This document shows positions 1-64,000 of a stretch of 64,000 bases of DNA, one piece after another. Made by a program: the position numbers and the translations under genes. Every line of letters starts with the position of its first letter. Within the stretch, counting starts at the first letter, position 1. Source of the stretch: an uncultured Hormoscilla sp. (GTDB taxonomy: Bacteria; Cyanobacteriota; Cyanobacteriia; Cyanobacteriales; Desertifilaceae); NCBI GenBank assembly GCA_963921275.4, contig OZ001293.3, forward strand, positions 2,048,001 through 2,112,000. The letters run 5' to 3'. The notes below the pieces were generated by a model. That model did no database searches, had not been told where the DNA came from, and saw only the letters and a program-made list of their open reading frames with translations.

Positions 1-663
1 AAAGGGAAACTGTCCGGGCATGTCCTCTCGTTCTTGCTGTACCAGCAATATCTGTTCCCATCGCTTGCTCTTGAGAGCATAACCCATTTCTACACATACA
101 TTCGGACTGGGTATCAGCTGCTGGCCCCTTTCCCGGGCCACCTGGGCGATCGCGGTCCCATCTGCCACAAACAGCAAACTCTTGCGGATCCGTCCCATCA
201 GTTTGCTTTTTAATCTAATGGGTGCGTTGCTGGGGCGATGGGATCCTTCCACCGCGATCGTCAGGCGCGATCGTCTATTAATATTGGAGACCACCCGATC
301 CAGTTCTTCCGAGATGGCTTCACTTGAGGTCGGGTACTCCGTCTGATAGCATAGGAATATTATCGGATCCAAATGGCCCATCACCTCTTGCTTCGCGAAA
401 TATATCTCGTGACTGGTCAGGTCTATATTGGAGATTGCGTACCCACCACTGCCTTCAATATAAAATTCTACGACATCTCCTTCCAGATAGCGCCCAAACC
501 ACTCTGAGTTTCTCACTTCTTCGCTATCTTCCAAGAAATCTGCTCGCAGAGCAGATTTTAGCAGACTATTTTTACTCAAGCGGATATCTGGAGGACGCTT
601 AATCAGCTCTCTTATCGGTTCGTACTCCTGAAGATACCATGCTTTCAGAGCAATTATCGCCAT
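1..663 (-). CDS. Conserved cyanobacterial hypothetical protein (runs off window start); C-terminal half has a TIR/nucleoside-deoxyribosyltransferase-like motif
   Basis: Absent from the ORF track because it has no stop in the window. Manual translation from ATG at 663: MAIIALKAWYLQEYEPIREL...SLLFVADGTAIA...IPSPNVCVEMGYALKSKRWEQILLVQ, open to position 1. The NVxxExGYA motif is typical of TIR/NDT-like folds. Confidence 0.75.
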   Translation of the reverse strand, partial: MAIIALKAWYLQEYEPIRELIKRPPDIRLSKNSLLKSALRADFLEDSEEVRNSEWFGRYLEGDVVEFYIEGSGGYAISNIDLTSHEIYFAKQEVMGHLDPIIFLCYQTEYPTSSEAISEELDRVVSNINRRSRLTIAVEGSHRPSNAPIRLKSKLMGRIRKSLLFVADGTAIAQVARERGQQLIPSPNVCVEMGYALKSKRWEQILLVQQEREDMPGQFPF

Positions 664-690
664 AATTCTTTTTCGCTGCTTCCCGTATTT

Positions 691-870
691 AAACCACAAC
701 AGCACCCGGTTCGCCCGACCGAGTGACTTCCTCCCTTGTTTGAGTCTATCTGGAGTTGAACTTATTCTACCATTTCTATCGCCCGTTTGGGCTATTGCGG
801 TAGTGTTCAAAGCTCCCAACTCTCTATATTGAGGAAGTTTCCGCCTTTTGCTTGGGTGCTGTTGTGGTTT
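691..870 (-). ncRNA. ssrS: 6S RNA-like rod-shaped RNA, copy 1 (most canonical)
   Basis: 180 nt bounded by a perfect 17-bp inverted repeat AAACCACAACAGCACCC/GGGTGCTGTTGTGGTTT. Nested pairings ACTTCCTC/GAGGAAGT, a central unpaired bubble, GGAG/CTCC, TTGAAC/GTTCAA and CTACC/GGTAG. Size and fold match cyanobacterial 6S RNA. Confidence 0.65.
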
Positions 871-1330
871 GACGAGACAGATCTAACTTAAACAGCTTTT
901 TTCCTCTTTTCTCTCAACGTGGACTTGGCTGCTTATCTGCCAGGGAAGCTAATGCTTCATGTTTCCACCTTAAACGCTTCTGGGTTCAGATGCCAACCCC
1001 TTGTAACAATTCTTTACATTTCCCGACCTTAAACACACAACAGCACCCGGTTCGCCCGACCGATTGACCTCCTCTCTACCGGTGTTTTTAGCTGGAGTTG
1101 CACTGATAACTCAGTTCCCTTGCTCCCACCTCTTTACTATGAGGAAGTTTCCGCCTTTTGCTTGGGTGCTGTTGTGGTTTGACGAGACAGATTTAACTTA
1201 AACAGCTTTTTTTCCTCTTTTCTCTCAACGTGGACTTGGCTGCTTATCTGCCAGGGAAGCTAATGCTTCATGTTTCTACCTTAAACGCTTCTGGGTTCGG
1301 ATGCCAACCCCTTGTAACAATTCTTTACAT
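829..1330. repeat. Near-identical ~190-bp direct repeat (829-1020 and 1139-1330, period 310 bp) covering the RNA 5' arm and upstream spacer
   Basis: Direct comparison of the two segments. A diverged third version at 1490-1645 keeps GAGACAGAT..TTAAACAGC, ATCTGCC.AGG.AAGCT and CTTTACATTT. Confidence 0.9.
1034..1180 (-). ncRNA. 6S RNA-like RNA, copy 2 (shorter apical domain)
   Basis: Same closing stem (CACAACAGCACCC/GGGTGCTGTTGTG) and first ~40 nt identical to copy 1; different central bubble and apical hairpin (CTGA-gtta-TCAG). Confidence 0.55.
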
Positions 1331-1346
1331 TTTTCCGATTGTAAAA

Positions 1347-1503
1347 CACAACAGCACCCGGTTTGCCGTGCCGAGTGCTTCCTCTCTAGTGCAATTATCT
1401 CTGGAGATTAACTGACCGACTCACTTTACAGCAGTCAGTTGCAGTTGTCGAGCTGCCCTACTCTACTTGAGGCCATCACTAGGCCCCGCTTGGGTGCTGT
1501 TGG
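1347..1503 (-). ncRNA. 6S RNA-like RNA, copy 3 (most diverged)
   Basis: Closing stem CAACAGCACCC/GGGTGCTGTTG and the GAGGAAG..CTCGG..AACCGGG 3' block are retained; it has its own apical hairpin AACTGACTG/CGGTCAGTT. Confidence 0.5.
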
Positions 1504-1663
1504 TAGAGACAGATTTTAAGTTAAACAGCCTTTGACATTAACGGTTCTACTGTTACATCTGCCCAGGAAGCTGAAACTGCTTCCTTTTCCCAGTATGGAC
1601 ACTCGATCGCTTGGGGAGCTAGAGATTAAACTAAACTTTACATTTGTTTGACTGACTTCACGA

Positions 1664-2053
1664 TTAGCAATAGGCTGTTACATCCTCCCCGCATTCATCC
1701 GCCAGATAGCACAGGGCCCGGAAGCGCAGGCCAACCACTTCGTTATAGAGGGGGTTGAGCTTGCACAGGGGCGGAACGTGAAACAGGGTGCGGCCAAAGA
1801 GTTTAATGTCGCGCTCAAAGGGACATTGGGTGGGAATGAACTGGCAGATATAATGGGCCAATTGGGGATTTCTCACTTCTATGCGATCGAGCCATTGCCG
1901 TAGGGGACGCAGCAGATCGAAGGAAGTCTGCTGTTGCCAGTGGGTGGGTGACAGGCTGTATGAAACCTGTTTGCGCAGCCATAACCAACTGGTAAGGGCA
2001 AGATTTTGCATGGTATAATGACAAACACTCATCTTTTTTTTCTTCGTCTCCAT
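1664..2053 (-). CDS. Mo-dependent nitrogenase C-terminal-domain family protein (not a nitrogenase)
   Basis: Motif IPTQCPFERDIKLFG...PPLCKLNPLY...LRFRALCYLADECGED. Confidence 0.85.
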   Translation of the reverse strand: METKKKKMSVCHYTMQNLALTSWLWLRKQVSYSLSPTHWQQQTSFDLLRPLRQWLDRIEVRNPQLAHYICQFIPTQCPFERDIKLFGRTLFHVPPLCKLNPLYNEVVGLRFRALCYLADECGEDVTAYC

Positions 2054-2438
2054 TAGGTGCTACTGAGGTAAGACCTGCTATCACATGTAGCAATTTTTTA
2101 CCTTATGCACCCTGAATGTTGGCTGAGTCACACCTCTTTGGTGAACTCATATTTATATTCTGGCTCGGTTAGCTCTGTTTTGAGATGAGAGATCTCACTG
2201 GATTTATGTGCGTGTAGTTCGTTATTATCGTGATGCAATTATGACGTAAGTATGATTTCCCTCACAGTCAAGAGTTCGACCTAAGACTGACTTTACGGCT
2301 TCCCAGGCGCGAAGCTTCGTAGTAAGCACGAAGAGTCTCCGCACGAAACTCAACCGGTGCATCTTATTCTTGGCAGAAGGATGAACGAGAAGCGAGAAAA
2401 TATGATAAAATCGAGCAGAGGTAAGAGAGGAGAAAAAC

Positions 2439-3911
2439 ATGACAGAAAAGAAAAAGGAACTGACAACCAGTTTCGGAATTCCGGTGAGTGACAACCAGAA
2501 TTCTCTGACAGCGGGAAGTCAAGGTCCGATCTTGATGCAAGACTTCCAGCTAATTGAGAAACTGGCTCATTTTAACCGCGAACGCATTCCGGAACGAGTA
2601 GTACATGCGAAGGGTGCGGGGGCCCATGGTTACTTTGAACTAACAGCAGATGTCACCCAATGGACAAAGGCAAAGTTCTTAGATAAGGTGGAAAAACGGA
2701 CGCCAGTGTTCCTGCGTTTCTCGACTGTGGGGGGAGAAAAAGGTTCGGCGGATACGGCCCGGGATCCGCGCTGGTTTGCGGTCAAGTTCTACACGGAGGC
2801 AGGAAATTATGATATCGTCGGGAATAATACGCCGACTTTTTTTATTCGCGACCCGCAGAAGTTCCCGGACTTGATTCACAGTCAAAAACGCAATCCTCAA
2901 ACCAATTGCAAGGATCCTAATGCGGTTTGGGACTTCTTTTCTCTCTCTCCAGAATCACTCCATCAGGTTACCATTTTGTATTCAGACCGGGGTACTCCTA
3001 AGTCCTATCGCCACATGAATGGCTATGGTAGCCATACTTTTAAGTGGATTAATGCTGAGGGGAAGGCGGTTTGGGTTAAGTATCATTTTAAGACTGACCA
3101 GTCCATTGCTAACTTTACTCGGGAAGAAGCAACCCAGATGGCAGGAGTTGATGCTGACTACGCTACGCGAGACCTGTTTGAGGCGATCGCCAATCAGAAC
3201 TACCCCAGTTGGACTGTGAAAGTGCAGATCATGCCTTTAGAAGATGCGGCGACTTACCGCTTCGATCCCTTCGACTTGACGAAGGTCTGGCCCCATAAGG
3301 ACTATCCGATGATTGTGATCGGGAACCTGGTGCTCGATCGCAACCCGGAAAATTACTTTGCGGAAGTAGAACAAGCAGCATTTTCTCCCTCTAACGTAGT
3401 GCCGGGAATCAGCTTTTCTCCAGATAAAATGCTGCAAGGGCGTTTGTTTGCCTATCCGGATGCTCATCGTTACCGTCTGGGTGCAAACTATGCTAACCTG
3501 CCAATCAACTGTCCCCATGCGACTAAGGCGATGAACTATCAGCGGGATGGGGCGATGCGCTTTGATGATAATGGCGGTGCTAGTGTTAACTACGAACCGA
3601 ATAGTTTTGGCGGTCCCACGGAATCACCGGAGTATAAAGAACCCGCTTTTGAGGTTTCGGAGATGGCCGATCGGACCGCATTTGAGCGCAGTGATGACGA
3701 CTTTGTCCAGGCGGGGGAACTTTATCGGATCCTGAGTGCAGAGGAGAAAGCGCGTCTGGTGGATAATATTGTCGATAGCATGAAACCTGTAAAGCGAGAG
3801 ATTCAGTTGCGGCAAATTCCCCATTTCTACAAAGCCGATCCAGATTATGGTACTCGTGTAGCAGAGGGTTTGGGTATTGAGATCAAAGAAGTGCTCAAAT
3901 CAATGAATTGA
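2439..3911 (+). CDS. katA: Monofunctional small-subunit heme catalase
   Basis: [15 protein letters not shown] (distal His), VGNN (Asn) and [14 protein letters not shown] (proximal Tyr); 490 aa. Confidence 0.93.
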
Positions 3912-4000
3912 TTCGCATCCCTCACCCTAAAGGGTGGGGCTACCCAAACGAAGCCCGCCTGCGCGGGCTTCAAGCCGCACTTTGTCAGGTGCCTAATAAC

Positions 4001-4357
4001 TTATAAATAGGTAACGTTTTTGTTTTTATCAATTTGTATATGTTTTAAACGCTGAAGTTCTGAGACTATTTTTTCCTTCTCTGAATCAGAAATACCGCCT
4101 TGAAACTGGAACATTGAATTTATTGAGTTTAACAGAGAGCGCATCTTACTCGCTTTTAGTTTTTTGAGCCTTTTAATAACATATTGAATTGTTTCCGCAC
4201 TATTTTTGTCAAAATGTTGTTGACTGTTTTCAAGCTGTTTTTGAGGATTTTGATTTTCTTCTTCCTTCCTGGCAAGCTGTATCAACAACTGTGCCAAACG
4301 CAACTTATCCCTATATCCGAGCTGCTCGCATAATTCAGCTATCCGATCGTAAGTCAT
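4001..4357 (-). CDS. Hypothetical protein, AT-rich
   Basis: 118-aa ORF with a GGAGGAG RBS upstream; family not recognised. Confidence 0.55.
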   Translation of the reverse strand: MTYDRIAELCEQLGYRDKLRLAQLLIQLARKEEENQNPQKQLENSQQHFDKNSAETIQYVIKRLKKLKASKMRSLLNSINSMFQFQGGISDSEKEKIVSELQRLKHIQIDKNKNVTYL

Positions 4358-4964
4358 GACATCTCCTCCATTGTTAACTTACTTAACTACGTTGCGGTGT
4401 CTCCTGGGAGACACCGCCTCAGGCTCGCATCTTCCGTAGGAGCACGTGTATTTTTTTGTAGCTTGTGGGCTGAGAGCCTTGCCTCGTCATAAATTTCAGC
4501 TTGTATGTTGCACCCCCCTGCTATTATACATGAAATTCAGCAGCTTGAGTTGGAAATTTCAGCAAAAATGAGATGCAGTCGTCAATCTTGAGCAAAAAAT
4601 TGTTTCATTCCGCTTCCTTACTCGCGTTGCTGGGCGTGACAGGACATATGTGCCACCGCTGGTTGGGGAGGCGAGAGGACCTCGGTTGTAAAACTGCTCC
4701 ATTGTTCATGGCCTTAGTTCTATCATGAGGGATATCCTGCCTGGTGGACATGAGGCGTGACAGCTACTCAAACCCTGATTTGGAGTCAGCAACAAAATGC
4801 CTCAAACCCTCATGATTGCGTTCTTGAGAACCCCAACTCCGAACTAGGGAACTCCGAACTGGTGAACGGGTGTAGTCAAAACCCGTTGATAAAAATATTG
4901 ATCCCCCAGCCCTCAGATTTTGACCACGGTGAACTCACGTTGGTGGGCGGTGCTGGATGCCATT

Positions 4965-5205
4965 TTAAATATGATTTGCCCCTAAGCAAATATGATTTGC
5001 TTCTGAGCATATATTATTTGTCCCTGAGCCCTGAGCATATATGATTTACCCCTGAACATATATGATTTTTTTCTGAGAATAATATATGATTTGCCTTTGA
5101 GCATATATGATTTGCCTCTGAGCATATATGATTTGCCCCTGAGCAAATATGATTTGTACATTTTAAATCATATTTGCCCCTGAGCAAATATGATTTGCGC
5201 CTGCA
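4965..5205. repeat. Degenerate tandem repeat, ~21-nt unit GCCCCTGAGCA(A/T)ATATGATTT
   Basis: About 10 imperfect units visible, with no spacers. Confidence 0.85.
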
Positions 5206-5362
5206 AATCTATGTAATGATGCGGAGTTTCCCTGGGATCCCCCGACTAGATGCTAGACTTCTCCAGAAGTGCCTCAACTCCTTCAGTACCCTGAAAAAAG
5301 TTCAATTGATGACCGCGAAACAAATGCCGGACGTGATAGCGAGTTGGTGTTGCGGGCAGTAT

Positions 5363-5551
5363 TTACCCTCGGTTAGATAGCAGTGACAGCAAACTTTCAG
5401 GTTTACCGTGATTAACTAACAGATATACTGCTTCCATGAAACTGGTTTTACCAATTTCGTTACTACCAACAATCAAGTTGACTCGCCCTAATCCTGTGAT
5501 GGTAAAATCTTTGAAGCAGCGGTAGTTTTCTATCGTAATATCTCGTAACAT
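5363..5551 (-). pseudogene. N-terminal fragment of an AAA/ABC-type ATPase
   Basis: ITIENYRCFKDF...VNLIVGSNEIGKTSFMEAV (Walker A-like), truncated at 62 aa. Confidence 0.75.
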
Positions 5552-6163
5552 TTCCCCGGTTCTCGTTCTTAGGTTCGTAGTAAGGACTTTAGTCCTTCTG
5601 CGGGTAGGTTGAGCACATTGCCAGTTCGACCCTTACTAGGATGGTCAAACAAATTGGGCAACAAGATATCTAAATAGTAGGACATAATTATTTAAATAAT
5701 TGTCAAATCAATAAGGGTGTGGTCAAAATTCGTTGTTACACGGCTGACGCCGCGCTGCGCGATCGGCCTCGCCGCCCGAACCCTGAAGGGTCCGGCTATA
5801 TGAACAAAGCCCGCCTGCGCGGGCTATATTACACGCATCACCAGATGCACCCATCAACTACTTGTGACCGCACCCAGTCAATAAGGCTAAGGGAGTTCCA
5901 AAAAATAAATTCCCCAATTTTATCGCTGTACCAACTGGTGCATCCAGACTACTGGATAATCTTGGAGGATTATTTACTTGGACTTCCCTATAACCCTTGC
6001 TGTGTGGTAATTTGAAGCTTTCGACTACAAACTACGAACCGCGTAGCGTTGCGAGGTACGAATTATCATGTGCTTAAGCCAGGTTAGGCTGGTAAAACTT
6101 CGATCGTCGAGGGTGAGAAAGCATTGCTCTGGACCGTTGTTCTTGATTTTGGCTGTTTACCCA

Positions 6164-6988
6164 TCAGGTACACAAACATGATAGATAAGTAGGTGAGCAT
6201 TGAGATGCTGGCTTGACAGTTGCCAGGGCTTCCACTAAACTGCGGACAGCAGCAATCATTGCCACTTCGCTATCCAGGCGGTTAACGGCAGAACCGACGC
6301 CGACGCCAGCAGCACCAGCGGCGATCGCCAGGGGTGCGGTAACGCTAGAGATACCGGAAGCACAAAGCACTGGCACTCGGACGGCGCGGGAAATTTCATA
6401 AGCAGCAGCTAAGGTAGGAGCAGCTTTTTCGATCAACCCGAGGGTGCCCGAGTGAGTGGGGGTGCTGCTAGTACCGCCTTCAGTTTGAATGATATCAGCC
6501 CCCGCCTGCACCAAGTCTTCAGCCAGTTGCACCTGTCGATCCAAGGGCAAGATGTGAGGGACCGTAACGGAGAGGGTAATATCAGGAAGGAGCGATCGGG
6601 TTTGGCGAGTCAGCTGCAACACCTCTGGGGCCTCAAACCGCCGTCCTTGAGCATAGAAAGCATCAAAGTTACCAATTTCAATCAAGTCAGCACCAGCGGC
6701 CACCACAGGAGGGAACTTCTCCGGTTCCACAGCGGAGACGCAGACAGGCAAGTTGCCGATCTGACAACACAGGCGCACCAAGTCTGGGTCGGCAGCAATA
6801 TCAACGCAAGTAGCACCGCCCAAGTCAGCCGCCTTGACAGTAGCAGCGACCTTTTGGGGATTAAAATTAGTCAAGCCACTGATAATCTTGAGTACATCGC
6901 CTCGAAGGGCAAAGGCACTCTGGAGTTTGGGATGCATCATGGTTCGTTCAACTGTTTGGTGAAAAACTGCCAGCAATTTAGCTGGCAT
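6164..6988 (-). CDS. DUF561/Ycf23 family TIM-barrel protein
   Basis: LKIISGLTNF, GGATCVDIAAD, IEIGNFDAFY, IQTEGG and CASGIS motifs; true start is probably near 6940. Confidence 0.85.
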   Translation of the reverse strand: MPAKLLAVFHQTVERTMMHPKLQSAFALRGDVLKIISGLTNFNPQKVAATVKAADLGGATCVDIAADPDLVRLCCQIGNLPVCVSAVEPEKFPPVVAAGADLIEIGNFDAFYAQGRRFEAPEVLQLTRQTRSLLPDITLSVTVPHILPLDRQVQLAEDLVQAGADIIQTEGGTSSTPTHSGTLGLIEKAAPTLAAAYEISRAVRVPVLCASGISSVTAPLAIAAGAAGVGVGSAVNRLDSEVAMIAAVRSLVEALATVKPASQCSPTYLSCLCT

Positions 6989-7052
6989 AGTCCTAAAGTA
7001 GACCTAAAGTAGAATAACTCGAACAGAGTCAGACTTAATTACTAGTTAGCTT

Positions 7053-7451
7053 ATGGAAACAATAGCACGTCAGGATCAGTTACACAATTGGCAACAGAGA
7101 GTACAGCAGGAGTTGCAGTCGCGACTGTCTGCGGATATGCAGGTGTGGTGCAAACTCCAGCAGGAAACCTTGCTAGTTTTGGTGCAACACGGGGCAGAAC
7201 CGGTTGATAGGCAACAAACCTTCTATATCCTACAGCAGGCTCTACTCGCCCAGCCTCTCCCTGCTGTCCGCCAGGTGAGAATGTTCCTGAGAGTGGCTGG
7301 GGAAAAGCAGCCTTATGCCGAGCGAAATTTTACCATTATCTATAAGGTAGAGCCAGGGAGAAAGCAGCAGAACCTTACGGTTATTTTCTTGTCACGTCTA
7401 CAGCAAAGTTACTCATCAAGTCTCGGGACGCCGCGCTGGGGAGTTATATAA
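7053..7451 (+). CDS. Hypothetical protein; probably the N-terminal part of the following gene
   Basis: 132-aa ORF directly upstream of and co-oriented with 7484-8866. Confidence 0.5.
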   Translation: METIARQDQLHNWQQRVQQELQSRLSADMQVWCKLQQETLLVLVQHGAEPVDRQQTFYILQQALLAQPLPAVRQVRMFLRVAGEKQPYAERNFTIIYKVEPGRKQQNLTVIFLSRLQQSYSSSLGTPRWGVI

Positions 7452-7483
7452 TTAATCATCTCAAAATCAGTCTGCACAAAGGC

Positions 7484-8866
7484 TTGAGATTGACAGGCAA
7501 TAATTTGTTAATGCAACAGAAAGTTTTAGCTAAAAAGGATTCGCGATCACGGGGTAGGCAGAAATCACGGCCTACTCAATATAAGTTGCTGTTAGTAGCA
7601 GGGATGGGGATTAGCATTGTATCTTTCCTGGGGGCATTTTATGCTTTAACTCGTCCCTGCGCGATCGTGGGGCGATGCGCGAACATAGAAACAGCCTCGG
7701 AATTAATCTCTTCAGCAGCAGCAACCGCTGAGTCTGAAAAGAATACTGCAGGACTGAAATTAGCCCTAGAAAAATTGGTAACGGCGACCCAGGACTTGGA
7801 AAAGATTCCCCTCTGGTCGGGCCATCACGCTAGAACCCAACAGATGTTAGAGAGTAACCAACTACAGGCGCAGAATTTGGACTTGATGGTCAGGGCGATG
7901 GATAAGGCCATGTCAGCGGCAATTATGAGTCAAGATCTGCCCCATCCTGTGGAAAAATGGCAAGAGATGAAGTTACTCTGGCAGCAGGCGATCGCCCTGC
8001 TATCAATCATAACTCCAGACAGCTACGTGCATGAACTGCGGTCGAAAAAAATTCAGGAATACGGGGCCAACTTGGTGGCGATCGAAAAGCGATTGCAATT
8101 AGAGAAAGAGGCCATTGAACAACTAGAAGCAGCGAAAGAGTTAGCAAGCATTGCTTTAGCGCGTCAGGGAATAGCTCAAACTCTAGAAAATTGGATTCTA
8201 GTGCAAGCAACCTGGTCGGAAGCGGTAAATGGGCTGTCGGCTGTGAACAAAGGGACAATGGCAGTTCTAGAGGCCCAGCAGCTATGGGTAGCATATCAGT
8301 CGGAGTTGGCATCGGCACGCGATCTGCAAACCAGAGAGGAATTTTCTAGTACAACATACCAAGAAGCATTGAGATTAGCGAAAAAAGCCAAAAGCTTCTC
8401 CGAACAGCAGGAATACGGGCAAGCGGTAAGCAACTGGCGTCTAGCCCTCACCTATGCCCAGCAGGTGCCCAAAGACAGCTTTCACTACCCAGTTGCGCAA
8501 CCGCTAATCAGTTTCTACAGTGCTTTCCTAGCAGCAGCGGAAGTCAAATTAAGAGTCGCCCTAGTCTTAAAAACAGCCCGCTCCCATCTATATCGTGCCT
8601 GTTCGGGTATACCAACGATCTGCGAATATAATGTGACTGAAAATTTAATCACAGTGCAGTTGAAACCAGAATATGTCCGCGCGGTGAAAGAGACCTTTAT
8701 CACGGCGAGGAAGAGAGGCGACTACGATACATTAGTAAACATAGACGAACATATGGACAGTTTGCGAGCGGCCCTGCAAGCGATCAGCGATAACGCAGAT
8801 ATTCCCCTAGAACTATACGATCAATACGGTCAATTGAAGGGGTCTTACGTGCCGAATAGATCCTAG
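7484..8866 (+). CDS. Membrane-anchored helical-repeat hypothetical protein
   Basis: One TM segment (LLLVAGMGISIVSFLGAFYAL) followed by TRPC and repeated W..A...L..I/V helices. Confidence 0.65.
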   Translation: MRLTGNNLLMQQKVLAKKDSRSRGRQKSRPTQYKLLLVAGMGISIVSFLGAFYALTRPCAIVGRCANIETASELISSAAATAESEKNTAGLKLALEKLVTATQDLEKIPLWSGHHARTQQMLESNQLQAQNLDLMVRAMDKAMSAAIMSQDLPHPVEKWQEMKLLWQQAIALLSIITPDSYVHELRSKKIQEYGANLVAIEKRLQLEKEAIEQLEAAKELASIALARQGIAQTLENWILVQATWSEAVNGLSAVNKGTMAVLEAQQLWVAYQSELASARDLQTREEFSSTTYQEALRLAKKAKSFSEQQEYGQAVSNWRLALTYAQQVPKDSFHYPVAQPLISFYSAFLAAAEVKLRVALVLKTARSHLYRACSGIPTICEYNVTENLITVQLKPEYVRAVKETFITARKRGDYDTLVNIDEHMDSLRAALQAISDNADIPLELYDQYGQLKGSYVPNRS

Positions 8867-8936
8867 AACTGCTCCTCAGCCAGAAACCAGGCTTTAAAGT
8901 AATTACCTGGTTTATCAATTCAAAAAAGCGATATAA

Positions 8937-9374
8937 TTGCAGCAGATAGTCAATGAGGAACGCGGTAATATTTCGATGTCTTCCGCACGCTCTTGTCCTG
9001 AAGGACATGCGCTGCGCGCACGCTACGCGATCGGCATGCTCCAGACATCGACTCGAGAGCTAATCGATTTAAGAACCAGTATATTAGAGGGGCGTTACAT
9101 GGATGCTTTAGCAATTGTCGATGAGCTAGAGGGAATGAGTAAACAGGCAGTATTGCGCAATATTGAATCATTTTTAATCAGAATGCTGATTCACTTGATT
9201 AAAAACCAAGTAGAAGAGCGATTAACCAATTCTTGGGCAGCTGCAATTAGAGATTCAGTCCGAGAAATTCACAAGCTTAATATCAAAGATAATAAAACAT
9301 CATATTACATAAAGTCAGATGAATTGCAGTCGGCGATCGAGGATGAACTGGAAGGGTCCTGCTCGTCCGCCTAA
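8937..9374 (+). pseudogene. DUF29 family protein, 3'-truncated
   Basis: Paralog of 28502 and 29096 (ELIDLRTSILE..ALAIVDELEGMSK..RLTNSW); ends prematurely against the oppositely oriented peptidase fragment. Confidence 0.75.
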
Positions 9375-9894
9375 ATCCAAGTCGGGATGGCGAGACAAAT
9401 TAACTATACCGCAAACCTTGCCAGTGCGCTGATTTAGTAATGCCGAACCACTAAACCCAGGTTTCAATTGTCCTTCTTTTAATTTGTACAGAGGTGAATT
9501 GGCTTTGAAACCCTCTCCTTCATACTCTACTGTTGCTGAATCACCGTCGGGATAATCCTTTGGGTAGCCATAGACGTAGAAGCGATCGCCTAATATAGGG
9601 TCTGATGGATCTAAATGAACGCAAGGATGATTAGGAACTTGACCCTCGAATCTCAAAACTGCCCAATCAAGATAAGTTTCTGCTTGAGCATTTCTCAATT
9701 ATTGCTTTGTAGTTCTGATGTTGCCAGAACAAGTCAACAGGCAGGTTCCCAGCCTTTTTTACAGTATGGGCATAGGCAAGGAGCAACCTAGGAGCCACAA
9801 AGAAACCTGTTCCCCGATCGCCTGGTACGCTTAAGCGGAGGGTACATTGCTGCAAGAGTTTGTCTAATGCACTTCCATCTTCTAGATTTAACAA
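9362..9894 (-). pseudogene. Trypsin-like serine peptidase, frameshifted and truncated
   Basis: GTGFFVAP..AHTV (His) in one frame; DWAVL (Asp), YGYP and PGFSGSALLN (Ser) in another frame. Confidence 0.8.
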
Positions 9895-9996
9895 CTGGAT
9901 GCATCTTTTGTAATCTAGCCCGCGCAGGCGGGTCTGGAATGTGTAGCCCTACCCTTTAGGGTTCTGGCGGCGGGGTAGCAGCCTTCCTTTATGGAG

Positions 9997-10295
9997 TTAA
10001 TTGCTCCACTCCAGGGTAATCTCTAGATTACCCTTGCCAGAACCCTTGACAAGCAATGTTGTGAGTTTTCCAGATTCCAAAGTAACTTCTAATCCAAATT
10101 TGATGCTAGCTTTATCAGGTTTGGCTTCCTGCACCACACCTAGCATTTCCTTGGCTACTGCCCTGTATTGTATCTGTGACCTGCTTAAAAGGTCGAGTCC
10201 GGTCTGATACTGGCTGTTCTCCTCTGAGAGTCGCTTCCACACTCATGATCATGCCGTCAGCCAGTTGTAGTGGAATACGTTGTCTGAGGTTCCAT
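9997..10295 (-). pseudogene. Trypsin-co-occurring domain (Trypco1/CU044_2847-like) protein, frameshifted
   Basis: IPLQLADG..VEAT..GEQ.VS in one frame and KPDKASIKFGLEVTLESGKLTTLLVKGSGKGNLEITLEW in another; lies directly upstream of the trypsin gene. Confidence 0.75.
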
Positions 10296-10441
10296 GCGAT
10301 CGCTCCTCGCGTTCTTGTGGTAGATTGTTTCAATGATAAACCTTTTCCTGCTAGTATGAACATCAGGGGCAGAAATCATTCCACAGTCCACCGGTTGACA
10401 GTTGCGATCGCCCATCTACGGACCATGACAGAGCGAACCTC

Positions 10442-11152
10442 CTAATTCAATTCATCGGGGTCTATCCCAAGTTCTTGTAGCCGACTGCGCAACCTTTCAT
10501 ATTTGGCCTCTGCTGCTTCGGCCCGCAGCCTTTCTTGGATCGCTGATTCTGTGGGAGCCGGAACCAACTCCCCCGTTGAAGTCAAAAACCTCAGTTTTTC
10601 TTCTACTATTCCCAAATACAACTCTAGCTGTTCGCTCCACATCCAGCCCCGCTCATTCCGTGCTATTTGCACGTATTCCCTCTCTTGAGAAAGACGAAAT
10701 CCTTGGAACTCCAAGCTATAGGGGTCAAACCAAAAATATTCAGGAGTGGAGAATACATTCTGGTATATTTCTCTCTTGGTAACCCTATCCGTTTCGGCAG
10801 TTGAGTCGGATAGCATTTCTATAATCAAATTTGGATACTTGCCATCTTCTTCCCACACTACCCAACTTGTACGCTCTCTGAACTCCGTGTCCAATACTAC
10901 GAAAAAATCCGGTCCCCGGAACTCCTCGTTCCGGCGATGACTACTACTGTAATATATCGTCAAATTGCCTGCTGCAAAGAAATTGTTCCGTCGCTCTGGC
11001 GGGGCCTCCGGGCGATCGCGCCACCACCACTCCAGGCACAACAGTAACAGGATGATTTGTTTGAGATGGCGATATGTTTCCAAGGGCGGTTCATCACTCA
11101 AAAGTAACTTTTGCCGATATTTTAGTACATCGGGCTTGCTGCTTGCAACCAT
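10442..11152 (-). CDS. Uma2/DUF820 family endonuclease-like protein, copy 1
   Basis: SDEPPLET, GPDFFVV, SWVVWEEDGKYPNLIIEMLS and PEYFWFDP motifs. Confidence 0.9.
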   Translation of the reverse strand: MVASSKPDVLKYRQKLLLSDEPPLETYRHLKQIILLLLCLEWWWRDRPEAPPERRNNFFAAGNLTIYYSSSHRRNEEFRGPDFFVVLDTEFRERTSWVVWEEDGKYPNLIIEMLSDSTAETDRVTKREIYQNVFSTPEYFWFDPYSLEFQGFRLSQEREYVQIARNERGWMWSEQLELYLGIVEEKLRFLTSTGELVPAPTESAIQERLRAEAAEAKYERLRSRLQELGIDPDELN

Positions 11153-11273
11153 AGCTCTATCAACTCCTTACTCCTATCTCTAGTCTAGCAAAAGATTGGC
11201 CCTCCGTAGTCATATTCTCTTCTGGGAGCGCGGACCATTGACCAGGGCATTTCCAACAGGCGGCGATCGCCTC

Positions 11274-12068
11274 CTAATTCAATTCATCAGGGTCTATCCC
11301 AAGTTCTTGTAGCCGACTGCGCAACATTTCTAATTGGGCCTCTGCTGTATCGGCCCGTTGGCATTCTGCATCGGCCCGTTGGCGTTCTGCATCGGCCCGT
11401 TGACGTTCTGCTTCGGCCCGTTGGCGTTCTGCTTCTTTCTGTAGCCTTTCTTGGATCGCTGATTCTGTGGGAGCCGGAACCAACTCCTCCGTTGAAGTCA
11501 AAAACCTCAGTTTTTCTTCTACTATTCCCAAATACAACTCTAGCTGTTCGCTCCACATCCAGCCCCGCTCATTCCGTGCTATTTGCACGTATTCCCTCTC
11601 TTGAGAAAGACGAAATCCTTGGAACTCCAAGCTATAGGGGTCAAACCAAAAATATTCAGGAGTGGAGAATACATTCTGGTATATTTCTCTCTTGGTAACC
11701 CTATCCGTTTCGGCAGTTGAGTCGGATAGCATTTCTATAATCAAATTTGGATACTTGCCATCTTCTTCCCACACTACCCAACTTGTACGCTCTCTGAACT
11801 CCGTGTCCAATACTACGAAAAAATCCGGTCCCCGGAACTCCTCGTTCCGGCGATGACTACTACTGTAATATATCGTCAAATTGCCTGCTGCAAAGAAATT
11901 GTTCCGTCGCTCTGGCGGGGCCTCCGGGCGATCGCGCCACCACCACTCCAGGCACAACAGTAACAGGATGATTTGTTTGAGATGGCGATATGTTTCCAAG
12001 GGCGGTTCATCACTCAAAAGTAACTTTTGCCGATATTTTAGTACATCGGGCTTGCTGCTTGCAACCAT
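11274..12068 (-). CDS. Uma2/DUF820 family protein, copy 2 (chimeric)
   Basis: Core nearly identical to copy 1; AERQRAD coiled-coil tail like copy 3. Confidence 0.9.
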   Translation of the reverse strand: MVASSKPDVLKYRQKLLLSDEPPLETYRHLKQIILLLLCLEWWWRDRPEAPPERRNNFFAAGNLTIYYSSSHRRNEEFRGPDFFVVLDTEFRERTSWVVWEEDGKYPNLIIEMLSDSTAETDRVTKREIYQNVFSTPEYFWFDPYSLEFQGFRLSQEREYVQIARNERGWMWSEQLELYLGIVEEKLRFLTSTEELVPAPTESAIQERLQKEAERQRAEAERQRADAERQRADAECQRADTAEAQLEMLRSRLQELGIDPDELN

Positions 12069-12189
12069 AGCTCTATCAACTCCTTACTCCTATCTCTAGT
12101 CTAGCAAAAGATTGGCCCTCCGTAGTCATATTCTCTCCTGGGAGCGCGGACCATTGACCAGGGCATTTCCAACAGGCGGCGATCGCCTC

Positions 12190-12963
12190 CTAATTCAATT
12201 CATCGGGGTCTATCCCAAGTTCTTGTAGCCGACTGCGCAACATTTTTAATTGGGCCTCTGCTGTATCGGCCCGTTGGCATTCTGCATCGGCCCGTTGGCG
12301 TTCTGCATCGGCCCGTTGGCGTTCTGCTTCTTTCTGTAGCCTTTCTTGGATAGATGATTCTGTCGGACCTGGAACCAACTCCCCCGTTGAAGTCAAAAAC
12401 CTCAGCTTTTCTTCTACTATTCCCAAATACAACTCTAGCTGTTCGCTCCACATCCAGCCCCGCTCATTGCGTGTTATTTCCACGTATTCCCTCTCTTGAG
12501 AAAGGCGTAATCCTTGGAACTCCAAGCTATAGGGGTCAAACCAAAAATATTCCGGCGTAGAGAATACATTTTGGTATATTTCTCTCTTGAGACTCCTATC
12601 CGTTTCCACAGTCGAGTCGGATAGCATTTCTATAATCAAATTTGGATACTTGCCATCTTCTTCCCACACTACCCAACTTGCACGTTCTTTGTACTCCGTG
12701 TCCAATACTACAAAAAAATCTGGTCCCCGAAAGTGCTCGTTCCGGCGCTGGCGACTACTGTAATATATCGTCAAATTTCCGGCGGCATAAAAATTGTTGC
12801 GTCGCTCTGGCGGCGCCTTCGGGCGCGAGCGCCACCACCACTTCAGGCACCACAGTAACAGCATGATTTGATTGAGATGGCGATCTGTTTCCAATGGCGG
12901 TTCATCACTCAACAGTAACTTTTGCCGATATTCTAGCACATCGGGCTTGCTACTTGCAACCAT
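12190..12963 (-). CDS. Uma2/DUF820 family protein, copy 3
   Basis: Same motifs with a more diverged core. Confidence 0.9.
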   Translation of the reverse strand: MVASSKPDVLEYRQKLLLSDEPPLETDRHLNQIMLLLWCLKWWWRSRPKAPPERRNNFYAAGNLTIYYSSRQRRNEHFRGPDFFVVLDTEYKERASWVVWEEDGKYPNLIIEMLSDSTVETDRSLKREIYQNVFSTPEYFWFDPYSLEFQGLRLSQEREYVEITRNERGWMWSEQLELYLGIVEEKLRFLTSTGELVPGPTESSIQERLQKEAERQRADAERQRADAECQRADTAEAQLKMLRSRLQELGIDPDELN

Positions 12964-13183
12964 AGTCTTATCTTCTCAAAACTCCTGATTCTATTCTATC
13001 CTATTCATGGCGGCGGTGGTCATATTCTCACCAAAGCTCGCGAGGACTGTGTAGTCCCAGTATATCATGTAACATCATTTATTTCCCTGTATATTGTCAG
13101 ATGTACCATATTTTCACCTGCGTTCAACACAATACTGCTATAGTATAAAATGGAAGTAATAACCGAACACCACCGAATCGAAG

Positions 13184-13456
13184 ATGAAGCTAAAACATAT
13201 AGAACTCGATGAATTCCGAGAGCGGATGACCGACTATTTATACGGCAGGACCCCGCTAGCAGTGGAACGGGATGGCGAAATCTTGGGCTTCTATTACCCG
13301 AAAAACAAGACAAAGGAAAAAGAACTTAAACGCGCTGTCAAACAGTTAGAGCTTGCCGTCGATTTGGCATTGGCTGAAACTGGCATGACCGAAGATGAAT
13401 TAGCCGATCTTTTTGACCTGAGTAAGCCTTTTCCCTATGATAAGCATAATAGTTGA
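13184..13456 (+). CDS. Putative Phd-like antitoxin
   Basis: IELDEFRERMTDYL..PLAVERDGEILGFYYP; overlaps the start of a PIN toxin gene. Confidence 0.65.
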   Translation: MKLKHIELDEFRERMTDYLYGRTPLAVERDGEILGFYYPKNKTKEKELKRAVKQLELAVDLALAETGMTEDELADLFDLSKPFPYDKHNS

Positions 13457-13877
13457 CACCAATATTCTGATAGCAGAACTACTGCGACAGCGGGGACGGG
13501 AGTTAATCCAAAATCCTGACCTCACTATCTATGCAACTGAACGGGTTATGGATGAAACTCAGTATGAGTTGAGACGATGGGTGGCGATAATAGTGAACCA
13601 GGGTAGATAAAGTGAGGCGACAGAGCAGAATGTTCTGGAGTCGGCAAGGCATCTAATTGAAACCAAAATCATGCTGGTTTCGGAAGATACTTATACTCAC
13701 CTGGAAGCAGAAGCTAGAGATAGGATTCCCAGAGATCCTGATGATTGGCCTACTGTAGCAGCAGCTTTGGCACTCCAAGCCGCAATTTGGACGCAAGATT
13801 GCGATTTTCTCGGTTGCGGTTGTTTCACTTGGACTACAGAAACTTTACTGCTTCACTTGAGGCGTCAGCAGTTGTAG
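13437..13877 (+). pseudogene. PIN-domain toxin with an internal stop
   Basis: MISIIVDTNILIAELLR... from ATG 13437, in-frame TAA near 13608, then RIPRDPDDWPTVAAAL..IWTQDCDF. Confidence 0.8.
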
Positions 13878-13940
13878 GTTTGCTTGTAAGCTCATAACTA
13901 ACCCAACTAATAAAGTTGGGTTTCGTTACCTCAACCTAAC

Positions 13941-15275
13941 CTACTGTCCCATACAAGTTTCAATCAACTCGGCAACTCCTGCCACTGGCAAAATCGGCGT
14001 CTCCAACCTTGACTCTAATTCCGCAACCGACCTATCATCTAAAAACAGAGTATCCTCATGCTTCAGTATTAAAGATGGCAGCAAAATCCCATCTCCTAAA
14101 TCTCGTCCTTGTAAACCTTGCAGCAAATCTTCACCCGTCAGCAACCCAGTTACCGTCATCTCCTGTCCCCAATATTTACTATTCAGGGCCACCAGATTTA
14201 CCTCTAATCCTGCCACCTGATTTAATTGTTCCACCAGGGGTTGAAATGCCTTTTCTACCGCATTCCCAACCACCCAAGTATACTGGCGCGGCGATCGCAC
14301 AGATGCAAGTAATCGTTCGTCAGCAATTTCCTGAAATTCTTGAATAAACAGGCGAATTGAACCCACACCATTACCAATTTGGGGATAATCTTCATAATGG
14401 GATTCAGGTGGCAATTCCTCTCCAGCAATCAAAAACCACTCATCCGCTAACCAAACGACATTAGACCCCATCTCGTGGCGGAATTCTGCCTGAAGCGCTT
14501 GTACTTGTTCGATCGCTTCCCGTGCCTTTTCCGCTGTTACAGGGATTAATTCATCCTCAGCGGGGCGAAACTTAGTTAATCCCACTGGGACAACTGCTAC
14601 AGATGCTACAGCAGGAATTTCACTGCTGTAGAATGATGCTAAATCTCGCAGAGTTATTTCCAGATGTTGACCGTCATTAATCCCAGGACAAACAACCACT
14701 TGAGCGTGAATTTGTAGCCGTCGTGCTTGAAACCATTCCAACTGTTGTAAAATTAATCCCGCACGATGATTTTTCAGCAAGCGAATTCGCACATCTGGTT
14801 CAGTTGCATGTACGGAAACATAGAGGGGAGATAGTCGCATTTGCTCGATTCTCTCCCATTCTCCCTGGGTAAGATTGGTTAAAGTCAAGTAACTTCCGTA
14901 AAGGAAACTCAGACGGTAATCATCATCTTTCAGGTATAAGCTTTCCCGCTTTCCAGGCGGTTGCTGATCGATAAAGCAAAAAGGACAGCGGTTATTACAT
15001 TGCATCAAGCCATCAAATAAGGCGGTTTCAAATTCCAACCCTAAGTCTTCATCGTAATCTTTCTCAATTTCAATCTGATGACTGTGACCCGCAGCATCTA
15101 ATACTTCTAGTTCCAGGAATTCATCGGCGCACAAAAACTGATAGTCAATCAAGTCCCGAGGCCGATCACCGTTAATAGCAACGATCGCGTCACCAGGTTC
15201 AAAGCCAATTTCCGCCGTGATCGACCCGGGCAGAACTTTAGTAATCCTAGCAGGACGAATAGAAATATTGCTCAT
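13941..15275 (-). CDS. TIGR03279-type radical SAM/FeS protein (PDZ + DUF512)
   Basis: CNNRCPFC (CxxxCxxC) and YLKDDDYRLSFLYGSYLTLTN. Confidence 0.9.
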   Translation of the reverse strand: MSNISIRPARITKVLPGSITAEIGFEPGDAIVAINGDRPRDLIDYQFLCADEFLELEVLDAAGHSHQIEIEKDYDEDLGLEFETALFDGLMQCNNRCPFCFIDQQPPGKRESLYLKDDDYRLSFLYGSYLTLTNLTQGEWERIEQMRLSPLYVSVHATEPDVRIRLLKNHRAGLILQQLEWFQARRLQIHAQVVVCPGINDGQHLEITLRDLASFYSSEIPAVASVAVVPVGLTKFRPAEDELIPVTAEKAREAIEQVQALQAEFRHEMGSNVVWLADEWFLIAGEELPPESHYEDYPQIGNGVGSIRLFIQEFQEIADERLLASVRSPRQYTWVVGNAVEKAFQPLVEQLNQVAGLEVNLVALNSKYWGQEMTVTGLLTGEDLLQGLQGRDLGDGILLPSLILKHEDTLFLDDRSVAELESRLETPILPVAGVAELIETCMGQ

Positions 15276-15405
15276 TGTTGATTATTCTTCATTGTTCGTA
15301 GTAAGGACTAAAGTCCTTACACTCGGCAAGCACTATTGTCGATTATTGTTCGTTGTTCGTAGTAAGGACTTTAGTCCTTACACTCGGCAAGCACTTTAGT
15401 GCTTA

Positions 15406-16347
15406 CTACAAACCATTTGTTATTTGCCAGATTAGGATCGCTACCCCAAATATTAGCCGATAGCAGATAAAGATTAAGGTACTGCGAGATTGCAGGAAAC
15501 GAATCAACCAGGCGATCGCCAGATAAGAGAAAACCCCCGAGGAAATCAAACCAACAATCAGGGGGATAAACCCAGCGCTACCCATGCCATCTTTCAAGAC
15601 ACCGACAAACTCAACCAACCCAGCTATGGTAATCGCGGGAATGCCCAAGAGAAAGGAAAAACGAGCCGCCGTTGCCCGTTCTAAACCCATAAACAACCCC
15701 GCCGCGATCGTCGAACCAGACCGAGAAACACCAGGGACAAGGGCCATTGCTTGGGCCAATCCCATCCAGATCCCATCTTGCATACCCAGGCGATCGAAAT
15801 CCCGCTTGCGACTGCCAATGCGTTCGGCAACTCCCAGCAAAATAGCCATCACAATTGAAGCGATCGCGATCGCTGGCAGACTCCGCAGAGGGGAATTATC
15901 GTAGTCAGGCACGAATATTTTAATCAGCAACCCGAAAAAGACGATCAGGATTGTGCCCAAACCAATCCCTAAAGCGATCCGAAAATCCTGGGACTGATAA
16001 TCCGACTTACCTATAGCAGACACAACACCCTTGCTCAGTTGACTCAAATCCCCCCAGAAATACCATAGCACAGCCGCAATACTTCCCAACTGAATCACAG
16101 CGGTAAAAGCAACACCCGGATCCCCCCATCCCAGCGCCACTGACACCACTTTCAGGTGTGCCGTACTGCTGATCGGTATAAACTCCGTCATCCCTTGCAC
16201 CATACCTAAAACCGCAGCCTGAAATACATTCATCTGCGACACCTGTGAAGGAATAGCTTGGCCGATCGCTTTTGTGGGCATCGTCAGTATAGCACTGACA
16301 ACTGCTACCCCTGTGAATTTAAGCAATTTATTTTTGGTAATCCTCAT
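15406..16347 (-). CDS. uppP: Undecaprenyl-diphosphate phosphatase
   Basis: QGMTEFIPISSTAH, PGVSRSGST and AARFSFLL. Confidence 0.93.
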   Translation of the reverse strand: MRITKNKLLKFTGVAVVSAILTMPTKAIGQAIPSQVSQMNVFQAAVLGMVQGMTEFIPISSTAHLKVVSVALGWGDPGVAFTAVIQLGSIAAVLWYFWGDLSQLSKGVVSAIGKSDYQSQDFRIALGIGLGTILIVFFGLLIKIFVPDYDNSPLRSLPAIAIASIVMAILLGVAERIGSRKRDFDRLGMQDGIWMGLAQAMALVPGVSRSGSTIAAGLFMGLERATAARFSFLLGIPAITIAGLVEFVGVLKDGMGSAGFIPLIVGLISSGVFSYLAIAWLIRFLQSRSTLIFICYRLIFGVAILIWQITNGL

Positions 16348-16362
16348 GGGATCCTGAATAAT

Positions 16363-16448
16363 GTTATTGGTTAGTTGTTATTGGTTAGTTCTACAACTTA
16401 CAACCTACAACTTACAACCTACAATCTACAACTTACAATCTACAACTA
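16363..16448. repeat. Short tandem repeats (heptamer CTACAAC/CTTACAA type)
   Basis: Visible STRR-like units. Confidence 0.75.
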
Positions 16449-16685
16449 TAGAGCGATGTAGTTACTTCTATTAGATAATGTATTTTATATTACAAATTAT
16501 GCTAATTTACTGATAAACAGGGTAACTTTTAGACAACATCAGGGCTATCGCTCCCCCGCCCCCGTGACCATCACCAGTCCCCCATCACCAGTCCCTCATC
16601 CCCCATTACTGGCTTTTGATGGCAATGATTGTAAGAGCTGATATATTAAGAAAGATGAAGTTAAGTAAAGAAAAATTCAAAAACA

Positions 16686-17405
16686 TTGTTTAACCACAGT
16701 TTTTCGTCTTATTTACCACTAGGGGTCAAGTCAGAGCGCAAATTATCTACCCTATTATGGGAGAGAATCGGCAGGACAAGGGCTACCTTCACAGTAGCGG
16801 TGTTTCTGGTTTGCGTGCCAGTATTTTTCCAGGCTCCATTAGTGCGGCAACTGCCTTGGTTAAGCCTAGCAATGACAGCTGGCCTCGTTGGTGGCAGTAT
16901 CCAGCTGCTCGCTCGTCAGTCAACCAGACTATGGGGAGACTTACTGCTAGGATTTAGTTGGAGTTGGCTAGCCGGTTCCATATATTGGGGTTGGCTGCGC
17001 TGGGAACCCTTGTGGCATTTGCCAGTTGAAGCTATAGGTCTGCCAGTGGCCATCTGGTGTCTTTGGCGTCGTTGGGCAATGGTGGGAAACCTATTCTACC
17101 TCGGTTCCCTATTGGGCACGGCGATCACAGATATATATTTCTATATCGTGGATTTGATTCCTCACTGGCGTCAGCTGATGCAGGTGTCCCCAGAACTGGC
17201 AATGCCAGTCTTGCAAAGTGCGATCGCCCAGATCCAGACCCCTTGGGGAATCAGCTGGGCAGTAGTTCTAAGTGTAATTCTCTTAGTTGCCGGGATTTTA
17301 CCTCTGGGCACCCGGCAGCTACACTGGTGGGCATTTAGCGGAGCTGTCTTGAGTACAATATTAGTAGACAGTTTGTTCTGGATAGTCGCCTGCGCGATAG
17401 AGTGA
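16686..17405 (+). CDS. DUF3120 family membrane protein
   Basis: PVFFQAPLVR, GSIYWGWLRWEP.WHLPVEAIGLP and FYLGSLLGTAITD. Confidence 0.85.
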   Translation: MFNHSFSSYLPLGVKSERKLSTLLWERIGRTRATFTVAVFLVCVPVFFQAPLVRQLPWLSLAMTAGLVGGSIQLLARQSTRLWGDLLLGFSWSWLAGSIYWGWLRWEPLWHLPVEAIGLPVAIWCLWRRWAMVGNLFYLGSLLGTAITDIYFYIVDLIPHWRQLMQVSPELAMPVLQSAIAQIQTPWGISWAVVLSVILLVAGILPLGTRQLHWWAFSGAVLSTILVDSLFWIVACAIE

Positions 17406-17514
17406 TTGCTCCATTGTGGAGTTTCTCCGAACACCGCACAGATGCCCACACAGTCCGAAATCTATCTTTCAGGATGCATGAGAGCGGAAATATTCTTCTT
17501 AGGCTAAGCCTGCA

Positions 17515-18492
17515 GTGAGTAAGATCGGCAATCCTCATTTAGTACTTCAGACAGAGTCAGGGAATCGCTATCTCCCTCTGGTTGGTAGTACTTGCTGGAC
17601 CATAGGTCGGACCGATGACAACAATTTTGTCCTGCCAGACCCCTGGATTTCCCGCCACCACGCCATGCTGCAATACACCGAGACAGGCGAATTTTATCTG
17701 ATCGATCTAGGCAGTCGTAACGGCTCCTTTGTCAATGGACGCCGAGTCAGCATTTCGGTAACCTTGCGGAATGGCGATCTCCTCACCTTTGGTCAGACAC
17801 AACTGAATTTCTACAGTCCCTCTGCCCAAAAGGATGATGCCTCCACCAGTAACGACTCCGCAGATTATAACGTCACGGCAACCTTGCATGTCCGTCGCTT
17901 AATCTCAGTGATGGTGGTGGATATCCGCAATTTTACAGGTCTGACTCAGCAAATGGATGACGCTTTGCTCTCCGCTATGATTGGCACCTGGTTCCGCCAT
18001 GCTGGGGAAATAATGCGTACCGAAGGTAGCTGGGTGGATAAATATATTGGCGATGCCATCATGGCGGTCTGGTTTCATGGCACCGAAGGAGTCAGCTTTA
18101 CCGAACTGCTCAAGGTCCTCGGTGCCCTCAACAAATTACACAAGATGACTCGGGATTTGGCGGATGACTTTCCCTTGCCTTTTCCCTTGCGCATTGGATC
18201 GGGCATTAATACAGGTTATGCTATGGTTGGCAATATGGGTAGTGGCGATCGCCCAGATTACACAGCCCTGGGAGATACAGTCAATGCCGCCTTTCGCCTG
18301 GAATCTTGCACCAAAAAAATTAGTCGAGATGTTGCCCTAGGAAAAACTACCTATCAATACCTCTCCAGCCTGGGAGTTTCGCCGAAGCTGTTTGAGCAGT
18401 TTACCGTTAACCTCAAGGGCTACGAGACGCCAACTTTGACCTATGCTTGCTCTTTTGCTGAGTTGGATAGTTTTTTGCAAACCCGGCCCTGA
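17515..18492 (+). CDS. FHA-domain class III adenylate/guanylate cyclase (CyaD-like)
   Basis: FHA motifs IGR..ISRHHA..DLGSRNGSFVNG; cyclase motifs VDIRNFT, DKYIGDAIMA and YTALGDTVNAAFRLES. Confidence 0.88.
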   Translation: MSKIGNPHLVLQTESGNRYLPLVGSTCWTIGRTDDNNFVLPDPWISRHHAMLQYTETGEFYLIDLGSRNGSFVNGRRVSISVTLRNGDLLTFGQTQLNFYSPSAQKDDASTSNDSADYNVTATLHVRRLISVMVVDIRNFTGLTQQMDDALLSAMIGTWFRHAGEIMRTEGSWVDKYIGDAIMAVWFHGTEGVSFTELLKVLGALNKLHKMTRDLADDFPLPFPLRIGSGINTGYAMVGNMGSGDRPDYTALGDTVNAAFRLESCTKKISRDVALGKTTYQYLSSLGVSPKLFEQFTVNLKGYETPTLTYACSFAELDSFLQTRP

Positions 18493-18684
18493 CTGGCTGC
18501 GTCTCATGAACTGGTCAACTGACTAACCCACCGTCAGTTGTTCATTGTGTCGCAGACTTTGCTATTTCTCAAGTTTTATTACTGGACTGATATCCTAGAT
18601 AAAAAATTAAATCACACAGATAAAATAAAATAAAATGCTGTAGTCTAGTTAAAACACGCTCAAAAATTAGGTAGGAACGGAAAG

Positions 18685-19107
18685 ATGAAACGATTACTGT
18701 GCTTGTTGCCGGTATTGGTGCTGTTGTTGGCCTGTCTGGGAAATGCTCCTCGGGCGCAGGCGGCTGATTTAACCGATCTGCTTTGGCAGTCATCGCCGGT
18801 AGTGGTGGCTGAAGTCCCAGTACGCAATCAGGCTGACGATAAGCTAGCAGAGATTAAAGATAAAATCGATTTGAACAACACAAATCTGCGAGCATTTATG
18901 AAGTATCGCGGTTTTTACCCGGTGCTGGGTCGCAAAATAATTAAGTACGCCCCCTACCAGCAGGTAGAGGATGTTCTGGATATTCCGGGATTGAGCGATG
19001 GCCAGAAAGAAAGGCTGCAAGCAAACCTGGAAAACTTCACTGTCACCGCTGTTGCCGATGTCTACACCCAAGGGGGCGATCGCTATAACAACGGCGCCTA
19101 CGATTAA
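18685..19107 (+). CDS. psbU: Photosystem II extrinsic 12-kDa protein PsbU
   Basis: Signal peptide, KIDLNNTN..F...GFYP.L...I...PY..VEDVL.IPGLS and the terminal GGDRYNNGAY. Confidence 0.95.
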   Translation: MKRLLCLLPVLVLLLACLGNAPRAQAADLTDLLWQSSPVVVAEVPVRNQADDKLAEIKDKIDLNNTNLRAFMKYRGFYPVLGRKIIKYAPYQQVEDVLDIPGLSDGQKERLQANLENFTVTAVADVYTQGGDRYNNGAYD

Positions 19108-19117
19108 GCCTTTCATT

Positions 19118-19637
19118 TCCTCTCGCTCCCGCTGTAATAGCTGACCATTAACAGCTTGTTTACCACAGCCGCACTTTCTTCACTAGCAAGACTTTTTGTC
19201 CTAGGGGAGCTGGTGTGGCTGTAATTTATGCGGCATACTTTGGCTAGAGCGTCGGTCCATTAATAATACTTGACAAATTAAAACATCTGTGAATCAATGA
19301 AAAATCAACATATTCTCGCCTCCCCCCCATGTCCTCCCTCTCCCTCTCATGATTTTACCCAAAATTTGTTGTACTGGTCCTCTCGCTCCCGCTGTAATAG
19401 CTGACCATTAACAGCTTGTTTACCACAGCCGCACTTTCTTCACTAGCAAGACTTTTTGTCCTAGGGGAGCTGGTGTGGCTGTAATTTATGCGGCATACTT
19501 TGGCTAGAGCGTCGGTCCATTAATAATACTTGACAAATTAAAACATCTGTGAATCAACGAAAAATCAACATATTCTCGCCTCCCCCCCATGTCCTCCCTC
19601 TCCCCCTCATGATTTTACCCAAAATTTGTTGTACTGG
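19118..19637. repeat. 260-bp tandem duplication downstream of psbU
   Basis: 19118-19377 and 19378-19637 are almost identical. Confidence 0.92.
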
Positions 19638-19650
19638 ACCGATGCTCTAG
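19504..19650. mobile_element. MITE (~147 bp)
   Basis: Terminal inverted repeats CTAGAGCGTCGGTCCA / TGGACCGATGCTCTAG; the upstream duplicate (from 19244) lacks most of the right end. Confidence 0.7.
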
Positions 19651-19859
19651 CCCTGTCAAGGTGACGGGAAACAATGGCCCGCCCAGCCGATCGCGCACGC
19701 AGCCATGTATGGTATTTTTTCTTACCTGCTCAGGAGTAAAAATTTTTCTGTTCTTCATAGCCTTTAGGCCTTGGAATAGCTTGCTCTGCGCTATCTACAA
19801 TTGTTGGTGTCTTTAGTTTTTCGCCACCTTTGAGCGGTTGTGTAAGGCATGATCTCGTT

Positions 19860-21960
19860 GGACGACAAGGAAGAATAACGTCAGACAGCTGTGCTCATTC
19901 GGGAAAGCTCCTATTTCATCAGACTTCCTGGGAAACTTTCCAAGCGTTCGAGTAAGTTAGAGGTTCTCATCCTACAATGTAACTCAGGCGCCAATTGGTA
20001 GAAAGTCAAGGTCAACTCAAGAGCTCTCTGGAACCTTTGCACTGCCTTATATTCCAGAACTTCCCACTTCAGGAAAAACGCTGCCAAGCGCTGTTGTGCT
20101 TCCTGTGAGCGAGGGCGCAGCGTAAAGAGCATAAGCATCATTTTGAAGAGGATAACGACGCTGTTGTTTGGCTTGGGAGTGAGTTAGCTGTTGTCCCATC
20201 TCATCATGTTCGGGGAGTTGTTGATAGCTCAGATCGTCTTGGAGCCGTCCCACAAGGTGGGTGATGCATCGCTGTTGCTTGGCCTTGGGCAGATGTTTGG
20301 TCATGGCAGCAGGCAAACCTAAAGTCCCATCACTCACAACTACTTCAACAATTTCTGCTTGCAGACCCCATGCCATTAAGTTTTATATGAAGTTTTCCCA
20401 GGCCAGGGTGTCAAGACAGTTGGGCAATTTCGTAATGTATAAGTTGGTAGCTGCCATCTGGCCAGACAGCCATCGCCGCCAAAATTACACGCTCTTGAGC
20501 TTGCCCCATCTGGCGGAGATGTCCTGCAGGGTCTACTTTGGATGGGGTCGAGCCGGGAATCGCTTCCCGACCCTCCCTTGAGGAACCGGACTTGCGATTT
20601 TCACCGCATCCGGCTACTGGGTACTAGGCCCTTTTCATAGGTAGACTTAATAGGAATTACTTCCGTTAGCCCTTGCCGCCTGTCTTTTCTTCCCTTTCCT
20701 GGTTTAGCGAGTGGTTGTTCTGATAACCGTTAGTATCACCATTTTCAAGTCAGTTTTACCAGTTATCCATACCTTATCCTCCACTTGCGTTTCGGATTAG
20801 TTCCGTGGCTTTTTAGGATTACTCATTCCAGCAGCTTCCTAGTATCACCGACCCACGTCAGCGCTGGCTACCCAGCATCATCTACATTACTGTAGATGTT
20901 ATCCCAGGAATTACCCCGGGCATTCGCTTCTTGGGCCATCCCTCCCCCCGTGGCTTGCGCTTAACATCTAACTTGTCCTGATGGACAGCACACGAGAGGT
21001 TACTTCGTTCCCTAACAACATTTCGCGATACCTTTAGGTCCACACTATACCCCGGGAGCTATTTGAGTACTATATTAGCCAGAGTCTAAAACTAATACTA
21101 GCTACCATTTCCTTTTTAGGCCAGCGCATATAGTCTTATTTCGCTGGTTCCTTATAACGAGGCTTGCACATGTTTGCCTGCTCTAACCTTGGATATCTTT
21201 CCTAGCGGCGTCACCGGCTTAGGCTGCCAGTTATCCTACATTTGAGTCCTCGCTTAGCACCACGATGATGTCGCTTCGTAGCACCGAGGACCGGTGTCAC
21301 CCCCGTACCTGGGGGGAGGGGAATTTAACCCCCATGCGGTCAGAGTTCCCGGCTAATGAAACCGGGCTAGCGTTCCGTGTTTGACCACGTTAGGCTAGAA
21401 CGAATCGCACAAACTCTTCAAGGGTATATTGGATGTCCACCCAGACCCCATCTACAATCAAGATGGGAGGCGTCTTCTCAATCACCGATTGACGATGTTT
21501 ATCCATTTGCTGTTGAGCTTGTAAAGTAATAGGATTGATGGCACTCACAGATAGGACACTGCCCAGAAGAGGATAAAGTGCCTCTTGCAAGTCCCTGAAG
21601 GATAAACCCATCACATACAGACATAACCCCAAGTGAGCGTTGTTAAGACCGCGTTGATAGCCTTGCAAGATTTGCCATTTACGATCTGCATTACCCCATC
21701 TGAGTTTGGGCGTAGTTTATCAATTCTGCCATACTCGGTGTCAAGTACCCGAGAAAAATAACCTGAACGTCTTGGCTGAGGTCCAATGAAAGCTGCTGCG
21801 CTCAGCTTCCAATTCTTCGGCTTTTTCAATAATCACTTTAGTTATGGCCACAACTTCACCTTTAAGGGTTGCTTCCAGTTCCGCACAAAATTGCTGGTTG
21901 AAAACTTTGGGATTGGATGGGTACTATTTGCTTTTCACCCTCGGCTATTTTCATGGCAAG
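19860..21960 (-). mobile_element. Decayed IS256/Mutator-family transposase interrupted by an ORF-less group II intron
   Basis: Fragments SGYFSRVLDTEYGRI, GLSFRDLQEAL, LIVDGVW and VVSDGTLGLPAA..P.AKQQRCITH, MRTSNLLER, with multiple stops and frameshifts. Confidence 0.75.
20540..21410 (-). mobile_element. ORF-less group II intron, copy A (871 bp)
   Basis: 5' GTGCGATTCGTT; domain V AGCCGGATGCGGTGAAAATCGCAAGTCCGGTTC; domain VI hairpin; no RT ORF. Removing it restores the transposase frame (EEF|KVDPAGH). Confidence 0.92.
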
Positions 21961-22130
21961 TTACTGTAAGAATTTAATCTCCGATGGGTATCAACCCATT
22001 CCCGGGACAACTTTGCCCAAGGGAGAGGCTGAAGCCCCTGTGAGCTGGATGCCTTGCATCACTGGCTGTCCCGACTTAAGTTGGTAGCCTCTCCGATATA
22101 CACCTTAATTATACCATTTTTCAAAGTTCT

Positions 22131-22217
22131 GGTCTCCTGTACCAATGAGTGATAAGTAAAAGTTATATATACGAAATCAAGAGTTTCAGCCTTTTTTACT
22201 CGCCTGTTTTGTAGACC
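22131..22217. repeat. ~85-bp dispersed element (second copy at ~35414-35500)
   Basis: GGTCTCCTGTAC..GTGATAAGTA..TTATATATACG..AAATCAAG.GTTTCAGCCTTTTT..CCT.TTTTGTA is shared by both copies; this copy ends GGTCT...AGACC. Confidence 0.65.
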
Positions 22218-22723
22218 ATTACATTTTCTCAATAAACTCAAGAGAGCCCAAAGTTCTGAGAGACTTGACATTGCAAGGATTGCTGGAGGCTGGTGCCTTT
22301 GCAAATACCGTTACTAGATTCTACCTAGTAACCACAGCTTATGTGCGAGCATCACAAATTTATTAAATTGACGCCGCAACTTTTTTCAATCGAGGACATT
22401 TAGGCATTCTGAGAACAACATTTTCACTCCTAGGGCGAGAAACCGTGATTCTTTCGTAGAAAGTTGCACCGAAGCGTTAAATTGATATACTGCTGTGGGA
22501 GAGCCCTCACTGCAGGCTATCGGGCCAAATCGCCAGAACCATTGAACCATAAGGGTTGAGCACCAGAATAGCCATTTTTCGATGTGTAATTTAAATGCGC
22601 GACAGCTTACTCCCATTAACAAAGGTAAGGTGGCGAATAATTTCAGACACCAACTACAATTAATTCATACTTTTTTAAAATTTTTTTAAAATTTCTTCAT
22701 TTTCTCCATTACATTTAACCTGT

Positions 22724-23127
22724 TCAAGCAAACGGCCAAATATCTCGAAATATTTTTGGCCAATAACTGAAATAATTATTGTAGATTTGCTCACGGTGCA
22801 ATCCTAACATTTGAAATGTCAAACCTTGTCCTAGATAAATCAAGGTTAAGAGTATTTGATCTTCCACTAATAATTTAGGTTTGGCGCCGACTCCTGGTTC
22901 GATTAATCTAATTTTCGTCTTTTCTACATTGTCTTGATACTTTTTATTCATTTTTTTTGCTAAAATGATAAGTTGCATAAAATTTTCATAACTGATACCG
23001 ATTAACTGCTTTGCTTCTTTGTGCTTCTCAATATGTCCATGTATAACTATAGCTCATGTTCCTTAAACCTCACAATTAAATTTTTAAATCTTATTATACC
23101 AGAATTTTCTATTTTGGAAATGTCTAA
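22724..23127 (-). mobile_element. IS5-family (ISL2-like) transposase N-terminal remnant
   Basis: GVGAKPKLLVEDQILLTLIYL.QGLTFQMLGL (transposase HTH); AT-rich; abuts the truncated monooxygenase. Confidence 0.7.
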
Positions 23128-24012
23128 TCTCATGGTTCGATCGCGTGATGATATTTGCAGTACGCGGTTCATCTGTGTTTTTCATCGGTAGCAGACCCAG
23201 AGATACCGATCGCCTGGGCCCTTTGAATGCCCGCGAATAGCATAGGCCATGTTGCATACTGCATATTCTGAACCACTGCGATCGAGAGGGAACTTTGGCG
23301 GTATAGTCAACACTTTATACCTCAAACCAGCGCTGGGCGAGGGAAATTGCTTCATTTGAAATCTGTCCGACTCGTCCCACTGGGACAAGGTTTGCCGCAG
23401 GATGGAGTTAATGCCATCACAACCAACCAGAAGGCGAGGCTCAAATCTGAAAACCTTGCCGTTCTCTCCTTGACCAATAATCTGAAGTAACTCCGACTCG
23501 TTATTATCTTTAGCTATCCTGTTAATCTCGACACAGTCTGTGTTGAACAAGACTGTGATACAGTGCTGCCAATTGCATTCTATTTCCTGGTATAGCAACA
23601 GCAGAAATGCTCTGCGCGGTAGCCAGTAGGCAGTTTTCCGGTTTGGATTGGTAATGGGTAACTTTGATGTTTTCCGCTTGCCATTAGACCGAATCACTGT
23701 TAAGTAAAATTCCGTATTGGGCACGCTGAGTTTTGCTAGCTGGTCCGTGAGTCCGATGAAGTCGGTGAATTTTTGACCCCGACCATCAATTTGATAAAGG
23801 AATGACTTATCAGGTTCATAGTAATCAGCCGATGGACGTTTTTCCAAGACGATTATATTTTTCCAACCCCGTTTGGCCAGCATTAAGACAGTGGCGAGTC
23901 CTGCTGGCCCGCCTCCCACGATCGCAGCGTTCACCATCCGATCGAGAATAAAATAAACTCCCTGTGCTGTCAAGGATTTTTCAGTAAGCATCATATTGTT
24001 GGCATTAGTCAT
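23128..24012 (-). pseudogene. FAD-dependent monooxygenase, frameshifted and truncated
   Basis: IVGGGPAGLA, LEKR and LLVGCDGINS motifs; the C-terminal half is missing, with an IS remnant in its place. Confidence 0.75.
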
Positions 24013-24256
24013 CAGTTTCTCCTGCTAGAAAGCGGATGAAGGCGATCTTGTTTTATTGGGAGCATCTCATATTTTATCTCCTACCCGGTGCGTTACGGGT
24101 CGGTATCTCCTGGGTAGTGCGAGTACGATGTCCCTCGGGTAGTGCGATTAGCGCTCTCGGGGGACATCGAGCGACCAGGAGATACCGAAGACCGAAGGGC
24201 GATCGATGAAGCTTGTTACGAGGCCAAAAATGATCGCGCCCGCCCCGTAACGCACC

Positions 24257-24822
24257 CTACGTAACACTTGTTGTTATTCTTGAGTGCTGATTTCTGACCT
24301 TTGCTAATTTACTCTCGATAAAATCGTCTATATCTGAGACAAAAACACCGGATTGAAGTTTAATTTCCAAAGCTTCTGCTACTTCTATCACATCCAGAAA
24401 GCTAGAATTTTGATAGTTGCGGTCTTCATATTCCTTAATTGTATATTCGGAAATTACTGTAAGTTCCGCTAACTCTTTGGGGCTAATTTTAGCGGCTATC
24501 CTAGCTTCGATCAGAATCTGAACGATCGCCTTGTCTATGGTGAGGTCAGATGTTTGTAAAACTAAAGGTTGTTCCCGATCGTGGGCCTTGAGTGCTTCAT
24601 ATTCAGCAATTTCAGACTGTAATGCTTCCATCTGGCTTTGATAAGAATCTTGAAGCAGTTGCCATCCATCGGTGTCCCCCGAGAGCGCTACTCGCACTAC
24701 CCGGGGAACACCGCAGGATCGTTGGTTTTCTTTTCTTCATTTTGACGCAGTGAGGCGATCGCTTTGGAAAACCTTTCCGCCCAATATTTGGTTACACCAT
24801 ACTCATGTTCGTTTTTAATCAT
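24257..24822 (-). pseudogene. XRE/HTH antitoxin-like gene disrupted by a 44-bp palindromic insertion
   Basis: MIKNEHEYGVTKYWAERF..NDP and DGWQLLQDSY...LIEARIAAKIS.KELAEL join in frame when 24670-24713 is removed. Confidence 0.8.
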
Positions 24823-25230
24823 GGTTCCCACCTCGATAAATCTATGGCAATGATGCCTTGTAAATTTTGTTTTCTGTCCCGCTGAAAGAAGTCTATTGAC
24901 TATACCATCATCCACTGGCTGATCTGATGGAAAAACTTCGCCTCTATACTTAGCTTTTTGAGCCGCCCGGTCATAAATTTTTAGCAATGTCATTCTCCCT
25001 CAGAAAGTCAATATCAACATCCTCTCTGTCTCAACAAGCATCAAAGTCTCCTGGATTGGGGTTATTTGTAACAAAGCTACCATTAATGTAGATTGTGCGA
25101 CATCCGGCTGCAAGTAAGCGGTTCCATTACTTGCTCAAGTCCATCGATTAGTCGTTGGCGACAGAAGTTACTGCAAAATCGTTCTTTAAACTCTGACCAG
25201 TCAGCCCAATGTATTCGGAGGAGGTAGGTT
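24823..25230 (-). pseudogene. Nucleotidyltransferase-like (DUF6932-type) toxin remnant
   Basis: Manual translation LAAGCRTIYINGSFVTNNPNPGDFDAC*D.. and RAAQKAKYRGEVFP, with stops and frameshifts. Confidence 0.6.
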
Positions 25231-25300
25231 GCCGTTTTCATCAAAGGGCGGTATCATTATTTATTTTTTTTGAACGCAATCCGATAATAATAAACTAAAA

Positions 25301-25342
25301 GTATCTACGAATACGGTCATTTCACGCTCTTGAACTTAACTT
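25301..25342 (+). promoter_or_regulatory. NtcA-type promoter upstream of argZ
   Basis: GTA-TCTACGAA-TAC (25301-25314), followed 22 nt later by TAACTT (TAN3T). Confidence 0.55.
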
Positions 25343-25616
25343 TACCTCCATTGTAGCCAGACTCTATGGAAATGCGCGTCCTAGAGCTGAACAGCGGCAT
25401 TTTCTGACGGCAAGTTGCCGCAAATATATTTCATCTGCAGCTAAGTGACTATAGTTGACCAGAAGTTTGGAGAAACTACCTCATGATAGAGATCGCAACC
25501 TGATATAATGAAAGATTAGTCTTGGCAGCACCAGAAAGAGTGGCAACAGCTGCCAGATCGGGTGCCGAGTGGTCAAAAGCAATTGTCGTCTTAGCGTCTA
25601 CCCATTGTATAAGATT

Positions 25617-27787
25617 ATGAGCGATCCGATTCGTTTTCTGATGTGCGCCCCCGACCACTATGATATGGATTACGTGATCAATCCCTGGATGGAGGGGAAC
25701 GTTCACAAATCATCCCGCGATCGGGCCGTGGTACAGTGGCAAAAACTCTACCACATTCTCAAAGACAATGCGATCGTCGATTTAGTCAACCCCGAACAGG
25801 GCTGGCCGGACATGGTGTTCACCGCCAATGCTGGTCTAGTCTTGGGAGAGAACATCGTCCTCAGTCGCTTCCTGCATAAAGAACGACAAGGAGAGGAACC
25901 TTACTTCAAAGCCTGGTTTGAGTCAAAGGGCTACACTGTCTACGAACTACCCCAAGATTTACCCTTTGAAGGTGCCGGTGATGCCCTGTTAGACCGAGAA
26001 AAACGTTGGTTATGGGCGGGTTACGGCTTCCGTTCGGAATTAGACTCTCATCCCTACATCGCCGAGTGGTTGGACATCGAAGTGCTACCCTTGCGCCTAA
26101 TGGATGAACGGTTTTATCACCTGGATACTTGCTTCTGTTCCCTGACGAGAGGCTATTTGCTTTACTATCCTCCCGCTTTTGACGGTTACTCTAATCGCTT
26201 AATCGAAATGCGGGTGCCAGCGGAAAAGCGGATAGCGATCGCCGAAGCGGATGCAGTCAACTTCGCCTGCAACGCGGTGAATATTGACCAAACCGTGGTG
26301 ATGAACAAGGTGAGTGACGACCTCAAACAACGGCTGGCATCGGTAGAGTATAAGGTAATCGAAACGCCCCTGACGGAATTTCTGAAGGCGGGTGGGGCTG
26401 CTAAATGTCTGACCCTGCGGGTTACGGAGCCAGTGCAACCAGATATTCATGCCGCAATTACTGTGGAGAGTCGTACCATTCAGATGTCGGGACATCTGTT
26501 GGATGCGGGCTTGCTCAATCAGGCTTTAGACTTGATTGTCGAAGGTGGCGGTAGCTTCAAGGTGCTCAACTTCAACCTGGGAATAGAACGACAAAGTACC
26601 TCCCAAGCGGATGTGAGAGTCTCTGCTCCGGCCCGTGAGGTGATGGAAGAAATCATGTCCTCCCTGATCGATATAGGGGCTGTGGCTCTGCCCGAAGAGG
26701 TTTGCGATGCCAAGCGGGAACCGGTGACCCAGGCGGGGGTGGCCGCAGATGATTTCTACGTGACGACGATTTATCCCACGGAAGTGCGCATTAATTGTGA
26801 GTGGGTAAGAGTGCAAAATCAGCGCATGGATGGACGATCGCGGTTACCCATACCCCCGAGGGTCCAGTTGCGCAATGCAAGTTACTCCGGGATTTGCAAG
26901 TCGGGGAAATCGCGGTTACCCATACCCCCGAGGGTCCAGTTGCGCAATGCAAGTTACTCCGGGATTTGCAAGTCGGGGAAGAGGTAATTGTCGGCGTAGA
27001 AGGAATTCGCACTGTCCGGGATCCCGAGTCCCGGGAGCAACGAGGTCAGCAGGAATTCAGCTTTATGAGTGGCGGTGTTTCTAGCGAACGCCGGGTGGAA
27101 TTGGTAGTGGAGCAAATTGCCTGGGACTTGCGACATATTCGCGATCGGGGCGGTAAGGTTGTGGTCACTGCTGGACCGGTGGTCATTCATACGGGCGGTA
27201 GCGAACACCTGGCCCGTCTGATTTGCGATGGTTACGCCCTGCTGGGCGGAAATGCGATCGCGGTTCACGACATCGAACAATCCTTGATGGGGACTTCCTT
27301 AGGAGTAGACATGAAGCAGGGAGTTGCCGTCCATAGGGGACATCGCCATCACATCAAGACCATTAATGCGATTCGTCGCTGTGGCAGTATTGCTAAGGCT
27401 GTGGAGCAAGGTGTTCTCAAAAATGGCATCATGTACGAATGCGTGCGCAACAATGTGCCCTTCTCCCTGGCAGGTTCCATTCGGGATGACGGTCCCCTGC
27501 CAGATACCCAGATGGATTTGATTAAAGCACAGCAGGAATATGCCCAGTTGCTCAAAGATGCAGACATGATTCTCATGCTCTCTTCCATGCTGCACTCGAT
27601 CTGGGTCGGGAATATGACTCCTGCGGGAGTGAAGATGGTCTGCGTGGATATTAATCCTGCGGGAGTGACTAAGTTGAGCGATCGGGGTTCGATCGAATCT
27701 GTCGGTGTGGTAACAGACGTGGGGCTATTCTTGAGTCTGTTAGTGCAGCAGTTGGATAAGTTGACCAGTCCTTATCAGGTAGCTTAA
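25617..27787 (+). pseudogene. argZ: Arginine dihydrolase/ornithine cyclodeaminase ArgZ (AgrE), frameshifted, with an internal 72-bp duplication
   Basis: Amidinotransferase motifs PDMVFTANAG, FEGAGD, FYHLDTCF and KAGGAAKCLTL; C-terminal FMSGGVSSER and LAGSIRDDGPLPD. Frameshift at ~26835; 26837-26908 is repeated at 26909-26980. Confidence 0.88.
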
Positions 27788-28004
27788 CTCCCATTGTCAT
27801 CCCCACCCGTTCAGCCCAAGTGTGGTCAAAAGTAGTTGTATTAGTGGGGAACTCTTCACAGCTCACAATGAACGGTTGCCAACGGGCGCAAGACTACACC
27901 CAATGAAGTTCTCCGTTCGGAGTTCTCCGTTCGGAGTTAGAGCAGTTCTAGGGTACTTTTACTTCAACTTGCACCTACTATAATCTAACCAGTGCTCTAC
28001 TGTT

Positions 28005-28100
28005 GGGGTTTCAAACCCCGACCGAGAGGTTTGAAACCCCAACCGAGAGGTTTAAAACCCCAACCGAGAGGTTTAAAACCCCGACCGAGAGGTTTAAAAA
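28005..28100. repeat. 21-bp tandem repeat GGTTT(A/G/C)AAACCCC(G/A)ACCGAGA, ~4.5 copies
   Basis: Directly visible; no spacers. Confidence 0.9.
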
Positions 28101-28501
28101 CCTCAACTCAGAACGCCGAAATCCGAACTCCTTCCCTCACGTAGGGCACCGGTTAGATTGGGTGCGCTCACTTGTAGTTGATAGCCGGGTGCATCTGGTG
28201 ATGCATGTAATATAGCCCGCCTGCGCAGGCTTTGGTTGTAGAGTTAGGTTCGGATAAGCCTTGCCTGGTGGAGCGATCGCCTGCTGCGGGGGTAAGGGAT
28301 CTCAGAAATGGTGGATAGAACACAGCTAATCTTGACTGCAACGAAGCTACTATCTCTGACATATACTTCTTCAGCAAGAGAGTTAGAGGAGATGATGGAT
28401 GCGCAGTTAACTAATTTGCCATCCGGTGAGGACTGGAAGTTTTAAGATTGAGGATAAGAAGGGCGATCGCACTCCGAAATATCCTATAATATAAATATCA
28501 G

Positions 28502-29038
28502 ATGCAGCGAGAGGTAAAAACCATGACACAGGAACTAATCGACCTGAGAACTAGCATATTGGAGGAACGCTATGCAGATGCTTTGGCCATTGTGGACGAA
28601 CTTGAAGGAATGAGTAAACAAGGAATTCTGCGTAACATCGAATCTTTTTTGCGCCCGATGATGATTCACTTAATCAAAAACCAAGTTGAGCAGCGCTTAA
28701 CTAATTCTTGGGCGGCTTCAATTGAAGGTTCGCTCCTCGAAATTAAAAAGCTGAATCTCAAAGATAATAAAACATCTTACTATATCAAGCAGGATGAATG
28801 GAAGGATTTTTGGGAATCGGCAATTTCGGAAGCACTTCGTCCAGTAAGCATAGAAATTATGAATGGAAAACTAAATCGATCTCAACTTGCAGATAGAATA
28901 GATAAAACGCAGTTGATATCAGCGGCGAATCAATTACTTGCTCTGACTTACAATCATTCAGTCAAGGAGTTACCAGATATCATTGACGCGCAGTTAATTC
29001 AGTTGCCAGGAGGTGAAGACTGGGAACGCAAGCTTTGA
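28502..29038 (+). CDS. DUF29 family protein
   Basis: ELIDLRTSILEERYADAL..DELEGMSK..IHLIKNQVEQRLTNSW. Confidence 0.8.
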   Translation: MQREVKTMTQELIDLRTSILEERYADALAIVDELEGMSKQGILRNIESFLRPMMIHLIKNQVEQRLTNSWAASIEGSLLEIKKLNLKDNKTSYYIKQDEWKDFWESAISEALRPVSIEIMNGKLNRSQLADRIDKTQLISAANQLLALTYNHSVKELPDIIDAQLIQLPGGEDWERKL

Positions 29039-29095
29039 AAATCGAGGATAATTTGGACGTTCGCACCCTTAAATATCCTATAATATAAATATCCG

Positions 29096-29635
29096 ATGCA
29101 GCGAGAGGTAAAAACCATGACACAGGAACTAATCGACCTGAGAACTAGCATCTTAGAAGAACGATATGCCGATGCTTTACTAATTGTGGATGAACTAGAA
29201 GGCATGAGCAAAAAAGCAATTCTGCGGAATATCCAATCCTTTTTAATCAGGATGATGATTCACTTGATTAAAAACCAAGTTGAGCAGCGCTTAACCAATT
29301 CTTGGGTGGCTTCAATAGAAGGTTCTCTCTTTGAGATCCAAGATTTAAATCTCAAAGAGAATCAAACATCATATTACATCAAGCCTGATGAATGGGAGCC
29401 ATTTCTGGAAAAAGCAATTGAATTAGCAATTCGTCCAGCAAGTATGGAGGTGTTGAATGGAAAACTAAGTCGCTCTCAACTCTCAGAGAGAATAGATAGA
29501 ACACAGTTGATATCGGTGGCAAATCAATTACTTGCTCTGAGTTACACCCATTCAGTCAAGGAGTTACCAGATATCATTGACGAGCAGTTAACTCAGTTGC
29601 CAGGAGGTGAAGAATGGGAGTTTGAAAATAGATGA
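29096..29635 (+). CDS. DUF29 family protein (tandem paralog)
   Basis: Paralog with a duplicated upstream region (AAATATCCTATAATATAAATATC); the 3' remnant of another copy lies at ~28320-28445. Confidence 0.8.
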   Translation: MQREVKTMTQELIDLRTSILEERYADALLIVDELEGMSKKAILRNIQSFLIRMMIHLIKNQVEQRLTNSWVASIEGSLFEIQDLNLKENQTSYYIKPDEWEPFLEKAIELAIRPASMEVLNGKLSRSQLSERIDRTQLISVANQLLALSYTHSVKELPDIIDEQLTQLPGGEEWEFENR

Positions 29636-29701
29636 GGATTTGGGCGATCGCTCCCGCCCCCCGATCGCACCAGATGATAATACAAATAGTGAGGGTTAGC
29701 T

Positions 29702-29905
29702 ATGACTAAAGGATTGATTGATACCTCAACAACAGCGAAAAAGCAGATAACGCTCTTGCGGAATTTACTTCAGCTACCGATAGCGGAACGCAATGCTTTG
29801 TTAGCTCAACAAGTGGCGACGATAACAGAATATTTTCGCCTCGGTTCTGAGGAGATAGAATGGGTGGAGGACTATATAGAAAATGACAACTGGGATGACG
29901 AATAA
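29702..29905 (+). CDS. Small putative antitoxin
   Basis: 67 aa with an acidic tail, overlapping the start of the PemK-like gene. Confidence 0.5.
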   Translation: MTKGLIDTSTTAKKQITLLRNLLQLPIAERNALLAQQVATITEYFRLGSEEIEWVEDYIENDNWDDE

Positions 29906-30252
29906 AGAACCATTACGTGGGTAAATTTGGCTGGTACAATTTAATCCAACGATCGGGGATGAGATCCAGAAAAAACGTCCTGCTGTGGTTATCAGTGCTG
30001 ATGGATTGGCGGGACTGAAAATTCGTCTGGTTATCCCGATCTCAGGTTAGAAATCAGCTTTTGTTACTATTCCTTGGATTGTGCAGATTGACCCCACACC
30101 GCAGAACGGTTTAACAAAGGTTTCTGCAGCGAACCCTTTGCAAACCATATCTGTTTTCCTGGAGCATTTTTCCGCACAAATGGGTGCTATTGAAGCAGAA
30201 AAGCTAGAAGCAATTGTGTTAGCATTAGCTCTGGTAGTTCAATCTACCTAAG
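29895..30252 (+). pseudogene. PemK/MazF toxin with nonsense codons
   Basis: MTNKEPLRG*IWLVQFNPTIGDEIQKKRPAVVIS...IPISG*K..QNGLTKVSAA. Confidence 0.8.
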
Positions 30253-30519
30253 TGCTCGCTATTTTCCCTATACTACTATTCCTGAAACAGTAGGGTGGGC
30301 ATCACCTTACTCAGGCGATCCTATTGCGCAGCCGCTTCGCGATTGCTCTTTAGGATCGCCCCCCGATCGTACCGATCTGACGATGACGATCGCCCCCTGA
30401 TCGCACCAGATGATAATACGAATAGCAGTTGTAGGTTGGGTTGAGGTTCCTTACCCAACGGTCCAGATGTTGGCGTCGATCTGGTTGGGTTTCCTCTACT
30501 CAGTGCGCGTAGCGCTACG

Positions 30520-30885
30520 TCAACCCAACCTACGAAGATCGTTCATTGAAATGCTCCCTTGCTCAACCTGGGAAGCTTGTTGCTGCTTAATTTCACGGAA
30601 TTTTAGCACGAAAGGCGAGGGATGGCGATCGTACTCGGCTTCAGCTTTCAGACAATATTCTAACCAGTCTTTTACATACTTGCCTACAGTGTCACGATTT
30701 TCCAGATAGTACAAAATGGTAGCATAAACTTGCGCTAGACTGACTGTATAAAATTGCTGGCCGATCGCCTCTGCTGTCTGATTACAATAGATGTATTCGT
30801 AGAGGATATGCTCGATCCCAACCCGCGTACCTTTAACCCGAATATCTTCAGGACTTAGAAAACGAAAATAATCTTCTATCTGCAT
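30520..30885 (-). CDS. DUF433 family antitoxin-like protein
   Basis: DIRVKGTRVGIEHIL..VSLAQVYATILYYL. Confidence 0.8.
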   Translation of the reverse strand: MQIEDYFRFLSPEDIRVKGTRVGIEHILYEYIYCNQTAEAIGQQFYTVSLAQVYATILYYLENRDTVGKYVKDWLEYCLKAEAEYDRHPSPFVLKFREIKQQQASQVEQGSISMNDLRRLG

Positions 30886-31001
30886 GGTGTTAATCCTCCT
30901 ACTTTACTGCTTGCTAGTTATATAGGCGATATTTATTCGCCCCCCGATCGCCTCATCTCGTTGACGACAACTCTAATTCTGAATGAGCATAAATTGCATC
31001 A

Positions 31002-31310
31002 TCATTTTCCACCTTCCCGAACAGTAACAGTTAATTCTAATCCGAGATGTTTGAGCCAATCTGCTAAACTATAAATAGCATCGCTGCCGCGTTTTTCCAA
31101 CAATTCATCTAGTTTTTCTTCATGCAGTTTAGCTTGTTCTGGAGACATATACAATTCACCCAAAGCTGACACTACATCTTTAAGTGCTAGCAGCAGCAGT
31201 TCCGGTTCCGGGTCTTCTTCTTGTAAGATTGCCCAGAGATAACCCGCTGCTTCTACAGGTTCTTTGAGTGATTCAATCAGATATTCTTGGTAGCTTCTAC
31301 TTTTTGGCAT
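31002..31310 (-). CDS. Addiction-module antidote protein
   Basis: YLIESLKEPVEAAGYL..LLLALKDV..LGLELTV; downstream of the RelE-like toxin. Confidence 0.75.
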   Translation of the reverse strand: MPKSRSYQEYLIESLKEPVEAAGYLWAILQEEDPEPELLLLALKDVVSALGELYMSPEQAKLHEEKLDELLEKRGSDAIYSLADWLKHLGLELTVTVREGGK

Positions 31311-31313
31311 TTT

Positions 31314-31670
31314 CTATCTCCTGTAGTCTTCCCAATATTCGATCGCTTTGCGAATGTCTTGCTGTTGAGTGCTTTTATCTCCGCCACAAAGAAGAAGTAC
31401 AATCCTAGTTCCGATTTGGACAAAATAGATTCTGTAGCCAGGACCATAGTCAATTCTGAATTCGCAAACTCCTGCTCCAACGGAACGATAGTCCACTAGA
31501 TTGCCAAGAGCAATTCGCCTCAGCCTTGCCTTTATTATGTTTTTAGCTTTGGAATCTCGAAGGGCATTAAGCCACTCTTCAAAAGGACTTCTTTCATCGA
31601 GGGTCTGGTAGTTTTCGATTTCCAGTGGTTGTGCTGACATGATTTGATTATAGCTGATTATCCGCACCAA
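31314..31670 (-). CDS. RelE/ParE-family addiction-module killer protein
   Basis: PFEEWL..LRD..AK..I.ARL.R..GN, RIDYGPGYRIYF and LLLCGGDKSTQQQDI. Confidence 0.88.
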   Translation of the reverse strand: MVRIISYNQIMSAQPLEIENYQTLDERSPFEEWLNALRDSKAKNIIKARLRRIALGNLVDYRSVGAGVCEFRIDYGPGYRIYFVQIGTRIVLLLCGGDKSTQQQDIRKAIEYWEDYRR

Positions 31671-31759
31671 GGATAAGCGATCGCATTTTTTGATTAGATC
31701 GCCATGTGCTGCTAAACTATAAATGGTTCACTATAGGCGATCGCTCCTTTTCTTTTAAT

Positions 31760-34222
31760 TTAGCTCAAGTCAATGCCTAGGAAGCGGTCCAAAAGTCGGG
31801 AACGCCAGACATGGCGCAGCACTAAACACCATATCAGTGCGATCGCACCTAAGAACAAATAGTCGATCGGGCTCAGCAGGGACAGCTCGAAAAATTCCCG
31901 CAGGGGCTTCACAGCCAAAATGATCCCATAGATCCCGATCAGGATCGAAGCGACGATCGAATAGCGCCAGTCCCCACTCAGGAGTTCGCCCCCTACCCAT
32001 GCTCTCGTCGGAGGCTTGAGAAAAGGTATCAGCAGCAGCCCGCACAATACCAATATTGTCACCAGAGCGCTGCGGGGAACTGACAGCAGCCGATCGTCTA
32101 GCATCCATCCAGAGTGAGCAGAAGCCTGAAAAATTACAGCCACCAAGTAGCCCAGATATACCCCCAGAGCTACCAAGGTCAGGGTTAACATGGCTGGCAG
32201 GGTAAAATGAAGCAGCGATCGCATCAGGCTGCGCTGGGGTAGATGTCCCGGCTTTGCCCAAAGGGGAATGCTGAAGCTAGGCCACGCCAAGCCCAAAATC
32301 GTGACCACAGCGCTATGCTTGTTCAGCAGCGGAAAGGTGAAACTGACCAAACCCGTAGAAAAAATCAGCAGCGTCACAGAAAACACCCTCACCATGAACA
32401 GCTTCATCACATCCTGAATGCCATTGCGGATGCGCTGTCCTTCCTGGAAAGTATAGGGTAAAGTCCCAAAGGAATCCTTCAGCAGGACAATATCAGCTAC
32501 ATTCCGGGTAGCCTTACTGCCGCTTTCCATGGCAATGGCTAAGTTCGCCTGCTTGAGGGACAAGACATCGTTCACCCCATCCCCGATCATCGCCACGTAA
32601 TTTCCCTGCTGGCGCAGAGTCTGTACTAGCTTAGCTTTTTGCTCGGGGAGGATCCGACCAAAGATCGTACCTCTAAGGGCCGCCTCGGCGAACTGGGCTT
32701 CATCCATCTGGGCCAATTCCGGTCCCGAGATAATTTCGGTTGGTTGGTTTAGTCCCATCTGTCTCACCAATGCCGCCACCGTTTGCGGGTTGTCACCGGA
32801 GATAATTTTCACCTCAATGCCTGCCTCAGCAAAGCGATCGAGAGTTTTGCGGGCTAAGGAGCGCAACTCGTCGCTGAAGCTGACTATCCCCAGGGGGGTG
32901 AGGTGTTCCGGTAAGCAGGGTTGGTCGGCAACATTGCCTATAGAGGTAATCCCAGCGCTGTAAACAAACAGAAGTACGCGCCACCCCTGTTCGGCTAATG
33001 CCTCGATCTGTGCTGTCAGTTCTCGGCTCTCCGGGACAGCAGCAGCCAGCATTTCCGGAGCCCCCAGCACGTAAACGCCGCCGCAGTCAAAAGCCAGGGC
33101 ACTCCACTTGCGGGCGGAAGAGAAAGGAACCTCAGCTTCGACAACTCTGGTCCGTCCCGGACAAGCCTCACCAATAGCCTCAGTGGTGCGGTTTTTCGTG
33201 GTAGTGCTAGCGGCGTAATCACCCAAGAGTCCCCGCAGTTCCCTCTCGCTGATGCCAATAGGGTAAACAGCATCCAGCTTAATCCGGTTAGCAGTTAGGG
33301 TGCCAGTTTTGTCCAGACAGAGTACGTTCACATTGCTCAATGACTCCACTGCATTCGCCTGCTGGATTAGCACCTGCTGCCCTACCATCCGTAATGCCCC
33401 CAGGGTGTAGGCCATGATGATTGTCATGTACAGCCCGCTGGGCACTAACCCGGCGATCACTGCTGCTCTCTGTACGCCATCGGCAAAGGAGATGATATTG
33501 ATTGCTGTCGGAATGGCAACTAAAATCCACAGAAAGCAGGCCACTAAGAGAAAAACCCGAATTATCAGGTTAATTTCCTGCTGAAGCGGAGTATGCATCT
33601 GGCGAAAGGCCCGGGCCCCGACTGTCAATTGATAAGCCCGACTCTGGGTGCCCACTTTTTCAGCCTCGCAGTAGGCACTGCCATTGACACAGAAGCTGCC
33701 AGAATAAACTGGATCTTTAGCTTGTTTAGGAATCAGGTCCGACTCGCCAGTCAGTAGAGACTCGTCCACCTCCATGGGCCCGGAACCAATGACCTGTCCA
33801 TCCACCATAATCTGATCCCCCGGAGAGATATACAGTATATCTCCGAGTACAATTTCGCTCGGATCTATGCTTTGCTCTCGTCCAGAACGGATGACGGTCA
33901 CTTTGGGGCGGAAGAGCAAGGCGATCTGATCCAGTTTGCGTTTCGCTGCCATCTCCTGAACTACGTTGACCACTACACCCCCCAGGATGACCACCACTAC
34001 CAGGAATGCATCGCCGAATTGTTCCAGCTTAATCAGTACCAGGCCGATGGTCAGGAAAACCGCGTTGATGAAGGTAAACAGGTTCTCCCGCAGAATTTGG
34101 CAATAGGAACGGCTAGTTGATAACTTGACATTATTGCCCTGGCCCGCCGCACGGCGTGAGACTACCTCGCGATCGCTCAAACCTTGTAGACCCGACTTGT
34201 GCTTGACATCAGAGTTATTCAT
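31760..34222 (-). CDS. Cation-translocating P-type ATPase (CtpE-like)
   Basis: LTGES, CLDKTGTLT, ISGDNP and MIGDGVND. Confidence 0.92.
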   Translation of the reverse strand: MNNSDVKHKSGLQGLSDREVVSRRAAGQGNNVKLSTSRSYCQILRENLFTFINAVFLTIGLVLIKLEQFGDAFLVVVVILGGVVVNVVQEMAAKRKLDQIALLFRPKVTVIRSGREQSIDPSEIVLGDILYISPGDQIMVDGQVIGSGPMEVDESLLTGESDLIPKQAKDPVYSGSFCVNGSAYCEAEKVGTQSRAYQLTVGARAFRQMHTPLQQEINLIIRVFLLVACFLWILVAIPTAINIISFADGVQRAAVIAGLVPSGLYMTIIMAYTLGALRMVGQQVLIQQANAVESLSNVNVLCLDKTGTLTANRIKLDAVYPIGISERELRGLLGDYAASTTTKNRTTEAIGEACPGRTRVVEAEVPFSSARKWSALAFDCGGVYVLGAPEMLAAAVPESRELTAQIEALAEQGWRVLLFVYSAGITSIGNVADQPCLPEHLTPLGIVSFSDELRSLARKTLDRFAEAGIEVKIISGDNPQTVAALVRQMGLNQPTEIISGPELAQMDEAQFAEAALRGTIFGRILPEQKAKLVQTLRQQGNYVAMIGDGVNDVLSLKQANLAIAMESGSKATRNVADIVLLKDSFGTLPYTFQEGQRIRNGIQDVMKLFMVRVFSVTLLIFSTGLVSFTFPLLNKHSAVVTILGLAWPSFSIPLWAKPGHLPQRSLMRSLLHFTLPAMLTLTLVALGVYLGYLVAVIFQASAHSGWMLDDRLLSVPRSALVTILVLCGLLLIPFLKPPTRAWVGGELLSGDWRYSIVASILIGIYGIILAVKPLREFFELSLLSPIDYLFLGAIALIWCLVLRHVWRSRLLDRFLGIDLS

Positions 34223-34907
34223 ATCTAATGTGTCTGGGTGACGATTTATGTTTGACTAGCTCCATGCCGTTTAACCCTGAGAACCATAATTCATTGTTCC
34301 TCAATTGTCCTAATCGCGCAGCGTGGCGCAGCCATTCGCTTCTTTCGTCCATACCCCACATCACAAGAAAAGGCACACCCAGCCCCAAGAGCAAGTTTAG
34401 TCCCAACCAAGCCAGGGAAGTAGACTGGTTCCAACCGTGAATGAAAAAGCCCTGTTTGGTCATCGAGTACAGTGCATCCCACAGCAAATGCGCAGACATG
34501 CCTACAGATAGACCAAATGCCCCATCTCGCAACCATTTCCAGGCTGGCGACCTGCTGGGATGCATCCTCCACAAGCTAGTGAAGAGCAAACTGACTGGCA
34601 GCAACACAGAGTGAAACATCCAACTGCGGTGCAGCAGGAATCTCCATCTGGTCCAGTTATACAAAGGAATATCCCAATCTGGCACTGCCATAAAAAAGAG
34701 GTCACCAGACAAAACCGGGACATGCAGCTTGCGAAAAATGAACAAGCCACTTGCTCCCCAAATTAACATAACGAAGAACCAGATGGGATTAACTCGGCGC
34801 ACCCCAGTTGGGGCGTAGCGTTCGGTCAGCTGCCAAAACCCCACAGCCACAGCTAGGCCAACCACAAAATGCATCAGCTTGTCGGTAGATAGGTACATAG
34901 GCCGCAA
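34215..34907 (-). CDS. Hypothetical membrane protein
   Basis: Multiple TM segments with DK..HF, PDWD, HRSWMFHS and HLLWD motifs (metal-hydrolase-like); overlaps the ATPase start. Confidence 0.65.
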   Translation of the reverse strand: MRPMYLSTDKLMHFVVGLAVAVGFWQLTERYAPTGVRRVNPIWFFVMLIWGASGLFIFRKLHVPVLSGDLFFMAVPDWDIPLYNWTRWRFLLHRSWMFHSVLLPVSLLFTSLWRMHPSRSPAWKWLRDGAFGLSVGMSAHLLWDALYSMTKQGFFIHGWNQSTSLAWLGLNLLLGLGVPFLVMWGMDERSEWLRHAARLGQLRNNELWFSGLNGMELVKHKSSPRHIRYE

Positions 34908-35039
34908 TTTGTCTTATGGATTCAAGCTTACTGTACCCTTTGCTGATGCTGGATGGGTTGCCTAGGAGCTGAAAATGCCATCTTTTATTATACTCTATTA
35001 TCAACTATTACTGTGACTTGTCCCACTATTATCAGTGTT

Positions 35040-35660
35040 TTCAGTCACATATAAGTTTTCCCCACCAAAGCTGACCGATATGGACCCCTAGGCCTGCCCC
35101 GCAATCTTGTCAGATTCACTCTCCGAAGATGAGAAAGAGGCGATCGATCGGATGCTGCGGTCTGTACGCAAAGGACGGATCTTGCTGGTAGATGAACTCT
35201 CGGCAGTGAACAACTACACCCCCAGGTGGTCAGGTTCAGATCTATAGGGACCGGTATTTATATGTGGGGCTGGTGTCTTTTGTTTTAAGGTAGAGTTCAA
35301 GGCACAAGACGATGTTACCAGTTAAACTGCTTCGCTGCGGCCTGTCTGACCTCTTCGAGCAAGTCGTGAGAACCAGCAAGTCGTGAGAACCAGCTGCATC
35401 ACCAAAGCTGCTCGGGTCTCCTGTACTTATAGTGATAAGTACAACTTATATATACGCCAAATCAAGGGTTTCAGCCTTTTTCGACCACCTATTTTGTATC
35501 CGGCGATACATTTATCACCAAAAACCCAGGAGAGCCAGCTGCTCAATTTAGATGAGAAAGACACTACGAGACCCATGTGGCTTTCTGTACGCACAAAGGA
35601 CGGATCGCGCTGGTAGATGAACTCTCGGCAGTGAAGAACAACCCCCACTGGGTGACCAGG
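35040..35660 (+). pseudogene. Two decayed tandem copies of a small cyanobacterial protein
   Basis: TKADRYG..LSEDEKEAIDRMLRSVRKGRILLVDELSAV (35065-35215), and a second copy DLFEQVVRTS..CITKAAR..GRIALVDELSAV broken by a 17-bp duplication and the 85-bp element. Confidence 0.55.
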
Positions 35661-35892
35661 TTGATCGCCATCAACTTAATCGGTTCAACCCACTATGATA
35701 TTGATTCCGGGTGCATTTGTTGGCTATTTGACAATTGTTAATTGAGCAATTGTTAATTGAAAATTGAGAAAGGTAGATTTCTTTACGACCAACTGAAAAT
35801 TGAAAATTGACAACTGACAACTGACCACCGACAACTGACCACTGAATTCATATCCATTCCCAAGAAGCCATTTGCCATTCGCTTCGCGGCCA

Positions 35893-36327
35893 TTACGTTG
35901 CTTTTACCCTCATATTGGTGGTCATAAACGTTCCATTGCCCGAATATTGGGGAGTAGAGTCGGGAATGGGTGGAGTCGGTCCCTTCGGCGGTTGCATTGC
36001 TGGCACCATGACTTGAAACTTGGCCTTGAAGGTACTACCCTTGAGCAAAACTGCCTTGCCGCCGGATTTGGTTTTCTTGGCTTTTTGATTCCCGGCTAGA
36101 GAGTCGATCGTCAGGGTGCCTACACCGGGAATGCTATACACTGGTGTCATGTAGGCGCAGCCGGGGACGATGACTTTTTTCTCATCCCCATCCACACAAA
36201 TCGGTTTCTTGTTAATTGTACCTTTGCCAGTGCCAGCAAGAATACCGGGTACTGGTACTACCGTTGCTGCTCCAAAGGTGGGGGTGAATAGGGCTTGGTC
36301 GCCCGTGGTTAAAATAAAATCAGCCAT
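35893..36327 (-). CDS. Contractile injection system spike-tip (PAAR-like, Pvc10/Afp10-type) protein
   Basis: MADFIL..GD...F.PTFGAA.V, K..CV.GDEK.V.VPGC.Y.TP.Y.IPG.GTL.I and F.A.F.V..PA..P; 144 aa. Confidence 0.75.
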   Translation of the reverse strand: MADFILTTGDQALFTPTFGAATVVPVPGILAGTGKGTINKKPICVDGDEKKVIVPGCAYMTPVYSIPGVGTLTIDSLAGNQKAKKTKSGGKAVLLKGSTFKAKFQVMVPAMQPPKGPTPPIPDSTPQYSGNGTFMTTNMRVKAT

Positions 36328-36586
36328 TGTGTCAGTTCCGTAGGGCGGGCGGATCGCCTGCCAGTCAGTGGTCAGTTCCGTAGGGCGGGCGGATCGCCTG
36401 CCAGTCAGTGGTCAGTTGTCAATGCCAGAATTTTCAGTTGGTCGTGAGTAGACTATAGCAAACGCGATCGCCCCATGTCAACCAAGCTGCCAGAGATGCA
36501 TGCGATCGGGCCCGAGGACGCCACTACTGGGGATTCCTACTCAAACCTTAATTCATTATTAAAATTGCTGATCAATCGCCAATTCG

Positions 36587-36629
36587 GTAACAAAGAATAC
36601 AGTTATTTCCTGGCTTAGCGTCATAAGAT
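36587..36629 (+). promoter_or_regulatory. NtcA-type promoter of the urt operon
   Basis: GTA-ACAAAGAA-TAC (36587-36600), then TAAGAT 23 nt downstream, just before urtA. Confidence 0.75.
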
Positions 36630-36664
36630 CGCCCTCTAGTCTCGAACAGGAGTAGAGTAGCAGG

Positions 36665-37930
36665 ATGATAAGTAGAGTTAGTCGGCGTAAATTTATCTTA
36701 TATAGTTCTGCCGCCCTGGGAACGAGCCTTCTCCTGAAAGCTTGCGGTGGTGATCTAAGTAGCAACTCAGATACTATCAAGGTGGGAATTCTGCACTCCC
36801 TCAGCGGCACGATGGCCATTAGCGAACAGAGTGTGGTGGATGCCGAACAGTTGGCAATTGAGGAGATCAACGCTGCTGGTGGGGTCTTGGGTAAGCAAAT
36901 TCAGCCAATTGTCGAAGATGGTGCTTCTGACTGGCCGACCTTTGCGGAGAAGGCCAGAAAGCTGATCGATCGGGATAAGGTGGTGGCGGTTTTCGGTTGC
37001 TGGACATCGGCCAGTCGCAAGGCGGTGCTGCCAGTGTTTGAAGAGAAAAAACACATGCTCTGGTATCCCGTACAGTACGAAGGGCAGGAATGTTCCAATA
37101 ACATCTTTTATACGGGGGCAGCACCAAATCAGCAAATTGAGCCTTCGGTGGATTGGTTGTTAGCAAATAAGGGCAAAAGGTTCTTTTTGGTGGGGTCGGA
37201 CTATGTTTTCCCCCGCACCGCTAATACGATCATTAAGGCACAGTTGAAGGCCAAGGGCGGTACAACGGTAGGGGAAGATTACCTCCCCCTGGGTAACACG
37301 GAAGTTACAGCGATCATTACTAAAATTAGACAGGCCCTTCCTAATGGCGGTGCGATCTACAATACTCTCAATGGTGACAGCAATGTGGCATTCTTCAAGC
37401 AGATGCAAGGGGCGGGTTTAGGACCGGATAAGTATCCGGTGATGTCCGTGAGTATTGCTGAAGAAGAAGTAAAGGCGATCGGGGTTACCTACCTGAAAGG
37501 TCACTACGCGGCCTGGAATTATTTCCAAACTGTGAATACCCCTGCGAATAAGAAGTTTGTGGAGGCGTTTAAGGCTAAGTACGGTCAAAACCGGGTGACG
37601 AATGACCCCATGGAAGCGGCTTACATTGGGGTTTATATGTGGAAGCAGGCGGTAGAAAAGGCGGGGACTGCTGAGGATCTAGAAGCGGTCCGCAAAGCAG
37701 CTTACGGTCTGACTTTTGACGCGCCGGAAGGGAAGGTGACGATGACACCAAATCATCACCTTGCTAAATGGGTGCGAATTGGTAAGATCCGTGATGATGG
37801 GATGTTTGAGATTGTTAATTCCACTAAATCAGCTGTCGATCCCATTCCCTGGAATCAATTTGTGGCGGAAACGAAGGGCTTTGCTTGTGACTGGTCCGAC
37901 CCGAATAAGGGCGGTAAGTATAAGGTTTGA
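36665..37930 (+). CDS. urtA: Urea ABC transporter substrate-binding protein
   Basis: SRRKF lipoprotein signal, [28 protein letters not shown] and YPVQYEGQE. Confidence 0.95.
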
Positions 37931-38507
37931 ATTGGCGGGTGGGCACCTTATATGTTGTGACTTGATAGAGTTACTCAAACCCTTATTACCCTCGTTCCCA
38001 GGGTCTCCCTGGGAATGAGAAACCCTTATTACCCTCATTTCCAGGGTCTCCCTGGGAATGAGAAGTCTGAGGCTCTGCCTCCTGTCAATTATTGAGACCT
38101 TGAGGCTGAGCCTCAACCGGAAGTGACCAGGGAGATCCTGGTCACTAGAGAAACCTTTATAAGGGAGGCAGGGGGGATCGGAATCTTGGCAACTGGTTCT
38201 GACCACGCCCGAATGGAGAATGGAGATGGGATGAAGCATTACTAAGATTAACAGCTAACAATTAATAGCATTTTTGTTAAATATATGATAGACTTGACTA
38301 GAGCATCGAGTAGAAACTAGAAACCGGGTTGGTTGTCAAGATGACAACGAGATATCAATGCTTTTATCAGAGAAAGCCGGTTTCTTGACCGACGTTATAG
38401 GCACGGGTTCTCTCGGAGGCAGGAGCCTCAGAAGACCGTTACCAGGTAGAACCTGGGAACAAGAAGGTAGCCGTTTTTTCTAGATCGCAATAACAGAGAG
38501 GAGGAAA

Positions 38508-39677
38508 GTGGAATTACTGTTAGAAGGAATATTTAATGGGATTAGTATTGGGGCGGTTTTGCTGATCGCGGCCCTGGGTTTGGCGATCGCATTCGGGCTG
38601 ATGGGGGTGATTAATTTAGCCCACGGGGAGTTGATGATGCTGGGGGCCTATACGACTTTTGTGGTGCAAAATGGCTTCAAGTTGCTGGGCGGTTCTCTGT
38701 TTGAAATTTACATTTTTGTGGCTTTACCGGCGGCTTTTCTCGTGGCAGCAGCAGTAGGTTTGCTGTTAGAAAGAGCGGTGATTAAATATCTTTACGGACG
38801 CCCTTTGGAGACCCTGTTAGCAACTTGGGGGGTGAGTCTGATTTTGCAGCAGTTTGTCCGCAGTGTCAGCTGGCAGATGGTGATTGGCATTCTGCTGTTT
38901 TGCTTGCTATTTTGGGGCGGGTTATGGATAATATCTCGCCAGCGGTCAGATTTCGCTCGCATTCGCAATTGGGTATTATCGATCGTGTTACCATTGTCGG
39001 CGGGAATAGCAGGGGCGACGGCGGCTTTGCTAGGGCAGGTTTTTAAGTTGGCAGTCACTCAACCTTGGTTTGGGGCCCAAAATGTGGACGTGACGGCACC
39101 GGAATGGTTGCGGGGTGGCTTGCTACTGCCCCTCGGAAATAATTTTCAACTGTCTTATGTGAGGCTGTTTATAATTGGGCTCACGGTCCTTTGTATTGTC
39201 GGCATTTATCTGTTCTTGCAGCGATCGTCCTGGGGTTTGCGGATCCGGGCGGTGACCCAAAACCGCAGCATGAGTGCCTGTTTGGGCATTCCGACTAATA
39301 AGGTTGACGCCCTGAGTTTTGCCTTGGGTTCGGGGTTGGCAGGGGTGGCGGGTTGCGCTATCAGTTTGCTGGGTTCTGTGGGACCAAATACGGGACAAAA
39401 TTATATCGTGGATGCTTTTATGGTGGTGGTTGTAGGGGGCGTGGGAAAACTGGTGGGCAGCATTGTGGCGGCGATCGCGATCGGGACGACTAGCTACTTG
39501 ATCGGTTCTGGTACAATTGCTTTAATGGTAACGGAGATTAAGCCTCTGACTGATTTCTTGACTTTCTTTGCTACAACCAGTATGGCCAGGGTGATGGTAT
39601 TTGCCCTGATAATTGCTTTTCTGCAAGTTCGCCCCGCTGGCATGTTTCCTCAGAAAGGTCGGACTGTTGATGCTTAG
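38508..39677 (+). CDS. urtB: Urea ABC transporter permease
   Basis: FGLMGVINLAHGE, LYGRPLETLLATWG and GLRIRAVTQNR. Confidence 0.95.
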   Translation: MELLLEGIFNGISIGAVLLIAALGLAIAFGLMGVINLAHGELMMLGAYTTFVVQNGFKLLGGSLFEIYIFVALPAAFLVAAAVGLLLERAVIKYLYGRPLETLLATWGVSLILQQFVRSVSWQMVIGILLFCLLFWGGLWIISRQRSDFARIRNWVLSIVLPLSAGIAGATAALLGQVFKLAVTQPWFGAQNVDVTAPEWLRGGLLLPLGNNFQLSYVRLFIIGLTVLCIVGIYLFLQRSSWGLRIRAVTQNRSMSACLGIPTNKVDALSFALGSGLAGVAGCAISLLGSVGPNTGQNYIVDAFMVVVVGGVGKLVGSIVAAIAIGTTSYLIGSGTIALMVTEIKPLTDFLTFFATTSMARVMVFALIIAFLQVRPAGMFPQKGRTVDA

Positions 39678-39688
39678 AGCCTAATATA

Positions 39689-40876
39689 ATGCTAGATTTA
39701 GTTTTAGGGAAAGGGATTAGAAAAAAGGGCCAAGGCCGCAAGCTATTGCTGATGGAGATGGCAGTGGTGGCGGCGATCGCCTTGCTGCTAATCTTAATTA
39801 TGCCAGTGATGCTGTCGGAGTTTCGCCTGAACTTGCTGGGGCGTTTTCTGGCTTTGGCGATCTCCGCCCTGGGCATTGACCTGATTTGGGGCTATACTGG
39901 TATGCTAAGTCTGGGGCATGGGGTCTTCTTTGCCTTGGGCGGATATGCGATCGCTATGCACATCAAGCTGGAAATACCGGCGGATGCGGCCACGCAACTG
40001 CCAGAATTCATGAGTCTGTACGGAGTCACGGAATTACCCTGGTTTTGGCAACCATTTGACTCCTTTTTCTTTGCTACCGCTGCTGTGGTCATTATTCCAG
40101 CTATCCTGGGGGCAATTCTGGGCTATCTGGTATTCCGCAACCGCATCCGGGGAGTTTATTTTTCCATTCTCACCCAAGCGGCAACTATTGTGTTTTTTAA
40201 CTTCTTCAACGGTCAGCAAAAATTAATTAACGGCACTAATGGCTTAACTTCTTTCAAAACTCTTTTGGGTGCCACAGTCAATGACTCCAAAACTCAGTTA
40301 GCATTCTATGCTATCACAGTGCTGTTGCTGGCCGTAACCTATGCTTTATGTCGCTGGCTGACGAGTGGACGCTTTGGACGCTTACTGGTGGCAATTCGGG
40401 ATGATGAAAGTCGCGTGCGTTTTACTGGTTACAACCCGACTGGCTATAAGGTTCTGGTATTTGCGATCTCCGCTGGGTTGGCCGGACTAGCGGGGGCGAT
40501 GTTTACCCTGCAAACTGGGATTATTTCTCCGAAAGCAATGGATATTGCTTTCTCCATTGAAATGGTAATCTGGGTAGCAGTGGGGGGTCGCGCTAGCTTG
40601 GTGGGTGCGGTTCTGGGTACCCTGATTGTTAACTATGGTAAAAGCTTGTTGTCCGAACAGTTTCCCCAAGTGTGGCTGTTCTTTCAGGGGGCTTTATTTT
40701 TGCTGGTCGTGACTGTACTTCCTAATGGTGTCGTTGGTTGGTTGCGCTTTCAGGGCCTGGAGAAAGTGCGATGGCACCTTTTAGGGAAGCAAGTAGTAAC
40801 CTATCCCAGTTTAGAGTCAGACCCAGAAGTGCAGCGGGAACGGGAATTATTAGAAAATGATACAATAGATGATTGA
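39689..40876 (+). CDS. urtC: Urea ABC transporter permease
   Basis: DLIWGYTGMLSLGHG, LPEFM and GRLLVAIRDDESRVRF. Confidence 0.95.
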   Translation: MLDLVLGKGIRKKGQGRKLLLMEMAVVAAIALLLILIMPVMLSEFRLNLLGRFLALAISALGIDLIWGYTGMLSLGHGVFFALGGYAIAMHIKLEIPADAATQLPEFMSLYGVTELPWFWQPFDSFFFATAAVVIIPAILGAILGYLVFRNRIRGVYFSILTQAATIVFFNFFNGQQKLINGTNGLTSFKTLLGATVNDSKTQLAFYAITVLLLAVTYALCRWLTSGRFGRLLVAIRDDESRVRFTGYNPTGYKVLVFAISAGLAGLAGAMFTLQTGIISPKAMDIAFSIEMVIWVAVGGRASLVGAVLGTLIVNYGKSLLSEQFPQVWLFFQGALFLLVVTVLPNGVVGWLRFQGLEKVRWHLLGKQVVTYPSLESDPEVQRERELLENDTIDD

Positions 40877-42182
40877 GAATGTCCAATTGTGAGTCGCGTG
40901 TGGGTTGAGAAACCGCAGGGGGTTCAAACCCCCTGCTAATAGCTTAAGTCGGTTAAAACCGACTAAAAACCATAAAGTCGGTTTGGGTTGAGAAACTGGA
41001 ATGGGGGAAAATTCATAGGGCGCACCCGCACTAACACCCCCACCGTTACTAACACTTGCTCCAAAGGCAGCTTCTCCAGCGACGGTGGCATTTATATCTC
41101 CGTGATTACTGAATAATGTTAAGTCTAAGGGGGCTAAGGTGGTTTTCGCTGGTTAGTGAGCTTATCCCATGAATAGACCAACCCTGTGGTGTGAGCGCAT
41201 TCCGACTGCATCGGACCGGGGCACAGGGTCGCGCGTGTCAATAACGCGATCGTCGGAACTGATAATCTGTCCTAGCCGTGCTTCTACATTATCGGGAGTG
41301 TCTGGTTCTGGTGGCATCAGCATCATCATCTGGGCGTGAGCTGTGCTTCCTGACGAGCACTTCTGTTGCTTGTTACCACGCTATTATCCTAGGGATAACC
41401 AGTTTGGTTATCCCGAATGAGTGATTATGGCACTTGAGGCGATCGGCTGTCAAGGGTTTGTTCGCGTTTGCCTGGACCGAGACAGTCGCAAAGCATTTTC
41501 ACACAAGGCTTTGCGGCTTTTGTAAAGTTTTATTAATGTTGTCAACTAGCACCGGTGCTAGCACCGGTGCTTGCTGCGCATCCAGAAAATTTCCCTATCA
41601 AAAACGATGTCGAGACCTTGCTTACACCAGGGCCGGAGGTGTGAGCCTATGCCTCAGAGACTCATCACCGGTGCATAGGCAAAGATTTACATGCTTATGG
41701 CTTGCTGGATACCTAATACCTCTACAAAATGCGAGTGCCTGCCGGTTCCTTCTACTTCAGTAACCGGCTAATTACTACTATTTACTGAGCAAAAATACTA
41801 ATGCTGTTTACTGCCGGTGAAACGCTTTCAGAAAAAAGGTTGATTTTTTTCGCCTGGATGAAGGGAACTTGACAAACGTGCATGGGTATGCAGTGCGGCA
41901 AAAATAGGTGGATGTTTTTTGCAAAAAGGTGGATAAAGGTGGATTGTCATTCAAAAATGAGCTGGGCTATATTGGGTACAAGCTCAAATAAGCGGGCTGC
42001 TAAGGGCAGTAAACAGGTCACAGCAATGATTTCAGCTTTTCGGCTGGATTGTATTCTGTGAGGAATTCGCACTCTCCAGTTCCGCATGGTTGAGTGTGGG
42101 AATACTAAAACGGTTAGCAAAGTAGTCAATCTCAGCGTGCCGGAGAATAAGTGCTTTCGAGTCCTTTCGGGCAACCATTACC

Positions 42183-44183
42183 ATGACTTATAGAGATGTT
42201 TTGCTCCCCTTAAACCTCAAAGGCGATCGCAATATCTGCGTCGCTGTCCTTGACGGTCCTGTCGATCTCGCTCACCCCTGTTTCCAAGGAGCCGATCTGA
42301 CCGTGCTTCCCACCTTGGCTCCTACGGCTGCCCGTAGTGACGGCTTTATGTCCGCGCACGGCACCCACGTTGCCAGTATTATTTTCGGTCAACCGGAAAC
42401 TAGCGTTCGAGGTATCGCTCCCCAGTGTCGGGGGCTCATCGTCCCCATATTTTCCGACGATCGCAGGAGGACAACCCAGCTCGATCTAGCTCGGGGTATC
42501 GAGCGGGCTGCCATTGCCGGAGCCCACGTTATCAACATCAGCGGCGGCGAACTCACCGATTTTGGCGAGGCGGACGGGTGGCTCGAAAATGCTGTTAGCC
42601 TGTGTCGGCAGAAAAATATTTTGATCGTAGCTGCGGCAGGGAACAACGGCTGCGACTGCCTGCACGTTCCCGCCACCTTACCCGCCGTATTGGCCGTAGG
42701 CGCAATGGACGAGCGCGGGCATCCCTTGGACTTTAGCAACTGGGGATCTTCCTACGAGCAGCAGGGCATTCTCGCTCCCGGTGAAAATATTTTGGGGGCC
42801 AAGCTCGGTGGCGGCACAGAACGCCTCAGCGGCACCAGCTTTGCAACCCCAATTGTTTCCGGCGTCGCCGCCTTACTGCTGAGCAAGCAAGTTCGCCGGG
42901 GCGAAACCCCCGATCCCCAAAAGGTGCGCCAAGTGTTGTTGCAGAGTGCTTTGCCCTGCGACCCCGAGGTGCCCGAAGCGACCCGCCGCTGTCTGGCCGG
43001 GAAATTGAACATCTCTGGAGCTTTCACTTTACTGACAGGAGGAAATATGTCTGAAGAAGTCACGAACGCTGCCGTTCCCAGCGTAGAAGCGTCGGGGAAC
43101 TGTGGATGCGGCGGTGGACTCGTCACTGCCGATACCACTACCGAGTCCGGTCTGGTGCCGGAGCGGTCGGTGTTCGCTGCGACGAGTCCCGCTGCTATCG
43201 AAGCTGCCGGCAGCCTCGACCCCCAGCCCGTTCCATCGCCCACCCAACCCCCCGTACAAATGCCAGTCCAATTCCCTACACAAACACTCTCTATGACAAC
43301 CAATCAAGTTACACCCAGCCAAGCCCCCAGCGAACTTGCTAACAGTCAGTTCGTCTATGTCCTAGGAACTTTGGGCTACGACTTCGGCACCGAAGCTCGC
43401 CGCGACACCTTCAAGCAACTCATGCCGCCCTTTGAGTTTGCTGGTAATATGGTTCCGGCCAACCCCTACGATGCCCGTCAGATGGTGGACTACTTGGCTG
43501 GCAATATCTCAGAAGCGCGATCGCTGATCTGGACCCTTAACATAGAACTGACCCCGGTCTATGCCATTGACCCAACCGGTCCTTTTGCTTCGGAAACCTA
43601 CCACGCCCTTCAGGAACTGCTCGAAGGTCAAATCCAAGCGGAAGATAATGAAGAATACGTTGAGCGTGTCAGCATTCCCGGTATCTTGACCGGGCGATCG
43701 GTTAAGCTCTACTCCGGTCAAGTTATCCCGGTTGTTGAACCCCAAAGCACCCGCGGTCTCTACGGTTGGAAGGTTAATAACTTGGTAAATGCTGCCATGG
43801 AGGCAGTTCGCGCTGAAGGAGGGGATGCAGGGGAAGAGCGCATTCGCCAAACCTTGGATGGCTTTCTCAACCGCATCTACTACGATCTGCGCAACTTGGC
43901 AACCACTTCCCAAGACCGGGCCCTCAACTTTGCCGTTACCAACGCCTTCCAAGCTGCCCAAACCTTTAGCCAAGCGGTGGCGGTGGGCATGGAACTCGAC
44001 AGCGTTACTGTGGAGAAAAGTCCCTTCTGTCGCCTAGATAGCGACTGCTGGGATGTAAAGTTAAAGTTCTTCGACCCAGAAAACAACCGTCGTGCCAAGA
44101 AGATTTACCGATTTACCATTGATGTGAGCGATCTGGTTCCAGTTACTATGGGAGAAGTTCGTTCTTGGTCTTCTCCTTACTAA
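42183..44183 (+). CDS. patA: Cyanobactin N-terminal subtilisin protease (PatA/TruA family)
   Basis: Catalytic triad in VAVLDGPVD, HGTHVAS and SGTSFATP; C-terminal DUF with GTLGYDFGTEARRD. Confidence 0.95.
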   Translation: MTYRDVLLPLNLKGDRNICVAVLDGPVDLAHPCFQGADLTVLPTLAPTAARSDGFMSAHGTHVASIIFGQPETSVRGIAPQCRGLIVPIFSDDRRRTTQLDLARGIERAAIAGAHVINISGGELTDFGEADGWLENAVSLCRQKNILIVAAAGNNGCDCLHVPATLPAVLAVGAMDERGHPLDFSNWGSSYEQQGILAPGENILGAKLGGGTERLSGTSFATPIVSGVAALLLSKQVRRGETPDPQKVRQVLLQSALPCDPEVPEATRRCLAGKLNISGAFTLLTGGNMSEEVTNAAVPSVEASGNCGCGGGLVTADTTTESGLVPERSVFAATSPAAIEAAGSLDPQPVPSPTQPPVQMPVQFPTQTLSMTTNQVTPSQAPSELANSQFVYVLGTLGYDFGTEARRDTFKQLMPPFEFAGNMVPANPYDARQMVDYLAGNISEARSLIWTLNIELTPVYAIDPTGPFASETYHALQELLEGQIQAEDNEEYVERVSIPGILTGRSVKLYSGQVIPVVEPQSTRGLYGWKVNNLVNAAMEAVRAEGGDAGEERIRQTLDGFLNRIYYDLRNLATTSQDRALNFAVTNAFQAAQTFSQAVAVGMELDSVTVEKSPFCRLDSDCWDVKLKFFDPENNRRAKKIYRFTIDVSDLVPVTMGEVRSWSSPY

Positions 44184-44276
44184 GAAACAGCCAAATATTA
44201 GTGTAAGTAAAACAAACTGTGCTTTCACTAAAAAAGTTACTCAACTTATTTACTATATTGTGGAGAATCCCGAACT

Positions 44277-44516
44277 ATGCGACTTCCGCTACTGTCTGCC
44301 CCTGTAAAACGCCCTCATTTCATCCAGCCTGCTCTATGTGTAGATGTTGAGAATGGCCGTGTTAAAGATTTGCTACATATTCGCATAGATCTTATGCACG
44401 GTGCTAACTATAATGACCCGCCAGCCTTTGCCAACCGCAGTTTCAACCAAGTGATGCACTCAAGTGCCAGCAATGGCTGGGGCGGGTTTGCCAGTAGTAT
44501 GGGACGCTTATTATGA
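44277..44516 (+). CDS. patB: Cyanobactin PatB family protein
   Basis: MRLPLLSAPVKRPHFIQP..DLMHGANYNDP. Confidence 0.9.
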   Translation: MRLPLLSAPVKRPHFIQPALCVDVENGRVKDLLHIRIDLMHGANYNDPPAFANRSFNQVMHSSASNGWGGFASSMGRLL

Positions 44517-46091
44517 CTCAAGAAACGGAAACTCTATGGCAAATAGGTAAACCTGGTAAAAGAGGTCAGGAGTTTGTGCAAGCAGGTGGCTGGCAAGCTG
44601 AATTTACTTATGTTGTTGGGTCTGATGAGGATGGGGTCGAGCCGGGAATCGCTTCCCGACCCTCCCTTGAGGAACCGGACTTGCGATTTTCACCGCATCC
44701 GGCTACTGGGTACTAGGCCCTTTTCATAGGTAGACTTAATAGGAATTACTTCCGTTAGCCCTTGCCGCCTGTCTTTTCTTCCCTTTCCTGGTTTAGCGAG
44801 TGGTTGTTCTGATAACCGTTAGTATCACCATTTTCAAGTCAGTTTTACCAGTTATCCATACCTTATCCTCCACTTGCGTTTCGGATTAGTTCCGTGGCTT
44901 TTTAGGATTACTCATTCCAGCAGCTTCCTAGTATCACCGACCCACGTCAGCGCTGGCTACCCAGCATCATCTACATTACTGTAGATGTTATCCCAGGAAT
45001 TACCCCGGGCATTCGCTTCTTGGGCCATCCCTCCCCCCGTGGCTTGCGCTTAACATCTAACTTGTCCTGATGGACAGCACACGAGAGGTTACTTCGTTCC
45101 CTAACAACATTTCGCGATACCTTTAGGTCCACACTATACCCCGGGAGCTATTTGAGTACTATATTAGCCAGAGTCTAAAACTAATACTAGCTACCATTTC
45201 CTTTTTAGGCCAGCGCATATAGCCTTATTTCGCTGGTTCCTTATAACGAGGCTTGCACATGTTTGCCTGCTCTAACCTTGGATATCTTTCCTAGCGGCGT
45301 CACCGGCTTAGGCTGCCAGTTATCCTACATTTGAGTCCTCGCTTAGCACCACGATGATGTCGCTTCGTAGCACCGAGGACCGGTGTCACCCCCGTACCTG
45401 GGGGGAGGGGAATTTAACCCCCATGCGGTCAGAGTTCCCGGCTAATGAAACCGGGCTAGCGTTCCGTGTTTGACCACGTTAGGCTAGAACGAATCGCACA
45501 GACTCAATAAACCTACCCCATATGCCGCCATTGCTGTTGGTTCCAGGTCGCAAGACGAAGCAAAAGCGATACGGGAAGCAGATTTTTGCTACAGATAAAC
45601 TAAACATCCAATTTACCCTAGCCCAGGATTATAATGCCGAGGAACTCACGCTTTTTTACGACTTTTTGGGCTCTGAAACTGACACCCTGTTTGTAGATGG
45701 CGAGCCAGTGACGAAACTCGTAGGAGTCGGTAAAGACAAGCTGAAGCAAACTCAGATTACTTTACCCGCTCTGAGCGCAGGGGAACATACCCTGACCATC
45801 ACCACCTCTGGTGGGAAGGGAGATGGCAGACATTGGATTGACTACCTGAAGCTCGAGGGGATTGTCGCTCCTCAGCAACCAGAAACATCAAAGGAGGAAA
45901 CTATGGTTAATAAAAAGCCTACCGCAAAATCTCAAACGGCTGAGAAGAAAAAGTCTTACGTCATGACTTCTACGACGGGTATGCAAGACTAATCTTATTG
46001 GTCGCTCCACGTCCGCGATCGCTACGGGGAAGAGGCGAAAAAATATGAACGCGATCCCAAACCTTTCCGACGAGGGCGGATTTGGGCTTAA
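44513..46091 (+). pseudogene. patC: Cyanobactin PatC family protein interrupted by an antisense group II intron and a nonsense codon
   Basis: Removing 44629-45499 gives ..VVGSDE-DSINLPHMPP.. in frame. TAA at 45990 precedes SYWSLHV...PFRRGRIWA*, the PatC signature. Confidence 0.85.
44629..45499 (-). mobile_element. ORF-less group II intron, copy B (871 bp)
   Basis: Essentially identical to 20540-21410 (one substitution noticed), with the same GTGCG start and domains V/VI. Confidence 0.92.
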
Positions 46092-46210
46092 CTCTAAGGC
46101 TACCTCTTTTTAGTGATTTTGTATAAACGTACATCCTCGCCCGATGACGAACGAAAGATTGCTTCCTTTGTCAAAACTTACTTAACTTATTAGTCACAAA
46201 CCTTCGCTTT

Positions 46211-49200
46211 ATGCAAGCAACCACGCTCCAAATTAAGCCCCACTTTCACGTTGAGATAATTGAGCCAAAGCAAGTGTATCTTCTCGGCGAACAGGGCAAC
46301 CACGCTCTCACCGGGCAGCTCTACTGCCAAATTCTGCCTTTCTTAAACGGCGAATACACCCTAGAACAAATTGTTGAAAAGCTCGACGGGCAAGTTCCGC
46401 AGGAATATATCGACTTCGTACTCAATCGTCTGGCGGACAAAGGCTATATAACTGAGGTGGCTCCAGAACTATCCCTGGAAGTGGCAGCATTTTGGAGCGA
46501 ACTGGGAATTGCTCCTTCTGTGGTGGCAGAAGGGCTAAAGCAGCCAGTGGTGTTGGCAAGGGCGGGCAAGGGCATTAGTGACTGGGTTTTGGCTACGCTC
46601 GCGGCAGCTCTGGAGGAAGCTGGCATTCATGTGTCAGATCCAAAGGCAGGGGATTCTACTGCCCAGCTTAAGGTCGTGTTGACCGATGACTATTTACAGC
46701 CGGAACTTGCAGCGATCGACAAGCAGGCGTTAGAGCGCCAACAACCCTGGCTGCTGGTTAAGCCTGTGGGCAGTATCCTCTGGTTGGGACCGGTGTTCGT
46801 TCCTGGGGAAACCGGATGTTGGCACTGTCTTGTCCATCGATTGCGAGGCAACCGCGAAGTTGAAGCATCGGTATTGCAACAAAAACGAGCGCTGCAGGAG
46901 CGCAACGGTCAACATGGGAATGGTAGAGTGGGTTGTTTGCCCACAGCACGGGCAACCCTACCTTCTACCCTACAAACAGGGTTAAAGTGGGCTGCCACCG
47001 AGATTGCTAAGTGGACGGTCAAACGGTACGTCAACGCCAAAGCACCGGGAAAAGCTCGTTTTCCCACTCTAGATGGCAAGATATTTACATTCAACCAGAC
47101 GATTCTGGAGTTGAAAGCTCATCCTCTGAGCCGACGGCCGCAATGTCCGACCTGTGGAGATCGAGAAATTCTACAACGGCGTGGTTTTGAACCTCTGAGA
47201 CTAGAGTCGCGCCCCAAACACTTCACCTCCGATGGCGGTCATCGCGCCATGACCCCAGAACAAACGGTGCAGAAATACCAACACCTAATCGGGCCGATAA
47301 CTGGGGTGGTGACAGAACTGGTGCGAGTTTCTGACCCTGCCAATCCCTTGGTGCATAGCTACCGGGCGGGGCATAGCTTTGGTAGTGCTATGTCTCTGCG
47401 GGGGTTACGGAATACCCTACGCTACAAGAGTTCTGGTAAAGGCAAGACCGATAGCCAATCTCGGGCGAGTGGGCTTTGTGAGGCGATCGAGCGCTATTCG
47501 GGCATTTTTCAGGGAGACGAACCCCGCAAATGGGCAACTTTGGCTGAATTAGGAGACGTGGCGATTCATCCAGAACAATGTTTGCACTTTAGCAACAGGC
47601 AGTATGAAAACCGGGATGCGCTCAACGCTCGGCAGCAGCCTATCGGTGGATTCCCAATCGGTTTGATGCCAGTCAATCCATAGACTGGACGCCCGTATGG
47701 TCGCTGACGGAGCAGAAGCACAAATACGTGCCCACTGCTATCTGTTACTATAACTAACTCAAGTTGCGACCTATAAAAATTGGATACAAAAAGCTATGAT
47801 AAAGAGAATTATTTTCAACTCTAATCCCTTAGATGTAACAGCATGAATTGACTTGGGAAACAAATTGGTGATTCGACTAAAACAGGTTTCAACTTGTTTT
47901 CTTGTTACTTTTTGTATATATTCAAAACAAGAAGATTCTTTTCTTTTTGAGTTCTTTTTTCGCAAAGGTTTTAACATTATACTTGACGACTCTTTTAGTA
48001 AATCCTCTAATTGATAATCATTATAAGCTTTATCTCCATAAACTATTGAATTTGATGGTAAGTCAAAGCCAAAAGATTGCAAAACTTTAACATCATTATA
48101 ACTACCAGGATCTAGATAAAATTCTATTGGCTTTCCATTTTTGTTTACCAACATATGAACTCTTAATCCATAAAAATAACGTTTTTTACTGGCAATATAC
48201 CCTCGATATTCTTCCTTGTTATAAATTTGGCATCTATCAATCCTAATATTATCACATACTGGCACCGGGAAACTATCAAGAATATATTCTTGACCCGGAT
48301 TGAGCTCTTTAAATGTTTGAGCTATAACTTGGAAGAAAAACATCCAAATTGGTTCCTCAATATTGTGTAATCGACGATTGAACCTACTTTTACTTAACAG
48401 ATTTTTTATATACTTGTGTTGGACCATAAATTGACAAGAGCGATCGTGGTGTCCTCCGAAAAAATATGCAGCAACTAATCCGACTGTCATCACTTCGGCA
48501 TTGTTCATTTTTACTTGTGGATCTTCTTTTATATTTAACGCTTTTAGTAGCTCGTCACAAAGAACAAAAATTGTTGTAATCATATCTTCCATCATCTACA
48601 TCCCCCAGCAATTAACTATTATTTTAGTACATTATAACCTATAAACAGCCAACCCGCCGTCTAGCACAAAAAAAATATAATTTTGTATCAAAAGCTACGA
48701 AATATCCCAAATATCTGTAAAGTCTAAGTGGGTAATTCATATTTTTTTTAATAGGTCGCAACTTAGGTTATAACTACCCGCTGCCTCCGGCAGATCGCTT
48801 CTGTAAGGCTGATTCCAACGGAAACGCAGCAGGGAACTCCCTGGAAGAGGCAATTTTGCAAGGGTTTATGGAACTGGTGGAGCGCGATAGCGTAGCCCTG
48901 TGGTGGTATAACTGCCTGCGCCGTCCGGAAGTGGACTTGAGCAGTTTTGAGGAGCCATATTTTCTCCAGTTACAGCAGTTCTACCGCACCAAAAATCGCA
49001 AGATGTGGGTGCTGGATTTGACGGCTGACTTAGGGATTCCCGCCTTTGCAGGTTTATCCCGGCGCACGGTGGGTAGCTCGGAGCGGGTCTCAATCGGTTT
49101 TGGAGCGCACCTAGATCCTCAAATTGCCATCCTCCGGGCTCTAACTGAGGTCAGTCAAGTTGGGCTAGAGCTTGATAAAGTCCCTGACGAGAAACTTGAT

Positions 49201-49557
49201 AGGGAGTCAAAGGACTGGATGTTGGAGGTGACTTTAGAGACTCATCCCTGTTTGGCTCCCGATCCCTCCCAGCCTCGGAAAACTGCCGACGATTACCCGA
49301 AGCGCTGGAGCGATGACATTTATAGAGATGTCATGGATTGTGTGGAGATGGCCAAAGTTGCCGGACTAGAAACCTTAGTGCTAGACCAGACGCGATCGGA
49401 CATCGGCTTGAACGTTGTCAAGGTAATTATACCGGGAATGCGAACGTTTTGGTCGCGGTTTGGTTTGGGGCGACTCTACGATGTCCCCGTGAAGCTTGGT
49501 TGGCTGAAGGAGCCTCTAGCTGAAGCACAGATGAACTCTACGAACATCCCATTTTAA
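46211..49557 (+). pseudogene. patD: Cyanobactin heterocyclase (PatD/TruD; RRE-E1-YcaO), frameshifted and IS-interrupted
   Basis: TGCWHCL..RL, RRPQCPTC, SSGKGKT..EAIERYS, SNGNAAGN and ELVERD; C-terminus NSTNIPF. Frameshift near 47630 and an IS at 47757-48768. Confidence 0.92.
47757..48768 (-). mobile_element. IS982-family insertion sequence with an intact 274-aa transposase (47771-48595)
   Basis: TIRs ACTCAAGTTGCGACCTAT/ATAGGTCGCAACTTAGGT; 8-bp TSD TATAACTA (47749-47756, 48769-48776); motifs SRFNRRLH, ILDSFPVPVC, YFYGLRVH and YGDKAY. Confidence 0.92.
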
Positions 49558-49697
49558 GAATTTTCAAGTTTGGGGGCAACAGGCTTCCCTACGTGCCGGA
49601 TGTTGCCCCAGTAGGCTTCTTCTCAAATGAAGAAGGGGAATGACCCACCCGAACGGGTCAATAAAGCAAAAAAAGACAACCAATGAGGTTTTTTTCA

Positions 49698-49943
49698 ATG
49701 GACAAGAAAAACATTCTGCCCCAACAAGGCCAACCCGTCGTCCGCTTGACTGCTGGTAAACTCCCCAGCCACTTGGCCGAACTCTCTGAAGAAGCTCTCG
49801 GCGATGCTGGTGTTGGTGCATCTTCCAGCAGTTGTATCTGCGCCTATGATGGTGTTGATGCATCTTCCAGCAGTTGTATCTGCGCCTATGATGGTGTTGA
49901 TGCATCTTCCAGCAGTTGTATCTGCGCCTACGATGCTGAGTAA
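49698..49943 (+). CDS. patE: Cyanobactin precursor peptide with three SSSCIC cores
   Basis: Leader MDKKNILPQQGQPVVR..LAELSEEAL, then GVGAS/GVDAS-SSSCIC-AYD three times. Confidence 0.95.
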   Translation: MDKKNILPQQGQPVVRLTAGKLPSHLAELSEEALGDAGVGASSSSCICAYDGVDASSSSCICAYDGVDASSSSCICAYDAE

Positions 49944-50193
49944 GCGTAAGGATATATGGCTAATACAAAGTCCGCCTCAAAAGATTAAAAGCCAATCCCA
50001 AAAGGGATGCAGCAGATCTGGGTAGTTAACCTACATAAGCCGGATTTGGTATTAGATAGCTATAGAAGACGAGGTTAAAGATAGCCAAGTCGCTGAAACG
50101 TTCTTTTGAGTTTTGTGGGTGCAGGCTGTTCTCCTCTACCCTCGTCTTCTTTTATTTCAGTTGTTAAATCCTTACTTACTAAGATTCAAGATT

Positions 50194-51150
50194 ATGAACC
50201 TAACTTCAATACTTAAACATAATCGTCTCGCAGACCGCCGTCTTCAGTTTATGCGTGCCCATCAAGATGCTTTTGATGTGGAGGCAGCTTTCCCTCTGCC
50301 TATCTTTGAAGAGGCAATGCTTGAGATAGAGGGCGCTTGTGGATTTGAATGCTCTTGCAAAGTTGAAGCTGGCCAACTGCTAGCAGGGCGTTTTGAGATT
50401 TGTAATGATGTGGTAAAACCTTGGCCGGGATCCCTAACCCATGCAGTTAAGCTATTGGATCGGATTGAAAATCGGTTGGGCGTCCGCCTTAATCGTGACC
50501 TGTTCGAGCAGTTTGTAGCAGTACATCTTGGCTCTGGCAAAATCGATACTAATAGTATCGGCATTCACTTGGGTTCAAAGCAGGAAGATAACAGTATAAT
50601 AATATATATCTATCTCAATTACGATCGAGATCCTGAAGAATTGGTAAGAACAGCGATCGCTCTCGATGGGGGTTACTACTCAGATGAATTGAGACAGGTT
50701 CTAATGAGAGATACCATGCTCATCGGCTTTAAACTTTTTTTTGATGGTCGCAGTCATGTGGAGCTATGTCCTTGTGCTTCAGCAAAGCCTGGAAAATTGG
50801 GAAACAGAGGGAAGTATCTCATACCCTACATCCAAAAGCACTTTTCAGCAAAGGTGAATTACCTGTTTAGAGTTTCATCTATGGTGATGACAGGCTTTTC
50901 TAAAGCCTGTGTAAAACCAGTATACTGGTTTTACTTCGCCAACATCAAAGACATCTTAAAATATGTTTCATTTAATAGCTTAGGAGATCGGATATATAAT
51001 TTTTGTCAGAGTCAAAGTTGCATTACATTGTCTGCTGTAGCAGTTGCAGAGCAAGAGTTAGAGAAGAATAGGTTAGAAAATTTTTGTTTTTACTACAATC
51101 AACGTGACGAATGCCAACCGCATCCAAGTCCAGATTGGGACTTTTCTTGA
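50194..51150 (+). CDS. patF: Cyanobactin F-family prenyltransferase (LynF/TruF/PatF), copy 1
   Basis: RLQFMRAHQDAFDVE..PLPIFEE, ECSCKVE..L.AGRF; ATG at 50194 chosen over the upstream TTG. Confidence 0.88.
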   Translation: MNLTSILKHNRLADRRLQFMRAHQDAFDVEAAFPLPIFEEAMLEIEGACGFECSCKVEAGQLLAGRFEICNDVVKPWPGSLTHAVKLLDRIENRLGVRLNRDLFEQFVAVHLGSGKIDTNSIGIHLGSKQEDNSIIIYIYLNYDRDPEELVRTAIALDGGYYSDELRQVLMRDTMLIGFKLFFDGRSHVELCPCASAKPGKLGNRGKYLIPYIQKHFSAKVNYLFRVSSMVMTGFSKACVKPVYWFYFANIKDILKYVSFNSLGDRIYNFCQSQSCITLSAVAVAEQELEKNRLENFCFYYNQRDECQPHPSPDWDFS

Positions 51151-51251
51151 AAACAAGATTCGGTAATTATATATTAATTATCTATTGCCATGATTGCTCA
51201 TCCCTTTGCAGTTTCCCTCAACCCCGATATCCAAGTTCTCGGAAACTGAAA

Positions 51252-52303
51252 ATGCAATTGTATGAGCCGGTATTTTCAGATAAATTTGTAAATCACCTTA
51301 AGATTACATCTCTAACTTCTATGTTTCAACATAATCGTCTCAAAGACCGCCGTCTCCAGTTTCTGCGTGCCCATCAAGATGCTTTCGATGTAGAGCCAAC
51401 TTTTATTCTTTCGCTCTTTGAAGAAGCAGTATTGGGAATAGAAGGGAATTGTAGTGTCGAACCCTTTTGTAATGTTGAAAAAAATCGGTTGTTTGCAGCA
51501 GACTTTCATGTTTCTAATGAAGGACATACATGGCCAAGATCTTTGACTGATGCTGTAAAGTTCTTGGATCGAGTTGAAACTAAAGTAGGCGTTAAACTCA
51601 ATCGCGATTTGCTCGATCGGTTTGTGGCGGTACACATTGACTCCCATAAAATAATAAACAACACGATTGGAATCGACCTAAGACAGAGAAACGAGGATTC
51701 TTGCATCAAGGTATTTATGCACCTTGATTATGAAGAAGAGGCTGGAGAATTAGTGAGGACAGCGCTCGCACTTGATGGAGGCAGCTATTCGTCTGAATTA
51801 CTACAGGTATTACTTAAAAGCACTATTGTCATTGGGTTAATATTTTCCTGAATGGCTACAGTGATGTAGAGCTGTGGCCAGCTTGTGTGGGAGAGCAATA
51901 TGAAGGTCGTAAATTGAATCGAGGCAGGTATTTGAAAGATTATGTTCAGAAATTCTTTTCTACTAAAGTCAATTCTCTGTTAAGAGAATCGGCTGTATTG
52001 GCAGTCATTTTTTCTAAAGCGAAGAAGGCAGAGCCAATTCTAGCATTTCATTATGAAGATATTAAAGACATACGAAAGTATTTCTCATTCAACAGTTTAA
52101 GCGATAGAATTTACAGCTTTTTTCAGACTCAAGATTGCATCAATGGTCCTGGTGTGAATGTGACGGAGTTGGAATTAGAAAAAGATCGATTGGAAAATTT
52201 TAGTTTGTTTTATAATAAACGCGATAACTGTCAGCCTATGCCTTTTCTTCAAATGCCGATTGATAATCAACGTTTCGTTAGGCTTATGCTTCAAGTGAAT
52301 TAA
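51252..52303 (+). pseudogene. Cyanobactin F-family prenyltransferase, copy 2, frameshifted
   Basis: RLQFLRAHQDAFDVEP..IGIDLR..SCIKVFMH; the frame breaks near 51845 and continues as the 51887-52303 ORF (YFSFNSL.DRIY..ELEKDRLENF). Confidence 0.85.
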
Positions 52304-52434
52304 ATGAATAAAACTTTGTTATAACATCCTCTCAAGTCTTCTTAACGTCGAATTATGTGCTATTCTGAAAGCTTATCAGATAGCTACTACTATCAAAGTA
52401 CTCACCTAATTATCGCTTCCCATTATCCATAACC

Positions 52435-55400
52435 ATGAGCAGCCACCCCTTTGCTATTTCCCTCAACCCTGATATCCAAGTCACAAGCACCGGAAAACAT
52501 TACACTCTGCACTCGGCAGAGTCAGAGCCAACCGCTTTGCTAAGCTTGGCCACAACACCGGGAATGGATATGGCTCTCGATCGCCTCAAAGCAGGCAGCA
52601 CGACCACCGAATCGCTCGTGCAAACCTTAGCCGAACTTGATGGTCGCGCAGCCGGGGAACAGTTCGCACTGACGCTACAACAACTGGACGAGCAAGGTTG
52701 GTTGAGTTACGCCGTATTGCCCCTGGCAGAGGCGATCCCCATGGTAGAATCCGCCGAGTTGAATCTTCCGGGCACTCCCCACTGGATGGAAACGGGTGTC
52801 ACTCTCTCCCGCTTTGCCTACCAACATCCCTACGAAGGCACAATGGTGTTGGAGTCGCCCCTCTCCAAGTTTCGAGTAAAGCTCCTCGACTGGCGAGCGA
52901 GTGTGCTTCTAGCTCAACTCGCCCAGCCCCAAACTCTCAGGACAATTGCACCACCGCCCTACCTGGGACCGGAAACCGCCTATCAGTTCCTCAACCTGTT
53001 ATGGGCAACGGGGTTTCTGGCGAGCGATCGCGAACCGGCTTCACTTCAACTTTGGGATTTCCATAACCTGCTGTTCCACAGTCGCAGCCGCTTGGGTCGC
53101 CATGACTACCCAGTTATGGACTATGATATGGAACACTGGTCAGATTTCCCGGCAGTGAAGCCACCCACGAGTGACAAAATTGTGCCCCTGTCGCGTCCGA
53201 ACTTGGAGGCATTGAGGTGTAACGATGCCACCCTGACAGAAGCGATTGAAACGCGGAAATCGCTAAAAGGAGAATATGACGACAATAATCCGATCGCGAT
53301 CGAGCAACTGGGAGAACTTCTTTATCGCACTGCCCGTGTCAAGAAATTGCTTTCTCCACAGGAGTGTTTGGGCAAATTTTGGCAGAAAGAAAAGCTGTAT
53401 TTTGAAGAAGCAGGTATAGACTATGGCGAGTTGACCCGTCGCCCTTATCCAAGTGGCGGGGCAATGTATGAATTAGAAATTTATCTGATAGTACGGCTTT
53501 GTCAAGGGTTGACTCAAGGAGTGTATCACTACGACCCACTGAATCACCACTTAGAGCAGATTTTTGAATTTTCACCGGAGGATGATATCTTAGCTACATC
53601 AGGTTATGGGGTATGGCATAAATTTGGTCATCCACCACAGGCTATCTTAGTGATTACGGCACGGTTCGGTCGGCTATTTCGTAAATATCGCTCTATCGCT
53701 TATGCGCTAGTGCTTAGGCACGTTGGGGTATTGCAACAAAATCTTTACCTAGTAGCAACTAATATGGGTCTAGCTCCCTGTGCTGGAGGAACAGCAGATA
53801 GCGATGCTTTTGCTCAAGTGGCTGGTCTAGACTATCTGGAAGAATCGGCTGTCGGAGAGTTCGTACTGGGCTCGTTGCCCAATGTCAAAGCAAGTGGGAT
53901 TGAATCCATTGAGGTGGATGGCTTAGAAGGGTCTGCCGAGGCGAACTTATCAGCGAGTTCAACTGAAATTGATGGGGTTGAACCCGAGTCCCTGGAAGCA
54001 GAAATGTTGGCAAATGAGGTTGAACCCAACGGGTTCGTGGCGGAAAATCAGGGGGCGGAGGCGAGGGAGGTTCTGGGAAATACTTCGACACGAGTTGAGG
54101 AAACTGAGGCTGAGGCAGTTGCGTTGGATGTTTCAGAGGGGCTAACCGAGACTCTAGACGCATCAACTCATATAGCAGATTCGGTTGACTTATCTGGGTC
54201 AGCCCCATCTCCATTCGAACCAATAGCATCAGAGGTTTTGGCTAGCGAAGTGGAATCGGGTGTTGCAGAGGATGAAATCGAACCTGCGGATGCTTCGGCT
54301 GGCGAAGTCGAGAGTTCTGCAACCAAACAAAAGGTGGCACTCCACCCCCACGATCTCGACGATCGCATCCCTGGTCTGGCTGACCTCCACAACCAAACCC
54401 TGGGCGACCCTCAGATTACCATTGTGATTCTAGACGGCGACCCAGACCACACATTGTCCTGTTTTGAAGGAGCCGAAGTTTCTAAGGTTTTTCCCTACTG
54501 GCACGAATCCGCAGAACCGATCGCCCCAGAAGATTATGCAACCTTCCAAGGTATCCGGGACAAGGGACTGAAGGGCAAGGAGAAAGAAGAAGCTCTCGAA
54601 GCTGCTATCCCAGAGACCAAGAACCGCGTCGAACTCAATGACCATGCTTGTCATGTCACCAGCAATATCGTTGGTCAAGAACACAGCCCCGTGTTCGGTT
54701 TAGCTCCTCGCTGCCGGGTGATTAATATGCCCCACGATGCCGTAATCAAGCCAGACAATGGCATCGCTTTGAGTGGCTACAGTGAAATGTTGTCGCCTCT
54801 GAATATAGCCCGTGCTCAAGAGTTGGCGTTGGAGTTGGGCGCAAATATCATTCACTGTGCCTTTTGTCGCCCCACCCAAACCAGCGAAGGGGAAGAGATC
54901 CTCGTCCAAGCCATCAAAAAATGTCAGGACAACAACGTTTTAATTGTCTCGCCCGCAGGAAACAATGCAAACGAATGCTGGTGTCTGCCTGCTGTTCTAC
55001 CGGGAACCCTGGCGGTGGGGGCTGCAAAAGTCGATGGTACGCCTTGCCACTTCAGTAACTGGGGCGGCAACAACACAAAAGAAGGCATCCTTGCTCCGGG
55101 TGAAGATGTTCTAGGGGCGCAACCCTTTACCGAAGAACCCGTGCGCCTAACTGGAACCAGCATGGCGGCTCCGGTGATGACGGGCATTTCCGCCCTACTG
55201 ATGAGCCTGCAAGTACAACAAGGCAAGCCCGTCGATGCAGAAGCCGTCCGCGCTGCCCTACTCAATGCCGCTATTCCCTGCGACCCAGAGGTTGTAGAAG
55301 AACCGGAACGCTGTTTGCGGGGCTTTGTCAATCTTCCTGGCGCAATGAACGTGCTGTTTGGGCAGCCCTCCGTCACTATTTCCTTTGCAGGCGGTCAAGC

Positions 55401-56427
55401 GACCCGCACCGAACGCCCCGGTTATGCTGCGGTTGCTCCAGAAAGCATTCCAGACCCAATGGCACAGAGCGCTACCCCAGCAGTACAACCCGCCACACCA
55501 ACTCAGATGGCGATCGCGCCCTCCACAGAACCAGCCAACCCAGCGACAGTTGAGGCCAGCACCGCCTTTTCCGGTCACGTTTATACTCTGGGTACACTCG
55601 GCTACGACTTCGGGGACGAAGCCCGTCGGGACACCTTCAAGCAACTCATGGCTCCTGCAAATCTTGACGGCATTATGGTGCCACCAGACCCCTACGATGC
55701 TCGCCAGATGGTGGAACACCTCGACCGCAACCCCGACGAGGCTCGCTCTTTGATTTGGACGCTCAACCTGGATGGAGACACCATCTACGCCCTCGATCCC
55801 AAAGGGCCGTTTGCCACGGATGTTTACGAGATATTCCTACAGATGTTGGCAGGGCAACTGGAACCAGAAACCAGTGCGGAATGTATCGAGCGCATCAGCG
55901 TTCCTGCCCGACGGACAACTCGCACTGTGGAACTTTTTTCTGAAGAAGTCGTGCCCGTCGTCAACGTGTGGCATCCTCGGGGGATGTACGGTTGGAATGT
56001 GAATGCGTTAGTCAATGCAGCGTTGGCAACTGTAGAAGATGAAGAAGCTGACGAAGAGGAACTGCGGCAAGGACTCACCGCCTTTTTAAATCGGGTGTAT
56101 CACGACCTGCATAATCTGGGACAAACCTCTCGCGATCGCGCCCTCAACTTTACCGTTACCAATACGTTTCAGGCAGCATCTACTTTTGCCCGGGCGATCG
56201 CCTCGGGGCGGCAACTCGACACCATTGAGGTGAAGAAAAGTCCCTATTGTCGCATCAACAGCGATTGCTGGGACGTGCTATTAACCTTTTTCGACCCCGA
56301 GAACGGGCGGCGATCGCGCCGGGTCTTCCGTTTCACGTTAGACGTAGTAGATACTGTACCGGTAACGGTGGGCAGCATCAAGAGTTGGTCATTGCCTGGT
56401 AAAGGCACCGTCGCAAAAACCATATAA
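52435..56427 (+). CDS. patG: Cyanobactin oxidase-macrocyclase fusion (PatG family)
   Basis: Azoline oxidase (WDFHNLLFHSRSR, RRPYPSGGAMYELE), acidic linker, subtilisin triad (ILDGDPD, DHACHVTS, TGTSMAAP) and C-terminal DUF. Confidence 0.95.
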   Translation: MSSHPFAISLNPDIQVTSTGKHYTLHSAESEPTALLSLATTPGMDMALDRLKAGSTTTESLVQTLAELDGRAAGEQFALTLQQLDEQGWLSYAVLPLAEAIPMVESAELNLPGTPHWMETGVTLSRFAYQHPYEGTMVLESPLSKFRVKLLDWRASVLLAQLAQPQTLRTIAPPPYLGPETAYQFLNLLWATGFLASDREPASLQLWDFHNLLFHSRSRLGRHDYPVMDYDMEHWSDFPAVKPPTSDKIVPLSRPNLEALRCNDATLTEAIETRKSLKGEYDDNNPIAIEQLGELLYRTARVKKLLSPQECLGKFWQKEKLYFEEAGIDYGELTRRPYPSGGAMYELEIYLIVRLCQGLTQGVYHYDPLNHHLEQIFEFSPEDDILATSGYGVWHKFGHPPQAILVITARFGRLFRKYRSIAYALVLRHVGVLQQNLYLVATNMGLAPCAGGTADSDAFAQVAGLDYLEESAVGEFVLGSLPNVKASGIESIEVDGLEGSAEANLSASSTEIDGVEPESLEAEMLANEVEPNGFVAENQGAEAREVLGNTSTRVEETEAEAVALDVSEGLTETLDASTHIADSVDLSGSAPSPFEPIASEVLASEVESGVAEDEIEPADASAGEVESSATKQKVALHPHDLDDRIPGLADLHNQTLGDPQITIVILDGDPDHTLSCFEGAEVSKVFPYWHESAEPIAPEDYATFQGIRDKGLKGKEKEEALEAAIPETKNRVELNDHACHVTSNIVGQEHSPVFGLAPRCRVINMPHDAVIKPDNGIALSGYSEMLSPLNIARAQELALELGANIIHCAFCRPTQTSEGEEILVQAIKKCQDNNVLIVSPAGNNANECWCLPAVLPGTLAVGAAKVDGTPCHFSNWGGNNTKEGILAPGEDVLGAQPFTEEPVRLTGTSMAAPVMTGISALLMSLQVQQGKPVDAEAVRAALLNAAIPCDPEVVEEPERCLRGFVNLPGAMNVLFGQPSVTISFAGGQATRTERPGYAAVAPESIPDPMAQSATPAVQPATPTQMAIAPSTEPANPATVEASTAFSGHVYTLGTLGYDFGDEARRDTFKQLMAPANLDGIMVPPDPYDARQMVEHLDRNPDEARSLIWTLNLDGDTIYALDPKGPFATDVYEIFLQMLAGQLEPETSAECIERISVPARRTTRTVELFSEEVVPVVNVWHPRGMYGWNVNALVNAALATVEDEEADEEELRQGLTAFLNRVYHDLHNLGQTSRDRALNFTVTNTFQAASTFARAIASGRQLDTIEVKKSPYCRINSDCWDVLLTFFDPENGRRSRRVFRFTLDVVDTVPVTVGSIKSWSLPGKGTVAKTI

Positions 56428-56535
56428 TCGTCTCAAAGACCGCCGTCTCCGGTTTTTGCGTGCCCATCAAGATGCTTTCGATGTGGAACCAAATTTTATT
56501 CTTTCGCTCGAGGCAGTATTGGGGATAGAAGAGGA
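56423..56535 (+). pseudogene. Short remnant of a third patF-like gene
   Basis: ATAATCGTCTCAAAGACCGCCGTCTCC..GCCCATCAAGATGCTTTCGATGT matches 51330-51445. Confidence 0.75.
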
Positions 56536-56580
56536 GTTAGTGTCTAGAATTTTTCGCCACCTTTACCAATGGTGGTAATG

Positions 56581-56738
56581 TAAGTACATAGGCAAAATTA
56601 TTTTGATATTTTTATCGACCGTCAATTTCCGAGAAGTTAATTTCCTGAAAGCTTTATGGGATGAGGTTTGAGCGCTCTAACTTTCCTGCACGCTCGCCCC
56701 ATCGCATAAATATAAAAATAATTTTGCACAACTACTTA
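56581..56738. mobile_element. MITE (~158 bp) at the right edge of the cyanobactin insert
   Basis: Imperfect TIRs TAAGTACATAGGCAAAATTATTTT / AAAATAATTTTGCACAACTACTTA. Confidence 0.65.
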
Positions 56739-56819
56739 AATGTAAGATATTTATCCCATTGGGTTAGCAATTAGCAATAGGGCTACGCGCACTTCGTACA
56801 AGCAATCAGCAATTCTCAC

Positions 56820-57575
56820 ATGAATAGTAAAATATTAGAAATTGAGAACCTCACAGTTAGCTTTGATGGTTTTAAGGCCCTGAACCAGCTAAACTTTAGC
56901 ATGGATACGGGGGAACTGCGGGTCATCATTGGTCCTAATGGTGCGGGAAAAACCACCTTTCTAGATGTGATAACTGGGAAGGTGCAACCAACAACAGGAC
57001 AGGTGCTATTTAAGGGCCGGAATACCCGACGCTTATCGGAACATAAAATAGCCCGCCTGGGAATAGGTCGCAAGTTTCAGACGCAGAGAGTTTACCTAAA
57101 TTTGACAGTCCGGGAAAATCTCGACCTCTCCTGTAACCGCAATCAAAATGTTTTTGCTACTCTGTTCAAACCGACATCCGTAGCTGAAGGTCACACTGTC
57201 AAAAACTTGCTGGCCACGATCGGGCTAACAGGGAAAGCGGAAATGAAGGCAGAATTGCTTTCTCACGGGGAAAAGCAACGGTTAGAAATAGGCATGTTAG
57301 TGGCACAGTCACCGGACTTGCTGCTAGTTGACGAACCCGTTGCGGGGTTGACAGATGAGGAAACCGAACAAACGGGGGATCTGCTGTTGAATTTGGCCGA
57401 AAGTCATTCCATTATTGTCATCGAACATGATATGGAATTTGTCCGCCAAATTGCCCGCCAGGTGACCGTGTTACATCAAGGTGCAGTTTTGTGCGAGGGT
57501 AGCATTGAGGAGGTGCAAAATGACCCCCAGGTGATCGAAGTTTATCTGGGACAACCCTACAACCAAGATGAATGA
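56820..57575 (+). CDS. urtD: Urea ABC transporter ATP-binding protein
   Basis: TVSFDGFKAL, GPNGAGKTT, GIGRKFQ, LSHGEKQRLEIGM and LLLVDEPVAG. Confidence 0.93.
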   Translation: MNSKILEIENLTVSFDGFKALNQLNFSMDTGELRVIIGPNGAGKTTFLDVITGKVQPTTGQVLFKGRNTRRLSEHKIARLGIGRKFQTQRVYLNLTVRENLDLSCNRNQNVFATLFKPTSVAEGHTVKNLLATIGLTGKAEMKAELLSHGEKQRLEIGMLVAQSPDLLLVDEPVAGLTDEETEQTGDLLLNLAESHSIIVIEHDMEFVRQIARQVTVLHQGAVLCEGSIEEVQNDPQVIEVYLGQPYNQDE

Positions 57576-57695
57576 ATCAGCAACTGTAGGTTGGGTTGAT
57601 GTCCCTTACCCAACCGCGCCCAATACTTCTCTGTTAAGACATTTTGAGATTACGATCCGATAGGATCTCATACCTGTCAAGGTAAACAGCAAGCA

Positions 57696-58205
57696 TTACG
57701 GAATAAACAACCGACCGACTCCCAGATAGTCTTGAATATCGAGCAGAATCTCTACAAGTCTTTCTACACAAGAGTCTCGATAATTATATTCCGATACTCG
57801 CGACCGATCGCCAATTGTAATAATGGGTAATGAGGTCGGCGTATTTTCTTCACGCATCACTCGTTCCAACGAGTCTTCACCGCAAAGCAATTGCGGTTGG
57901 CCGTAAGTAAAAGCATCTGATTAGCTTGAGCAAATTGCCACACAACCGGTGTCTCCTGGTCGCTCGATGTTCCTCGGTCGCTCGATATCTCTTGGTCGCT
58001 CGATGTATCCTGGGAGCGCTAAGCGCACTACCCGAGGAACATCGTACTCGCACTACCCAGGAGACACCGTCCGGTCATTACTATCTGCTGGTAGTCCTAT
58101 TTCCCTAAATGTCACTAACTGAATTAAAACGAGATTTAACCACCCTCTAGAAGCAATAGTTCCAGAAAGTAGAATAGCTTCCTGATTCAAATTGTAGTCA
58201 ACCAG
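57696..58205 (-). pseudogene. DUF5615-like PIN toxin disrupted by a palindromic insertion
   Basis: GLPADSNDR..VVWQFAQANQMLLLTANRN..DSLERVMREENTPTSLPIITIG..GVGRLFIP, with an insert at ~57947-58069. Confidence 0.65.
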
Positions 58206-58210
58206 AACAA

Positions 58211-58588
58211 TCATTTCTTTTCTGCTTCCCGCTCCATTCTCTGTTTGATAATCTTGAGTCGAGCGGCTTCGTTCCCTGAACTGGGTGGTCTGGCGGTAAT
58301 GCGAGCAAAGTGCTCCCGGTTACGTTCTTCCCAATATTGTCGTGTCTCTTCCCCTTGACGCAATATTTCTTGATACTCGGCTTCTACTGCTATTGTATGG
58401 GTTTCAATATAGTGCATCGCCCCATCGATCTGCTCGGGAGTCAGGTTGAAAGCATCGCGAATGTACTTGCGTGGATACTCGGCTTTGAGATAATACATCA
58501 CATCGTATATGGTGCTCCGAGTGCCCGCGATCGCCAATCCCCGTTCGGTACGAATAATTGTCTCTTGTTCGCTAAGTTCTTTTGTCAT
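58211..58588 (-). CDS. DUF433 family protein
   Basis: IIRTERGLAIAGTRSTIYDVM..FNLTPEQI..A..YIE.H. Confidence 0.8.
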   Translation of the reverse strand: MTKELSEQETIIRTERGLAIAGTRSTIYDVMYYLKAEYPRKYIRDAFNLTPEQIDGAMHYIETHTIAVEAEYQEILRQGEETRQYWEERNREHFARITARPPSSGNEAARLKIIKQRMEREAEKK

Positions 58589-58606
58589 CTCCTATCCCCT
58601 GTGGTA

Positions 58607-61004
58607 ATTAAACTAAGCCAGTCCGTCACCGGACCGACTCGTCTTCAAAACCGGACATGAGACTTTCGCCTCATCCGGCTCCTCGGTCACGCCACCCTTG
58701 TCATGGGTACGGCTACTACCATCGCTGGCAGTCTTTTTGTCGTGGCAGTGTTTGTGTAGCAACTGTAGGTTGTCATACCGGTCCTTACCTCCTAGTGAAA
58801 GGGGCATGATATGGTCAACTTCCCATTTGTCACTATCCATAAACGTTAGTCCGCACTGTTGGCATTTTCCCTTTTGCTGCTTGAGTAGCGTTGCTACCCT
58901 TTTACTCAGTTCGAGGCTTTTGCCTAATCTTGTGCTCCAATATGTGAGGTTCCCGTCGTATGGGCTTGCGGTCCCTTTCACTTTTACGTGTCTGATTATC
59001 TCAGTTTCGGAGTGTTTGCGTATCTTCATATCACCCTCTTTTGTCTTGCTTCGGAATCGCCATTTAGCATCCTGGTTTACAGACCAGTATTTATAGGTTA
59101 TCCAGTTACTTGACTTGTTAGGGTGCCTCCTTTTGGCCCATTGCCATAGGATGTTTTATAGGTAGTTGTCCATATCGCTGTAAGTTTCCTTGCTTACCAC
59201 TGTCCTAAAGTAGTTTGACCATCCCCTTATTATCGGGTTTAGCCTGCTTATTAGGGCCGCTTGTGGTGCTGTTATATGGCTAGTTACCATTTCTGATAAC
59301 CGTTCTTTATGCTTCCCTATGGACTTATTACTGGGTTTGATTAGGGTTTTGAATCCTAGGGGTGTTCCGTTTGTTGATTTGCCGGTTCTGTATTTTCCCT
59401 CTTTATATTGCCTTATATTGAATCCTAGGAAGTCGAATCCCGGGTTTTCTCCATTTAGCCTGTGGGCTATCTTTGTCTTTTCGGCCTTCAACTCAAGCCC
59501 TATTCTTCTTAGCCACTCTGCCACCACTGTTTGCGCTCTGTCTATCATCTCCCTGTCTTCATGCATGATCACAAAGTCGTCTGCGTATCTGACTACCGTC
59601 AGCTTTTGCTTTTCCCTTTGTGTCTTTGCTAATTCCATTACTGCTTCCTCTAACCCCTGTAGGGCTATATTGGCTAGCAGTGGGGATATGACACCCCCTT
59701 GTGGCGTTCCTGCCTCAGTTGTGTGCCATATCTTCTTGTCAATCACCCCGGCTTTTAACCATGCCCGTACTTGTTTACGGATTGGTGACGTAGTATTTAA
59801 TTTTTCGACTAGCGCTTTGTGGTCTATCCTGTCGAAACATTTCGCAATATCTGCATCTAATACCCATTTGGGTTTCTGTTTAATGCTGCTGAATATTGCC
59901 GCAATTGCATCGTGGCATCCCCGACCCGGTCTGAATCCGTATGAGTTCCCCTCCATATATGCTTCCCATTCGGGTTCGAGCGCAATCTTGAGGAGCCCTT
60001 GATTCGCGCGGTCGTGCATCGTGGGTATTCCTAAAGGACGTTTTTCTTCTCTCCCTGGCTTAGGAATCCATACACGACGTGTAGGCTTAGCCTTGTTTGA
60101 GATTTCAATCTGTCCTACCAGTTCTCGGCGTTGCTTTGGGGTTAGTGATTTCACACCATCCACACCGGCTGTCTTCTTTCCCTGGTTATCTTGTGTAACC
60201 CGTCGTACCGCTAGACATTTGGCAGCCCGGGAGCTTACCAGTAACCTTTGGAGCCTGCGAACTTTTTGCTTATTGCCTTCTTGTGCCGCTCTGTAAATTC
60301 GTTTTTGCAACTTAAAGACTACCCGTTCCAGCCGAGGCCAGGGGATATCCTTCCATTCATTCATCGATTTTGACATCGTGCTCATGACGTATGTATTGCT
60401 ACTTACAACTTTACAATTGACGTTACCGTGAGGGCGTCAGCATATCCCATCCATTACAGAAAGGCGTTAGCTTCTCCGCGAAATCTTTCCCAGATATAAC
60501 CTGCCGAATGTAAGCAGATGTTGCGCCTTTGGTGGCTGCTCAACCTATCGACCGGTGGTTGAGAGTATGTACCTGGTTTACTTCGTTCCTCTAGATGATT
60601 GGTCGTAGTTTTAGGTGGATTCCTTATGCCGGGTTTATTGTCGGTGCTTATTGGTCGGAAAAGGAACCGCCAATGACCATTATCCTTTCCCTTTTGGGCC
60701 AGCGTGTTTAGCCTTATTACGCTGGTTTGTCGTAACGACACTGTAAATCTTTGCTTTCGCTCACCGTAACTACTTGCACGCTGCGCGAAAAATCGGCGAT
60801 GACCGGTTTAGGCTACCAGCCAGGGCGCCTTTCGTACCCGCTTCACGGATTGATGCCATCGCTACCGTGGGGTAAGTGCTGTCACTCCTGCACCTGGAGG
60901 GGTGGGCTTTCACCACCATCATCTAAAAGTTATCAAGGCTAATGGAGCCTTGCCAGTGGTCCCCCTTCGGTTATCACCGGTGGTTTACACTGAACGAGTC
61001 GCAC
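58607..61004 (-). mobile_element. Group II intron (chloroplast-like class) with RT-maturase-HNH ORF
   Basis: 5' GTGCGACTCGTTC at 61004; domain V GAGCCGGATGAGGCGAAAGTCTCATGTCCGGTTT; 3' end ..CTTAGTTTAAT at 58607. Confidence 0.9.
58613..60385 (-). pseudogene. ltrA: Intron-encoded reverse transcriptase/maturase/HNH with one in-frame stop
   Basis: TAGVDG, RPLGIP, YGFRPGR, GTPQGGVISPLLAN, RYADD and FDFLGF; TAA at 59156-59158 is followed in frame by NILWQWAKRRHP..C..CG..EVDHI..LLHKHCH. Confidence 0.9.
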
Positions 61005-61395
61005 TGGAATCTCCGATATTTCACTTCCCTTATCATTATAAAAGGTTAAAGGATAAATGGCATTCTCAGGCAGAGCCAGGGAACCATGAAGATCGCGATC
61101 GCCGCTCTGGTCCGAACTACACTGACGATGGTAACGGCATGGAGATTGCTAGCCCTCCTGGCGTCGGGCCGCTGCGCTAACGGGGGGAGTTACTCCTACT
61201 ATACAATGATATCTCAATTATCCGCCCCCCGAGCAATGACATTGTTTATGGTAACGGCGGCTCAGATGTAACGCTATTAGATAGCACGGGCATTACTTCT
61301 TCTGCCAATTCTGCAACACTTCCTTCCCGGTAGGACGCGATCGCTACTATCCCAGTCGCAAACCCCCCTTAGGCATTATAGAAGCTTACACCCGC

Positions 61396-61740
61396 TTGCT
61401 GCTGCCCTACAAGCCCCCGCTGGAAATGGCCGCAGTTAATGCCGAAAAGGGCGAGCGGGTGGGTTTCAATTTAGAAGCAATTGCTAAAATCCAGGAAATT
61501 ACAACTGTTGCTGGGGCGAAATTCCTCCTAGTCATGACCCCTCTCCTGCGGGAAGTTGGCGCACCCGAACCCCGCAATTATGAAATTAAAGCCCGATCGC
61601 GACTATTGGAACTTACTTCATCGCAGGGAATAGAATACATTGACTTTTTGCCGATTTTCAAGGATGCCGAAAACCTGAATCATTGTATCGCGATCATATT
61701 CATCTAAGTCCCGCAGGTAACCAGATGGTGAGTCAAACTA
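61396..61740 (+). pseudogene. C-terminal remnant of an SGNH/GDSL hydrolase
   Basis: KFLLVMTPLLRE..IEYIDFLP.F, then frameshifted YRDHIHLSPAGN. Confidence 0.6.
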
Positions 61741-61792
61741 TATGCTATGCTATTCGTAGGTTTGGTTGATGTTAGGAAACCAAACCAGCGAT

Positions 61793-62116
61793 AAACCAAG
61801 GACAAACCTGTTGGGTTTCTGGACGAAACCCAACGCAAGCGCTCTTACTACAAACCAAGGACAAACCTGTTGGGTTTCTGGACGAAACCCAACGCAAGCG
61901 CTAAAGCGCTTACTACAAACCAAGGACAAACCTGTTGGGTTTCTGGACGAAACCCAATGCAAGCGCTAAAGCGCTTACTGCAAACCAAGGACAAACCTGT
62001 TGAGTTTCTGGACGAAACCCAACGCAAGGGCTAAAGCGCTTACTACAAACCAAGGACAAACCTGTTGAGTTTCTGGACGAAACCCAACGCAAGGGCTAAA
62101 GCGCTTACTACAAACC
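61793..62116. repeat. Tandem array of five ~59-65-bp palindromic units
   Basis: AAACCAAGGACAAACCTGTTGGGTTTCTGGACGAAACCCAACGCAAGCGCTAAAGCGCTTACTAC repeated head to tail; internal hairpin GTTGGGTTTC/GAAACCCAAC. Confidence 0.9.
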
Positions 62117-62121
62117 TATGG

Positions 62122-63432
62122 AATATGAAGAATCTGCGAGTTTTACTAATCGGCGGTTATGCAGCAATGCTGGCGTATTGCACCCATCTATTATCTCAAA
62201 ATTTGACTGGCAATTCCCAGGTGGCTAAAGCAGAAGCGACTAACAATTTACAAGTCTCCACGGCCTCTTATCTGGGAGGCCCGGAAGACGATCGGGGAAC
62301 CGCGATCGAAATTGCGTCGGACAAAACAATTGTCTTGAGTGGGAAAATTATTGGCAATGACTTTGGCAAGACTCCTGTAAATTTACTGGGGGGAGGTTCC
62401 GGAATTATTCTGCGGACAAATTCCACGGAGAAAAATATTTTGTCCCTTACCAGAATAGGTGTGATCGTGGACGACCTGGCGATTAACAGCAAGAATGGTA
62501 AAATAGCTGTAGTGGGTGATTTTGGCATCGCCTTATTAGACCCCAAGGCTAAAAATATTCTCTGGCACAAAGAGGTAGTCAAGAAAGGAGGTGCTACTAC
62601 TAGCAATGGCAGGCGCATAGCTGTGGGTAGGGATGGTAAAGTAGTAGCGCTGTTGAAAAAGAATGTAACCGTATTTGCGGAGAATGGTCGAGAAATAGGA
62701 GAATTTAGAGTTCCGGGCAAGTATGTAGAAGATGTCACGATTCACAGTCAGAGTAATTCCGTGTTGGTAACAGGGTATAGTCAGAAGAATAAAGGTGGCT
62801 GTAAGCAATTGCAAGTGGCTTTTATCAGAAGTTACGACTATGCTGGCAATCTTAACTGGACGAATTACGATTGGACTCACCCTCAAGCTTATGCCGGAAA
62901 TCGTTCCTGTGCAGATAGTAGAGGCGATCTCCTCACCATTGGGCGCGACGGAAAACTATATTTTGCCGGGGAAAGTGCTGGGGGAAACAGCATCTACCGC
63001 TATGACCCCAAAGACCTATCGGTAGCAGCACCGAATGTTAAATTTGACCCCTATAATCACGCCTACAATACCGCGTCTAACCACATCACCTACTACGCCA
63101 GATTTAATCCCGTGACGGGTGATATCGAAACAGGACAATTTTTATTATCTCGACTCAATAATGGCAAGGGTAATACCATTAAACCCAGATCCATTACCGC
63201 AGATGAGCAGGGAAATGTCTATATAGGCGGCAGTTCCGCAGCTAAGTTTGCAGGTCGCGATCGCTCACAGATTTCCGGTCAAACCGGTGCTTATGCAGAT
63301 GCTGATAATTTCGTCCTAGCTGTCCCCCCCAATTTTAACTCTAGAACCTTCATGGTGACATGGAACCAAGGCTGCAAAGGCAAAAATCGTGGGTATTGCC
63401 GCAGCTTATGGTCTGCGAGCCATGATTTCTGA
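62122..63432 (+). CDS. Secreted beta-propeller-like protein; C-terminus probably frameshifted
   Basis: Signal-like N-terminus, SYLGG.EDDRG..I and SITADEQGNVYIGG repeats. Confidence 0.6.
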   Translation, partial: NMKNLRVLLIGGYAAMLAYCTHLLSQNLTGNSQVAKAEATNNLQVSTASYLGGPEDDRGTAIEIASDKTIVLSGKIIGNDFGKTPVNLLGGGSGIILRTNSTEKNILSLTRIGVIVDDLAINSKNGKIAVVGDFGIALLDPKAKNILWHKEVVKKGGATTSNGRRIAVGRDGKVVALLKKNVTVFAENGREIGEFRVPGKYVEDVTIHSQSNSVLVTGYSQKNKGGCKQLQVAFIRSYDYAGNLNWTNYDWTHPQAYAGNRSCADSRGDLLTIGRDGKLYFAGESAGGNSIYRYDPKDLSVAAPNVKFDPYNHAYNTASNHITYYARFNPVTGDIETGQFLLSRLNNGKGNTIKPRSITADEQGNVYIGGSSAAKFAGRDRSQISGQTGAYADADNFVLAVPPNFNSRTFMVTWNQGCKGKNRGYCRSLWSASHDF

Positions 63433-63644
63433 TACGGCGGGTTGTTCTATGATTACTGTCAACCCAGTCCAACCAAACCCCCAAGGAGGTACAGAAATCA
63501 TTTTCTCCGTCTGGGGCGATCGATAATAACGAATTTCAATTTGATTCTGTCAGGCGGGAGTAATTTTGGCAGGATTTCCATAGTATTAGAGAAAGTCAAT
63601 AATTGTTAATTGAGGTAATTTTTTTGTAGCAGTAGGGTATTAGA

Positions 63645-64000
63645 ATGAGCAATCATCAATTAGCGATCGACAATATTCAAGTGCCAGAATGTTATAAACA
63701 AACAGAGGTTGGGGTGATTCCTGAAGATTGGGAGGTTACAACACTAGGAGAAATAGGGCAAAGTTTAATTGGGTTGACATATAAACCGGATGATATCCGT
63801 GAATAGGGAACGTTAGTGTTGCGTTCTTCCAATGTTCACAGTGATCGGCTAGCTTACGAAGATAACGTTTATGTAGATAGCTCGTTATCCTTACCCTTAA
63901 GGGTAATTGTAAAAGAAGGCGATATTTTAATCTGTGTTCGCAATGGTAGTCGGCAACTGATCGGAAAATGCGCTATGATAGATTCTGTAGCAGCAAGAAG
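63645..64000 (+). pseudogene. hsdS: Type I restriction-modification specificity subunit (partial, internal TAG)
   Basis: YKQTEVGVIPEDWEVTTLGEI...DIRE*GTLVLRSSNV..VKEGDILICVRNGS..IGKCA. Confidence 0.8.

Follow-up and report, generated by a model that had tools for sequence, protein, structure and literature searches.

The window analysed here, a 64,000-nt stretch of contig OZ001293.3 from an uncultured Hormoscilla sp., carries three tandem units on its minus strand between two protein-coding genes (Table 1). Start-to-start spacing is 341 and 311 bp for the 5′ repeat family and 310 and 328 bp for the 3′ repeat family, in agreement with the ~310–340 bp given in a preliminary description of this DNA. 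Each unit is closed by an inverted repeat, as had been noted, of 17, 13 and 11 bp in units 1, 2 and 3, respectively, and a conserved block upstream of each unit on the minus strand is likewise present at all three; the distance between 11-nt arms amounts to 146, 115 and 132 nt, which corrects the earlier figure of ~90–130 nt. Minus-strand folding yielded free energies of -75.4, -59.5 and -61.9 kcal/mol (z -8.1, -5.0 and -2.9), with 0, 0 and 2 per 200 shuffles folding as well. The expected formation of hairpins is thus borne out, the excess over shuffles being strong for units 1 and 2 and modest for unit 3. Both a genome-wide search and the family model introduced below identified the array as the sole locus of its kind in its own genome. 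Each of the three cores was present in contigs of three public runs (all from one study, possibly the window's own source), and the array was spanned by none of these contigs. One metatranscriptome run (X1) contained a single 155-nt contig at positions 666–820 (7 differences), its other contigs falling outside the array; this small share says nothing about expression of the array.

Table 1. Features of the array and its flanks (window coordinates; R1, covariance model of the 3′ rod).
Feature	Position	Strand	Details
Downstream gene	1..660	-	at least 220 aa, extends past the window edge; 0 Pfam/NCBIfam matches; conserved neighbour of the PmgR1 family
Unit 1, PmgR1-family sRNA gene	688..960	-	~273 nt; predicted start 960; fold z -6.3; R1 130.8 bits (training-set member)
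Unit 1 promoter (predicted)	967..1017	-	-10 hexamer 972-967; -35-like 996-991; conserved upstream box 1017-1002 (about -57 to -42)
Unit 1 5′ domain	874..960	-	5-bp hairpin, then two-helix stem; A-rich loop with Shine-Dalgarno-like motif (about 903-911)
Unit 1 3′ domain, rod	691..870	-	closing stem 870-854 with 707-691 (inverted-repeat arms 691-707/854-870, 17 bp)
Unit 1 3′ domain, parts		-	5′ bubble strand 830-817; apical arm 816-752; 3′ bubble strand 751-734
Unit 1 -10-like hexamer TAGACT, 3′ bubble strand	743..748	-	family register, offset 3
Unit 2, PmgR1-family gene	1030..1271	-	~243 nt; predicted start 1271; short apical arm; R1 133.2 bits (training-set member)
Unit 2 inverted-repeat arms	1036-1048/1164-1176		13 bp
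Unit 2 bubble hexamer TAAAAA	1090-1085	-	final T lost; T kept in orthologues of G002 and G004
Unit 2 promoter (predicted)	1278..1328	-	-10 1283-1278; -35-like 1307-1302; box 1328-1313; 63/66 positions as in unit 1
Unit 3, divergent PmgR1-family copy	1342..1585	-	~245 nt; predicted start 1585; R1 65.9 bits (training-set member)
Unit 3 bubble hexamer GATAAT	1399-1394	-	first T lost
Unit 3 promoter (predicted)	1592..1641	-	non-consensus -10 CATACT (1597-1592); TTG absent at -35; good upstream box 1641-1626
Upstream gene, Mo-nitro_C domain (PF06967)	1664..2053	-	upstream ORF at 5/70 family loci

The units had been proposed to be 6S-RNA-like genes. We reject this assignment, as cross-searches in both directions were negative and the genome's 6S gene sits elsewhere. 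The Rfam model RF00013 gave no match at E ≤ 1 within window positions 1–6000, and its one match at E ≤ 10 in the own genome (88.9 bits; gathering threshold 46.4 bits) lies at a locus other than the array. Among 61 genomes, comprising this one and its relatives, 58 had an RF00013 match at E ≤ 1 and 56 one above the cut-off, essentially one apiece. A cyanobacterial 6S model (R2; built from 26 6S RNAs, with an RNAalifold structure lacking the second closing-arm helix) was run without filters against 54 loci of the family and reached 12.5 bits at best (E 0.095), outside any unit. Conversely, R1 found no match of 6S length in 22 6S loci (best 12.4 bits, E 0.27). At the gathering score, Rfam returned nothing in 20 homologous loci, and in Rfam 15 scans of the window and these 20 loci no family matched the units or PmgR1 homologues.

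Almost certainly, the units instead belong to the PmgR1/Ncr0700 sRNA family, as three genes in tandem that each have a sigma70-type promoter of their own and apparently sit at the family's ancestral locus; being homologues of a known RNA, they are not the uncharacterised structured-RNA system that had been offered as an alternative. R1, built from relatives of the window with 38 of 44 distinct extracted units, matches the loci that agree by eye with the published sequences of Ncr0700 and TU3047, at 45.9 and 59.1 bits, respectively. All conserved blocks of the window units recur at both loci, across the two domains. Ncr0700/DsiR1 (that is, PmgR1) and TU3047 appear in the supplement of PMC6596454. 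TU3047 has its published start at the first base of the 5′ hairpin, an A located 6 nt past the -10 hexamer, and the mapped starts of two organisms agree with this register, by which the starts in Table 1 were set, within 1 nt. PmgR1 is described as a very abundant Synechocystis sRNA that tops the transcripts of Synechocystis 6714 in darkness, with maxima of Ncr0700 reported in the dark, in stationary phase and upon heat, and as being required for photomixotrophic growth and glycogen control (de Porcellinis 2016).

BLAST (E ≤ 0.01) returned matches in 36 of the 61 genomes, a small number of which were short and weak. When a phylum-wide draw of 151 genomes was searched with R1, 44 were matched, comprising 40 of the 43 genomes from the window's order and 4 of the 10 from other orders of its class, against 0 of 98 from the remaining families. 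Within two families of the order, 43/52 and 138/144 genomes had matches, and 60/151 did in a class-wide draw. Genomes held one to eight matches, arranged in tandem or dispersed; multi-copy PmgR1 is common among cyanobacteria. A homologue of the downstream gene was selected as the downstream ORF at 16 of 70 loci, spread over several families, which suggests that this neighbourhood is the ancestral site; the gene is also present at this locus and in G003 and G004, where the frame on the opposite strand had been selected. Pattern matches outside cyanobacteria, in named genomes, were discarded because R1 does not match them (e.g. L143, L150, L159, L166 and L206), and none of five pattern matches in viral contigs was confirmed by R1. 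The family and searches for its homologues were already known, this multi-copy locus being new; in one such study, 34 PmgR1 matches are reported to fall within the search regions and 0 were recovered by its structure screen (PMC12873609).

Upstream of the rod, homologues have in common a 5-bp hairpin and a two-helix stem. The 3′ strand of this stem is the conserved block that had been described as lying upstream of each unit and containing a TAN3T hexamer; it is not a promoter but lies inside the transcript and pairs with a conserved strand 45–70 nt further upstream. In this 5′ domain, which is more conserved than the 3′ domain, 95.3% of cells are paired (64 distinct homologues) and both-sided changes affect 3 of 18 pairs, the pairs being mostly invariant, so that covariation support is weak. 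The Shine-Dalgarno (SD)-like loop pairs with the anti-SD of the window's genome at a mean of -7.2 kcal/mol, as compared to -4.1 kcal/mol for shuffles (p ≤ 0.05 in 26/68); unit 3 has no SD-like motif in this loop. We found no conserved small ORF: the longest ORFs on the RNA strand span 9, 24 and 14 codons, and the spacing past the SD-like motif shifts the frame.

The family promoter consists of an extended -10 element plus a conserved box near -55 to -40, as deduced from the 99 of 112 matches with a usable 5′ end, of which 48 hold the strict box pattern. By this profile, from which the unit 1 promoter is predicted rather than mapped in this organism, units 1 and 2 fit a sigma70-type promoter of their own with a start at the 5′ hairpin, and unit 3 is non-consensus. 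The box occurs once upstream of each unit; within the window its pattern alone does not exceed chance, as its four matches were equalled in 6 of 100 shuffles. The box is a partial match to the HLR1 consensus, with RpaA a possible alternative regulator. Its position fits that reported for the activating RpaB (HLR1) class, centred near -51.

Covariation establishes the 3′ domain as a genuine RNA structure, a rod made up of a closing stem, an asymmetric central bubble and an apical arm. In a plain MAFFT alignment of 38 sequences, both-sided changes occurred in 26 of 38 pairs, with 0 of 500 shuffles as good; the 37 of 38 pairs obtained for 107 distinct rows come from a model-based alignment and are hence fitted to the model. 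Across family pairs, G-U (183) outnumbers C-A (32), which fixes the strand of the RNA. The dimensions of the bubble are largely constant among 112 homologues, with a 5′ strand of 13–14 nt in 84, a 3′ strand of 18–19 nt in 102 and a closing-arm strand of a single length in 98, whereas the apical arm is free in length (25–148 nt, median 48 nt). A loop-E-like internal loop, present in 33/94 homologues, is changed in each unit of the array.

At an offset of three bases, the 3′ bubble strand contains a hexamer whose profile, T62 A85 n n A62/C29 T83%, corresponds to that of a sigma70 -10 element. After removal of 18 sequences at 80% identity, 94 non-redundant homologues remained; at this offset, nAnnnT was found in 69 and TAnnnT in 43 of them, as opposed to at most 16 and 4, respectively, at the other 11 offsets and a shuffled maximum of 21. 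The same held for a set of 40 held-out sequences (61 minus 21 that were too similar), found by a model that includes the bubble columns: nAnnnT occurred in 26 and TAnnnT in 16, against a null mean of 4.3 and maximum of 11. As homologues are related by descent, these shuffle nulls overstate significance. In 58/94 homologues, a U at position 4 of the 5′ strand stands opposite an A, fourth from the end of the 3′ strand, and this A sits five to six bases downstream of the hexamer, at a +1-like position. Pairing beside the closing arm was below expectation (z -3.2 and -2.5). Compared with an open complex on DNA, the bubble extends about 3–4 nt farther upstream; no covariation closes it, and none was detected for an apical helix extended into the bubble to the -12 position. 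Together, the fixed bubble, the hexamer and the U facing an A at the +1-like position describe an open-promoter geometry, raising the possibility that PmgR1 is a decoy. The notion of a promoter-mimic RNA is in this respect strengthened relative to the preliminary description, polymerase binding being a prediction.

The array itself has a history that can be read from its relatives. Between units 1 and 2, identity extends to 63 of 66 positions in the promoter and 86 of 87 in the 5′ domain. Their spacers had been noted as near-identical; the conclusion drawn from this, a reverse of neutral decay, does not follow, since these "spacers" are promoter and 5′ RNA domain. The strong divergence of the cores applies to the bubble and apical arm; over the 3′ domain as a whole, units 1 and 2 are identical at 132/147 aligned ungapped positions. 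Comparison of units 1 and 2 between this genome and G004 revealed a mosaic, in which 6/6 informative sites in the 5′ part group by genome and 52/52 from the apical arm onward group by orthologue. The paralogues of G004 differ at 0/209 positions in the 5′ part and at 22/59 in the apical arm, with 33 further gap columns, while the apical arms differ little between genomes (G000 versus G004: 5/91 in unit 1 and 2/60 in unit 2). Unit 2 is present twice in G004, in identical form, and G001 carries four or more copies, of which the terminal one bears a unit-2-type core, the unit-1 core having been lost. In both genomes, all that persists of unit 3 is a 3′ remnant.

As the best explanation for this pattern of constant and variable parts we regard a functional gene undergoing gene conversion or unequal crossing-over, rather than hypervariable cassettes. 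The array would have arisen through tandem duplication and been reshuffled by either process, with promoter and 5′ parts homogenised within the genome and an older apical arm persisting in unit 1. Unit 3 looks degenerate and is possibly a drifting, decaying copy. Most likely, the extra copies add dosage, and birth-and-death with a gain in dosage is the simplest reading; conservation of both arm types in three genomes leaves some room for sub-functionalisation.

As to function, we estimate a probability of roughly 55% that PmgR1 acts as a second, 6S-like RNA-polymerase decoy through open-promoter mimicry. With its synthesis chiefly in the dark or in stationary phase, as reported from Synechocystis, the RNA would have a rod-shaped 3′ domain and, at the centre of this rod, a bubble that mimics an open promoter. 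The -10-like hexamer on the non-template-like strand would meet sigma region 2, the U of the 5′ strand would serve as template +1, and the closing arm would act as downstream duplex, the upstream arm being short. The RNA would bind and hold RNA polymerase holoenzyme (with SigA or a group-2 sigma factor), like 6S RNA, and a short product RNA templated on it could bring about its release. The conserved 5′ domain would be a separate module for stability, processing or a second partner; its conservation is unexplained by promoter mimicry. For the present locus, transcription, polymerase binding, pRNA synthesis, sigma preference and a regulator at the upstream box are predictions from the DNA. Our literature search, mostly outside subscription journals and largely of abstracts, returned no proposal of PmgR1 as a 6S-like or polymerase-binding RNA.

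In 6S RNA, the -10-like region is placed in the 3′ bubble strand and the pRNA start in the 5′ bubble strand, and B. subtilis 6S-1 reduced to the bubble with short arms still works, at an affinity ~10-fold lower, and cycles without the -35 arm (PMC8876501). Binding by E. coli 6S reportedly requires the distal apical arm and is barely changed by mutation of -10-like bases. Canonical cyanobacterial 6S carries the hexamer in 1 of 25 parsed sequences (out of 26); together with the tolerance of E. coli 6S to -10-like mutations, this indicates that the hexamer is not a 6S hallmark. Against a decoy speak the short apical "-35" arm, the upstream shift of the bubble noted above and the fact that homology with 6S was undetectable in either direction.

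Published Synechocystis Grad-seq data (PMC8136920) bear on the same question. Ncr0700 peaks in fractions 6–7 (0.224 and 0.291; cluster 10), like the six mRNAs compared, and 6S, SigA and SigE peak in fractions 10–11 and RpoB in fraction 8. The share in fractions 9–11 is 0.241 for Ncr0700, 0.123–0.209 for the six mRNAs and 0.568 for 6S. The bulk of PmgR1 is thereby placed away from the holoenzyme and the 6S peak, with a slight excess over mRNAs in fractions 9–11. Another gradient is reported to show Ncr0700 across fractions 5–12 with a peak in 8–9, resembling RNase P RNA. We conjecture that a large excess of RNA over enzyme, or binding under specific conditions, could reconcile these profiles with a decoy.

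The gradient data fit better with a post-transcriptional PmgR1, which we consider possible but doubtful overall. In such a scenario, the 5′ domain with its SD-like loop would sequester an RNA-binding protein or 30S subunits, or the RNA would pair with mRNAs after RNase E processing, and the bubble hexamer would be the site of another protein. The near-invariance of the 5′ domain speaks for this, as does a loop that pairs with the anti-SD better than shuffles and has no conserved ORF behind it; processing of PmgR1 by RNase E has moreover been reported (PMC8682795, PMC10939160). However, the fixed bubble geometry, the register-specific TAnnnT and the U/A at the +1-like position are left unexplained, PmgR1 is not known to have direct RNA targets, and the conserved sequence of the 3′ domain, nearly all of it paired or only 1–2 nt long, would make a poor seed region.

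The preliminary description proposed a diversifying array of promoter-mimic RNAs, possibly tuned to different sigma factors or release conditions; that selection maintains the three copies as such a set appears improbable. The proposal could draw on the apical arms of units 1 and 2, each conserved between genomes yet strongly unlike the other, on the three differing bubble hexamers and on the retention of 2–8 copies in many cyanobacteria. Yet the array is a gene-conversion mosaic in which the unit-1 core was replaced in one relative, where the terminal copy carries a unit-2-type core (G001), and in which unit 3 was cut to a 3′ remnant in two (G001 and G004). In addition, G004 holds two identical unit-2 copies, the near-identical promoters of units 1 and 2 argue against separate regulation, and the hexamer change of unit 2 is private to this genome. 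Even less credible, to the point of being nearly dismissible, is an element acting at the DNA level, such as a MITE-like inverted-repeat element or a recombination cassette, with no RNA gene at all. Terminal inverted repeats, tandem copies and a copy number and position that vary among genomes would suit it; the single locus in the own genome, the excess of G-U over C-A pairs and the conserved promoter do not, and it is contradicted by mapped starts and northern signals of homologues in Synechocystis and Trichodesmium.

Returning to polymerase mimicry, a specific version of it strikes us as an even bet. PmgR1 would be a "-10-only" open-promoter mimic, unrelated to 6S in sequence, that holds a specific holoenzyme in the dark (possibly that of SigE, SigB or SigC). 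Copy number (1–8) and apical-arm variants would set dose or specificity, and the SD-bearing 5′ module would provide a link to the ribosome or to RNase J/E turnover. If PmgR1 is a decoy, two RNAs that bind polymerase would operate in parallel in cyanobacteria; a further class would then join 6S and Ms1, and darkness would have a route to re-allocate sigma factors. The hypothesis is precise to the nucleotide, including the site to which product RNAs would map, and a model strain with an existing mutant allows it to be tested. We therefore see this mechanism, in which PmgR1 is somewhat more probably than not a second promoter-mimic RNA of cyanobacteria, as the main result; the array, an outcome of ordinary duplication and conversion, is of less weight than the mechanism, and as one among many multi-copy PmgR1 loci the triplet offers a natural set of arm variants.

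Several described RNAs resemble the units in part. With 6S/SsrS (RF00013; cyanobacterial ssaA, B. subtilis 6S-1/6S-2) they share a rod of about 150–185 nt with a closing stem and an asymmetric central bubble, a G-rich/C-rich junction into the apical arm, a -10-like region on the 3′ bubble strand, a pyrimidine near the closing arm on the 5′ strand and high abundance. Unlike 6S, the PmgR1 family has an extra ~90-nt 5′ domain and a short, variable apical arm, with no model match either way; it carries a literal TAnnnT where the 3′ strand of 6S is hairpin-forming, and it coexists in genomes with a single canonical 6S, its polymerase binding being predicted. Ms1 RNA of actinobacteria is likewise a 6S-shaped RNA outside the 6S family and is reported to bind RNA polymerase, in its case the core enzyme without sigma; PmgR1 was compared with it by description and through the empty Rfam scans. 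The conserved -10-like hexamer of PmgR1 points to a sigma contact, unlike in Ms1.

For tandem sRNA arrays there is precedent in NsiR1 of heterocystous cyanobacteria, which is described as transcribed from tandem direct repeats (PMC6596454). It differs in being heterocyst-specific and located upstream of hetF (PMC6596454); the units here have no Rfam match. Closer to the present array is ncr6410109 of Trichodesmium erythraeum, a top-20, northern-verified ncRNA with a published start at 6410109r (PMC4143802, Table 1), as R1 matches G371 at 6409654–6409813 and 6409847–6410003, just downstream of that start. There, one promoter and one 5′ domain are followed by two 3′ domains, whereas the array described here repeats the whole gene. 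We also considered the seven-repeat array of Trichodesmium (103–110 kb) as a family member and rejected it, since it had 0 R1 matches and no family motifs by eye in 601 bases.

The nearest counterpart is PmgR1/Ncr0700/DsiR1 itself in Synechocystis sp. PCC 6803 and 6714, which has the same 5′ hairpin, the same two-helix 5′ domain with its SD-like loop, the same closing stem, the same bubble and junction motifs, the same promoter-to-start spacing and a similar length. It is present in one copy as opposed to three in tandem, and in the Hormoscilla units the interdomain linker is shorter and the neighbours are different. The supplement's listing of the Ncr0700 sequence of strain 6803 ends early. 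Truncation of the 6803 copy by a transposon was considered and rejected: the genomic locus has a complete closing stem, and the published probe primer ends there.

The 3′ rod domain of the PmgR1-family sRNAs was found to multiply independently of the rest of the gene. In a Trichodesmium genome (G371; locus L259:3155-3610), a single promoter and 5′ domain are followed by at least two tandem 3′ domains. The same layout recurred in L252, L255, L257, L107 and L012, and these loci show the rod to be a module that can be duplicated by itself.

Three loci harbor PmgR1 pairs in convergent, instead of head-to-tail, orientation (L122:1501-2380, L126:1341-2512 and L131:448-1660). Two close relatives, G002 (L006, L261/L263) and G003 (L260), have an array that is either broken up or rearranged. 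One G002 copy, devoid of promoter and 5′ hairpin, carries a 5′ bubble of the unit-1 type fused to an arm of the unit-2 type.

Searches with R1, the covariance model of the 3′ rod, returned PmgR1-family RNA in 23 of the 24 genera of one family; in the genus g125 of that family, none of seven near-complete genomes matched the model. In the class-wide draw, R1 found no match in the whole families f44-f46, f57, f58 and f67. In these R1-negative groups, the RNA has been either lost or altered by divergence.

With respect to neighboring genes, the one downstream of the array is conserved and adjoins PmgR1-family RNA across several families; it is a possible read-through partner. At Synechocystis-type loci (L102, L117), the upstream ORF, which we take to resemble hoxE, is divergently oriented to the RNA. 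Catalase-peroxidases are more usual in cyanobacteria than monofunctional catalases, the type encoded beside the array.

Features flanking the array in the window
Feature	Position	Strand	Remarks
Downstream protein gene	1-660	-	no Pfam or NCBIfam family matched
Monofunctional catalase gene	2439-3911	+	PF00199 and PF06628; 490 aa; adjoins PmgR1 array
Rfam CRISPR-DR28 match	3947-3970	+	31.2 bits
Rfam CRISPR-DR28 match	5803-5826	+	36.6 bits
Degenerate tandem repeat	4969-5203		21-bp period; ~8.5 copies

A CRISPR array at the two CRISPR-DR28 matches was rejected, both being isolated palindromes. The 20-mer at their center occurs 11 times in the genome, and the palindromes probably represent a dispersed REP- or MITE-like repeat. 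Separately, the degenerate tandem repeat gives rise to spurious repetitive ORFs.

Follow-up and report, generated by a model that had tools for sequence, protein, structure and literature searches.

Two near-identical group II introns without an ORF in a Hormoscilla genome, probably spread by reverse splicing

The best-studied case in which group II introns lacking an ORF have proliferated is that of a single thermophile (PMC2882425), and the available part of that account shows that such introns are mobilised in trans in Thermosynechococcus elongatus (Mohr et al. 2010, PMC2882425), a real precedent that the initial annotation of the present DNA had already cited. Here, we describe an ORF-less intron found twice in the window (the whole stretch of 64,000 nucleotides analysed, from an uncultured Hormoscilla sp.). 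It looks like a parasitic, protein-less retroelement that depends on the enzyme of another intron, a type known from other cyanobacteria, with the T. elongatus ORF-less introns as an example. In the literature collection searched, no paper names Hormoscilla together with group II introns.

As far as the excerpts of PMC2882425 go, the window intron has in common with the TeI3 introns of T. elongatus that it is cyanobacterial, of IIB type and without an IEP, that there are several families with diverged EBS elements and good EBS/IBS pairing with the flanks, that IS elements as well as other introns serve as insertion sites (the latter giving twintrons; compare the locus L068 below), and that ORF-less copies outnumber ORF-containing ones. 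In contrast, the TeI3 introns described in those excerpts keep recognisable remnants of both ends of the ORF, N- and C-terminal, on the two sides of a deletion that they share, whereas tblastn found none in the window intron, and their ribozymes are very similar to those of TeI4, whereas the IEP-bearing introns here are distant. Also unlike TeI3, the window intron ends in CC and has one copy antisense in a biosynthetic gene, and the relatives of its host are Hormoscilla assemblies rather than a thermophile.

Clostridium tetani C.te.I1, according to the accessible sections of Zimmerly and Semper 2015 (PMC4424553), is likewise a bacterial group II intron that has no ORF and whose termini are non-standard. 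However, it is described there as a single copy in a genome without an IEP gene that splices upstream of GUGYG, whereas the window intron is multi-copy and has a canonical 5′ end, with IEP genes present. The likeness to MITEs and SINE-like retroelements is one of functional analogy only, in that a short protein-less element would use the machinery of an autonomous relative; unlike in those elements, the target would be set by base pairing of ribozyme RNA with DNA, with neither inverted repeats nor target duplication.

The two intron copies and their host genes

The copies, their hosts and the one base at which the copies differ are as follows.
20540-21410, minus strand: copy A of the ORF-less group II intron, 871 nt, 5′ GUGCG ... 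CGACCCCAUCC 3′, ends fixed by transposase homologs
44629-45499, minus strand: copy B of the ORF-less group II intron, 871 nt, ends fixed by PatC-family homologs
19816-21954, minus strand: transposase pseudogene of the IS256/Mutator family that hosts copy A (Pfam PF00872; tblastn of P0044, P0045 and P0160; reading frames)
44513-46088, plus strand: cyanobactin gene of patC/tenC/truC-like type that hosts copy B (PatC-family homologs)
21134 (copy A) against 45223 (copy B), minus strand: sole mismatch, intron position 277, A in copy A and G in copy B

In a pairwise alignment, the copies match at 870 of 871 positions, and both lie on the minus strand. The initial annotation had described two near-identical 871-bp ribozyme-only introns in unrelated genes, which agrees with what we find; to this we add that the intron is in sense orientation in copy A and antisense in copy B. 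Position 277, which sits in an otherwise invariant loop motif (AAUAAGGCU), is a G in copy B as well as in the other aligned introns (7/7), and the base of copy A is therefore the derived one. The near-identity of the copies could also stem from gene conversion. No third identical copy of the window intron was seen among the matches listed in a scan of genome contigs, which covers at least 73 loci and gives lower bounds for the counts of intron relatives.

The junctions were defined by host proteins. In alignments of the transposase homologs P0044, P0045 and P0160, residue 185 falls directly before copy A and residue 186 directly after it; in those of the PatC-family homologs P0002, P0005, P0006 and P0008, residues 1-39 fall before copy B and those from 40 onward after it. 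The protein alignments are contiguous across both insertions, with no host bases gained or lost and no target duplication at either site, the latter as previously claimed. The likeness of the two loci ends precisely at the intron termini, and the copies carry no terminal inverted repeats. A shorter intron of 869 nt, with its terminus at the AU that closes the Rfam model, was rejected, as both host frames are restored only by removing 871 nt, the host homologs run on without a gap when exactly this length is taken out, and the transposase's conserved F185 is compatible with no boundaries other than GUGCG...CC.

Copy A lies in sense orientation between codons 185 and 186 of the transposase pseudogene, which carries several stops and frameshifts; the IS that hosts it occurs once in the window. 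This host is strongly decayed, while a single base distinguishes the intron that it contains from copy B. Copy B lies within codon 39 of the patC-like gene, which also has an in-frame stop at 45990-45992. Because copy B is antisense to this gene, it disrupts it and cannot be spliced from its mRNA; at this locus it behaves like an insertion that breaks the patC-like gene rather than like one of the gene's introns. Decay is also seen in the genes around (patC, patD, a patF-like gene and the transposase), in a region with many transposases and repeats.

Many contigs of one related assembly break inside these introns, as might be expected if a single repeat had been placed twice during assembly. 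Such an artefact is hardly credible here, since both copies stand in unique, interpretable host genes with exact junctions and differ from each other at one base.

Ribozyme fold and intron class

The domains of copy A, with domain V of copy B, were assigned as follows.
21004-21404, minus strand: domain I (consensus structure, 9 introns)
20944-20999, minus strand: domain II (consensus structure, 9 introns)
20850-20937, minus strand: domain III (consensus structure, 9 introns)
20622-20844, minus strand: domain IV, no ORF (consensus structure, 9 introns)
20585-20614, minus strand: domain V (Rfam RF00029), with AGC triad, 2-nt bulge and GAAA loop
44674-44703, minus strand: domain V of copy B (Rfam RF00029)
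20544-20579, minus strand: domain VI (Rfam alignment; helix 40 with 5 covarying pairs; inspection)
20548, minus strand: candidate branch-point A, bulged, separated from the 3′ end by 8 nt (inspection)

Rfam RF00029 matches domains V/VI of both copies with 44.4 bits, compared to a gathering score of 40. The consensus fold of nine introns that are 62-99.9% identical contains 204 pairs, 83 of them with compensatory changes, and 97.6% of its cells are paired, compared to 88.7% after shuffling and 36-49% when the partners are slid. These figures show a six-domain fold that has been maintained by compensatory changes.

Both copies and all nine aligned relatives start with GUGCG, in agreement with the GUGYG rule. 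The 3′ terminus (...CCCCAUCC), placed by the host protein alignments, is CC and departs from the AY rule, AY being the usual group II 3′ boundary according to the accessible part of PMC4424553; the relatives end in AUCC, AGCC, GACC, AACC, GUCC or UAAC. The first 3′-exon base differs between copies A and B (A/U), so that an EBS3-IBS3 pairing would not hold at both sites. The same base also differs in other near-identical pairs (C/U for L053 and the outer L068 intron, A/U for L072 and the inner L068 intron).

As in IIB / chloroplast-like introns, EBS2 (intron 257-261) lies in domain Id, 5′ of EBS1 (324-329). The best of the curated Rfam models for domains I-IV is RF01999 (group-II-D1D4-2), at 22 bits and E = 0.043, below its gathering score of 36. 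The profile of the ORF-less domain I aligns end to end (1-409) with the IEP-bearing intron of the window (E = 2e-25), which shows homology of domain I to IEP-bearing introns of the IIB / chloroplast-like lineage. On its sequence, we classify the element as a group II intron that is ORF-less and non-autonomous, has a IIB-type architecture and is presumably competent for splicing.

The longest ORF within the intron has 53 aa, and with no ORF in domain IV, the intron cannot supply its own reverse transcriptase or maturase. A tblastn search with the window's IEP found no IEP remnant in nine full-length ORF-less introns, the sole similarity being a stretch that overlaps the domain V region. TeI3-type ORF remnants flanking a domain IVb deletion were not found by tblastn either, and the idea of ORF remnants in domain IV was dropped on this ground. 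A faint SD-plus-AUG-like string is present in domain IV and is not kept in the relatives.

Pairing of the guide sequences with the insertion sites

The guide and target elements lie at these positions.
21073-21097, minus strand: hairpin TATTAG...CTAATA, with a 13-nt loop on the intron strand
21082-21087, minus strand: EBS1 of copy A, AGACUC, intron 324-329, in the loop of this hairpin
45171-45176, minus strand: EBS1 of copy B, the same element
21411-21416, minus strand: IBS1 of site A, GAGUUU, paired with EBS1 at 6 positions, including one G-U
45500-45505, minus strand: IBS1 of site B, GAGUCU, 6 Watson-Crick pairs with EBS1
21150-21154, minus strand: EBS2 of copy A, UAAGG, intron 257-261, single-stranded, immediately 5′ of the CCAGCG hairpin
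45239-45243, minus strand: EBS2 of copy B, the same element
21419-21423, minus strand: IBS2 of site A, CCUUG, exon -13 to -9, 5/5 pairs, one of them G-U
45508-45512, minus strand: IBS2 of site B, GUUUA, 4/5 pairs

The hairpin with AGACUC in its loop is found where it had been reported, and the 5′ exons end, as also reported, in GAGTTT (copy A) and GAGTCT (copy B). For 14 sites into which related introns have inserted, most of them in Hormoscilla genome assemblies, we compared the domain I columns blindly with the final six bases of the 5′ exon. The scan picks exactly the columns previously proposed as EBS1, with 90% pairing, compared to 56% for the next best column set, and none of 200 permutations is as high. 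EBS1 and IBS1 pair in 76 of 84 cells over the 14 sites, compared to a permuted mean of 37.0 (0/10000 permutations reach the observed value), and there are 11 distinct EBS1 hexamers, each pairing with its own 5′ exon. The initial annotation had named a lack of IBS1 complementarity in other copies as evidence that would count against it; when examined on the related introns, five or six of the six IBS1 positions are paired at 13 of the 14 sites, the exception being the relative L015 with 2/6.

Beyond what had been noted earlier, EBS2 covaries with exon positions -13 to -9, the two pairing in 57 of 70 cells over the 14 sites, compared to a permuted mean of 30.5, with 0/10000 permutations reaching the observed value. 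In a column scan for EBS2, a max-over-columns permutation reached the observed value in none of 300 cases. The sequence AAUAAG, in the CCAGCG hairpin's loop of 15 nt, was rejected as an alternative EBS2, as AAUAAGGCU is kept in families with other targets and in IEP-bearing introns, and the blind scan puts EBS2 just 5′ of this hairpin.

The guide sequences differ in relatives that are 62-92% identical to the window intron, and the diverged EBS elements of each family fit that family's own sites across the 14 examined. Between the window intron and L053, which are 92% identical, the EBS positions differ at 11/11 and the rest of the intron at 59/855 (Fisher p = 4.5e-13). L072 and the inner L068 intron form a further pair, 99.8% identical, at two other sites in another assembly.

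The position of copy A within an IS element, in a neighbourhood full of transposases and repeats, could be taken to mean that the intron spread at the DNA level, by transposase-mediated movement, recombination or segmental duplication. We consider this very improbable, as the insertion is exact at both sites, without target duplication or terminal inverted repeats, the resemblance of the loci stops at the intron ends, EBS1 and EBS2 pair with the flanking exon at 14 sites, and the IS is present in the window only once. The EBS1/EBS2 covariation, the exact boundaries and the absence of a target duplication are together the signature of reverse splicing and not of DNA transposition, and they support the spread by reverse splicing put forward in the initial annotation. 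The window intron is probably a non-autonomous ORF-less intron that has spread by reverse splicing with the IEP of another intron.

Points that go against this reading are the CC 3′ end, the change in copy A at an otherwise invariant loop base and the first 3′-exon base, which differs between the sites. Further such points are the 4/5 pairing of IBS2 at site B, the 2/6 pairing of IBS1 at L015, the broken IEP of the window and the distant ribozymes of the IEP-bearing introns.

Protein sources, mobility and age

Spread by reverse splicing would involve the following steps. The intron RNA would fold into the six-domain ribozyme and be bound by a reverse transcriptase/maturase from another intron in the genome. 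The excised lariat would then reverse-splice into a DNA strand that carries the 6-nt IBS1 directly 5′ of the insertion point and an IBS2 of about 5 nt two bases upstream of IBS1, with IBS1 read by EBS1 (AGACUC) and IBS2 by EBS2 (UAAGG), both in domain I, and the inserted RNA would be copied into DNA. Both copies in the window probably arose in this way not long ago, copy A in sense orientation in a dead IS256-type transposase gene and copy B in the bottom strand of the patC-like cyanobactin gene, interrupting it. Splicing competence, protein supply in trans, the recency of the insertions and ongoing activity are properties that we infer.

The window has one intron with a protein gene.
58607-61004, minus strand: group II intron with an IEP, 2398 nt, no other source of reverse transcriptase being present in the window
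58613-60385, minus strand: IEP of this intron, with an in-frame TAA at 59156-59158

Like the ORF-less element, this canonical intron has six domains, a GUGCG start, the domain V/VI motifs and targeting by EBS1 and EBS2; unlike it, the ORF-less element has no ORF in domain IV and measures 871 nt compared to 2398 nt. Its IEP has its best match in PDB 6ME0 chain C (E = 8.8e-87), which we take to be the TeI4h protein of T. elongatus, a further point in common with that system. In 12 clusters of IEP paralogs, the longest contig measures 6,879,066 bp, as does the contig that carries the window's protein P0001; three of these clusters are full length (588-596 aa) and nine are truncated (388-558 aa). 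The three full-length IEPs have the YADD and RGWxNY motifs, a complete C-terminus and an HNH domain each (Pfam), and they probably lie on the same chromosome as the window introns. A distant-mode search of a plasmid sequence collection gave no match.

The initial annotation had proposed to identify the closest intron with a reverse transcriptase. The IEP-bearing intron of the window does align by domain I, but it is distant and its IEP contains a stop. As a recent parent it was rejected, blastn giving two short matches only, at 74-77% identity. The IEP-bearing introns reach domain I scores of 85.7 and 71.5 bits in nhmmer, compared to 251-438 bits for the complete domain I of ORF-less copies, and a branch of 0.62 substitutions per site separates the two groups. 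Because the IEP-bearing ribozymes are this distant, recognition of the ORF-less intron by such an IEP is an assumption. Among the matches listed, IEP-like sequence is found in 38 of 73 loci; in Hormoscilla, it is found in only 2 of 22 of the loci listed, and outside Hormoscilla L038 alone among the loci listed gives a domain I match, a weak one of 23 bits.

The stop codon in the IEP of the window, the truncation of 9/12 IEP clusters, the substitution in copy A at an invariant loop base and the decay of the neighbouring genes (patC, patD, patF-like, transposase) would all suit a family that was once mobile and is now dead, the two copies being relics whose near-identity comes from gene conversion or from one last burst. 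We think this unlikely, though it deserves some weight: three full-length IEP paralogs exist, an identity of 870/871 is hard to square with great age given the decay of the transposase, and the pair of L072 and the inner L068 intron is 99.8% identical at two other sites, so that recent bursts recur in this intron group.

The protein-less form dominates among the Hormoscilla matches listed, and two guide sequences can be read straight from natural covariation. The natural set of EBS/IBS pairs could serve for studying the retargeting of group II introns, and the system offers a test case for how far the specificity of an IEP can relax. For annotation, it means that gene-less elements break assemblies and may silently interrupt biosynthetic genes on the opposite strand. 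A bolder proposal, which we put forward tentatively and regard as doubtful, is that the introns without an ORF make up an old, separate ribozyme lineage that has lost all traces of a protein gene, has acquired at least 11 target specificities in Hormoscilla-like cyanobacteria and is kept mobile by IEPs of a clearly different lineage, 0.62 substitutions per site away in domain I. If true, many introns that look unrelated would be served by a single protein machinery, a natural example of this in bacteria, with elements that actively break natural-product gene clusters, as in the antisense insertion in the patC-like gene.

Two copies of a ribozyme-only intron and their insertion sites

The pairwise comparison of the two loci delimited the following elements in the window:

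20540–21410, minus strand: intron copy A, 871 nt
44629–45499, minus strand: intron copy B, 871 nt

The copies are identical at 870 of 871 positions, the single mismatch lying at intron position 277 (window 21134 and 45223, respectively), and the sequence likeness between the loci is confined to the 871-nt element and ends precisely at its termini. All other aligned introns have an invariant G at this position, which copy B retains, so the derived base is that of copy A. Both copies start with GUGCG and match the Rfam model of group II domains V and VI (RF00029, 44.4 bits, gathering score 40); a third match in the window (58607–58683) belongs to another, different intron. The longest ORF within the copies is 53 aa, and a tblastn search with the window's intron-encoded protein (IEP) as the query found no IEP similarity in this intron or eight relatives, except for a stretch overlapping the domain V region. 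Hence, the element is a ribozyme-only group II intron, present in two nearly identical copies as the initial annotation had proposed. Domain IV of copy A (20742–20770, minus strand) contains GGAGGA, followed after 6 nt by AUG GAU AAC UGG UAA, with a faint likeness to an IEP ribosome-binding site and start (..AUG AAU GAA UGG..); this string is not kept in other ORF-less families and has no tblastn support as an IEP remnant.

The Rfam model stops at ...CCCCAU, two bases before the identity of the copies ceases. An intron end at this position was ruled out by the reading frames, as the open frame is regained at both sites only if 871 nt are taken out, and by the alignments of the host homologs of copy A and of copy B; these three lines place the true 3′ end after the next CC. 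The host gene of copy A, which is inserted in the sense orientation, encodes an IS256/Mutator-family transposase (Pfam PF00872); three full-length homologs (P0044, P0045 and P0160, 427–428 aa) set the junction between residues 185 (F) and 186 (K), which align to the codons directly before and after the intron. This host gene has decayed to a pseudogene, with several stop codons and frameshifts. The host of copy B is a member of the cyanobactin PatC/TenC/TruC gene family, with residues 1–39 of four homologs (P0002, P0005, P0006 and P0008) upstream, residue 40 onward downstream and no residues gained or lost. This gene lies on the plus strand and the intron is therefore antisense to it, so that splicing cannot remove copy B from the patC message and the insertion is disruptive. 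As first noted from the sequence, there is no target-site duplication at either site, both junctions having been aligned to host homologs. Duplication of the copies at the DNA level is a rival explanation of very low probability; the restriction of their identity to the element and the lack of a target-site duplication speak against it. The 870/871 identity, together with the heavy decay of the transposase around copy A, suggests a recent movement of the intron.

The CC at the 3′ end is not the canonical AY described for group II introns in the accessible part of PMC4424553. The relatives end in AUCC, AGCC, GACC, AACC, GUCC or UAAC, and in each of them eight bases separate the candidate branch A from the 3′ end. 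A hexamer, AGACCC, occupies 3′-exon positions +6 to +11 of both copies (window 20529–20534 and 44618–44623) and was not found in the 3′ exons of nine relatives; as the comparison covers just two sites, it may reflect chance or a contact with the helper protein.

The gene hit by copy B belongs to an eroded-looking cyanobactin cluster (42183–56427, plus strand):

42183–44183, plus strand: patA-like gene
plus strand: patC-like gene, broken by copy B and an in-frame stop at 45990–45992 (Y in the homologs)
46211–47683 and 48856–49557, plus strand: split patD-like YcaO gene, interrupted by a DDE transposase gene
47771–48595, minus strand: this DDE transposase gene
49683–49943, plus strand: cyanobactin precursor (DUF5837), three repeated cassettes
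50113–51150, plus strand: PatF-like gene (DUF5838), whole
51111–51851 and 51887–52303, plus strand: second PatF-like gene (DUF5838), split
52435–56427, plus strand: patG-like gene

Tandem repeat arrays also occur in the window:

4961–5212 and 28007–28111: two arrays of 21-nt units
10450–12623: 3 x about 900 nt
19118–19637: 2 x 260 nt, adjoining the transposase pseudogene
61793–62158: 65-nt units

The Rfam match to CRISPR-DR28 at 5803–5826 (36.6 bits) corresponds to a solitary GC-rich palindrome rather than a CRISPR array; the palindrome recurs among dispersed inverted repeats (9909–9975 and 28187–28243).

Guide pairing and conserved fold

The exon-binding sequences (EBS1 and EBS2), which pair with the 5′-exon sequences IBS1 and IBS2, were located in copy A as follows:

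21082–21087 (intron 324–329): EBS1, AGACUC, in the 13-nt loop of the hairpin 21073–21097
21150–21154 (intron 257–261): EBS2, UAAGG, variable and single-stranded, immediately 5′ to the conserved CCAGCG hairpin

Domain I was aligned for 14 ORF-less copies at 14 distinct insertion sites, and all six-column windows were compared, blind to the hypothesis, with the last six exon bases. The columns ranking first (90% of cells paired, runner-up 56%, reached in 0/200 permutations of exons among introns) are those of AGACUC, which had been put forward as the EBS1 explaining both sites, and the pairing is indeed 6/6 at each (site A with one G-U, site B all Watson–Crick). The complementarity extends to the other copies, as anticipated: with the columns fixed, 76 of 84 cells pair (permuted mean 37.0, sd 5.5; 0/10000 reach the observed value), five or six positions are paired at 13 of the 14 sites (the exception, L015, has 2/6), and 11 distinct hexamers are represented. 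The EBS2 assignment, new in this analysis, came from the same scan of upstream exon bases and targets exon positions −13 to −9, with 57 of 70 cells paired (permuted mean 30.5, sd 4.05; 0/10000). Since these columns had been picked on the same data, the test was repeated with the best column of each permutation (observed 0.814, permuted maximum 0.657, 0/300 reach the observed value). EBS2 pairing is 5/5 at site A (CCUUG) and 4/5 at site B (GUUUA); at the related locus L072 it is 1/5 in the common register and, by inspection, 5/5 after a one-base shift (UAUCU, −14 to −10). AAUAAG in a hairpin loop was dropped as an EBS2 candidate, as it is kept across families with different targets.

Change between the window intron and L053, the closest relative among the matches listed (blastn identity 91% along the entire intron, 92% in the aligned columns), is concentrated in the guides: 11/11 EBS positions differ, compared to 59/855 other aligned positions (Fisher p = 4.5e-13). 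A similar concentration is described for T. elongatus intron families in the accessible text of PMC2882425. A rival, less likely explanation of the near identity of copies A and B is that they are dead relics homogenised by gene conversion. The fold is conserved: in an RNAalifold consensus of nine full-length introns, the six domains are laid out with a total of 204 pairs, and compensatory changes occur in 83 of these. Standard pairs fill 97.6% of cells (88.7% in column shuffles, 0/500 reaching the observed value; 36–49% with slid partners), and the covariation score is 0.364, compared to 0.184 in shuffles. One predicted helix (columns 578–580/1121–1123) is invariant throughout and doubtful.

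Relatives in Hormoscilla and a possible protein source

Scanning genome contigs with a degenerate domain V pattern gave at least 73 loci. Three metagenome-assembled genomes of Hormoscilla, namely SP12CHS1 (16 loci), GUM202 (5) and GM7CHS1pb (1), account for 22 of the matches listed; none of these matches is an exact copy of the window intron, and the families other than L053 are 62–81% identical to it. ORF-less introns are locally clustered (at least three copies in 7 kb at L064, and 11 SP12CHS1 loci). These 11 loci share one common 3′ end, and the intron interior is the break point of many contigs. As many contigs of one assembly start or end inside the intron, assemblies are broken up by these elements and copy numbers come out too low. 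An assembly artefact behind one of the window copies is a rival explanation of very low probability; the single base separating A from B and their distinct host genes with exact junctions speak against it. On a GUM202 contig (L068), an ORF-less intron (1778–3576) holds another (2091–3015) antisense in its EBS1 hairpin, the complement of which supplies IBS1 (5/6) and IBS2 (5/5) matches for the inner intron.

IEP-like sequence is present in only two of the 22 loci, as a fragment (L021) and as an intact IEP of 598 aa in a separate adjacent intron (L072). The window holds one such intron:

58607–61004, minus strand: IEP-bearing intron, 2398 nt, the sole one in the window

Its IEP combines RVT_N, RVT_1, a maturase and an HNH domain (best PDB match 6ME0 chain C, E = 8.8e-87). 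Since its EBS1-like loop is not complementary to the 5′ exon of this intron and an in-frame TAA (59156–59158) replaces the W of the intact L072 homolog, it is probably a decaying copy; in the L072 homolog, the loop pairs 6/6 with its own 5′ exon by inspection. The ribozyme of the window's IEP-bearing intron is a distant homolog of those in the ORF-less lineage: a domain I profile of the ORF-less introns matches it end-to-end with only 85.7 bits (251–438 for the complete domain I in ORF-less copies), blastn with the ORF-less intron gives two short matches only, and in an unrooted domain I tree, which omits the poorly aligned L040, 0.62 substitutions per site separate the two IEP-bearing from all 14 ORF-less introns. 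In a protein search, 12 IEP clusters had a longest contig of 6,879,066 bp, which is also the size of the contig that carries P0001, a protein of the window. Three are full-length (P0165, 591 aa; P0185, 596 aa; P0196, 588 aa), with YADD and RGWxNY motifs, a complete C-terminus and an HNH domain (Pfam), and nine are truncated. Hence, intact candidate helper IEPs are probably present in the genome, their co-location being read from equal contig size alone.

Comparison with TeI3 and proposed mobility

Bacterial group II introns without an ORF are termed rare in the accessible part of PMC4424553, and the corresponding parts of two other papers record CL-type introns in large numbers in cyanobacteria (PMC8919778) and one twintron in Trichodesmium (PMC4649490). 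Our literature search found no paper joining "Hormoscilla" with "group II intron". Among known systems, the ORF-less TeI3 introns of T. elongatus come closest; in the accessible text (PMC2882425), they share with the window family or lineage a IIB architecture, families with diverged EBS, twintrons and insertion into IS elements. Unlike TeI3 as described there, the window intron has no ORF remnants, lies at a far greater distance from IEP-bearing introns, does not end in AY, belongs to another host group and has one copy antisense in a biosynthetic gene.

Most simply, the element is read as a non-autonomous group II intron of IIB type, putatively mobilised in trans: the ORF-less intron would spread by reverse splicing into DNA at target sites chosen through EBS1 and EBS2, with an IEP supplied by a putative helper, by analogy with the "driver" IEPs that mobilise TeI3 (PMC2882425). 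As ORF-less trans-mobilised introns are already known from T. elongatus, the window intron would be a further case.
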